From NCBI GenBank assembly GCA_017654855.1, contig CM030334.1, positions 3,410,001 to 3,474,000 on the forward strand: 64,000 nt of DNA. The letters are read 5' to 3'. The notes under the pieces are model-generated. The model ran no database searches. It was given only the letters and a program-made list of their open reading frames with translations, and had not been told where the DNA came from. Source of the stretch: Podospora anserina (lineage: Eukaryota). Shown piece after piece: positions 1-64,000 of the stretch (positions within the stretch are counted from its first letter, which is position 1; every line of letters starts with the position of its first letter). The translations under genes were made by a program, and so were the position numbers.

Positions 1-459
1 TGTGCCGGTTATTACTAGGACTATGAGCTGATAATTTGTGCATGGGAAGATGGGATAGAATGTGCAGGGATGGAATAATGCAGGAATGGTATGGGTGAGG
101 GGATAAGTGCAGGGTTGTCGTGGGTGAAACATGACTCGGGTATATGTGGGGCTTATTTTCTTTGTAATGGGGTAATTAACTTTGCTGACTTGGATTATCA
201 AAGTCAGGGCTTTTCAAATAAGACTGTAGATAAGATTTCAGGTGAGAAGGCAGATGATAATAGCAGCAAGATATACGTAAGATTTTAGGCCCTTGGGTGG
301 ATACGAAACTGACCCTGACCATAAATGTCTCAAGAATAAGCTGCGGGGTTAGGCATCTACCAAAGTGTTTCTTCGGGTACCTCTTTCCTGCCCATTTTAC
401 TTTAAAAGCTAGGATCTTCCATGATGGAAGTCTCCACCATTGCACTACCCTAGACAGCC

Positions 460-2544
460 ATGTATTTACCATCGTCAGACTTTCGCAACATCCGTCACTG
501 GATCCACAATTGCGACCGCCTGCACACCGATTGCCCACCGACGCCGAATCAGTATCGCCAACCTCACGAAATCCCGTCATGGGTTCTTGACCTACGGAAT
601 GGTTGTATCGTGCCTGGCAGCACAGCCTCCCGCTACGTGGCTCTCAGCTACGTCTGGTCGACGATTGAGAGTGAGAAGCTCACCCTCGAGCTGTGGACCG
701 GCAACCTACGTCAGTTCCAAAAGAGCGGCTTCCTTGATGGCATGAAGCAGGGCTTCCTCCCCGAAGTTATCAGCGACGCCATCGATCTTGTCAAGCAGCT
801 AGGGGAAAGATACCTGTGGGTTGATCGTCTGTGTATCGTGCAAGATGGGAGGATGAAACGAAGCGAGATCGAGAACATGGACAACATCTACTCCGGAGCT
901 TACTTCACCATCATCGCTGCTGCTTCGCCAGGCTTGTATGTCAATCTCGACCGGCGGCATCGTGCACCCATGGGGGTTTCTTTCTTCCACCGGTATCTGT
1001 ACGATAAGCTCCTAAAGTCCAAATGGGCTACGCGAGGGTGGACATTCCAGGAACAGGTTCTTTCGCGACGCTCCATCATCTTCGTGAACGGGGATGTATT
1101 TTGGGACTGTCGGAACTCTTTATGGAGCCATGAGAACCCTGGCCCTCGGAAGGAAGCAGGCGAGGGATATGACACATACTCTCAGAAACAGATTGATAAC
1201 CATGAGATGGCGGTTACGGTGCCATCGACCGCCTTCGCCGACTTTAGACTTTACAGAGAGCTTGTCTGCCTCTACAGCGGCCGTGACCTGACATATGCGC
1301 AGGATGTCCTGTCAGCCTTTATGGGAATCATCAACGAACTCTCACACACCTTTCCTGGTGGGTTCGTCGGTGGTCTACCTGTTCTGTTTCTGGATGCCGC
1401 GCTACTGTGGCAGCCATTCAGCAAGGGCAAACGAAGAGTCTGGACGCAAGGGAGATCCGAGGATGCGGACATGCCCAAAACCAACCTCCCATCTTGGTCA
1501 TGGTGCGGCTGGCACGCTGTTGTCGATCCGGAGAGCTTGCATGTGCGCTCTCTGGAGTGGCTACGTCCACAAATGCGGACTAAACCAATTGTGACGTGGT
1601 CAGTTTTGTCGGAGGACCTGCGCCTCGAAAGGAAACTGCCCGAGTCAAGGATTCTGGAAAACTATTGCAGACGCTTCCTGGACTGGGGCGACTGGGATAC
1701 CCCTCCGGGTTGGTCACGCCACGACATCAGGTACCCTCCTCCCAGGAATAGCACATGGACATACTGTGACACGCGCTCGCCCAAGCTCGACCCTAATCTA
1801 TTCTACACGTTCACCCACATTTCAGATCCTAGCAAGCTGTTCTGTCATCCCATCCCGATGGTGAACCCAGGAAGGAAGCCCACGGCCCACCCCCAAAACT
1901 GGCCGTACCTCCACTGTGAAGCAACGACGGGATGTTTCAAGATCCAGTCAATTCTCAGCCGAAAGTCGTCAGCCCAAGTGAAGCGCGAGGAGTCCCGTAT
2001 ATCTTCGCTCCACGTGCCATTCACGTCCCTCGACAAGTTCCACGGCGGACCGGAAGGAGAAGAATTATGTCGAGTCGTCTCCCTTACTGATGCCGACGGC
2101 CAGCCTGCCGGGCTGTTACGAATCATGGACGACGACACCGAGATCAGACCCGGCCAGGAGATAGAGCTGATGGCCATATCGTTGGGATCCATGGGGTGGG
2201 ATGAGACATTTTCGTCGTATGAAGAACGCGTCGACCTGTTGAAGTCGGCCGATTACCCACGCATGGAGCACAGTTTTGTGCGAGACCCGCCTTCGGATGA
2301 TGAGGATGGTACAGGTTCCGAGACGGCGCCGTTGACGTTTAGGCCTAGGCGTGCGGCGGCGGTAGAGACAGCTCACTCGCGAGCAGCACGGCCGTGGGGG
2401 CGTAAGGGGGAGCATTACCGGTTTTATAATGTTTTGTGGATTGAGCGGAGGGGTGGTATCGCGTATCGGAAGGCTGCTGGGAGGGTGGCGAGGGAGGTTT
2501 GGGAGAGGAATTGTGGGGAGAAATTGAGTGTTATTCTTGGGTAA
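460..2544 (+). CDS. HET-domain (heterokaryon incompatibility, PF06985-like) protein, TOL/PIN-C-like subtype, 694 aa
   Basis: Intronless ORF with HET blocks YVALSYVW, RYLWVDRLCIVQD, MDNIYSGAYFTIIAA, WATRGWTFQEQVLSRR and downstream PSWSWCGW. Confidence 0.9.
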   Translation: MYLPSSDFRNIRHWIHNCDRLHTDCPPTPNQYRQPHEIPSWVLDLRNGCIVPGSTASRYVALSYVWSTIESEKLTLELWTGNLRQFQKSGFLDGMKQGFLPEVISDAIDLVKQLGERYLWVDRLCIVQDGRMKRSEIENMDNIYSGAYFTIIAAASPGLYVNLDRRHRAPMGVSFFHRYLYDKLLKSKWATRGWTFQEQVLSRRSIIFVNGDVFWDCRNSLWSHENPGPRKEAGEGYDTYSQKQIDNHEMAVTVPSTAFADFRLYRELVCLYSGRDLTYAQDVLSAFMGIINELSHTFPGGFVGGLPVLFLDAALLWQPFSKGKRRVWTQGRSEDADMPKTNLPSWSWCGWHAVVDPESLHVRSLEWLRPQMRTKPIVTWSVLSEDLRLERKLPESRILENYCRRFLDWGDWDTPPGWSRHDIRYPPPRNSTWTYCDTRSPKLDPNLFYTFTHISDPSKLFCHPIPMVNPGRKPTAHPQNWPYLHCEATTGCFKIQSILSRKSSAQVKREESRISSLHVPFTSLDKFHGGPEGEELCRVVSLTDADGQPAGLLRIMDDDTEIRPGQEIELMAISLGSMGWDETFSSYEERVDLLKSADYPRMEHSFVRDPPSDDEDGTGSETAPLTFRPRRAAAVETAHSRAARPWGRKGEHYRFYNVLWIERRGGIAYRKAAGRVAREVWERNCGEKLSVILG

Positions 2545-5500
2545 CACACGGGATTTATTCAGACTATTGGAAAAGAACAAGATGACGATAAAGTTAAAGG
2601 AAGGTGGCTGAACAGATGAGAAAGAGGGGATACCCGTCGAAGAAAGAACATGGCGATTTCCTTCAAGGAATCGACCATATTTTTCTCGGTATTGACACTG
2701 ATTCCGCCGCCGCCTTGCGTATTCACCAAACCCACAATAAAAACTGGGTTGTCAATAAGACTCAAGTTTTGTTAGATGTGAATCTTACCTAAGTGGGGAT
2801 ATCTGCCAATGCTATACCCAAGAATGATGTGCTCGCAGCACAAACAATCAACGAGAAAGCTGTTTTTACCTTTGTCTTGCGCCCAGCTACAAGTATGGGA
2901 CGGAAGATGTCTGTAAGGTTCCTTCAAAGGCAGCACCCGGTATTCTTTGCTGTGCAGAGTCTTTAAAGCATCGACTTGGGGCCAATTTTGGCTACTTCAA
3001 AATGAGAGGTTCGGTGGAGGGTTGCTGTAGGGGGGTGGTTAGTTTGTGGGACTTGATGTGGGGGTTTAAGGTGGGAGAGGTTGGGAACTTGGGGGTCGAG
3101 GTGGGGGTTGGAGGTTAGAGGTTATGTGAACAGTGGGGGTTGATATGAGATTTTGCTGGGGAGTTTAAAGCGGCCGAGTGAGAAGTTGATCATGTAAGCA
3201 ATTAAGAGCCGGAACCTGAATGGACGAGGCGTAGAGCGAGGGTGGACTGAGAGGAGAAAGTGGGATGAGTTGCATGAATGAGGAGTGAACCGAAGAGAAG
3301 CATCATAAGCTGAGACATTGATTTCTCAGGGTCACGCAGAAATTCTCTGGATCAGTTGTGGGACGACGGTACCCACTGTCATGCATGGTACCTGAGCTGT
3401 CCCCGTTCCAACGTTATAGTTGCCTAGATCGTTGTTAGGTACCTAGTCATGATACTGAGGAATAAAGATGTTAGATAAGGCAACTAGCCTAGACCCCATT
3501 AATCCTAGCGCCGGCAGCCAACTCTAAAATGCGGCCAACCTTATTTTGTAGATTGAACACTGTGCGCAATTGCCAGTGCGGAGGGTGTGGGGACGGGAGG
3601 CCGCTTGTTTTCTCACCCACCTCCAAATGCCCTCATGCGGCGTTTGCCAGTTTTATGGCTCGAAAATCACCCCACCAACCTCACCTTACCTATCTGCATA
3701 CCTACCCAACTCCCCCATTTGAGTTGTTGCTACATATGACATGATGCTCAACTGAGCAAAAGCCTCTGTTTACGGTGTGCAGAGAGAGGAAAGGCTCGAG
3801 GGTTGGTGCTCACTTGGCTTGGCATGGTGTCGAGACAGCGCCGCCAGGCTACACCAGGCTCGGCGTATCTAGATCGTTGTTGGTCCTGGGCGGAACTCCT
3901 CTCAGTGAATTTGTCCGGGAGCACAAGCGTCATTGGACCAGACAACCTCCTACTGCATTGTCGGCCCGTTCTCGGCAGAGGCATTGAAGGTATGTAGCCT
4001 CGCAGCGATCAAGGAGAAAACTGCTGAAACACGTCAGAAATGACAGATATGTCGGAGCTGTTTTCCTAGGTCTGAGACTATGATAAAGTGTGGACTAAAG
4101 ATGGCTGTACAATGTCTTGGTCATCCGTTTTCTAATCCCGAAGCCTTGGGTAACCTAAGATTCGGGATCTCAGTGCTGACACAGTTTAAACTATTTCGGA
4201 GTTTGGGGACAAAACAAGACAATGGTCCGATAGGGCTGCCAGGTGAGCGGGTTGTAGCAGATTCTTGTGTGCGTGTGCGTCAGATCCTGGGTGACAGTTG
4301 ACAAGGTTGTAAGGCCAAGGCAGACTAGGGCAAGAAAAGCCGGCCGGGAGCTCGGGGTGAATAAGCCATTACTTGGAAAAACCAGGACTGGGTTCTCTGA
4401 ATGAAGCCTGGGCAACCTTGGGTTCGACTCGGTCCGGTTTCCTGCAGCTTCGGCATTTCTAAACCATCCATGTAGTGTATTACACGCCCGGTGACAAGAA
4501 TGCCCTGTCGAATGGTACGTCTTCCGGAAAAAAGATGGCTGCATGTCCAGCGAGAGACAAGGGATTACAAAACATGTCTAAACATGACCTCGTCGAACCC
4601 ATGTTTGTCAGACGTACCACGCGTCACTTGGTACCGACACATGCCGGGTTTCGTAGGGCACAGTCGAACGATCGGAGCCGATGTAGAAGACACAAGATGG
4701 GGCCGAGAAGCGGTGACCAGAGCTAACGCTAGTGCAATGGGCTACTACCCGCATCAAGAAGCCGAGGTGTTGCAAGCACTTGACATGGCATCTGATTGGA
4801 AAGCCATGATGAATCCAGTGAGACGAATGGCTGTAGCGATGGCATCCGGTTCAACTATTTCTAAACGGGGAAAATGAGGACAGAAACACAACATTGTTTC
4901 ATGCATGACGACGTTTCCGCAAGGCCTTTTGCAGATCGCCTGCCTCCAATGAGAGCTGACAATTCGGCTTGCGCGGGGAACTTCAGGGGCTGGGCAGTTC
5001 AAAAAGACGCTGGGCAAGCGGACCTCGGGAGCATAAACCGATCACACTTCAGTGGTGGTCTCTGTGCTGCAGTGCCACAAAAGGCCAGTTCCCATTCTGG
5101 GGACTTGAAACATCGTGTTTTGCCCTCGTGAGCTCGCGCAAGCCTTTTTTCTGCAAGCCTGGTTGCCTGACAGGTCTCGCCAAGCCAAATTGAGACGGTA
5201 CTTCATTGGCAGCAGCAGGTACCTCAAGAGCGGGCGCCTGCCAGTTTGCGCCATGTCGGTTGCCAACAGAAGTAACCCTCACCGGTTACACCGTCAGTAT
5301 CCTCTGTAAGGCTGGAGGTAGCGGGTGGCGACATCGATTGCGCGCTCCAGTGGTCGACTCCTCGGCATCCTACTGTTTCCGAGGGGTCAAAAGAATGTCG
5401 TGCGATAACCCTTGGCTTGGCTGCCACCTCATGGTTGGAAAGCAATGTTATGACCTGATATTGCTTTAGACAAAGGTAGCAAGCAGGTAGGGGCCGCGCA

Positions 5501-7408
5501 AGCTCATTGATGATAGCATCTGTTGACGGGATGGAATTGTCCCGAGCGGTGTCGACGTCGTCTTTGACGGCAGATGATCTGCGATGAGTGACGGGACAGG
5601 GTCCAGGGTCCCTGGTGCTGCCCACCGAACAATCACTGCCGGGGATTTGGAAGCCGAGATCTCGGGGTTGGCTGATGCGGGGCGGCGAGGACCGTTGGAA
5701 GGCCAGCCTTGCGCGGTCTTGACTCCCGCTTTGGGTCTTGACTCCCGTGTCATCTATGGTAACCAGTTGTCAGTTACAATCCTCGTAATCAATGTCTCGC
5801 ATGCCGTTCTGCATCAGAGTCAACACGAGACCATGCAGCTTGTCCGAATGCCTGCATATGCCATCCAGGGGCATTTTTTCTTACATCGTTTGTCATCTGG
5901 TTTCACCACCCAACTCACCGCCCAGGTGTTCTTGGCATTGAATCCGGACCGGGTCTGGACCGCCGAGGCAACCCTTTGTCAACCTGAACACACAACACAC
6001 TACAGCATGACATCACTGGGCTGTAGCTTGAAACGAATTCGTATCGCGGCCGAGATGCCATTCGCTGGGTTGGGTAGTAGCCTGGAAGCTGGGTGCAAGA
6101 TTGGTTCTCATCTTGAAACGACTCCGAGTCTACGGGCACAGGTACCGTTTGTTTCCTGTGGGCCGGATGACGGGATGGGGTTGTGAGCGGAAAAGAAAAG
6201 CTGTCGCATGGGTATGCAAGAAGAAAGAAGCTCGACGTTTGGCCGAATTGGACAGCCGATGTGGTGTGCAGATGATTGGTGGGCGAATGGGCGGCGGGAC
6301 GAGCTGCCACTTCTTTGCTTGGGACACGCCTGCCCAACGTTGACCCAATCTTGTGTGTTCACACCCTCATTCTCTCGAGGCACATGAACCAATGGTACCA
6401 TCCATGCATTTCTCGCTGATCATCCAAGTCACGGGTGCTGCAGTTGTTGACCTCAGAATCCTTCCACATAACTTGGTGAGTTTTGTTCTGTCTCAGAATC
6501 AGTCGAGAACGGTGGTGGTGAGTATCCTGATGCACCGCAACGGCAAGGCACACTACCTGGGATACATGGCCGCACAAATCATTGAAGAGAGTGCCAAATT
6601 GGAGGAAAGATGGCTTTTCTTTCGGCTGTGTGTGTGTGGGCCGGCCGTTTCGTGAGCTAAGATTTTGACAGTGAGATCAATTGGACGAGAGCTGGCCTTC
6701 CTCCCCTTGTCGTGCGGGTTTTGCCACAAGGTACCGATCCACTTTGATACCAAAAACTGCAGGAACCTCGAACAAGGCGTCTTTGCTGCGTGATTGGTCG
6801 AAAGCATCCACGGGAAATGCGGGCCAAGCCATCCTTCAGACTCGCCAATCCCCGGATTGAACCTTGGTCCTTAGGAGCTTAGGTGGGTTGGCACGTTGGG
6901 TGCTGGGGGAAGGGCCGCGTTTGTCATGGGGGAGAAGGCTCTCACCCAAGTCTCTGATAAATAGCCAGATTGTTCCCAAAACTTTTCGCTTGAAGTTTAT
7001 TAATCGGGGACTTCATCATCTATTCAGAGATTCATCAATCCGTACTGGCATTAGTTGCTCGTTCTACGTTCTTCAACACTAGTCCGCTGTTTCTTCACAG
7101 CACGTTGGATTCCCAGGTCATTTAGCTTTCCAAGTCCTCTTCAACAGGCCATCTTCAACAAAAAGATCTTGGAAGAACTTGGAGTCCCAGTGCAAAGGTT
7201 TTCTGCATTCTCGTCATTTTCTTTGTCGAATAGACGCAAAATCTGGATCTGCTCTCATCAGTAAGTCCAAGTTGCTGATTCCACATCACAATCTTATCTC
7301 CGTCTGGCTGCTCACGAGCGGGAGATCTCCGCCCAGGGACCTGGTCTCACCCCACCCGTTTCTTAAACTGACACCGTCCAATCACACAGGCAGTGACGCA
7401 ACAACATC

Positions 7409-7708
7409 ATGGTGCAATTCCAGGCCCTGGAGCGGCGGCTGTCGACAATCACGAGAACCGGCGAAGCATCATACGAGCCAGACTACATCATGCACAGGTT
7501 CCTCAATCCTCGCCGCGAGGAACCATCATTTCGGCGTGAGATCTCGTGGATCTTGATCTGGAGGCGATGGAGGCGAGCAGCGTTGGGCGGCCATGCTGTG
7601 CCGTTTGGGAGTCCCATGCCGACCGAGAGACTGGTTGCGAGAAGCCGTGCACGGGGAAGGGCAAGAATGCGCGCCATTTTACAGGACTTGGAGCCCAGGC
7701 TACCTTGA
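7409..7708 (+). CDS. Small hypothetical protein (99 aa) preceded by a 5'-UTR intron; possible divergent member of the small-gene cluster
   Basis: Canonical intron 7261-7389 (GTAAGT...CTGAC...CACAG) ends 19 nt before an ATG in good context (ACATCATGG); T-rich tract after the stop. Confidence 0.45.
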   Translation: MVQFQALERRLSTITRTGEASYEPDYIMHRFLNPRREEPSFRREISWILIWRRWRRAALGGHAVPFGSPMPTERLVARSRARGRARMRAILQDLEPRLP

Positions 7709-8765
7709 TGGCGGCCTTGTTTTTTTCGAGTGTATCTCTTGCTTGTGCTATTTTTTCTTTTTTTTTCTGTTCTTTCTATTGGCTTGTCTGGTTGGCGCAA
7801 CGGGGGCTGGAGATCCTGGAGGTAGACCCGCTATTAATAGCTACACTGACGAAGACAGTGCAGCACTTGATCGTTGATCATGGTGGGGAGATTTGGTTCT
7901 GCCAGGATAACTATTGAATAACCTTAGTTTTATTTTTATTTTCGCATTCGATAGAGTGTCAATTGAGATTATTGCTGCCTTGAGGCTCTGCTATGCCGAT
8001 GGTCCACAAAGACTTGTGCTTTCTCTGTGAAGCCGCCAAAAATAAACTTTTGGTGGGGTTCCCGCTGTCGAATGGGGGCTTCTACCAGCGCAAATTCTAC
8101 AATCGTATTGTTGGTGTTTTCCATCTTGTTCTTTGTCCCCAGGTCTGCAGGGTTCAATCCTCAATAACAACTCATCTAAAATTGGCTTAGTATTCTCTCT
8201 CTTCTTTCGGTGAAATTTTTTTGCTACATGGTAGTCAATGCTCTCCAACGCAGGCGACCGCGCTCTTTCAAGCGGAGATGCCGGAGGCCCCTCCGAGCTG
8301 AACAGGCACGTCAACCCTTGACCGTCGGGCCCTGGACCCCGCCTTCTAACACCCATCTCAGGTCAACCTGGGAATGGAAACTCTTTGCCCATCCGCCATT
8401 CTGCAGCCCAAAGAGCGGATGGTTTTCTTGGGGCATTGCCCACGCCCCCACGTCCGAGCCTGAATGCTGCAAACGGACTTTTGGAAGACAGCACCCAGCC
8501 TTTCAGGTTTTTCGGATGAATTTGTCACCCGGGACCTGGAGCATGGATAGAGAAGCCCAGACCGGCTGAACGACGGTCAACAGTGACGCACAACTGCCCG
8601 CCATTCTGCGCCTCTAGTGAGAGCCGGTAGACCACGAACCGGCGGGGACGAGGCTTGCGAGGATTATCGGCGACAACCTGGAAACAGTTCCAGGCGTCTG
8701 TGCGGTGAATCTCAGCATCGCTGCTCTCACCCTTTGCCCGTGCCGCGTACGATCTGACGGGGCCC

Positions 8766-8811
8766 GGAAAACCAGCGGGGAAAACCAGCGGGGAAAACCA
8801 GCGGGGAAAAC
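8766..8811. repeat. Tandem repeat of 13-mer GGAAAACCAGCGG, ~3.5 copies
   Basis: Read directly: ggaaaaccagcgg x3 followed by ggaaaac. Confidence 0.9.
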
Positions 8812-11135
8812 TCCACGAAGGTCAGAGAGCTCGAGGCGAGGGTTTGCATGCACTTCAACGGAGGCAGATCAATACTCCGCAACGCCGCACCCGGTTTTCC
8901 ACTCCCATCCTGCCTGCTCATGACGGCACCTGACCGAACACACGCCTTGGTGCAATAAAGAGGACCCAGCCGCCAATAAGAGCGGCCCCTCAACGTGCTG
9001 TCCTATCGCCAGCGTTTCATCAGACTCTCCGTAGTCGCGGCAGCCGGTATTGTTCCGGTCGGTGAGTTGACCCGATGCCTGATTTGATGCGTTGACAAGA
9101 CTCCTGATCGAACCCTGACATTTGATAGGGAGGAGATATCCAGAAACGGAAAAATTTGCCAAATCCCAGATGCAGGACCATATCTTCTTAGCCCACCCGA
9201 GGTATACCTATCAGACGCCGTTGTGGGTGCGGCTTTGCTCCACTGCTTAGAGTTGCCGTTGCCCCTTCCTTTTTTTCAAGTCGCTCTTCGCTAGATCTTG
9301 GCCGGCGCCGTGCGAGGCACAGCTTGTTTTTTTCTAGAACAAGCACACCCCCTAGCCCCTTGCGCGCGGTTATCGTACACCTTGTTGCTGCTGAGGGCGG
9401 TTGCATACTGATACCCCCGCGGGTAACGCTGCCATTGCAGCAGTGTAGCTAATGGGGTAGGTAAAGCTGATGTTATGAATTATTCTACACTCTTTGATAC
9501 ATGGGTGGTGTCTCTATAGGGTGGCCCTTTGTTAAAGAGCCACGCCCCTCCCCCGGGCCTCTTTGCCTCACTCCCGTGCCTGGTTACCTGCGCTCCTTAG
9601 ACTGCGCTGTTGCTCATCGCCTTGAGTGCGACCGCTCGTTGTTGTTTCTCCTACTCCCTTTCACTTATCAACCATAGGAACAGCAATTGGCAAATTGGAA
9701 TCACACTGCACATGTAATAGTGTGTGCCGGGGAGAGGTTAAAGAAATGCTGTTCTCGAAAGTCTGACAACTAACGCATGGAGAGACAGGTAGCTGGCGCA
9801 CAACGATACAGCGTTGGGTACCAGACCAGCTTTTTTGAGGGGGTGTGACTGTTTAGCAGGTGCAGTTTTGCCCTTTCTCTGGCAATGGACCACGATCATC
9901 TGCAAAACTCAGATGGTGTTTGGGGGGTCTGAATAGACTGGGGCCTCTTCAGCGAACATGGGGTTCCACTGCGGTGAACATGGAGGGGGACCGGGGCAGG
10001 GTTGACAGGGGCTCGGGGGCACACAGGGGCCACGGAGCCACGGTCGACAAGGGTCAGGGAGGTCATCAGGGGGTGAAGCAGGGGTGGATGGCTGCTACAA
10101 TATTCGGATTCTGATCGACGACACCCGTCCACACAATCCCGAAGAGACAAGTTTCGTGGACCAAGAATGCGTCGGGTTGCATCACGCCTTGTGCTGCTGG
10201 TGGAGGGGTTGCCAAGCCAGTGCTGGTTGGGCGTGTGCTTCGCTGCCATGATAGTCCCGGCGGGGGGTTAGGTTCAGCCGAAACCATTGCAACCCGAACA
10301 CTCACCACAGTGGGGAGAGAATATTCCACACACTGGGTGTGATCCCACTAGACTACCTCTCAAAGGGTTGAATGCCTGGCTGCCGGCGCCACGCTCCGCA
10401 CTCATAACTAGTCAATTTGGATCAGCGCCATACATATTCTACTAGGATTTGATGGGGGTGCATTACATGGGCCAGTGTCTTCTCGCCAAACCGCCTCCTT
10501 CTTGTGAATGGCAACGTGGTCACTGCAGGGAATACAAAGTCTTCGAGACCGTGATATCTTTGAGTTGATACCGCGCCAACGACCGAGAGATCGGCTAATA
10601 TCGCGAGAAGGCGTGTGACTACATGGAATGCCAGCTGTGGTGTGCGCTTCGATATCCGCCTGGTGGCGCTCCAGGGATGTCGCGGGGGTGTGTGAGAAAG
10701 AAGTCTCCATATAACGTCCAAGGGAGTGGTCGGGCAACGGGAGGGGTAGGTGAGGGGTGCGCTGCAGTAGGCCGAGAAAATGAACCGTTTGCAGGGGAAC
10801 AGGGGAACAGGCAGGGGATAGCGAAGGAGCAGGGAAGGTATCGAGAAGGAGCAGGGAATGTATCGCGAAGGCGTACATAGATTTCTAGTCTTGGCGGTCG
10901 GGTAGCGGCTGCAGGGCCAATTGGTCAACCTGGAAACTCAACCAGCCTCTACGTGCAGTTCATGTAATACAATACCTCTTCAGTCACCACAACTCCCCTT
11001 CTGTCGTCGACTGAAACTTCCCTATAAATATATGAGGTTCTCGCTTCTCTTTTGACAGTAGTTGTGTGATTTGCAACGCTTTCAATCAACCATCTAATAG
11101 ACTCACACCTGATAATATCCTTATCGCTCTTCAAG

Positions 11136-11656
11136 ATGGAAACCAACACTTCATCGGACTTCTCAAGGTGAGATTCACCTATCCACGACACCTTACCCAA
11201 CCGCAATATTATCACCGCACAGCATCAATCTGTTTGAATCTAAAAGCAGTCAGGCTTGCTAACCTTTTCTCCTGTAGCCAGTCCAGCAATCCTATCTTGA
11301 CACCGCGGACAACCTCTGCCACTCACAACACCGGCATCTTTGGTAACAACGACAAGCACGAGTCTACAGCTAGTTCGCACAACAATAGCCCGTCAATGCC
11401 AACCACAAGTCCAAAGCCCGAGGAGATCCAAACTGAGCCAACTGCAGCACGCAATTCCGACATTCTTGCATCTGCCTTCACCTCTTCAAGCTTCGATGCG
11501 GACAGCTCGCTGCATGGCCGTTTCCAAGACGCACCCCACCAGCACCCCAATCCCTACAGCCGCATCGGTTGTTACACCGTCAAAGCCCAGCAGCTGATTG
11601 ACAACTTTGACCAGCGGTTCGACCCCGAACACAACACCATCGATAAACCCGTCTAA
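11136..11656 (+). CDS. Small protein A of cluster, join(11136..11167,11278..11656), 136 aa
   Basis: TATAAATATA near 11023; ATG in TCAAGATGG; phase-2 intron GTGAGA...GCTAAC...TGTAG joins METNTSSDFS in frame to ...DILASAFTSSSFD...CYTVKAQQLIDNFDQRFDPEHNTIDKPV*. Confidence 0.75.
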
Positions 11657-14427
11657 TTCCCGTCAATCTCGAGACAGCATCATGCAGTTTGCGCCAACTT
11701 CACACCGAACAATTGCCATGAGCGGGAAAGAGGGCTCTTTTTTTCTTTTCGTTTTCTTTTTTTGTATTCGATTTTGCATTATGATCATGGTGTTGCTTTT
11801 TATGTAATTGAGCTTTGCCGCTCTATTTTTCTCCTTGGTGCATCCGCTTAGATGATGGTCAACATAAGTTGTTTGACAGGTACCTAGATGTCTGGGTCCA
11901 ATCCAGAGCCAGCGATATTATGACTTACACAATCTGTTCTTTCCTGGTTTTATAGAGTGGGGACGAATGGCCGGGATCGACTGGGGTAGCGAGGGTAGAT
12001 GAAACTTGACGGTTGTCATTTGCGGGGGATGAATGGCTGGAAGAACATGTGGGGGGCAAGTTTGCACTTCTTTCGGTATTTTGCATAGCGGCCGTTGTCG
12101 TTCTTGCTCTTACAGAGAGAGAATTGGCACACCGTTCTTGGGAAGACCACTAGCGACACCGCGTTGAGAATAAGCTTTCATCCGTACATTTTAGCTTTCA
12201 GTTTACAATTTCAGAGTTGGTGTATTGAGGAATCCTGTATCGAGAGCTACCCTGGACCAGCAAAGTCTATGGAATGGAAATCTGCACTGTAAGCAGCAGG
12301 ATTTGCACACATCACCGCGACGTTTACCGATGACTTATTACTCGTGCTCCGATATTATTGTCTCCCATCACTTCTCCGCTATGAAGGCTCTCAGAATACA
12401 CACCAATACCAAGCGAAACAGGATAATTACACGACACAATAGCGCTCATCACGGTACTGCGTAATTACTTCTGTAAGCTTTCAGTCACCTAACTGCCACT
12501 TGTCCAACATCTGTCAGGTTGCTCTTGGACACCCGCCAACGTTCATGCATACCAGACTGCCGGTACGTGTCACCCAAATCTGCACGCTTTGGGAGGCCTA
12601 TGCATGTTCCCGCTCGGTTTTTTCCTTTGGGATTAGCCTGGTGGAAAGTCAACCTGGTGGGGTCGTGGCACCTCGTTTCTCCAATATTCCCTGCCTGCCC
12701 ACCGACAATCTGCGCTGGCCCGAAAAAGGTGCACTTGCAGCTTTTTAACGGAACAAGTTTGAATCGGATGAACGCTGGTTTGGGAAAGCCTACATGGGAT
12801 ATCTGCAGTCCAAGATTGATAGCGTACAGATTGCGGAGGATGCGACTTGCATGGCATGGCCGCTTGTTTACTAGCCTGGGCCCTGTCTGCCTGTCAAGTT
12901 GAGACTTTTACTACTCCTGGGATACATTCTCGACATCGCAGGTCATCGCTTCTCCTCTTTCTACATCCCTTTCTACATCCCACCGCAGCGGCATTCGATG
13001 CAGCCCGGTCATCGTCAGCTGGATACATCAAGCGGGCTTGCTATACCGGATTCCATTTGCATTATTTGTGGTACGATACGCATAGGATCGAGGTAAATAG
13101 ACGGGCAGGTATTTGATCATGGGTACATCCTGCAGAGTAAGCAACGCAGTCAGGTACCCTACCGTGACGTCGGGCTACAATTTGGTAATCACATCCCGGA
13201 CGCTCTAGATACCTACACTGTCCATATAGGTCTACACATGACAAAGCCGCAAGGAGCTGCCGAGTGATCTCGAGGTGCGAGTGGGGACAAATGCATGTGC
13301 ATGCCATTTTGTCGAAGTGCAGCCTTTGTTGCAGATCATCTTGAGCACTCGAGATCAGATATCCTCTCCGGATCAGGAATACTTTCCGGGGTCATGGATT
13401 TGATTGGATGAGCACCCATCAAGCGCATGCAGTGCGAGGGTGGGGCCCTGTAGCTGGTCCGAAGTTGCCTTGGTGCATGTCCGCCTTCCATTGTGGCCGC
13501 TCTCCGGCCTTATCAGCCCTGCTGGTCATGAACAATGAATTAACAGGAAGCTTTCGTACCATAATACGGGCTCATAACTTAAGCCTTGGAAGCAAGCTGT
13601 AGATGTTTGCAACTTGGAGTCCCGTAGTCTCTGTTATCCAGTCACAGTTGAGTCGATCGCTATTAATAGGGAGTTGAGATAAATGTAAAAGGTAAACATG
13701 AACAATGAACGGGGTAGTGAGTGGATAGGTAAGGATGTGGTGATACACCCCCGGCCACTCTGCCGGCTGTGATGATTTTGGTCGCACGTGCGGGGCAGCT
13801 TGCTGCAAAGCCCAGAAGAGGAGGTGGCTTGATTTCGCTCCCGCCACACCCGCCCCTCTAGTGTCTAACTGTGTGCTACCTGGTAGCTTAAGACTTTACG
13901 AAACTTATTATATGGAAGATTTTGATACCCATTCCCTCTTGCCGGAAACCAACAAAAACACCTGTGGTCATCTCCCCAGTGAATTCCAATTGATGGTGGT
14001 TCCATGAGGTATCTTGAGCACTATGTAGCCATTTCCAAGCCCACGCACGATGAATCTTTGGTCACTGTCTACCTACCAAATGGGGTTCCAGCGCAAGTTG
14101 AGCCAAACTGCTGGATCAATCACAACCATCCGAAGTAGCCTAGCCGTGATCCATCGCTGCACGCGCTGCCGGGCGGAGGGGTGGGAGACGGTCTGCACAC
14201 CTTATGCATCCGTGCGGCAGTGAGCCCACCTACACAAGTAAACGTACAACGGTGTCTTGCTAACTATATATCGATCACCTCCAGCTCTTTTCTAGATGAG
14301 AAGACATCATTCTCTTTTTTCATCCCAAAGTTCCTTTCATCTCACGATTCGAAGCTTTTTCCAGAGTCAAGTTTTACTTGCTCGTGTCACATTGTATCCC
14401 ATCACAGACAGCAGATCCATATTCACC

Positions 14428-14859
14428 ATGCCCTCCACCTCCAACACCAAGCTTAGCACCTCGGTAACACACAACACCAAAAACTCAATGTTGGTCGTCA
14501 TTTTACTTGCCTCGTATCCCACTCTTCCAACATGATTTTAACAGTTATTTTCTGCTTGTAGCTCTCGATACCCCCAGCCTCTCTCAACCCAGTCACCATC
14601 GACAGTCACCCCTTCCGCAATCAAGAAAGCGTCACCCAAGAAGAAGCGCAACAACGCCATGTTGGAGTACTACCTTGCCGAGTCTCCCAGAGACGGAGCA
14701 AACATGTACTGTCGTTGTCACTCTGGCTACCATCCAACATCAACCCCGTCGTCGGCGCCGTCCCTTTCTTCGGCCATCACATCCCCCAAGAAAGAGTCGA
14801 CCGCCTATGCTTCCAAGGCCGCGGATGATTTTGACACTGCATTTACCGAGAATCGATAA
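14428..14859 (+). CDS. Small protein B of cluster, most likely join(14428..14489,14562..14859), 119 aa
   Basis: ATG in TCACCATGC; phase-2 intron GTTGGT...TTTAAC...TGTAG (alternative 14464-14544 also in frame) gives MPSTSNTK...KKASPKKKRNNAMLEYYLAESPRDG...AYASKAADDFDTAFTENR*. Confidence 0.7.
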
Positions 14860-16059
14860 AGAAAGGGATTTTTCTCTGTTGCGGCACGGTGCTGGTCATT
14901 CTCAGGCGGCGCGGAGCGGAGCAAAGCTCGGGTGACACACCGGAGCAGACCCACATTTCCGGCGCGGAATTCATGGTCAGTCATGCGGAGCTCGGAGGCT
15001 GTTGGCGGCGCGAAATATGTGATGAAATTGATGATTGGCTGAAGCCACGACAAAAAAAAATTGGATCTTTTTTTCTTCTCGGTCTGTTGCAGCGGTTGAT
15101 CGGCGTTTTATGCGGGTAGCTAGCTGGTTGGACGGACTAGTTTCTCAACTTGGATAATGTTTGTACAATACTCTTATTTTTTTTTAATTCATGCTCCTAT
15201 CACTGTGACCTAATAGTCTTAACTCCTGCTGTTCAAGACATAAGACATCCATTGTACCTAGTTCGTTCTTTTGGTATAAGCAAGTCTAGCGATACCTCGG
15301 TGCGACCCGCACTAACAGATAGTCTTTTGGTGAGAAAGCAACACCTAATATCGAACAGAACAAGGCTGTCTCGTGCAGGAATTGGTAAATGGATAAATAT
15401 CCCCCTTACATATAGTGTACCGTCTCTTACCCCGAAGGCAATCGGCAATTAGTTATACAATTTCTCCTTGATCGGTGCGCTAGTAGAGCAGGTGCGACTT
15501 GATACTATGCTTGTCGGTAAACCTTCCACGTTTAAGCCACGCTCGTCACTATTCCGCAGTTGCTGTTGTGCTACCAAGCATCTTTATGGATTTAACCCTG
15601 TCCCGGAGCTTTGTCCCCCACTCTGCTTGCAGATGGAGTGGCGTTGTAATTAAACGATCAGGACGGAATCTACAGGTTGAAAAAGACATCATTCCGTAAT
15701 GGGTAGGTTAGCGCCGAGGACCCCGATTGTTGCATGGCCAGCCGGATCTACGAGTGCATAGCTTGCTTGCCTGGGCAGAGCGTGGCTCCTGCATGGCGAT
15801 TGTGGGTAGCGTGTGCCAACAGTTTTTTGCCGGATGACCGCAAGGCTGCTTAATGCGACGTCCCCTATTGTCAGTTCTACTCTATATCTTCACATCCTCC
15901 TACACCGTTAAGGATCCTCGTAGAACCGTCTCTATTCATTTTGTGCCGACGACTGGATAGTTGTCCCAGAGCACCCCCCTTTGTCGCTTTCATTCACCTA
16001 CACGACTGCAAACTCACCTTCCTGACTCTGCTCTATCTCAGCGGAACCACTCCCAAAAG

Positions 16060-16469
16060 ATGTCTGCCCCTTCAACATCTTCCTCCTCGAAACTTCGGTA
16101 TGTTTTGTTTCCGTTCGGGCTCCCGGTGTCAAGTTGTGTGATCTAATAAATTTTCTTATTATCAGCATCGAGTTGAGCAGTCCAACTCTATCCAGCGCAA
16201 CCCTTGGTCGCTCCCAACTCCAAAGCTCCAACAACCTCAGCAGCACGACTACTTTCAGCATCACCGCAACAAGCACCACCACATCATTGCACCAACTCGA
16301 GGGCTTCATTGAGCAAGACATGTTCGACGATGGCACTATTCATAGTAGAGTGCCGGAACATGAAGTCCATTTCGATGAAGACTCGTGCGTCCCCTTCTAC
16401 GAAGCACGCGCACACGCTGCCATCGCGCAATTCGAGATTGCTTTTGCAAGCGGTGATGAAGAGCGCTGA
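16060..16469 (+). CDS. Small protein C of cluster, join(16060..16097,16166..16469), 113 aa
   Basis: ATG in AAAAGATGT; canonical phase-2 intron GTATGT...CTAAT...ATCAG joins MSAPSTSSSSKLR in frame to ...HQLEGFIEQDMFDDG...FYEARAHAAIAQFEIAFASGDEER*. Confidence 0.78.
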
Positions 16470-16811
16470 AGGGAGATTGGGCTGGGCGTGCACAGTGTGG
16501 CCTGTTTCGCAGCCTCAACTCCCATGATCCAGCCAATCAACTCGATGCAACAGGGGAGGGGTGGCTGCCTGTTTTGGGGGTGGTGTGCCAACAACTCCTA
16601 CCCCGCACCCCGCCGCCGGGCGGCCCTGCCCTGCCTGCCTGGTACTTCTTTTCATCCTCCAGCAAAAGCGAAAATTGTTGCTGGAGATGTGTGGAAGCCA
16701 TCTTTTCCCACCAGCTCCTCGACATAGCCATCGACAATCAACACCACCCCCACCTTCCCATCCAACAGCTATATCTCTATAATTTCTCTCATTTCTACTT
16801 CCATCACTTAT

Positions 16812-16949
16812 AAACGGAAAAAAAAACATTGAAATTTTTTTTTGATAAAAAGAATTTGATAAAAAAAATTTTAAGAAAAGAATTTGAAAAAAGGAATTTG
16901 AAAAAAAGAATTTGAAAAAAAAAAAGAAATTTGAAAAGAAAAAAAAAGA
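16812..16949. repeat. Degenerate A-rich minisatellite, unit ~GAATTTGA(n)
   Basis: About 6-7 imperfect copies of (a)gaatttgaaaaa(a) read directly. Confidence 0.85.
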
Positions 16950-17714
16950 CATCACATCCTGTTTTATTCTCCCCTACTCTTCTTATTTAAGTTTTTCCTG
17001 CAGCACTTGGCTTCTGAGAAAAAAATCACAAAAAAGGCACTATATGGGGTCTGCGCTTGGTGCAAGCTTCACGGGCGAGCGAGCTGACGTCAAAAGTGGA
17101 TACGAATGGTTTCAGTTTCGTGTCAGGGATCTACTTTCTTCAGTTTAAACTTTTTGGATTGTGATTTTAGGGATAGCACGAGGAGAGAGAGGCGGTTCAT
17201 CAATGGCACATGACAGCAAACGTAAACAGGCACAACGCATATGATGACATGGCGGGGGTGTAACTGGTTAGAGGATGTGGACTTGGTTTCTGTTGATTTA
17301 TAGCAGATGGGTGGGTAGATAGAATATCTTTTTGTGGAGTCAAATATATCCCGTTTTCTCCCACCACAAAGCACGGATGGGTTAGATGCATGTGCAGGGT
17401 ACCTATCTTCAATCTTCACGCATGTCCAAATTTGAGTTTGCACAGGAGTTAGTTAGTCGGTTCCATTCGACTGTGAGATCATCATTCTAAGGAGCACAAA
17501 CACGCAAAGTTGTGAGCAAAGTATTATTTATATATTACGTTAGACTCTAGACAACAAACTCACCTACCTGGGCCGATATCAAACTTACCGTATGCATAAA
17601 TGAAATCCAAGCACTTACCTTGAAACCTACGATCAGCAAGTTCCTTTCCTCTACTCCAAGATATTCCGACCGTACTCATCTGGCGCCGTCAGCATAGTGA
17701 GAATGAGGTCATGA

Positions 17715-18709
17715 TTACCGGCAGCCCTGGCCTCGATGAGCTTGTCCAACGCGTTCCGCGTCTTCAGGTTCCGCGTCTTCAGAATCCGTCCTCAGGATAT
17801 CAGGATGCAGCGGCTCATCAACGAAGTGCCACTCTTGCATGGAGCACAAATGAGCCGGTATCCGCTTCAAGTTGGGTGGTACCAATACTTTTGGCAAGAG
17901 ACCGGGGAACAGCCTGTTGAAGTCCAACCCCAAACCCACGTCCTTTCAGGAGAAAATGATTGGGGCATCGGTGTTGCCACATAAAAGCTGATGGGCAGGG
18001 CGGTCACGGTAGAGGTTGCGCTGGAACTTACACTCCACGCACCTCCGTTCGTGACGAGCCTTGCCAACGATGTGAGGGCTTGTCTCTTCAATGCAGTTTT
18101 CGTGCTTCCTGCGAACTTCCTCTACATCTTCGTCATCATTCATCACCTGTTCACTGCTTTGATCCAGTCGAAGGACGTCTGATACTGCTGCCGGTACTGC
18201 TCGGTGAGTTCTCTGTCTTGCTCCGCTCGCCTCTGAATCGATGAGAGCCTGCTCTCTGTCGTGGTTGCAAGTTTCCAATCTGTGAGGGCCATCTTCTGCA
18301 CTTCGGAACTTCTCATCCAAGGTTTCCTTGTGGCTGTGTTGAACAACTCACTGTCATCAAACATGGCATTCGAGGGAAGTTTCATGCAACCGAAACAAGC
18401 GTACCGGCTGCTAGCCCACCAGTCCCGGCCACGGTTTGTCATGGGTGGTATGGCCTCGTGTAAAAGACGAAATCTCGGGTGCCGAAATGGGTAGCCTGGG
18501 TAGTCGTCCGGCTCCGGGCCACCATCCTTGGGAAGAAGTTCGAGAGCGAGTAGACGCTGTTGAAAGTCATGTTCAATAGGGTTGATAGATTTGCGAAGGC
18601 CCTTGGAGGTTTGAGAAAGGGCGATGAGAGAAACGGGATCGAGGCAGGAAATAAGGTCGATGAGAATATCCACTGGGAGGGAGATTAAGACGTCCTGAAC
18701 AGAAGCCAT
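17715..18709 (-). pseudogene. F-box protein gene, disrupted by a frameshift and an in-frame stop
   Basis: N-terminal F-box-like LISLPVDILIDLISCLDPVSLIALSQTSKGLR and YACFGC. The ORF stops at 18143, coding-like sequence continues in another frame (GKARHERRCVECKF), hits TGA at 17946-17948 and resumes in that frame (FNRLFPGLL). 3' limit uncertain. Confidence 0.65.
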
Positions 18710-20395
18710 GGTGGAAAAGTTCGATAGTATGTTGTAGCTGTGTACTGATTTCGGTGTTGAGGCGTGCTGAAAAATATGATGATTCGAAAAGCAAACCGTA
18801 TGAGAGGGGTATGCGCTGGTCTTTTATACGAGACATTTTCATGATACTCCGGCGGCCAAATTCAATGTTTGATTGGAAGGACAATAGGCATTGTCTATGC
18901 AAGCCAAGTGGAAGGCCACAAAGAAGGATGATTCGCTCCGGTAATAAAACAAAGAAATTCATCTTCGCCTGCTTTGTGGGCCAAGTCGCGAGGGGCGCCA
19001 AAAAAGGGCTCCATCTCCCCGTTGCGCGTCGTCGACTTGGAAACAGTGAAGGTCTGGGAGATCGTGCAACAAATATGAACACTGTTCTGAGGACATGATC
19101 AGGCAGACAAGCATGTCCACTTTCATTGTGCTGCCTCCAACAGAACATACGAGAGTTGGACTGATATTGTCAAGTAGGAGGGGAACAGCGGTTTTTGCTG
19201 ATGATCGGCATGGGCGACTGCGAATAATCTGATACCGTCGTAGTCTAAGCGAGGGTGAGGTCGCATGAGAGGGACAGGAAGTCGCCCATGAGTCGAGTTC
19301 ATGCGGTCGATATCGGGGAACGCGCAGGGTCGAGAGTTGGCAGTGCTCGAAATCGAAACCAGCCGAGGCCGAGGAGAACGCTTGTCAAACTTCAAGCGTG
19401 ATGTCAGACTGCGCTGTAGAAAGGATACAGCTTTTGCCTTGCAGCCAAGCAGGTAATGCTGGGGAGTTCGTCCAGTTTCGGGGGGTCGAGGGTCTATTTC
19501 CACAGTACTTTAATCCATCGCAGTTTTGTCTGGTATGTACAATGCTGGACCGATGGTATGCCGCGTAACAGGAGAGTGAGCGTGGACTTCATGTCTCCAC
19601 ATGCGCGCGGGCATTGCATATTTGGAAGCCAGTCGAGAGGCGGCTTGCAGTGGCGATGGTGAGGAGATGTCTGAGAAGCTCGACTGAAAGGACCGAAACG
19701 GCATTGGCAGGGTGAAAGCATTGTCGTCCTCGAAAAGTCGAGGATGGAAAGATGGTTAAGAGCACCCGAGGGTCTTGGACTTAATATGCCACCTGAAGGG
19801 CCAAGGGCACAGTTGTGTATCAAACCACGCCAGAAGCGTGGCCTGCTTGTGTCTAATGAGAAAGGAAACAAGTCCAAAAAGCCCAAAGTACGCCATGCTC
19901 AATCCCATGCCGAGTTGGAATACGACGGAGAGCGTGCCCGTCGAAGGATTGTAAGGAAAATCAGGCCAAGGGTCAGCTGTACCCATCATCAAGAGCTTCC
20001 AAGTTCCTGCCCTTCCAGGAGGTTAAGATTCAGGAGCTTGCCGAGCAAGTGCCCATTGGTCAGATTCCCAGGACACTGACGCCAAAGGCCGCTGGGATTG
20101 TCATGTTGATTCAGACATCTGCAGAATGTCCAAATCGGAGGCGACGTCGATGGAGAGGTTTCAAGAGAATGTCCAGGAATTCATTGCGCTCAAAATCTTT
20201 GAATTGGCAGGTTTGATGTTCAGAGGCTGCAGCCATGTGTTGATGTATGGCAAAAAAGGGTGTTGATTAGAAGCACGCGGTCGAAGGTGGTGTCCATAGT
20301 TGGTCAGAGTCAAAAAAAACCCACGAGTGAAGAGGTAAGTGTAAGTCTCTTACTCTGTTTCTGTTTGCCAAGTAATGCGGCTCTGACACACTATT

Positions 20396-20425
20396 GCGAA
20401 CCATTTGCGAACCACTTGCGAACCA
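20396..20425. repeat. Tandem 11-mer GCGAACCAYTT, ~2.7 copies
   Basis: gcgaaccattt gcgaaccactt gcgaacca read directly, ~550 bp upstream of small gene D. Confidence 0.8.
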
Positions 20426-20965
20426 CAAGGCACCCAACAACCTCACCTCTCGCCGCTTTAATGGGCGGTTGAGGGTTAGGGTTATCTGCTGCGTAAGTGT
20501 AAACATTTCACTTTCTCACGACCATACAACTTGCCATGGATGGCAAGGGTCTTGCTGCGCGGGAGTGCGCACGTTTGGATCCGCTCGACCAGTCTTTCAA
20601 ATAAGAAGCATTCCCTCGATCTCCTATATCACGGTAGCCATAGCCTTCCATTCTGTTCAAGTTGAGCACTTACAGGTTCTTTGGAAGTCGTTCAAGATTC
20701 CCGAGCTGTTTTAGCAACCTTCTTCCATTCTTATCCAAGTAGATTGTGCTCTCCCTTCTACCTTTTCCAGCTCACTTCATCAATTGACCCGGATCTTTCC
20801 AGCCCCAACCATCAATCGCTCTACGCCCCACGATGCAGCATCTTCTACCTGACAACAACCCTCAACCCGTGGAAGGGCAAATGTAGGTTGCAATATTTCC
20901 CATTGTCCTTTTTTCCCCATCATACCCCAGTGGGCTGCTTTTCTCTCGGGTCCATAAATACTACC

Positions 20966-21271
20966 ATGTCTTTGTTTGTGTTCTTTCCTTGTCATTCAGA
21001 TGCCAATCACTTGATATCCATCCGATCTTTCCGCGACCACTCACACATTTCAAGACCTCCACGCACGAACCAAGCCCCTCCCCCACAAGCTATGACCTTC
21101 ATCTCGGATTGCCTCAACACCTTCCTCCAGCAAAGCGACCTCGCCGATCCAATTGCGTACGGCAGATTGGTTGGTTCCAATGCAGACCTAAAAACCCGCA
21201 CCCGAATCTACCTCCAAAAGGCAAATGAAGCTATACAGACTTTTAATGCTTCATTTGCCGCCGGCAATTGA
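20966..21271 (+). CDS. Small protein D of cluster, likely join(20966..20973,21055..21271), 74 aa
   Basis: ATG in CTACCATGT; putative phase-2 intron GTTTGT...CTCAC...CAAG (81 nt, stop-free); product MSLPPRTNQAPPPQAMTFISDCLNTFLQQSDLAD...IYLQKANEAIQTFNASFAAGN*. Confidence 0.65.
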   Translation: MSLFVFFPCHSDANHLISIRSFRDHSHISRPPRTNQAPPPQAMTFISDCLNTFLQQSDLADPIAYGRLVGSNADLKTRTRIYLQKANEAIQTFNASFAAGN

Positions 21272-22839
21272 TCTTTCTTTCCCTTTGGGGTTGGCGTCTC
21301 TCTCGACCAATAACAGGTTCCATCTGCACATCACTATGCCAATAAGCCGGCCCGTTAAGGCTTAATAACGCATCGACCAACCAATGGATGTCATATCGAT
21401 TGCTGGTGGCTGCGGGGCGACAGAAGTGCAGGGCCCGCCCACCCCATTCCCCGACATCATGACAGTCCTCTTTCCTCCCGATATTTTTCATCGCGGGTTA
21501 TCACCGAGATGCAATTCTCATCCAGTGGCACCTTCCCAGCTCTCTTCGATGTTCTTCACCACTTTTGCGGACCCGCTGAACCCAGTATTGGCCCGCTCGA
21601 AACCACCGCCTTCCCAGATGTCGCATTTCCGGAGACGCAAAGAACCTATCCTCGCGTGCCAATCGTGGACGGCAGCCGGCCTTGTGGTGTTCCCAGCGAT
21701 GTGGTTCGGCTCCGTCATCCCGGTTCTTGGTCACGTGCCGCGGGTGTAACGGTGGACAAGCCTACCCGCACCGTGTGGCTCATACGGTGTACCTGTTTAA
21801 GCCCAGTGCACGAATGTGGTTCGTGGGGACTGTTAGTCAAGCCAACTTCAAGCACTGGCGAGTGGAACTGAAAGGGAAATGGAACCAAAATAGGTGCGGA
21901 TACAATTGTTCTGGGTATTTACTGGATTTCTTTGGGTGGTGTGTAGAATAAGATGGAATTCTCAGCACAGGTTGCATGTTCTATATCGTTGAGTTGGTAC
22001 CTACCGTATGGACCGATCTACTTTACTCTTGACGCCAAATATTATTTATACCGCTACCCCTTCCTTCATGTTCCCCGAAACCAAGGGTTTTATGTAGTAT
22101 ATTCTCAGTTTAGTCTTCTGGAAATAAACCCTTTATGCTTCTTAAGCGGAGAACATCCTGGTGACGAAAAAGAACAAGATGGGCAGTTTACTGTGGGGCA
22201 AGACTTAAATGTGGATAATCTTCCAACTCTTCTCGTGCGCACCTATAGCGGTGGTCCTCCCTCACACTCATCTTCATGGTACAAGCTACGTACGGTCCAT
22301 CGATCTCCTGCTCCGATGCTCATCATTTTCCGTGCAATATAATGGGGGCAGTCGGAGCAGTTGTTAGTATGGTTGCGCTTGTTAATCTGACTTTGAGGTC
22401 AGGAAAGCCGATTCACTAAACCATCTCTGCCGTGAAATACAGCCCTGGAGGTTTTCTCGAACTCGTCGATTAACTTACCCAGCCCCAGTCGATTCTACAG
22501 CGGGTGACTACTGTATCACTTGATTCAACCCATCATGTCAACACAACAGGACAATGGGACGCCGCTAGGAACTGCGCAGCAAATGTAATACACCTGAAAG
22601 ACAATTGCAGAAACTTGATAACCCGTTTAATAACCGACGATCGAGGCAGCGATAGCACCGCTTGAGGGTTGCCATCATCACGATGGACTACAGCACATAA
22701 GGCAGAACATACAAGGACACATCTCTAGGTATTTTCACGGTGAATCTAGGTTACAAAACTATTAGCTAAGTACATCCACCCCTAGTCCTCTAACCCATCC
22801 AGGAATGTTAACGAGCTAACCCACCCCTCCCAAGTCCCT

Positions 22840-25818
22840 CTACTTAACCTCCGCCTCAAGCCTTACTCTCTCCTCGCTCAGACATCGATCCCTCATCTGC
22901 TTCAGCGTAAAAGCAACCGGATCAGCAAGCTCTGTATTATACGCCTGTACCCTCCCCTCAAACGACTCGTGAGCCTGCTTGTCGAAGACGCAGAGCAAAC
23001 ACCCACAACAGCTCTCAAGTCTCCTCTCAACACGCTGTCGCTTTTGCTTGAGGTGATACTTTGTCGGCGTTTCTACGTTCGTCAAACCCGCCGTCCAATT
23101 CTTGATTCGCTTCAAAACTTCCTCTTCGCGCCGTCGTCTCCTCTTCTCCTCCCCCCGAGCCACTACTTTGTAGTGGTCAGGGGGATGGGATAAATTCGAC
23201 AGATGCCACCGAGGGTTTCGTCTCGGCCATCCGTTGCTCTTCATGGTGTCAACCAGCGGAGTTATGTCGAATCCGTGCTTCGCCAGCCAGCTTAGATTGT
23301 CGAAGCGGAGTTCTCCGGGAATGTGTTGTTCTGGTGTTAAGCTTGGTTCTGTCGTTGGGCCTGTACACGGTCCAGGTGCTGATCTGTTGCCGCTTGTTTG
23401 GAGGAGCGTGCGGATTTCTTGGCTAAACCACGTTTCTAGCGGGAAATCAACAATGGCGCCGTGGTGGAGGAGGAGCTGGGCTACACCGACGTGTCCGTGT
23501 CTGCATGCTGCGCGTAGTGCGGTGCAGTGTCGTGTTCCGTGGGCGTTGACGTTGGCGTTGTTGTTGAGGAGTGCTTCAACTATGCTGACGTGACCGCGGG
23601 AAGATGCTATCTGCAGCGCGGTCGCCTGATAACGATTGCCGAGAGATCCCATGTCTGCTCCTGCGTGGAGCAACTGACGCACAACTTCTTCATGTCCCTG
23701 CTCAGATGCTTGATGGAGTGCGGCCCGGATGTATTGGTTTTTTGTTGCTTGGTGGGTTAAATCCATTTCCGCCCCCAGCCTTTTGAGAAGAATCTCCACG
23801 ATATGGCCGTGGCCGTAGTAGGACGCAAGTTCTAGAGGAGAACCATACAAGCTTGCGATTTCAGAGGAGGAACCCCATTTCTGTTCAAACGTGACGTCAG
23901 CCCCTGCATCCAGCAGCAACTGGACAATCGCACCGTGGCCTTTTGCTGATGCTACCGCCAAAGGAGTGCCATATCTCCCCGTGGAGTCGTTTAGGGAGAC
24001 GCGCCGTGCAATCAGTACGCGAAGTCGACCCTCTTCGCCCCGTGATGCTGCCTTGTATGCGCTCCAGCTGTTGGTTGCAGTCGCAGGCTCTTCGTTCGGG
24101 CTTTCCATTGGGAACTGCAAGTCCCTTTTCCAGTTTGTGACCTTGTCAATCGCATCCCGTTTACGCTCCAGCGGCTTCTCTGGGACAAATCTGTTTGCCA
24201 GAAACCCATGCTGGTTGAGTGCCAAGAGGCCGGCTCGAACCTCGGGGCTTGCACAAGTCGTGATCCACTGCTCGTAGGACATGTCCATCAATCGTGATCG
24301 GTCCATCTCCCCTTCCTCGTCCATCCAGGTCCGAGCGGCGATTTCTGCCGTCGGGTCGTCGGCAACAACAAGATGACTCGGCGGATACAGGCCCCCGGGG
24401 AGGGCCCGTAGTTTGGCTGAAAGTCCTGCTTCCCCATCTTCGAAGCGCCTCAATTCCGCGTCCTGAAAAGACGCCTTGTATGCCCCCTCCGTGGTTATTA
24501 CATCAGGCAAGCGCGTGCATGACGAAAATAGCAGATCGGGGTGTTCCTCCCGTAGTTTCAAACTGACATCGATCATGACCCGATCGACGAGACTTTCAAA
24601 GATGACTTTCTCGTCAACCAGCAACTCGTCATCGAGCGGGTTTCTGGCGATATTCTTGGCCCTGTCATAACGCAGGCCGAGGCCACTGTGACAGATTTCC
24701 AGAATAAAACTGTAAGGCATCCCAGGAACTCCCGTGTCGATACCGACAAAGGATTCGATTTGCTTCAGGCACACACTGTAAATGTGCTCGTAGCTCCGTC
24801 TGCCCCATAGAGGATTTGCCGGCCGCGTATTCTTTGCCAAATCGACGATCGGGTCCGCGTAAAAGACCATCATCAACGGGGGAAACAAGTGAAGATGCTG
24901 CAGTTTGAAGCAGTTTCGCCCATACGTCTTGTTCGACTCCCTCTCAATCTCCACGTAAAGGGCATCGAAAGATTTGAAGTTGCAGTTGTAACCCTTCAGC
25001 ATCGTGGATTCAAACATTTTCCAGGCCAGCGTGTGCTGCAAACCTCGTGAGTTTTCCGATGTGGGGAACTGCGTCTTGGAGATGTGAAAGGAGTAGTAAG
25101 GGATTGCCTTGGCAAAGTCCTTGTTTCTGAAGTCGATTTGCAGAGTGCGTCCCACGGGGTTGCGCGTTTCGTTCCAGAGCATCTCCAAGAGACCTGGTAT
25201 ATCTCCTTCGGCGTTCAAGTATGTGCTGGCGAAGGCTGTATGCGATGGCATTTCCTCAGCGTCTGTGGCATGTTGTATCCTAGCGTCCGGGCTAGGGCTC
25301 GAACTCAGATGGCCATCATCATGTGCCTGCTTCCGTGATACCGGTCCCGTCTTGACACCCCTTATTACGAGACCCGTTGTAACTATTTGGTGAAAAGAAT
25401 AGGCGTCCCAAATCTCATCCAGGTTCGCGATGCGCTTTGGGTGCAATTCATGGGCTATGAATGCGCGGTCCAGCCTATCCAAAACAATCGCGTCCACCTC
25501 GTGTAGAAAGAGACCCTGGCTTGTTCCATTGGCGATTGCAGCGAAAGAGTTATCGATGATCCCTGAGGCACGTTCGTATAGTCCGCGATGAGAGAATACA
25601 TAGCCATATTTGTTCTTCAGCTCGAACTTGCCCGATGCTGATTTGATCTGCAAGTTTCGTGGGCAATAGCTTTGCTTCTGTCCGTCCCAGGTATATTTCG
25701 GGGGGAGTCCGGGATATTGTCGGTTATGTGGGAAGCCCTGGACTTTGTAGCGAGTGTTCAAGTCGGGGTTTATACTCTGCATTGTGCTTGTGGTAGGTGT
25801 CCGCCGCCCTGGGATCAT
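22840..25818 (-). CDS. GDPD/PLC-like phosphodiesterase domain fused to C-terminal ankyrin repeats, ~992 aa
   Basis: N-terminal VFSHRG...DNS...EVD...IAHE..PKR resembles GDPD blocks (AHRG, ENT, ExD, HD); ~6 ankyrin repeats (GTPLAVASAKGHGAIVQLLLDAGAD, TALQIASSRGHVSIVEALLNNNANVN). The ankyrin call is firm; the GDPD call rests on motifs only. Confidence 0.8.
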   Translation of the reverse strand: MIPGRRTPTTSTMQSINPDLNTRYKVQGFPHNRQYPGLPPKYTWDGQKQSYCPRNLQIKSASGKFELKNKYGYVFSHRGLYERASGIIDNSFAAIANGTSQGLFLHEVDAIVLDRLDRAFIAHELHPKRIANLDEIWDAYSFHQIVTTGLVIRGVKTGPVSRKQAHDDGHLSSSPSPDARIQHATDAEEMPSHTAFASTYLNAEGDIPGLLEMLWNETRNPVGRTLQIDFRNKDFAKAIPYYSFHISKTQFPTSENSRGLQHTLAWKMFESTMLKGYNCNFKSFDALYVEIERESNKTYGRNCFKLQHLHLFPPLMMVFYADPIVDLAKNTRPANPLWGRRSYEHIYSVCLKQIESFVGIDTGVPGMPYSFILEICHSGLGLRYDRAKNIARNPLDDELLVDEKVIFESLVDRVMIDVSLKLREEHPDLLFSSCTRLPDVITTEGAYKASFQDAELRRFEDGEAGLSAKLRALPGGLYPPSHLVVADDPTAEIAARTWMDEEGEMDRSRLMDMSYEQWITTCASPEVRAGLLALNQHGFLANRFVPEKPLERKRDAIDKVTNWKRDLQFPMESPNEEPATATNSWSAYKAASRGEEGRLRVLIARRVSLNDSTGRYGTPLAVASAKGHGAIVQLLLDAGADVTFEQKWGSSSEIASLYGSPLELASYYGHGHIVEILLKRLGAEMDLTHQATKNQYIRAALHQASEQGHEEVVRQLLHAGADMGSLGNRYQATALQIASSRGHVSIVEALLNNNANVNAHGTRHCTALRAACRHGHVGVAQLLLHHGAIVDFPLETWFSQEIRTLLQTSGNRSAPGPCTGPTTEPSLTPEQHIPGELRFDNLSWLAKHGFDITPLVDTMKSNGWPRRNPRWHLSNLSHPPDHYKVVARGEEKRRRRREEEVLKRIKNWTAGLTNVETPTKYHLKQKRQRVERRLESCCGCLLCVFDKQAHESFEGRVQAYNTELADPVAFTLKQMRDRCLSEERVRLEAEVK

Positions 25819-27068
25819 GTCCTGGAACCATTTGTGTCGTAGTAATGTAACTTCGACTTAGGATTAGAAGAAACATGACAGGTACCTAACTTCTAGCGGG
25901 ACATCACCCCTTTTATAGTGACCGTAGACATCAAACCCCATGGAGGCTAGGGTTGTTCCCTAGGCCTTACACATCATCACCACATCAGCGCTCATACGTT
26001 TGCAATTAAAGCCCTCGCAATCCAATCCCTGGCATTGAAACCCTCTCAATGAGAAACGCCGCAGTTGGCCGCAATTAGAACCCTCGCGAATGAGGCGTGG
26101 CCCGGTATTTAAAGCTTCCATGCCCGGGTGGGGGTGCGCTCGATGAATTGCATGGGCGCGTAGGCAGCAACAATTAACACCTAAGGTAGACTAGCTTATC
26201 AACCCGGTCGTTGTGCTATATCTCTCTATTGTAATCCTTGGTACCCAGCGAATGCGGAGCCTCGGATTGTGCCTGGGAGAATACTACCAGGCCCAGATGT
26301 GGCCAAGGCCGGACCGGGCCGCACAAGATGGCCGAATCCACGCTCGTGGGATGAAACGCAGGTGAAATATCCCAACAGAAACACCAACTTGGTCGATAAA
26401 TCATACCAGGCTGAGGTATAAGAAAAAATGCATCGTCATAGAGAAGAGCAGAGCCTTCAGTTCATTACCACCCTGGAGAAAGCAGTCTTTGCTTTGAAGA
26501 AAAACTCTACCCGGCACAAGTTAGGTAGATTTTGAACTTCAAGCTTAATTTTCAAGAAATATATGGTTGTATTAGGACGAATGTTGACCAGGGTATTAAT
26601 GGATGGGACAATGGCTCGTATTGCAAGCCAGCAAAGGTATAGTTAGACGTCAACTTACACTTTCCTCGCTATCTTCAATAAGAAATAGGCCTATCCAATC
26701 TTGAAAAGTCATTTAGCGGCCATCAAGATCCCTACACGCTCGGAGGAACATAAATATGGCGAATGAATGTAGAATCTATTCAAAGTTGAAAAGAACCGCC
26801 ATCAAAAGAATGTCCTTCTAGGGGCTAACCTGCTCGCAGCTTGACCCCTCCATTACAAAGATTATATCCTCCTATCGTACAACAAAATCTCGTCCAAAAA
26901 GCTGGGGGAATGAACTGGTGGTGATGGTATTAGGTGCAGTGTATTAAGTGATATTAGTGCTTGTTGTGCGGTGAGTGAAGAATGTGTTGTGAAAAAAAGG
27001 GGTATTAATGCTGAAGCCGCATCGCTAAAGTGTTAAAATGCTCCTCCTCCTCCTCCTTCTGTCACAAC

Positions 27069-27596
27069 CTAGCAGCCATACTTCATCCAGAAACCCGCTC
27101 CCTGGACAGCCACCTCCTCAAAGCTGACCTGCTTCCCCTCCGACTCCTCCGCAACCTCCAGTCTGAAGCACATCTGCTCTCTGCAAGCCCAGCTGCTGAT
27201 GCTAGCCTTGCTCCCCTGGTAGAACTGAGTCGTGCCGACCAAAGCATTCGCATCTGGGCCGTCAAGAGCGTAAACATTGACCTGTGCTGATCCGTAGACA
27301 GCAGCTTGGGAAGAAGACAGGTCGAGGACCAGCTCGCAGGGTCCGGTGCCGGCGGAGACGACTGAGGAGGGAATGGAAAAGCCGATCTCGATACCGGAGG
27401 CGTCGGCGGAGGAGATGAAGACTTGGTAGGGAGGGGGGGTGGTGGGGGAGTTGCGGAGGTTGGGGTAGATGGTCCCGCATTGTTGGCGTTCCTTGAGGAG
27501 GGGGTTCATTTGGTTGGATGGGGAGGTCAAGGCGGGCGCTGCGGTGGCGGTAAGGGCCAGGGCGGAGACAGTGGCGAGGAGGGTAGAGGTGCGCAT
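27069..27596 (-). CDS. Small secreted protein (175 aa), possibly But2-like fold
   Basis: Signal peptide MRTSTLLATVSALALTATA, possible processing site KER before QQC, several Cys, C-terminal GFWMKYGC. Confidence 0.75.
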   Translation of the reverse strand: MRTSTLLATVSALALTATAAPALTSPSNQMNPLLKERQQCGTIYPNLRNSPTTPPPYQVFISSADASGIEIGFSIPSSVVSAGTGPCELVLDLSSSQAAVYGSAQVNVYALDGPDANALVGTTQFYQGSKASISSWACREQMCFRLEVAEESEGKQVSFEEVAVQGAGFWMKYGC

Positions 27597-29522
27597 TTTG
27601 GCTTTTGTTGTTTTTGTTGGTTCTTGTCTTGTTGGTGCTGGGGAATGGGCTATGAAAGCTGCTTATAAAACGAGTGTGGGAATAGGGGAAGGGGTATTAG
27701 TGTGTATTAAGTGAAGGATGCTGAGAAGAAGTTGAAGAGAGACGTTTGATGCAGTGTATATAACATGAACGATCCGTATACCAGTCTCTTGGGATCGCGC
27801 TTGCGGAAGCGCGGCACAAGCGATGACGACGATATTGTCAAAGAGTCATGGCTGGGAGTAGGGACGAGACGAACAATGACATACCTCCCCGGCCTCCGAC
27901 GCAGCCAGCTTCTAGATCAAACAGAGTTAAACCAAATTTTGATTAGCTGGGTGAAAGAGAAGATTTGAAGAAGCAGGTCCAAAACCTCAATGCAGCTAGC
28001 ATCTAGCAGCGTCTGCATTGATGCAAGCCATCTGAGAACGCTTTTCCGACTGGAAGGCCGAGTTTCTGCAGAGACCAGCCCCCAACCTGGGAAGAAACAG
28101 CAAATAATCTGAAACCGCTCAAGACTACAGCAGTTCAAGGCGTCAAACTTCCAAAAAGCGGGTAAAGGTGCCGTTGTTGACTTGGAGGGTTAGTGCTCTC
28201 CTAGCGTGGAGCTTCTGGCTAGCTTCTGTGAAAACAGAAACCGTTGTCGATTTAGCTTCGATCTTTTCCTGGTTCCACGAACATGGATGAGCTACCTAAA
28301 CTCTGTTCCAGGATCAGGGTGCAACGGTGAAGAGACAACACCTTTTCTTCAGTGTTGTTCCGGGGATTGTTCGACAAGCCCATGCGTGAGTCTCTGGGAA
28401 TGCTAATGTTTCCTAGTGACTCCGTACAATGCATCTTGCCACCCATACCGGAACGTGCCCTCAACCCCGATGCCATCCTCTGGGCTGCTATCGTTTTTGT
28501 CGTTGTCAAGAAGCGGAGAGGGTCGTGAACTGGTGATCACGGCCGAGTCTGGTATCCAATTCGTGACTTCAGGCTCTTCGGAGGGTGCCCAGCTCATCAT
28601 GCAACTTTGAACAACATCGGCAGTAACTCCGGCATCTCGAGGGGCGAGGCTCTTTATCTGCGTTTTGGCCATGGCTAGAGGAATTATCCACACTCTTGGG
28701 AATGAGATGCTGCTGTTGGCGCGCTTGCCGTTTGTTCATCGGCCATCAAGGACCCGAAAGAAGTAGAGGCCAGAGTGGAGTATTGACTGTAGTGACAGAA
28801 CTTGCCGTAGTCAAAACCCGAAAACTGGTAAAATGGGCTTCATCTCTGGCTGAACAAGACTTCCAAAGGCTTGTGACGTATGCATTGAAACTAGACGTGG
28901 CAGACAGGTTTGTGGGGAAGGTCCGACAACTCCGAGGCCGCATTGGTAATTTGTACAGGGAGTAGACGCGGGGGATAGAAACAAGCTCAGCGTGGCAAAG
29001 GGGGAGGGAAAGGTGAGAGAGAGACCCTCTATGCGGGGGTAGATGCCGATATCAGATGCCGAATCTTGGATGGTGATATCGCTTCCCCAACTTTGGCAGT
29101 TGGGGTGTCTTAGAGAGCCTCTTATATGCGGGTGCCATCTTGGACCAGGTTGACGGCTCAAGTGCGTGCGGAGGGTCTTGGTGTCACGTTGATGATTTAC
29201 CCGCTTGATCGCCAGCTCTGGACACCCCAATTGGGCAATCTCGCTTGTATGTTCCGCCGTGTCTGCGGCTTGGACGTTGTTTTAACCTGCCGATTTCGAT
29301 CCCAGTGCCTAGCGTAGTGTAACCGTGACATTTTGGGGGTAGAAGCGAGACAAGAAAGTCATATCGAAGGTCGTGGGCTGGGCGGCATGATTGACGACAG
29401 GTCGACGACGATGAAGAATGATGGGTATATATATCTTCAAGTGTTGCGCCCTGGTTTGATGTTTGTGACAGCAGCCATCACTCAAACACCCGCCAGAGTC
29501 CTCCTCTTCCCACTTGCCCATC

Positions 29523-30568
29523 ATGATGTTCAAGTCCCTTCTTGGTTTCGCCGCCATGGCGCAGACCGCCTTTGGTGCTTCTCTGCAACAGGTCCAAAAC
29601 TTTGGCAACAATCCCACCAGAATCCAGATGTACATCTACGTCCCGGATCGCGTGGCCACCAACCCTGCCATCATTGTGGCGGTAAGTACTTGGAACACGC
29701 CCTCCTGTTTCGCGGACTGTTTGCTGACGATGGGTGTTGTTCCACAGCTTCATCCTTGCGGAGGTACTGGCCAGCAGTGGTTCAGCGGCACCAGACTGCC
29801 CTCGTTCGCCGACCAGAACGGCTTCATCCTCATCTACCCTAGCACCCCGAACCAGAGCAACTGCTGGGATGTCCACAACCCTGCCAGTCTTACCCACAAT
29901 GGAGGCGGCGATGCGGGTGGCATCATCTCCATGGTCAACTACACTCTTGACCGGTACAACGGCAACCGGGAAAAGGTCTATGTCATGGGCTTCTCCAGCG
30001 GTGGCATGATGACAAACGTGATGGCTGGTTCCTACCCCGAGGTGTTCGAGGCTGGTGCTGCCTACTCTGGCACCGCCCACGCCTGCTTCGCTGGTACGTG
30101 CAACTGTTTTGTTTCTGCTTTTTGCCTGTTGTGGCTCGGATGTTGTTTGCTGTCCTCAAAGGCCGTGCTGACAAGTCGACTCTTTTCTCTACAGGTGCCG
30201 GTGGAGCTACCCCCTTCAGCCCCAACCAGACCTGTGCCCAGGGTCTCCAAAAGACTCCCGAGCAGTGGGGTGCCTTTGTCCGCAACTCGTACCCGGGATA
30301 CAACGGCCGTCGTCCCCGTATGATGATTACCCACGGAAACGCCGATACTCTTGTTCGCCCGCAATGCGCCACTGAGGCGTTGAAGCAGTGGTCAAACGTC
30401 CTTGGCGTATCGCTCACCCGCCAGGTCCAAGGTGTTCCCTCATCGCAATTCACTCAGCACATCTATGGCGACGGTACCAAGCTCCAGGGCTTCTTTGGCA
30501 ATGGTGTTGGACATGCTCCCTCTGTCGACGAGCAGACCCTGTTGAGATTCTTCGGCTTGATCGCTTAG
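29523..30568 (+). CDS. Secreted acetyl xylan esterase, CE1 / PHB-depolymerase-like family, no CBM1; join(29523..29681,29748..30093,30195..30568)
   Basis: Signal peptide; FGNNPT, LHPCGG, NCWDV, nucleophile motif GFSSG, HGNAD, GVGH; two canonical introns restore the frame; TATATATA near 29426. Confidence 0.93.
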
Positions 30569-32812
30569 TGTGTTGACATAATCTCCGACTCGAGGCAGGA
30601 GTGCTGGGCGGGTAAGATCTGGTGGTGGCAACGGAGCCTCCAGCGGCACAGTGCGTTGAGGCGGCCGCCCGGTTTCTTACCCGCTAGGGAGTGGGGGTCA
30701 CGGATAGCCAGGGGGGTTTGGGTGAATGGCTGCCGGTGATGTTCAGAGTGTTCATAAACGATTGGGTTACTCAGTATATATAAAAAGGCTTTCTTCTTGA
30801 ATCTTGAGTTTCGGGTGAGTGCGTTCGTTTGGAGTCGTGCGGATGAATGTGGTACAGCTTCATGCTGACTCCTCATGAATGGATTATGAAGCGGTAAAGT
30901 GCCTAGATGTCAATTCTTTTTATTGGGGGCCACCGAAACACGGGTCTAGCCGTCCCAAATAAGCCCAATGTAACAACAAGTGAGGGGGGCATCTGTAGGT
31001 ACCGGTTGAGGAAGTTGTGGTTCAAGTTCGACTTCCCTTTAGTGAATGAATGGATGGTGATGTTACCTTCAGAAACAAGGTTCCGAAGGCGTCAAACGAT
31101 GCCGCAGTGATGCATACAGGGTTATTGAGTGTAGATAGGCTTGCGCCAGGGTGCTGTCAGAGATGAGTTGAAGCAGGACGTTTACAAAGTGAGTGACAAT
31201 AAGAAAGCCTCAGCTTCAGCTTCGGCTTTGATTCTTTCCTGCTTTGATCAGCTGCCCGGCAGTCATCGAGAGCTTATCTCGTTTCGTTGGTGCCTAATTC
31301 TTCTTATGTAAGTCACCAGGCTCCAGTGCTGGACTGGCACATCTCGGGGAAGGAACCATGGAGGTCACCACCCGTGACTTCCATCCAGTTTGTGGGGTTC
31401 GAGTCTGAGTTCACCGGCAGTTTCCCAATCTTCAGTCGGGTTCCATCATCCACATGATCGACCGATCGGGCGATACAACCTGGAAGTGGAATATCACAGA
31501 CCTCTCGGCGCAAGAAATCATTCCCATCATTATTTTTCTACCCCGTCTCCCGCTGCCCTGTCGCTCTAGTCGCATAACTTCGTCCGTCCGTTTCTTGGCT
31601 GGCCATCACAACAGCACAGACCTGCTGCGCAACATATGCTCCTCTAAACGTTTGCGGATGCTAAGCGCCGACTCAGCATGAATCGACAAATTGATGACAA
31701 CCAGTGGTAGAAACGACACAAACTTGAAGACGACTTCGTGGCAGTTTTGAAGGCAAATGGAAAACTATTTGAGTGGTGCGGACACGCCGGTTAGTTAAGC
31801 GCTGTTTCCGCTGAGCATCTGTCTGCCAATTCGGTCATTCCGTCGCTTGGGCGCCCTGATAGCTAACGATAGGTTCCAGCCGCAGAAAAGAGGTGCAAAC
31901 AAGGCCGGCCATATACTTGGCGGCATAATGAAAACCTCTGGAAACAAGCTGTGGGCCGCAACAGACCCCTTGTCAAGCAATATGGCGGCGCATGCATGGA
32001 AGCCTTCTAGAAGGAGTTTCCTCCTACAGCCGAGATCTGCTCTCGTCATCCCCGGCATCCCCCCCCCCCGGGTCATTCCCATTTGCAACCTCTCGCAAAC
32101 TATGTACAGCCAGGCCAGCATCTATCGGCGGCTCCAGCACGCATTCGGCCTGGTATACGCCCGCTACAGTATCATCCGACATCATGGTTCGTCATAGGTA
32201 GCGACGACCAAAATATCACCACTCGGTGCAACCCCAATAACACAACACGTGGTGAGGGTGTTGTGAGAGAGCGCTGAAATGCATGTTTAATGTTTCCCAA
32301 GGTTTCACACACTCATATTCCCTTACCGCCTGTCAGAGAGGCATGAAGGCCAGCGGCTTGATGCGATCTGGTGGTTGCCAACCCCTGTCCAATCCATTGG
32401 CTTCGCAAAGGAGCCCCAAGGCGGCACAGACGTCGCCGCGTTGGTCCGCGCCGTCACTATACAGGGGACGTACTTCTGGAACATGCATGGAAGCTGCGTG
32501 GAAGCTACACAGAAGCCTTCGACGTTGCATCCGACTTTTTATACTTAGCGGGATACCCGTGCCTCGCACCAATCTCATCCCACAGGAACAGGTACCTCTG
32601 CATCAGGCCCCTTTGGGCCCATCTGGCTCCCCCTGGCTGAACCACATCTGTCTTCCTCCCCCCCAGCTGCCCATCACCACCCTTTTACGGACCATGTTCA
32701 ACTCCGTCTGCGACCAACTCCCCACATTGACCCCACGAACAGACCAGGGGACTCTACTGCTCCTTTCACTGCCCTTGATCAAATAAACACTCGGAATTGT
32801 CCGCATTAAACA

Positions 32813-35430
32813 ATGGCCCAGGCCGGAATATCACCTTTACCTATCTCGATATCGACGATTATGCCTGCAGACATGATGGCTCATCTTGGATCAGGCCAAG
32901 GACAGCCCGGCCTCGTCATGTATGGTCTCTATGGACTAGATACGTTCGAGCACGTCGAGATCGATGAATATCAGGTTCCGTTCCCCATCAACCGCCGTCG
33001 ACCATGCTCAAGCAGTTTTCCCAAGCCTTGCGTGTTCGACAGTATGGCCTCCTCACCATCACCAGGCTCTGTTACAACTGCGCCGTCCAGAGAAGGCTCT
33101 CGGATCGGACGACCACCGCAATGGACAGTTTCACGATCGCGAAAGCTGGCTAGGCTATACCTCTATACGACACTTTCCATCGAGAGGATTATCCGGGTGC
33201 TTGAAGATGACGTCTTCAAACCGAGGTGCGGGGATCGGGAGTTTGCAGGGCTCTACACGGCGCTGACAGATTTTGCAGGAAGAATTCAGCTCAAAAGACG
33301 ATTCACAAAATGCTGGACAACGACCCCCGATATCTTCGACCCGAGTCACGGATTGAAATGAACCAACGCATCAGTAATCTTGCTGCCTCTGTCACTCGCC
33401 GAAGAAAGAAGACGGCAGTTCCAGCCTACGAATCAAGCCTTCATGGAGCAACCATAGACGCCTTGTATGGCGAGGTTAGTGGTAGTACTGTGGACCAAAA
33501 GCTGGGAATCCTGCTAACAATATTTTTCATTTACAGAAAGAACACAATCTGGCAAGGACTGAAATTTCGTCAGTATCCGGCTCAAGCCGTAGGGTAGAGG
33601 AAGGCCCTTCCTTTGACTTTGCTGGTTCGCCCGACGCACTCCTTAGTCCCATTCGATGGTCGATACCCCTGAGCGCTCAGACGACAGACGTCACCGACTT
33701 TGCGGGCTCTAGTGACAGAGGTTCAGCCATGGTCCAAGACCTCAAGAGGAGGCTATCAGACTGTTCCACGCACTTCGCCCACCAAATCACATCGTTGATT
33801 AGAGACTTTACTATTGCTGGAAGTTCACAAGACGAATTATCTACTGGCCGCCGACCTTCTGAGGCTCTCAGTGACAGGTCTGGGCACGATGAACTTTCTG
33901 AGTTGGGGATCAGTAACGAGCCATTCGAAGCCTTCCCCGAGCCGGCCTTCGCAGTACCAGGAGACTTTTTAAGCGCGCACAGACGGAACTGTGCCGACTT
34001 TCCAGGGCAGCAACATGGAGTCGGTGACTGTTGGTGCTCCATCGCCGGTGATACCTCACTGGACCAGAACTCTTGGTTGATGCCGACGGGTGAATTGAGT
34101 GTGCGTGCACGCCATGTTCTTAATCATCCTTCTCCAGGTAGTCTCAGCCTCCTTGACAGTTTCGGGAACACGCCTCTACACCTCTTCGCCACGCTAGAAG
34201 GGTACCAAGACACCCTCTTCAGAATGGTGCTCAACTGCGATGTCGAAACCCTGAAGATTACGAACACTGCTGGCCAAACGTTTCTCCATACGCTCAACCT
34301 GGATTGGTTCCTTAACCTTACAGACCCGTCGACACTACTGAAACAACTTCTTTCACACATCAGAGACTCAGTTCCAGACCTTGTTCACGAGACCGATGTG
34401 TATGGACGCACCTTCTTTCACCGCGCCCATTCCCTCGTTCGGGACCCAGAAGCCCTTGCCAACCTCTTCTCTCCGTTCGACTCTCTTCGGGCAGCCCGTC
34501 GTGAATCCTCTTGGCAGCGGCATCACGGGCGACCAAGGCCCATATACTCCCCCAAGAAGAGGAAATAACCTTTCACCTCAAGTTGAATACCTTTCCAGTT
34601 CCGCCGGTCCTTCACGCGGTCATTCTGCCTCGCCCAGCGACAACGACTCGTTCTTAGCCTATCATGCTCGTCTTGTCGAAGTCATCCAGTCATCCTACAA
34701 CAACCCACAGGTGGAGGACGCTGAAGGCCGTAACGGATTACACTGTCTCGCAGAGGCTATTCTCAACCAGCAGTCCATGAACCGCCATGTCTCTTCTTCT
34801 GTCGGCGCCCCTTCCATCCACCAGCGACCCAGTCTCAAACGAAAACTAGACTCTTCCAAAGAGTCAATCACTTCTTTTCCATCACCTTCGCCTTCCTCCA
34901 CCGCTTCTGCTTCGACCGCCTCGAACGAATCTACCCTCACGACTCGACTTCGCCATCTCACTGGCCTTCTCCACCACTCGCACGTCGATGTCAACGCCTA
35001 TGACAAGTCAGGCAACACACCTCTTATGGCTTTCATCACACATATTCCAGACGATCAGGACGACAAATCAAAGACATTACTCGCCATTCTTGAAACTATC
35101 ATTCGAGCAAAGGGGTGCAAGATCGAGGCTAGGAACAGAAGGGGCGAGACAGCCTTGTTGGTGGCGGCTAGGCTGGGCAGGAAGGTAGCACTAACAACAC
35201 TGTTAGAACATGGAGCCAATGTTCACGCCCGAGATGTGGATGGGAGGGGGGTGTTGGAGGTGGTGGATGAAGTTTGCAAGGGGGCTGGGAGGGGAGAAAG
35301 AGGGAAGGGTGCTGGCAAGGGGGACATAAGCCTGTATGCCAGGGCGGAGGCTTGCAGGGTTCTGTTGACTGGGAGGAGGGATTGGGGTGTTGTTGGAAGG
35401 CCTGGGGTAGGGAGGGAGTGGAGGGTGTAA
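32813..35430 (+). CDS. Ankyrin-repeat protein with N-terminal helical (GRPPQWT..RKLARLY) region; introns 33226-33278 and 33475-33536; apparent frameshift near 34500
   Basis: Two canonical introns join the ORFs in frame; ankyrin-like motifs GNTPLHLFA, GQTFLH, GRTFFH, GRNGLHCLA, GNTPLMAF, GETALLVAARLG lie in two frames that meet at ~34500 with no usable intron. Confidence 0.75.
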
Positions 35431-36470
35431 CTACAGTACGGCTGTGGTTATAAGGATGAGACGGGTAGAGGGTTTCAGAGGCCGGATGTAGAGTCGCTCC
35501 AGACTCGATCCAGACTCGATCCAGAAGGCTCCAGTGCAAGTTGGAACCTGTATCAAGATATCACCAAAGAGGAAAGTAGCTGTATATAGACCTCTAAACT
35601 TAGCCGCTTCACATATTTAGACCTACGGCATGTACATAGACAGTTTTAGGACATTGACGATTCACATGGCCTCTTTATTCTAATGAGGGAGGCCCCATGA
35701 CCCCTGTTTCCGAATCCCGAAAAAGTCATGAGGAGTAGACCAGTCCGCCATCACCCTGTATGTTAGCTGGGTCTTGGGCCAGTAGTCAGTAGCCTATTCG
35801 GAATATCAATTGTAGCTTCATTCTTTTCATGATCTGCTGACTGTGACGTCGCAGAGGGGGACTGGTAGGTTGTTTGAGGACACGATGGGGGGTTGTTGAT
35901 AGGATCTGGCCTCGGGCGGTTGGGGGGTAGAAGTCCTTGACAGGGTTTTGAGAAGACTTGAAGAAGGCTGCGAGAAGGGCTTTGAAAGGTTCATGAGGTT
36001 AAGAATGAGTGGGGCAAGCCGTGTTGGGACTGCTTAAGTTACAGGAGTAATTGAAGAATGTGAACAAATAACAACAAATATTAATAGATATTAATGAATA
36101 TTAATATATATTGTCGAATATTAATGATATCAACATTGCGGTGCGATCATTATAGAACACCAACGAAGTCGACGATAGGTACAGTCATGGTTGTCTGTAA
36201 ACTAGGTATGTTTCTCCTCGCACAACCTCAACACCAACACAGTTGGCGACGACGCCGGCCATTTTCAGCGCGCACACAGTGCTCACGCAAGTATTTTAGT
36301 CTCTAGTTGCTGAGTCATGGGACCAAATGACCACACGACAAGCCACCATATCCTTTGGCCTGTGATCCTCCCCCCTCCCCCCCAGGTAAGTAGAGTCCAC
36401 AGCCTTTCTCTTGCGATTCAGCTACCTAACTTCTTCCCAAGTTCATCATAGACGCAGCCCTTTCGTGTCC

Positions 36471-37334
36471 ATGACGGAGGTGAAGTGGGGAATGCCAAAG
36501 TAGCGTGTTCCGTCGTCTATAAAGTCCTGGTTTGCCCTCGACGACTCAAACACACCATCTTCGACCTTACATTGCCACCTCACCCGCCAATGCCTCCTCT
36601 CCACCCACTGCAGCCCAACCACCACCTGCCTCTGCGCCAAACTCGGCCACCCCTGCAACCCACAGTGCAACTGCCACCCCTCCCAACCCCAACAGCAACT
36701 CCCAACCTGCAATAACCCCCTTTTCCCCCGGAAAGCCCCTCGATACCATCATCGCCCGGGTATTCAGCGATGTCGACGACAACAACAGCAATAAAATCCA
36801 CCCCAACGCCTGCTTCGCCACCTACCTCCTCCGCAACCCCACCTCTCCCGCCGTCACCTCCATGACACCCGAGTCCCTCTTCCGGACCCTCCTCCAAAAC
36901 CTCCGCCCATTCATCGATAGGTTTGAGATGGACCGGGGAATCTTGGACGAAGACGGGAAAAGCCTGACCCAATGGCTCCGCGACTTTGAATAAGTCAAAA
37001 AACTACCAGAGGACAAACCCTGAAAGCAAGAGGTCGCGAAGCGAATTGCTGTTGGTAAGTGCCGCAGAATGAAAGCACTGCCCAGAGACGATGTCCACCT
37101 CGGGTGAGTTTTATTCCTTTTTGTCTCAAGAGCTGGGAAAGCATGCTTGAGATTTGGCACTGTCCAGAGTGCGGCGAGTGCAACAGGCTCAAGGCGTGGC
37201 ATTGCGGGAGGTGCGAGACGTGCAGGGAGTACGACATGGGTCTCTGCCGGGGCTGTGGAGGTGTATCCAAGTTTTTTGTGAATCAGATGGAGCAGAGTGG
37301 AAGAGGAATGGGAGGGGGCTCGGACTGGTCATGA
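36471..37334 (+). pseudogene. Degenerate Cys-rich (CXC/tesmin-like plus C-terminal Cys/His knuckles) gene
   Basis: Pieces in different frames: HCSPTTTCLCAKLGHPCNPQCNC...CNNP, then PNACFATYL..., then FCLKSWE...WHCPECGEC...WHCGRCETC...CRGCGGVS, separated by stops and frameshifts. Confidence 0.55.
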
Positions 37335-37441
37335 TGCGAGAAGAATTTGTGATATAAAAGGTGCAATAACATGCTTGATGTTTATTTTCCAACCCACACA
37401 CACCCTTCGTAAACACAGCTAGGTAGACACATCCAAAATGA

Positions 37442-39821
37442 TTAAACACCGTTCCTTCTTCTCCCGCCCTGCTTGCTCTTGGCAATGTGATTCGTCAACG
37501 CCTTCTTCGTCTCGACCAAACTCCTCTTGTTCTTGGCCCTCGCCTTGCCAATCGTCATCAAGAAATTCTTCTTCCTCGCCTTCTCCTTGTTGGTCGTGCT
37601 CTTGCCCTCGGCCTCCTTCTTGCTCTTCCTGATGGCCTGAGTAGACTTGTGTTCCTCCCTGCCTGGCTTGCCATCTCTCGCCAGAGCCACCCTCTCCTCC
37701 TTGGTCGACTTCTTGCCCAACATAGCCGGAAGCTCGATATCCTCAGCTGTAACCCCGTCCTCAATGTGCTTCTCGATAAGCTCCTTCTTGCGCTTGGACT
37801 GCGTCGTGCCCAGCATCTTGTCAAGCTTGGCCTCCCGACGAAGTTCCTGCAGCTTGGCCAAATCAGCCGGCGTCAAAATGGTCGTCGTGGCAAGCTTCGT
37901 TATCCTTTCCGCCTCAGCCGCCGGGTCTTCCTTTTCCACAAGGTCGGGCGCCTCATCGCCATCGTCATCATCACCGCCCTTGGTCTTCCTCGCCTTCTTC
38001 TTGGCAGGCCCGTCATCTTCCTCGTCACTGCTGACGTCGATCCACCCGCCAGAGGATTCGCTGTCCGTAGAACCAATCTCCCACTCGTCAGAGTTGAACC
38101 CGTCATCCTCCTCATCGTCGTCCTTCTTCGCCTTCTTCTCGCCGTTCTCATCCTCCTCTGCCTCTTCGGCGGCCTTCTTCTTCTTTTGCTCCTCCTTGTA
38201 CCGGGCCAACAACTCCAGACCCTCGATACCGCCCTCTTCTTCCTCGCCGAACCTGCGCAGCTTGATCTCGCCTGATCTCAAGCCCATGGTGGCTTGCTTG
38301 CCGCGGAACTTCTTTTGCAGCAACTCGGGGTAGACCTCTCTGTAGAGTGACTGCAGACCCTTGGCAGCCATAACAACACCCTTATCCTTGCTCTTTTGGT
38401 ACATGACCAGATCCTGGAGGAGGGTCTCGTTCATGCACAGCGGCTGGCGCATGGCCACCTCCCTGATGGAATTGATACCTGCCGCGCACACCTCAACTGC
38501 TGAAGCTTCCGAGACAAACTCGTTGGCGATCTTCACAATCAATGGCTCAATGACATCGGGTGGGACGAGGTTGTGTGTTGCCTGGGCCAGGGAAGCCAGG
38601 AAAGAGGTGACGTTGGCCTGTTTGGGTGACAGGTACTTGACGAACCAGGAGTAGAGCGAGATGATGGTCAGCTTGTGCAGACCGACCAAACGGGTCACAA
38701 GCTGGAGGACAAGAAGCTTGTTCTCGAGAGAGAACTTGTTCTTGGTGTTCTGGAGGTGCTTCTGGAAGAGCTTCTCGGCGAAGCCCTGAGGGTCGTGGAT
38801 AAGATGGAGCGCCGAGAAGTTGAGGGGATGTGGCGCATGCTTCTTCTTTTCTTGCCTAATGTTGTTGTGTTAGCCACTACCTTGCTTCGGGTCTCTTGTT
38901 TCGTCAACACGTACTTCTTGATCTTTTCGATCGCCTTCTCATACTGCTTCGACCTCTTCTTGGTCTTCTTGTTGATCGTCCCCTGATGCTTGACCTTCTT
39001 AAGATCAACATCATCATCACTGGCATCATCTTCCAACGCCTCCTCTCTCTCCTTGTCACCGCCCAGAAAGAATCTCACACCACCCACCACAACCTTCTCA
39101 TTGTCGCTCAAGCAGGCCTCCTTCATGACATCGACCGGTCGCGCATCGTTCCAGACCTGTCTTCTCCACAATTCTCTCGTGATACGGCAAGCCCACATTC
39201 CCTTGGTCGAAGTCCTGTCAGACGTGACCAAATTGTGCAGCACCGTCTGAATCGTCCGGTTCAACTTGTGATTCGTGGTCTTGTTGTTTGCCTCCCTCAA
39301 ATCGCTGATAATCTTGGTGTACAGCAGAGATCGGAGCGTCTTGCTTGGTGTGTTGATCAAAATAGGAAATAGCGTCGTCAGCAGGCTCGTCGAGTCGATC
39401 ACATCCTTCCTCTTCAGCAGCACCAAGCTGCCCACAATCTTCTCCCTGAGCTCCTTGTCGAGAACGGCATGGTGCTGGTTGAGCAACTCCTTCAGATGAT
39501 CCGGAAATGGGGCGGTAATCTCGGGGTAGAGGTTCGCGACGTGCGCGACAAGATCGACCAAGTCGTGGAACTTCTTGACGTCCTCACTAGAAGCCGTGGC
39601 GGGAGAGGAGACGAAAATCTGGCGCTGGGCGTCGTAGGCGAGCCATTGGTCGTAGAATTCCTGCGCATAAGATCTGTCGATTGCGAAAGCTTCTAGTTAG
39701 CGATCAATTGGCGAAAGAGGGTTGGAAATGCGGCACACCTGGGATCTCTGCGAATCTTGTACTGCAAACTGACCAGGTCAGCCTCGACCTTTTCGAGCGC
39801 GGCAACCTTTCTTTTCGGCAT
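37442..39821 (-). CDS. SDA1: SDA1, 60S ribosome biogenesis factor; introns 39674-39738 and 38856-38914
   Basis: LQYKIRRDP-SY, LLTTLFPIL, ELWRRQVWND, LNFSALHL, IANEFVSE, STTNKEKARKKNFLM; canonical splice sites. Confidence 0.95.
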
Positions 39822-39943
39822 CTTTTCCCAAGGCGACAGCGGCGGTGCTGGCGATTGATGGGCGGTTGGATTGGGTGTGTTGGACGGTGGTTGTTGACTG
39901 TCAGTCTAGATTTTTTTACTTTGTTGCTGGCAGACCAGGACTG

Positions 39944-39958
39944 CGATAAGGCTTATCG
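39944..39958. promoter_or_regulatory. Palindromic CGATAAG-G-CTTATCG element ~120 bp upstream of SDA1
   Basis: Perfect 7-bp inverted repeat with 1-nt spacer; GATAAG core resembles the PAC-like ribosome-biogenesis element. Confidence 0.55.
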
Positions 39959-40593
39959 GCTACTTTTCAGTGGGGCTTCCCCAAGCTGATGCGGGGCCAC
40001 TCTGCAGGCGTTCATCCAATGATTCAGGAACCCCCCATCCTTAAATCCGGTGAGTGCAAGCTCTCCATAAACAGTACCTTCAAGTCACATGAGAACAAGA
40101 CGGAACAAGAATTAGATGATATGCAAATTAACGGAGTTGAGGCACATATACCTAGTGTATAGTGCATTCAGTTACATTGGTCCTTATCCCTCGCTATCAC
40201 GCAAAAAAAAAAAAAAAAAAACCTCTACCGAATGTTTTTATCCGTAGTGCGCTCATCCAGCTCTTTGCCTTCTTTCCTCACATGTAGAGCTCCCAAATGG
40301 TCTCTCAAGGAACCTCCCCCATCATCAATCGTCATACACCCAGTCATTCTTCCAAGCGAAAAAAAGAAATACATCGCATGTCGCCGTTTTGGCCTGTGTA
40401 AGGATGACGTCCTTGCAATAAAGCCCAAGACCTTGTCCCAAAAAGAAAACCCAAGGGTAACCGCCAGCTCGCTCCAAACGCCCTTGATGAGCTCTCATCA
40501 ACCTCAAAACGAATAAAAGAATATACGGAAGACCCAGAAAGGATATGCACAAAGAAAAGTAATCCCAAGAGCTCAGGCAGCAATCAAGCGCTT

Positions 40594-42431
40594 CTACAAG
40601 CCGACACCCAACATCTCCAACCTGGATGCGATACAATCCAACTTGGAGGTAAGCCGTTGTATCCTCGCGACAGCCCTGTCCGCAACCGCTTCATCCTCGG
40701 TAGTGTTCACCAATTCGTACCGGCTGAGTGCCTTCTCGGGTTCAATGCCACTGAAGGTGTCCAGTTCAGACACGGACTGGGAGAGGGCCTCGACGTCAAG
40801 TTCAACTGGGCTGGTCACTGACTCGGTAGGAGCAGGAGAGTCGTGGTAGAGGACGAAATCGGGGTTATTCTCAAACTCCTCATTGATGGGAGCGGGCTCT
40901 TGCTTCTTGGCCTCGGCGAGGGTCGGTGCCTGCTCGATGACGGGCATGTCTTTGTCATCATCGTCCGAATCGAACTGTTGACCAACAAAGTTGCTGGTCT
41001 TGCCAGAGAGAAGGTTGGCATCAAAGATGGGCTCGGGGGTCTCGAGGACAGCAAAGACCTGGGGCTGGTATGAGAAGCCATCGCTGGGCTCCATGTTTAC
41101 CAGCGAGGAGAAGTCAACCTGCTCAGGAACCATGGCCAGACCGATTTGCTGGTTGTGGAGCTGTTGTTGAGCGGCATATGGGTTGATGTCCTTGGGCAAC
41201 TGACGCTGCTGCTCTGGTTGGGAGGTCTGCTGAGGCTGAGACTGGGGAAGCATCTGAGGATTTGCGCTCAACTGGTTGAGGAAATCAGAGAAGGAGGGAG
41301 AGCCAAGAAGCATGCGTGTGAGGTCGGTGAGACGCTTGTTCTCATCAACCAGGGCGCGGTTCTGGGCACGAAGATCGCCGTTCTCGGTGACCTTGTTGGC
41401 GATTTCACTTTCAAGCTGGGTGATGTATTCTGTGAGGGTGTTAGTGATATGCTCATGATAAACAACACGTTGATGCACTTACCCTTTCTCCTGGATCTGA
41501 AAGCACGGGCGGACACCTTATTTCTGAGCTGTCGTCTTTCCTTGCTGCTAAGCTTCTTGCCCTCTTCACTTGCGAGCAGCCTCTCATCCTCATCCATGTC
41601 GTCCTCGTCCTTCTTTGGGCGGGGAATGTTGAGGACGGTATTGTTCTGGGAGGGCTCCTCTGAGGTCTTGGCGCGCATAGAGTTAAGAAGCTGAGTAATC
41701 TTCTGCTCGACAATAGGGTCGCTGGCCTGCGGTGACTTGGCCTTCTGTGCGGACTTGTTTTGTTGCTGTTGAGCCTGCACACGCTGTCTTTGCTGTTGCT
41801 GTTGCTGTTGTTGCTGCTGCTGCTGCTGCTTGGCCAAGGCTGCCTGTTGGTGCATGCCGGGCCAAACGCGACCGGGCTGGAACACCTGAGGCGGCGGCGA
41901 GGACAGCCCGGATGGCTCCTGTGGACCGATGTTGCTCGGGTTGATGGTGGACTCGTAGAAGAAGGTCGGATCCGATGAGGGCGAGTCGAAGTCCATGGTG
42001 TCCAACTCGGGCGACGTCATCGACCCCTGCGACGGCGCCGTGTTAAAATCGAACAACTCATCGTTGGTGCCCATGTTGAGATAATCAAAACTCCCGAATC
42101 CGGTGTTGTATCCTTGAAGATGGGCGTTGGGCTGGTTGAGCGAAAAGGTTGTTGCGATGGCTCCGGGAACAATACCGGTTTGTTGTTTGTAGAGGTCGTA
42201 CTGGTGGCTGGGCCCGCTTAGCGTCTGGTTGGTCTGGAGCAGGGTGTTTGCCGTTGTTGTCTCGGCCTTGATCGGTCGCGCAAACACGCCCTTGTTCGAG
42301 CCGGCAGGTGAAAGAGAGGGAGACTGGTAGAGGTTGTTGGTGTCGTAGTCGGAAAAGTCGACAAAAGAATCGAGGGTATCAATCAACCCAGGCTGCGTCG
42401 CAGCCGGGCTCGTTGACATAGGCGCTGACAT
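40594..42431 (-). CDS. bZIP transcription factor (MBZ1/LziP-like); intron 41430-41482; polyQ tract
   Basis: Basic region LSSKERRQLRNKVSARAFRSRRK spliced to zipper EYITQLESEIANKVTENGDLRAQNRAL. An additional 5' exon cannot be excluded. Confidence 0.9.
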
Positions 42432-45292
42432 AGCTTGCCCCCCAGGGGAAATAGGACTGCAGTGATCAGGTCAGGAGTGACTGATCAGTAGGTCAGGGAG
42501 GTAGGTGTTCTCGGCGTCGACGTGTTCGTTGTCGTCGAGAGTTGCGTGGTTTCGTGGATTTGTAGCAGGCAGGTGGTTTGTTGTAGTTTTCAAAGGGGCA
42601 GCCGGAGCAGGTGTTGGAGGGAAGGGGTGCGGGTTGTGGGAGTTGGGGGGATTTTCAGTCTATGGGTGCCTGGGAAGGCCAGCGGTTTGGGCAGTGGTCG
42701 GGGCGCTTGGCATCCCGTTGCAGGGAGTGGGTCTGGTTGGACGAACCAATGCAGGCTGACAGGGATTGTGTCACTCTGTGAGGGGGGGACGCGTAATCCA
42801 ATGCCCAGAGCACCCCTCGCCCAATTGGAGGAGCAGCCCTGCTAACAGCCGGTACCTTGTTTCCCACCGTTTTCTGTGCTCTTTGAGTACCTCGGCCAAA
42901 TTCCTTCTAGTCTTCTCCCCTGCGGCTGCGGTCTGAGGGTGACGAAGCCGACTGCTCCTTTGGGAAGAAGGACAGCTTGCTGACGGTGTGCAAAAGGCCC
43001 CAAAATTGATGCCTTGACGACTCGCTGCACAAGTTGACGTTGACAGCACCTTTGTGACGACTACCTCGGTGCGGGGAAGCTGTTTGAGCCTCTTGACTCT
43101 GTCTCTATCTTCTTCATTCTCATTCTCATTCCCGGTTCATTGCTCAATTGTGCGGACGGGAGGCAGTTCTCGGCGGATGGACGGACATGTCGGACACAAT
43201 GGGGTCGAAACACCAGAAAACAGCGGGTCGCCATCCGGGCAGTGCAGATATCAACTCAGAAATTGTGCAATCCTGTTGGTCAACAAGCATCTGCACAGCC
43301 TCCTAGCTTCTTTGCTACCCATTCGCTCTTGGTACTGATATTCGTGTTGGGGAGAGCATTCTGAAACTTTGACAGCATGACTAACATGTGCATCCCACCC
43401 AAACTACCAGAGAATCCTCCACTGGCTGGGACTTATTAGACGTGATACTCTCCGCGCTCCCAACCCCTGATAATTCCGAGCTGTTGATATGGCACAAGAA
43501 CCTCGATGGCCCCGTTTGTAAAACAAAACGTCCAATGTGGAGTTTCATGCAACAACCGCCGGCCCCATCGCCCCGTTGGGCTCCATTCTCTCCGTACAGT
43601 ATGTAGAAGACTCTTTACTTGCGAAGCCAGCTGATGGACTATCAGTAGCTAGACGAGGCCAAACACCGCCTCGCAGATAGGCTTTTCCAACCCATCCCTC
43701 AGCAGACATTGAATGAAGACTTTGGGTGTTTGGCCACCACAAAAATGGCCAGAGTTGCAGAATGCATCACCGGAACAGCAGGACAAAGCAGCTACAGTGC
43801 CCCTGTCTCAACTCCGGGAGCAAGACCGGAACGGTGAACGGACGTGGCGCCCACCGAGCGACCGGGCGCTTGCAACGGAACAAAATCCCGTCTTCGGTGA
43901 ACAAGATCAACCCCCCATTCCCGCACCGGACACGGGGAGCGTAAAACGTTGTTTCAACCGATTGTCGGGGCTTCCAAGCCGCCGATCTACCGACCCCCCA
44001 GCCTTGTGGAACCTTTCTCTCCCTTCTTTTCTGCAGATCAACGCCTTCACTAGCCACAGCTCTTGGCGCGCTTGATGACTGTGCGAACAAAAATAGCAAC
44101 AGCCCCAGATCTCTTCCATCATAAACCCACACTCCACACTTTTCACTGCCGACGACATGCAACCAAATCAGACGGGGACCTTTGATGAGGCTTGAGCATT
44201 CCTCGTCCCATACCATATCCTGATGAAAGCCACAAGAGACACGAGGTTGCCGGCGGCCTCCCATTTCAACGGGAACTCCCGCATTATTATCACCAGCGGC
44301 ACAACATCCAATTCAAACCCCATCATCCCCAGAATGGTAGTAGCCGAGATTGACGATTGAGGCTGTGAAAGTCTGCGATGGTAAGGAGACCACTGTCACA
44401 CCACCGCCGACATAATACGTGTATTTGAACTGCATGCCAAACCTCGCCTTTGTCGGTCTCGTCACCTTTTGCAAGACATGAAATTGGATGCTTCAAACAC
44501 GAACCACCGAACAGCAAATAGCCCAGCCAGCCAGCCAGACCGCCAGCAGCATCAACAAGCCCGAAGCTAGCGTCTCCGCAGGGCAGCGCATGTTCTATTC
44601 CGGTCCCCTGGCAAGGCACCGTGATCTTGAGTCCGTTTGCGCAAAGTCAAACCTTCAGCAGTGTCAGTGAGTGCCTACACTAGAGCGAAAAGCCCCTATC
44701 AATCCCTCGCAGGTCATGAAGCATCATGCCTTGCAAAGAACGGGTATCGATGTCATGTTGCCTATTTCAGGGTCTTTCCCTGCATGACTTGTTTTCCCAT
44801 CCCAACAGAAAATTCAACGGGACTCCCGGCGCATGACCATGCCTCTCCCGTCACTGCCATCCGCCCTTCGGTCTCCGGTCTCGAAAACAGGTTTAAAGAG
44901 AGTGACATCAGTTGTGTGTGCGCCACAACCTTCTCTTTGACATGTGGCTCAGCATGCGTGCGGGATAGCTGTGGCGTCAGTGTGCTGTCAGTCGGAACTT
45001 TGCCACACTTGCCCATTTGGGCATTACTTGTGGCTGTGTGGCTGTGCTCACAGCGTCGTTTGTGAGTGGTGCTTCGGCAGATCATGGCTCGATCGACGGC
45101 CACAGACGCCCGCATCAAGGTTTTGGAATCCCACAGATCATTGGGGATCGACTTCGTGTTTGGCTTTGTCTGCCGATCTCCGGATAGGATATCCTGTCGG
45201 GTGCTATGGAAGTCATATTGACGAAGTTGGTCCGATGATGGAAATCCACAAAAGGGGGCATGTCAAGGGTTAGGGTTATATAACTGTCCTCC

Positions 45293-47782
45293 TTATCCAA
45301 GCACCACTGACTCCCATGATGGTCTCAAATCTGTCCAAGCGATGAGGTCGACTACACCGCTGGCTAGACGGTAGAGTACCCCATCTATCTCTTCCGTGAT
45401 CAAAACACAGAGACCCCATGGAGCTCCTGGCGCGAAATCCTTCCACCCAGGTTGACCATAACTCCGAACATCCCACGCCACCCCAGCCCCGATAACCACG
45501 ACGCGATACGTCCTGCTTGGATCATCAAATATCTGCTCAGCCCACTGCTTCTCCATGAGCATTGTCCTCCCAACGAAGGGAAGCTTGTCGATGTTCGTAT
45601 CTGGCTTCGGGGCGGAGGTCATCATATCAAAGCAGACAGCCGTAGCAGGCGTGTTGAACAATGTCTGTTTCGCCGGGTGAAGCCACAGCGACGCGCAAGT
45701 CGTGGTAAACACCAGCGACCCCGGGATCCTTTCCCCTTTTCCCCTCGCTTCATCACTTATCCCCTCGTACCGTCTCGCCTTCCAAGGATTATGCCAACAC
45801 CCCCTCCACGAATGCGCCCTCGTCTCCCACTCCCCCCTCTCTGCCAGCCTATCCCCCCTCACCCACTCCTCATCCAAATAATCCCAAAACTCTTCCTCAG
45901 TCATGTAGTCTAACCCGAACCAAGTCTTGTCCTCTACCACCCTCCTCACCTGCTTCTTATCAGAATACCAAAACGTCACCAAATTTCCCACGTCAGAGGG
46001 GTAATACCCCCTAAAATACCTCAGCCCGGGTCCATACAGATTCGGCGTGCCAGCACTCCCACCCCCCTCCCCCCTCAACCCAAACGTAGCCCTAAACCCA
46101 GGCCCGTAATCCACTATCCCGTCCCAGCTCGCCCAACTCCAACTCGGGATCCCCAACGTTTCATCCCTCCCGACGGCAAAATCATCTGACCGCCATAGCA
46201 GCCCCTGGAGGAGATACCGCTCCGGAATCCCAAACAACATCTCCGTTTCCATTCGTGACGAGAGCACATTCCCCACCCCGGCAAACGCGTTGAGGATATC
46301 ACTTCTGAAGGACAGTTCCCTCATGGAGTAAGGAATCGCGCAGCAGGCGTAGGCAACAAAACTTGGTTCAACTTGCAGCCCCGAGGTGGAAGAGTCATGG
46401 ACTGTGTCGGCCCCCACCCGGGTGTCATGCTCCCATCTTGCACCTTGGTAACAACTAAAATACGCGCGCTGATCATCAACAAACACCAACCTTCTTGACA
46501 GCTTTCGTTCCTGAAATGTCCACCCCCTTGCATCCCATCTTGAGCCTCTGATAGCTCTGTCTGCTGCAGGGCCATAGGCAAGACCGATGGAGCTTTCAAA
46601 CGGGCCGTCCCATAGGCCGTAAAGGGCTTCGGGGGAAGTGTCTTTGGGGTGGGAGGAAACACCCGGGAGTCCGGGTTTGGAACTCAAGGCAACAATGGTG
46701 AAATCCGCCATGTGGTAGATGCGATCCATGGCGGTGATTTGGAAGTGTTTGCTTTTTGCGTCGTCCTGGATGATGCAGAGTCTGTCGACCCAGAGGTAGC
46801 GTTTGCCGAGGTCGCGGCAGAGTTGGATTGCGTCTGCCAGGACTGGGGGAAGACGGCTGATATCGAGACCGTGATCACGAGAAAGTAGGTCAATGTTGTC
46901 GAGCTGAAGTTGGAGCTCATCTGCTGGGGTTGGAGAGGTTGTTTCTGGAGTGGCTGCCGCCCAGCAGTAGCTAAGCGCGACATAGTCTGCGTTGGGTGTT
47001 GTCCAGTCCACGATCCTGTTGAGTTGGGTGTCTATCAATCGGAGACCTGGTGGTGCCACCATTGGCATGAGGAGGTCGTTACATTCGTCTCCGTGGTTGT
47101 GCCGGCAGTCGTCTAACCATGCGGTCAAGTTGGGGAGTGAGATGGGATTTGGCATCCATTTTTCGACATGCTGGAGGTCGTAGCTGTCGTGGCGGTAATA
47201 AAGCACCAGCTTGAGGACGAGGGGTGTGAATGAAGAGGTCCCGTTGCTTTGAGTAAGGATGACGCCGGGTAGAATACAGATTCGGCCTGTAAGCGAGGCG
47301 TTCGGCGATGGTGCTGCTGTGAGAGTTGACGAATCTGTGTAGGCTGTTGAGGCAACATGCCTCATCAGGAATGGCCTCCACAGACCAAACTTGAGGGCAG
47401 ATTTTGAGCCATTAGAGATATGCTGCTGGCCAAAATGTTGAACTGAGTCGCTGACGAGCTGACATATCATACAGCCTCGACGACCTTTGAAGGCATTGAG
47501 GTCCTGGTATGCTATGTCGTCGAATGTGTGTGGGTGAACACCTCTAGGCCCCTGAGACCCGCGGTTCATGAAACGATAAGCGTCCAACTTCAGGTAGCTG
47601 GGCTCGTCGCAAATTCGAAGGTGGGGGATATCATTCCAAGACTGACAGTTGCCGCATAGGCGTGGGTTGGGAGGGTGTTGCCCCTCACATATCGTGCATG
47701 GCAGTTCAGGTGCTTCGGTGTCGTTGTCAAGCGAAATATCTCGGTCATGAGACATGGCGGATGTTGATAAACCAACCATCAT
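45293..47782 (-). CDS. HET-domain protein, TOL/PIN-C-like subtype, 829 aa
   Basis: YVALSYCW, RYLWVDRLCIIQDD, MDRIYHMADFTIVA, WDARGWTFQERKLSRR, PSWSWASW. Confidence 0.92.
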   Translation of the reverse strand: MMVGLSTSAMSHDRDISLDNDTEAPELPCTICEGQHPPNPRLCGNCQSWNDIPHLRICDEPSYLKLDAYRFMNRGSQGPRGVHPHTFDDIAYQDLNAFKGRRGCMICQLVSDSVQHFGQQHISNGSKSALKFGLWRPFLMRHVASTAYTDSSTLTAAPSPNASLTGRICILPGVILTQSNGTSSFTPLVLKLVLYYRHDSYDLQHVEKWMPNPISLPNLTAWLDDCRHNHGDECNDLLMPMVAPPGLRLIDTQLNRIVDWTTPNADYVALSYCWAAATPETTSPTPADELQLQLDNIDLLSRDHGLDISRLPPVLADAIQLCRDLGKRYLWVDRLCIIQDDAKSKHFQITAMDRIYHMADFTIVALSSKPGLPGVSSHPKDTSPEALYGLWDGPFESSIGLAYGPAADRAIRGSRWDARGWTFQERKLSRRLVFVDDQRAYFSCYQGARWEHDTRVGADTVHDSSTSGLQVEPSFVAYACCAIPYSMRELSFRSDILNAFAGVGNVLSSRMETEMLFGIPERYLLQGLLWRSDDFAVGRDETLGIPSWSWASWDGIVDYGPGFRATFGLRGEGGGSAGTPNLYGPGLRYFRGYYPSDVGNLVTFWYSDKKQVRRVVEDKTWFGLDYMTEEEFWDYLDEEWVRGDRLAERGEWETRAHSWRGCWHNPWKARRYEGISDEARGKGERIPGSLVFTTTCASLWLHPAKQTLFNTPATAVCFDMMTSAPKPDTNIDKLPFVGRTMLMEKQWAEQIFDDPSRTYRVVVIGAGVAWDVRSYGQPGWKDFAPGAPWGLCVLITEEIDGVLYRLASGVVDLIAWTDLRPSWESVVLG

Positions 47783-48607
47783 AAGTCTAAGGAGCCCTAT
47801 ATTCTATGTTGATGTCGAACAGAATAGTGGACCGACGGAATTGATGCCCAATGGCTCCCGCTTATGAGAGATAGCTGTAGGAAACTCATTACTGCATCTA
47901 ATCAACAAGCTACTGGTGCTACCTAAGGTACACACCAATGAATGACCCCTCAGCACAAGAAAGATAGTGTCGAAACAAAACAGCACAGAGTGAACCTGAA
48001 AATGACGTAGGTAGGCAGTATTCAACCCATCAAAATGGTTTGAGCAGGATGGCGGAAACTCCGCGTGCCAATACCTAGACCGAAAACCAGACAGACAAGC
48101 ACGGCACCTAGATGGGGAACCGTGGCGCAACAACTAGCAGAGCTGCAGATTCCACACCTGCATCACCTCAGGTGTTACGCTCCAGGCTCCCTTCCTACTG
48201 CGTGGAGGTGCACCATTTCTATTCCGTCAAGTCGCGGTCGGTGAACTTTCCCGCGTTCCATCTCAAATATCTTGCTGACATGTGTAGGAAGACAAGAAGA
48301 GGCCTTTTTTTTCAACAGAAAACTATTGCCTCGTCGCACGCCCACAACATGAGCATTGAGAGCATTCTTTGCAAAGCACGGTATTGACAGAGGCTCGCCA
48401 TGCCCAACCGCAACTTCCATCACCGCCGATGGTGTGCCTATTGATGCGCCTTCGATGACAACCAGGCACACAGCCGCAGCCACATTCATGCGGGGTTGAC
48501 CACCTGTTGGATTAAAAGAAATCGACCTGACCTTATGGGACTCGAGCACCCGGATTTTTCCTTTGTTTTGACGACTGCTACCATTGCATTTCCCAGACTT
48601 CCTCATC

Positions 48608-59843: not shown

Positions 59844-61300
59844 CTACCAACTATCCTCCCCCCCATCCCCCTCCTCCCAATCCCTCTCTAACCTCCACGC
59901 ATCCCCACTCTCGATCCCCTCCATCAACGCAATATCACACCCCCTATGCCCCCACTTCTCCGCAAACACCTTCCTCCCCAACTCAATCGTCATCTGCGTC
60001 CCCACCTCAAACCCAACCGCGTCCCGATAGAACGGCTCGTCTTGCCCCCCCCTCTGCCTCAGCTGCCAGGTATTCCTCCCCGAGTTGTCGTTACTATGGT
60101 TGTACTTTACATCCTGCATCACCTCCCCCAGCTCAACCGGATCCTCATACACCGTCCCGTTGAAACTCGCTTGGTAACCCGGTAGTGACAGTAGCGCAGC
60201 AAAGTCATCAACCACTGTCTTGACGTCAAAGATGCGCCCTACATCGGGCGACTCCCCTTGCCAGAAACCAGCCCACATCAGGCGGGTGTACATGTCGCAG
60301 TCGGTGGAGTAAAAGGGGATTTGGGTGTCCCAGCCGCCGGTGGACAAGACAGAGGCAGTGTTGACGAGGGTCAAATGGTCGTAGGCGAAGAAGTGATGAG
60401 CCCACCTGGGAGCGGCGGGGGTTTTGAGGTACTGCATGACCGACAAAACGTTGGAGTAGAGAGTGGATGAAGGGTCACCGGGTGGCGAAAAGACGAGGAG
60501 GTCTTGATGGGACCAGAAGAAGTAGTCCCAGTTGCGGTTGAGGGCCGTCCTTGGGGGGTGGTTAGTCTCCGTGAGGAGAGGGAGGAAAAGGGGGGCATAC
60601 CAGAGGTAAAAGTTTTGGAGTTGGGCAAAGGTCAACAGGGTGGGTGTCTTTTTTTTTTTGGTTTTTGCTGTTTAGTATACCTCCCATTCTACGCAATCAA
60701 AAGAAAAGACAGGAAACTGACAATGATGACATTCACCCCCAACATCCCCAGCTGGGTATGATTCAAGTAAAACGGATTCTGCAACGTCAACCGCCCCTGC
60801 CTATTGCTAAACATGGTCCCGGTGTTTTCCACAACATAAATGCTGCTCGGTGGCCACCCTGCAGCGATGTAGCTCGTGACGCATTGCAACAACAGAGGCC
60901 AGTTCCGGGTGAACCCTATCAAGAGCGGCGCCTCCTCTTTCGATTGCCCTCTCGGCGGTTTGGGGACATGCTGCAACAGCAACTTCCTCGGCGGAGCCGG
61001 GTATTCAGACAGCAAAGGGAACGGATCCGGTATGGGTGGTGACTCTTCAAGCTCAGGTTTGTACGGTGGCTTCGGGATTGGTGGTGCGTCGGGATCTGAC
61101 CAGGTAAAAAACGAGGATTCAAGTGACGCGAGCGGGACTTGTTGGCGTTCTTCTATTGGCGGGGTTGTTCGTCGTGATGATTGTTGATCCGGCCAGAGGA
61201 TGTCAAAGTTTAGGGGAAACTTGTGGTGGTTGAGGAAGGAGTAGGTGAACAGAACGCAAGAGACGGCAAAGAGGAGACGGTACCGGGAGCGGGAGGTCAT
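59844..61300 (-). CDS. Putative type II membrane glycosyltransferase-like protein; introns 60648-60721 and 60550-60600
   Basis: N-terminal anchor, Pro-rich stem, PLLIGFTRNWPLLLQC, VVENTG, YFFWSHQD, GGWDTQIPFYSTDCD (GT-A-like). Confidence 0.7.
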
Positions 61301-63071
61301 GGCTTTTTCGGCGGTAGTGGTGCCACAGGATCTACAAAGGGAAGGCACGAGGGGACATGATGGAGGCAGGTGGGGTTGGGGAGAGATAACATCCAGTGGG
61401 TGATGTGTGATGAGGCAAGCGGTGAGCAAAAGATGATTACTGATGGCTTGTCACATCACCAAGGCAACATTACATTTGTTATCGTGATTTGAGATCCATC
61501 TCAGCTAATCCAACGGTGGCCACATTTCCCATCAACAACTGGTGGAAATATCCCCCTTGGAAACCGTGGATCTAGCCCGGCAGTTTGCCTGTGTTGTTAT
61601 AGTGCTGAATTAGTCTGAAACCCTGGTACACCCACGAGGTTACCTCGTTTCCTTCCTGGGTGGAAGTCTAGGCTCCGTGGCCTGGCCCGGGAAATCGGGA
61701 CGGGACGAGCTCGCTTTAAGATGGGGGCGAGTGGTCGATCGTGAGATGGAGCTAGTCGAGAACGGTGGGAGGGACGACGCTGGACGCGTAAGCTGTTCAG
61801 CGTTGGCTCAAAACCCAGCACTGTGTTATTTAGAGAATGGATTTGCCCCAGCTTCATCACTGTTTACATGTTGACGGCCACTCCAAGAGGAGGAGGATAC
61901 ACCTTCAATCTTGTGGTCACTACCTACCTACCCAAAGACCCTTCCCCCGGATCTCCAGATGCTCAACCATCACTGCACCTTGCCTTTTTCTTTTACCAAC
62001 TAGAAACAGAATCCATCCCCCACCACGGAACTCCCTCCGCCAACCGTCCCATTCGCTTCACCTTTCTATATCACCCGCCAAAAATGCACTTCCCCTCCAA
62101 GCCTTCCCCCACAACCCGCGAAAAAGCTTATCTCAACCGACCATAGTCCAGACCAGGTTGCATCCAACCCCAGCCGGCACTTCAGACTTTAGCCGGTTCT
62201 CGTCCGGCTCGACATTTTAGCTCCCCTCACCAAAGAGACCAGTTTTCCCCCCGGTTTATATAGATAGGATAAATAGAGTGTCTGTGCGACACACGTCTTT
62301 TGATCAATGTCTGTGAACTCAACGTGAATCGCTCCTCTTCTTCCAACAACTCATCGCCAGTCAAACCTACACACCACCACCACCACTGTGTACACATGTA
62401 AAACATAAAGGACAACATAAATATACACAAAATACATGGTGCTTCCTCCCTTCCCTTCATCTCCCACCTCACTCGCTTTCTTTTTGCGGTATACACAACT
62501 AGTAATGCAACAAAAATACAACACATGCAGAAAAAAGAAAAATTGGAAACGAACGAAAAGTAACAGGAACAGGAAATAAACAAGATTCTACTCATCTTGT
62601 CAACAGTTGTTGCCACGCACAACAACAAGAATGCTATCCAGAACACCATTCTTTCCCTTTCCCTTCCCCTCCCTCCTTCCCTTCCTCCTATTTACAAAAA
62701 AGTTCCCAATACAACAGCAATAATAAATCTGTAGAATGAAAAAACAAACAAGAACAAGAAAAAAAAAAGCACTGGTATATGCCTCCCCCAATCTCGCAAT
62801 AATCCAAACAAAACCCCTCCTCCACAAACCACACAATAAAAAGAAAGCGTGGTAGTGTCTGTACAAAAAAGAAATAATTGACCTTGAAAAAGAAAATCCA
62901 CAAAAGAAACGAAAAAAAAAAAAAAAGGGTCCTTGTCAAACGAAGAATCAAGCACACCACCACCCCTTTTATCTTTCCTGCAATGCTTGCTCATACCCAC
63001 CCCCTCCTCTGCATCATCAGATGATCCTCCTTCACAGCAACGTCCCCCAAAGCCAGAACCCGACAGGCAGC

Positions 63072-64000
63072 CTACTCCTCATCAACGCCCCCCAGCCCCA
63101 CCACTCCCGCCTGCTGCTTGGCATTATCCTTACTACTCTTCTTCCCCAGCCTCAGCAAGCTCAGCCGCTTCCTCACGCTCCCGCCCGTAGTACTGCTGCT
63201 ATTAGTGCTCTCCCTAGGCGTCTTTTCGCCGTTGCCATGCGGGGATTCAACCGCCGTAGCGGTACCACTCAGGCCGCCCATGAAGCTGCCCCCAGCCGAG
63301 TCCGTCACCCAGTCGTTATTGGTTGTCGTCGTCGCGGTGGTGAGATGGCTGCCCCCCGTGATACCACCTGGTGAGATGGAGAAGCCGGCCCCGTCCATGC
63401 CGTTGGTCTGGACCGTAAGACTAGGCCGGGCGTCGTTTGAGGCTGAAGTTTGGGTGCGGAAGCCCGAGATGAAGCTGCGGCGGTTTTCCTTGGTGCTGGC
63501 GGCGCTGTCTTTGGGCGAGTCCTCTTGCACGTCACCGTTGATGGTGGGTAATGGTGGGGAGCCATCCTTGGAAAGCTCCTTCTTGCGGCCACCGAGGAAG
63601 CTTAGGCGGGCGCCGCGGCCTTGGCGGATCGATACCGGTCTGATGACGGCAGCCTCTTCTACTCCGGTGATAGCAGACATGCCGCTGATCGAGGGCTTGG
63701 AAAGGTGAGGGATACCGCCGACAGTCGACGGAGGGGAGCGCGGCCATGTTGGTGAGGGCGTAGTGCTTGCCTCACGAACAGGCGGGGCAGCTGGCGTGAA
63801 CAGTGCGATCTCTGTGGCATATGTCGTCTCAAAGTCTGCAGCAACAAATATCGTCAGCATGTATCTCCCAACAGTCAGTCGAAGGAAGGGAAGAACTTAC
63901 ACTTTTGAAGATCCTCAACATGTCGCGTGAGAACCTCAACACCAGTCTTTGAGAGAGTGGCCAAGCACCTCTTGAGCAAGATAGCATGATCAACCAACGC
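63072..64000 (-). CDS. 3' end of a gene entering from outside the window, probably DOCK-family GEF (end of DHR-2); intron 63836-63900
   Basis: Spliced ALVDHAILLKRCLATL...LQKYFETTYATEIALF followed by a disordered tail (RLSFL, RKRLSLL). Family assignment is from recollection of fungal DOCK C-termini. Confidence 0.55.

Follow-up and report, generated by a model that had tools for sequence, protein, structure and literature searches.

An array of four anciently diverged paralogues in Podospora anserina belongs to an uncatalogued family of small fungal proteins

Can four small genes with no recognizable resemblance at the DNA level belong to one family, and what might the encoded proteins do in the cell? 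The question is posed by genes A, B, C and D, which lie on the same (+) strand between 11.1 and 21.3 kb of the 64-kb stretch of Podospora anserina DNA analysed here (the window). The first-pass annotation described them as a hidden cluster in an apparently gene-empty region, each gene displaying a short first exon, a phase 2 intron, an S/T/P-rich N-terminus and two short conserved blocks. The region is not empty, as a minus-strand F-box ORF (18143-18706) is located between C and D, beneath an abundant 2.3-kb RNA contig. The four spliced models yield the translations originally given, and the gene structures, with exon 1 of D corrected, are as follows.

11136..11167, + strand: gene A exon 1, start codon at 11136; an RNA contig (11006/11031-11165) joins to 11276
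11168..11277, + strand: gene A intron, 110 nt, GT..AG, phase 2; joint in three of four runs (X1, X3, X8)
11278..11656, + strand: gene A exon 2 and stop; conserved domain at ~11450-11653
14428..14489, + strand: gene B exon 1; the protein would gain 44 residues if translation began at the in-frame ATG at 14296
14490..14561, + strand: gene B intron, 72 nt, GT..AG, phase 2; joint in one of four runs (X1)
14562..14859, + strand: gene B exon 2 and stop; domain at ~14647-14856
16060..16097, + strand: gene C exon 1 (predicted); no in-frame ATG upstream; the orthologue P0002 is equally long, at 113 aa
16098..16165, + strand: gene C intron (predicted from splice signals only), 68 nt, GT..AG, phase 2
16166..16469, + strand: gene C exon 2 and stop; domain at ~16284-16466
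20493..20802, + strand: optional intron in the gene D 5' leader; GT..AG joint 20492->20803 in one of four runs (X3)
20833..20882, + strand: gene D exon 1 (corrected), 50 nt, phase 2; replaces 20966-20973; joint 20882->21055 in three of four runs
20883..21054, + strand: gene D intron, 172 nt, GT..AG, phase 2; runs X1, X3 and X8
21055..21271, + strand: gene D exon 2 and stop; domain at ~21086-21268

The evidence for splicing derives from RNA-type contigs of four runs (X1, X3 and X8 among them) from three studies; the RNA nature of these contigs is presumed, and their GT..AG joints agree with it. The contigs confirm the proposed intron of A in three of the four runs and that of B in one, while for D the acceptor at 21055 is used but the proposed donor at 20973/20974 is not. 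The corrected D product (88 aa) is letter-for-letter identical to the public protein P0008, and contigs X1 and X8 pass unspliced through the leader intron 20493..20802. Over gene B contig X1 comprises 14285-14489 and 14562-14722. As the in-frame upstream ATG at 14296 falls within this contig, the start of B is ambiguous. The contigs of the four runs provide no cover across 15876-16643, which contains gene C, a gap that speaks neither for nor against this gene. Triangularia verruculosa and Cercophora samala have hypothetical proteins 71-74% identical to exon 2 of C, and relatives of the gene are annotated as 113- and 134-aa genes in two related genera. The products of A, B and C comprise 136, 119 and 113 aa, respectively, and the A model matches the annotated 136-aa protein P0004 at 99%, with an identical N-terminus. 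A raised GC3 was observed for A (0.64) and B (0.63), with a smaller elevation for C (0.56) and D (0.52). Describing the genes as hidden was an overstatement, since the Podospora species complex already has A and D annotated as hypothetical proteins, and C orthologues are annotated in Cercophora and Triangularia; gene B has no identical protein among the 78 library matches described below. Likewise, the S/T/P-rich N-terminus is a property of A-C (S+T+P 0.33-0.39) but not of D (0.22), which is P/Q/N-rich instead.

In agreement with the lack of DNA similarity reported previously, blastn between the loci returned best E values of 0.13-1.6. BLASTP of the four proteins against one another yielded either no match or E>0.3, and the case for paralogy therefore rests on profiles and motifs. 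When the window is translated in all six frames, the strict pattern Y..[KR]A...I..F...F has three matches, exclusively in A, C and D, and it has none in any of 100 shuffles; a looser pattern adds gene B alone. Both patterns were framed after the motif had been seen, and thus the independent test is an HMM devoid of window sequences. Such an HMM, comprising 78 family members with the window's own and near-identical sequences left out, was run against 1885 six-frame ORFs and identified C (E=9.7e-31), A (4.2e-14), D (1.1e-10) and, marginally, B (1.4e-3), with the next ORF at E=1. An HMM of A-type sequences only detected C (6.8e-13), D (3e-7) and B (1e-3) in the window, and one of C-type sequences only detected A (3e-8), D (6.9e-10) and B (3.6e-3); gene B took fourth place in every HMM run and was set apart from the match below it. 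Cross-clade HMM recovery was 22/22 and 56/56. In the tree none of A-D is the nearest relative of another, and B has the longest terminal branch (1.33). The proposal of an old duplication is thus upheld by the tree and by the single-clade HMMs that recover the rest, showing that A-D are true, anciently diverged paralogues. Orthologous metagenomic copies gave dN/dS values of 0.32-0.61, and the domain gave 0.16 when paralogues were compared; these figures rest on 11-27 substitutions per class, and values of 0.3-0.6 denote weak purifying selection.

The relatives of A-D extend well beyond the window. A profile search of 1.84 billion representative proteins of all lengths returned 78 sequences at E<=1e-3, 22 of them at E<=1e-10. 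All 78 are between 45 and 273 aa long and carry the domain at the C-terminal end. The named members derive from Podospora, Cercophora, Triangularia and Biscogniauxia (orders Sordariales and Xylariales) and are all designated ‘hypothetical protein'. The view that the genes represent no recognized family is consistent with the absence of any Pfam match above cut-off for A-D. Similarly, none of 60 family members matched a Pfam family above cut-off (E<=0.01), and at E<=10 no Pfam family was common to more than 4 of 82 members, that one being New_glue, a low-complexity match. Comparison of the structural model with the PDB by Foldseek gave no match at E<=0.001. VIA-wide returned a best Z of 3.5 for the whole model, in which the long helix alone was matched, and of 3.7 for the domain-only model, with rmsd >10 A against generic coiled coils. 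A full-text word search of the literature, which was not by sequence, found no description of the family, which may appear there under another name. The family of A-D is real and uncatalogued. There is little room for doubt that the four genes are paralogues, that A, B and D are transcribed and spliced, and that a wider family exists which has no catalogued counterpart.

The nearest named group in a language-model feature search was the DUF2406 (PF10295) cluster, to which two different members of the A-D family scored 0.86 and 0.81, against a bar of 0.9 and a background in which about one-third of shuffled proteins attain 0.8. Like A-D, DUF2406 proteins are small (~100 aa) Ascomycota proteins of unknown function. 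Membership was rejected, as DUF2406 is absent among the 25 listed of 26 Pfam families matched by 82 members at E<=10, and the similarity is a lead only; a full-text word search of papers found no mention of DUF2406. The best PDB sequence match, which is not significant (E=0.26, 14.6 bits), was to residues 154-223 of PHF10 (BAF45a) in the PBAF structures 7y8r and 7vdv. In PHF10 a helix with the sequence Y-x-K-K-A-A-x-x-A-x-x-F aligns to the second helix of the domain described below; however, the helix alone aligns and there is no structural match.

What A-D have in common is a single C-terminal domain of ~55-60 residues. It consists of a predicted short helix (helix 1, L-x-x-F/Y-L-x-Q), a loop (D-D-G-T/S-h-Y/H-G-R ... 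P-x-P) and a predicted long Ala-rich helix (helix 2, F-Y-x-A-R-A-x-x-x-I-x-x-F-x-x-x-F), the motif ending 4-11 residues ahead of the stop in the four proteins. The two blocks recognized initially correspond to predicted helices 1 and 2, and AlphaFold2 predicts disordered N-termini, in harmony with the original proposal. With 82-83 sequences pLDDT was 94-97 for helix 2, 75-84 for helix 1 and the loop, and 52-64 for the tail; in the gene C model the helices are at exon 2 residues 38-49 and 71-94. The suggestion that constraint acts on the two motifs only is, however, not sustained, as the conserved unit is the continuous domain. Indeed, the loop motif DG-T/S-x-Y/H-G-R, overlooked between the two blocks, contains the best-conserved residue of the family, an Arg present in 77 of 78 sequences, together with an Asp in 64/78 and a Gly in 63/78. 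The proposed amphipathic character was observed for helix 2 of A, B and D (Kyte-Doolittle moment 0.82-1.00) but not of C (0.07). Gene B is the most divergent of the four, its domain containing ~12 extra loop residues and a helix 2 that is three residues shorter.

By Kyte-Doolittle analysis none of A-D contains a hydrophobic stretch fit for a signal peptide or a membrane span, the maximum 9-residue mean within the first 40 residues being 0.12-1.37 and no 19-residue window exceeding 0.59. A secreted effector was rejected on the lack of a signal peptide. Precursors of ustiloxin/dikaritin-type RiPPs contain an N-terminal signal peptide and repeated core peptides flanked by Kex2 (KR) sites, and are encoded next to a UstYa/DUF3328 gene. 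A RiPP precursor was likewise rejected, as A-D lack a signal peptide, internal repeats and KR-flanked units (the last two assessed by reading the translations). No DUF3328 gene was found in 58 scanned long ORFs, chosen from the 99 of >=130 aa in the window.

Three HET-domain ORFs are present in the 64-kb window, the nearest of which ends 8.6 kb upstream of gene A.

454-2541: HET-domain ORF
45296-47803: HET-domain ORF
48572-50377: HET-domain ORF

The window also contains ankyrin and F-box genes, and a tyrosinase ORF is 29 kb distant. In Neurospora crassa, clusters of lineage-specific genes adjoin HET-domain genes, and such genes are by definition confined to that genus, according to Wang et al. 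(2023, PMC10684091). The two systems are alike in comprising small clustered genes without recognizable domains in HET-rich regions; they differ in that the A-D family occurs in four named genera of at least two orders and has a well-conserved domain. An arrangement resembling that of A-D was observed in a metagenomic fungal contig, which contains a same-strand array of three complete copies and one partial copy ~3 kb apart. Metagenomes were scanned with alignment-derived patterns, for which alignments A3 and A6 were too divergent. Patterns from alignment A7 identified seven metagenomic loci, while none of the 22 matches to those from A4 was confirmed as a relative. No Pfam domain was found in 25 long ORFs neighbouring the metagenomic copies, and the context thus provides no hint of function.

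The explanation that appears probable, on balance, is that A-D are old, highly divergent paralogues arranged in tandem, and that they represent a family, as yet without a name, of small fungal proteins of the cell interior, in which a poorly conserved tail of low complexity precedes the conserved C-terminal domain. Our best guess at function, and a tentative one, is that the proteins serve in docking or regulation inside the cell and have a disordered tail open to phosphorylation. We give less than even weight to the proposal that the domain, either already folded or folding as it binds, docks onto a conserved partner in the cell and that the tail is regulatory. On this proposal the N-terminal tail would contain putative kinase sites, and the paralogues would be forms of a single adaptor or inhibitor that differ in their expression. 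A regulatory role for the tail is proposed because subsets of the family retain an L-T-P or T-L-G-R-S motif resembling a kinase site. Among 16 A-type tails five contain [ILVA][LVI]TP, and among 44 C-type tails 14 contain T[LVA]G[RHYDL]S, compared with <0.3 expected on shuffling; both motifs were defined post hoc and occur in a minority of members. The homodimer prediction for the C domain scored 0.00, a result of ‘no answer' that bears neither way on binding.

MicroProteins such as Id proteins and LITTLE ZIPPER are small competitive inhibitors that comprise little more than one interaction module, and classically copy a domain of larger multi-domain proteins. The A-D family resembles them in its small size and in having little beyond one putative interaction module, and competitive inhibition was the mode of action initially proposed. 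A microprotein in the strict sense, mimicking a domain of a larger protein, is nevertheless weakened as an explanation, since none of the 78 matches is longer than 273 aa and the search of 1.84 billion sequences yielded no multi-domain protein. A more elaborate version, which we regard as quite unlikely, is that the domain is a new self-folding docking module and that the arrays ~3 kb apart in two distant fungi encode phospho-regulated adaptors or inhibitors competing for one partner. Each paralogue would then have its own large regulatory region and expression pattern, and the partner could govern a developmental or non-self-recognition switch, fitting the HET-, ankyrin- and F-box-rich surroundings.

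Other explanations deserve consideration. That the motif arose by chance, the ORFs being non-coding transcripts or artefacts, has a negligible probability. Although the pairwise BLASTP comparisons were not significant and the motif was picked by eye, this view is refuted by the shuffles, by the 78 relatives in the public library, and by the independent and clade-excluded HMMs, which recover exactly A-D among the 1885 ORFs, while spliced transcripts also argue against it. A rather unlikely, though more substantial, alternative is that the array is partly dead, with A and D working and B, and perhaps C in this species, decaying or silent and kept by linkage alone. The marginal HMM scores of B (1e-3 to 3.6e-3), its long terminal branch, odd composition, added loop residues and 3-residue deletion in helix 2 are consistent with decay, as are the lack of an identical library protein and a splice joint seen in only one of the four runs. 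Gene B, however, retains a 119-codon frame free of stops, proper splice sites, raised GC3 and a spliced transcript, and the identity of C to intact orthologues in two other genera argues for function.

The proteins may, alternatively, have no specific partner, acting as small hydrophilic protective or structural (hydrophilin-like) proteins or associating with themselves or each other through the long C-terminal helix. A-D are indeed strongly hydrophilic (GRAVY -0.38 to -0.98), S/T/P account for a third of residues in A-C, the fold searches gave only generic long-helix and coiled-coil matches, and several paralogues per genome would suit hetero-oligomers. Such roles are, nonetheless, unlikely. 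The best-conserved positions are the loop Arg, Asp and Gly, pointing to a specific folded or recognized surface, the tails are not conserved, and apart from one 24-residue helix there is nothing to indicate a heptad-type coiled coil. Metal binding, or a related redox function, through a His/Cys-rich loop of C-type members (H-G-R ... H ... H-P-H-P ... C) is very improbable. While these members, and A, B and C as well, often have His and Cys in the loop, the positions vary across the family (Y in 40 and H in 32 of 78 sequences; H in 25 and D in 14 of 75; R in 45 and C in 10 of 78), gene D lacks them altogether, and no known metal-binding family was matched.

Fungal genomes contain many small ‘hypothetical' genes, which tend to be dismissed as orphans. 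These data show that four genes without pairwise similarity constitute one old family with a well-defined domain. The analysis also corrects the gene D model, flags the ambiguous start of gene B and points to B as the member without an identical library protein. The family, which is of moderate interest, spans two or more orders of Sordariomycetes, and its arrangement in tandem is recurrent. A profile of ~80 sequences is now available, a helix-loop-helix is confidently predicted and the invariant residues offer targets for mutation, and Podospora is a genetically tractable host from which the entire 10-kb array could be deleted. If the domain is not a docking module, it is an ordinary domain of unknown function; if it is, A-D would represent a new class of regulatory protein and a new Pfam-type family.

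The first-pass annotation had described four genes sharing two sequence blocks. Both blocks are present, as predicted helices 1 and 2 of a C-terminal domain of ~55-60 residues; the description was incomplete in that alignment with the first homologues places a conserved loop, D-D-G-T/S-h-Y/H-G-R, between them. Across all six reading frames of the 64-kb window the strict pattern Y..[KR]A...I..F...F had three matches, confined to A, C and D, and it was absent from all 100 shuffles; a looser C-terminal pattern applied to the same whole-window translation added B alone. In every one of the four genes the C-terminal motif ends 4-11 codons before the stop. The first profile included A-D, and later profiles were built without them to remove that bias. 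Searching the 1885 ORFs of the window with an HMM made from 78 external sequences returned C (E=9.7e-31), A (4.2e-14), D (1.1e-10) and B (1.4e-3), the next-ranked ORF having E=1. When restricted to the 22 A-type sequences, an HMM still detected C (6.8e-13), D (3e-7) and B (1e-3); its counterpart from the 56 C-type sequences detected A (3e-8), D (6.9e-10) and B (3.6e-3). Recovery across the clades was complete in both directions (22/22 and 56/56). Judged by these external and single-clade models, the window contains exactly four copies of the family, B being marginal. Pairwise BLASTP among A-D detected nothing and, as had been noted by eye, comparison of the four loci revealed no DNA similarity, so the original detection was a genuine catch.

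The homologue search that had been suggested was run as a profile search with the shared region against 1.84 billion representative proteins, and yielded 78 relatives at E<=1e-3, of which 22 reached E<=1e-10; each is between 45 and 273 aa in length and ends in the domain. Conservation is highest at an Arg in the loop, present in 77 of the 78 sequences, and, in helix 2, at an Ala (75/78), a Tyr (72/78) and a Phe (70/78). The members with names belong to Sordariales and, in the case of Biscogniauxia, to Xylariales. Consistent with the view that no named family was involved, Pfam gave no match to A-D or to 60 other members, and a scan of 82 members even at E<=10 found no family common to them. 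This is a genuine, conserved family absent from the catalogues, although annotations as hypothetical proteins already exist for three of the four genes or for their orthologues.

All four of the original gene models give the translations proposed for them with GT..AG introns, preceded by 32, 62, 38 and 8 coding nucleotides in A, B, C and D, respectively. The window is fungal, and its closest matches among public proteins belong to the Podospora anserina species complex (P. pseudopauciseta, 99%; P. bellae-mahoneyi, 95%). Transcript evidence consists of contigs from four runs in four studies, whose RNA nature is a guess as none is recorded as RNA; the contigs carry GT..AG joints, which fits a cDNA origin. 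This splice evidence covers A, B and D; no contig of the four runs lay over C, whose exon structure is predicted. The intron of A (11168-11277) is skipped in three of the four runs and that of B (14490-14561) in one. For D, the acceptor at 21055 was borne out in three of the four runs, but the donor lies at 20882|20883, so the proposed first exon (20966-20973) was wrong and is replaced as follows:

20493-20802, + strand, leader intron of gene D, spliced in one run
20833-20882, + strand, exon 1 of gene D (50 nt), joined in contigs to 21055

The corrected intron is in phase 2, as before, and the 88-aa product is identical letter for letter to the public protein P0008. Contigs bearing this splice extend at least 730 nt beyond the stop codon (21272-22000 and further), which reflects a very long 3' UTR or else overlap with an adjacent transcript. 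Model A differs by a single residue from the annotated protein P0004 (136 aa). At 11339 the window has T and the contigs of three runs have A, a non-synonymous difference that replaces Phe by Ile within the disordered tail of gene A and implies that the window and the sequenced strains are slightly unlike. The start of B is ambiguous, as its contig, which begins at 14285, includes an in-frame ATG at 14296 in poor sequence context, while the proposed ATG at 14428 has good context. No upstream in-frame ATG was present for C, and its orthologue in Triangularia verruculosa has the same length (113 aa). Directly downstream of C lies an A-rich tract of imperfect repeats (16790-16960); near this gene, contigs of three runs begin at 16734 and are unlike the sequence ahead of that point. 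Overall, the earlier observation was largely right, with one gene model corrected, and its interpretation is supported in part.

Given the family alignment, AlphaFold2 predicts that a disordered tail is followed by a short helix, a loop and then a helix of 24 residues, in keeping with the disordered N-terminus and the two helices originally envisaged; helix 2 has a pLDDT of 94-97, and a domain-only model averages 80.5. The best hit in a sequence search of solved structures was PHF10 (E=0.26), and Foldseek and an exhaustive structural aligner returned at most generic long helices (Z <=3.7). Two feature searches of the ESM Atlas both placed the same DUF2406 cluster first (0.86 and 0.81), a lead only, as these scores lie below the tool's bar and lack hmmscan backing. 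A-D contain no signal peptide or membrane span and no internal repeats, which weakens readings of the proteins as secreted effectors or RiPP precursors. Among the 1.84 billion representatives the domain was found in no larger protein, weakening the earlier microprotein proposal in its strict sense.

The old duplication proposed for A-D fits a tree of 83 rows and 70 columns, which is poorly resolved. In it each of the four has its closest neighbour outside the set: A groups with members from other sources in a clade of 24 rows, C falls in a separate clade beside Cercophora and Triangularia orthologues, and B and D sit on long branches (1.33 and 1.14). A metagenome scan gave seven loci, three of which (L001, L002 and L003) are one locus in three records, arranged thus:

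~7.0 kb, partial or degenerate copy
~10.0, 13.5 and 16.2 kb, three complete copies on the same strand

L005 has two copies up to the contig end, and L006 one complete and one partial copy. The first copies in L001 (~6900-7100) and L006 (~7200-7330) retain both helix 1 and the loop DGSIYG(R) but go out of frame before helix 2, through either an intron within the domain or decay. No Pfam domain was detected in 25 long ORFs around the metagenomic copies. All of these copies belong to one A-type subclade, indicating that the metagenomic array arose through its own duplications; tandem arrays with ~3-kb spacers thus seem to be a habit of the family. Between orthologous metagenomic copies dN/dS is 0.32-0.61, based on 11-27 changes per class; between paralogues, where dS is saturated, the domain value is 0.16. 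These ratios, measured in relatives instead of A-D themselves, indicate purifying selection that is not strong.

The stretch is not gene-empty, as had been thought, since an expressed F-box gene outside the family lies between C and D. Its surroundings are as follows:

454-2541, + strand, HET-domain ORF
18143-18706, - strand, F-box ORF (PF00646, E 7e-6), under RNA contigs spanning 17512-19787
19929-20081, + strand, MCM OB domain fragment (PF17207, E 2.2e-10), after the F-box ORF, between C and D
22843-25857, - strand, ankyrin-repeat ORF
34342-35427, + strand, ankyrin-repeat ORF
45296-47803, - strand, HET-domain ORF
48572-50377, + strand, HET-domain ORF

The contig over the F-box ORF is unspliced, ~2.3 kb long, the deepest in the region and present in all four runs. 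RNA contigs match the MCM fragment only at 19934-20077 and are unlike the sequence on either side, so it looks like a stray piece of an MCM helicase gene, catching reads from the true gene at another genomic site. The HET-domain and ankyrin-repeat ORFs mark a variable neighbourhood of allorecognition type. PMC10684091 describes lineage-specific gene clusters adjoining HET-domain genes in Neurospora; compared with the clusters as described there, the family similarly shares its neighbourhood with HET-domain ORFs, but it spans Sordariales and Xylariales, beyond one genus.

The analysis shows a family of proteins that are small, soluble and intracellular, in which the C-terminal domain is conserved and the tail variable, with several old paralogues per genome that are unequally represented in RNA contigs. 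The conserved loop residues and confident helix prediction suggest that the domain may be a docking module, folded or folding on binding, with a specific recognised surface; we consider it unlikely that the protein is instead simply hydrophilic, with no partner or associating with itself. Also unlikely, if slightly less so, is partial decay of the array, affecting the marginal, long-branched B and perhaps C, which would be compatible with either reading. The His/Cys-rich loop of C-type members could bind metal, a very improbable role. L-T-P is kept in the tails of 5 of the 16 A-type sequences and T-L-G-R-S in those of 14 of the 44 C-type ones, each against <0.3 expected from shuffles; A carries the former and C the latter. 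The resemblance of these motifs to kinase sites suggests a regulatory region with putative phosphorylation at L-T-P or T-L-G-R-S. Tentatively, members of the family may act as adaptors or inhibitors, in which a docking domain would be combined with a regulatory tail.
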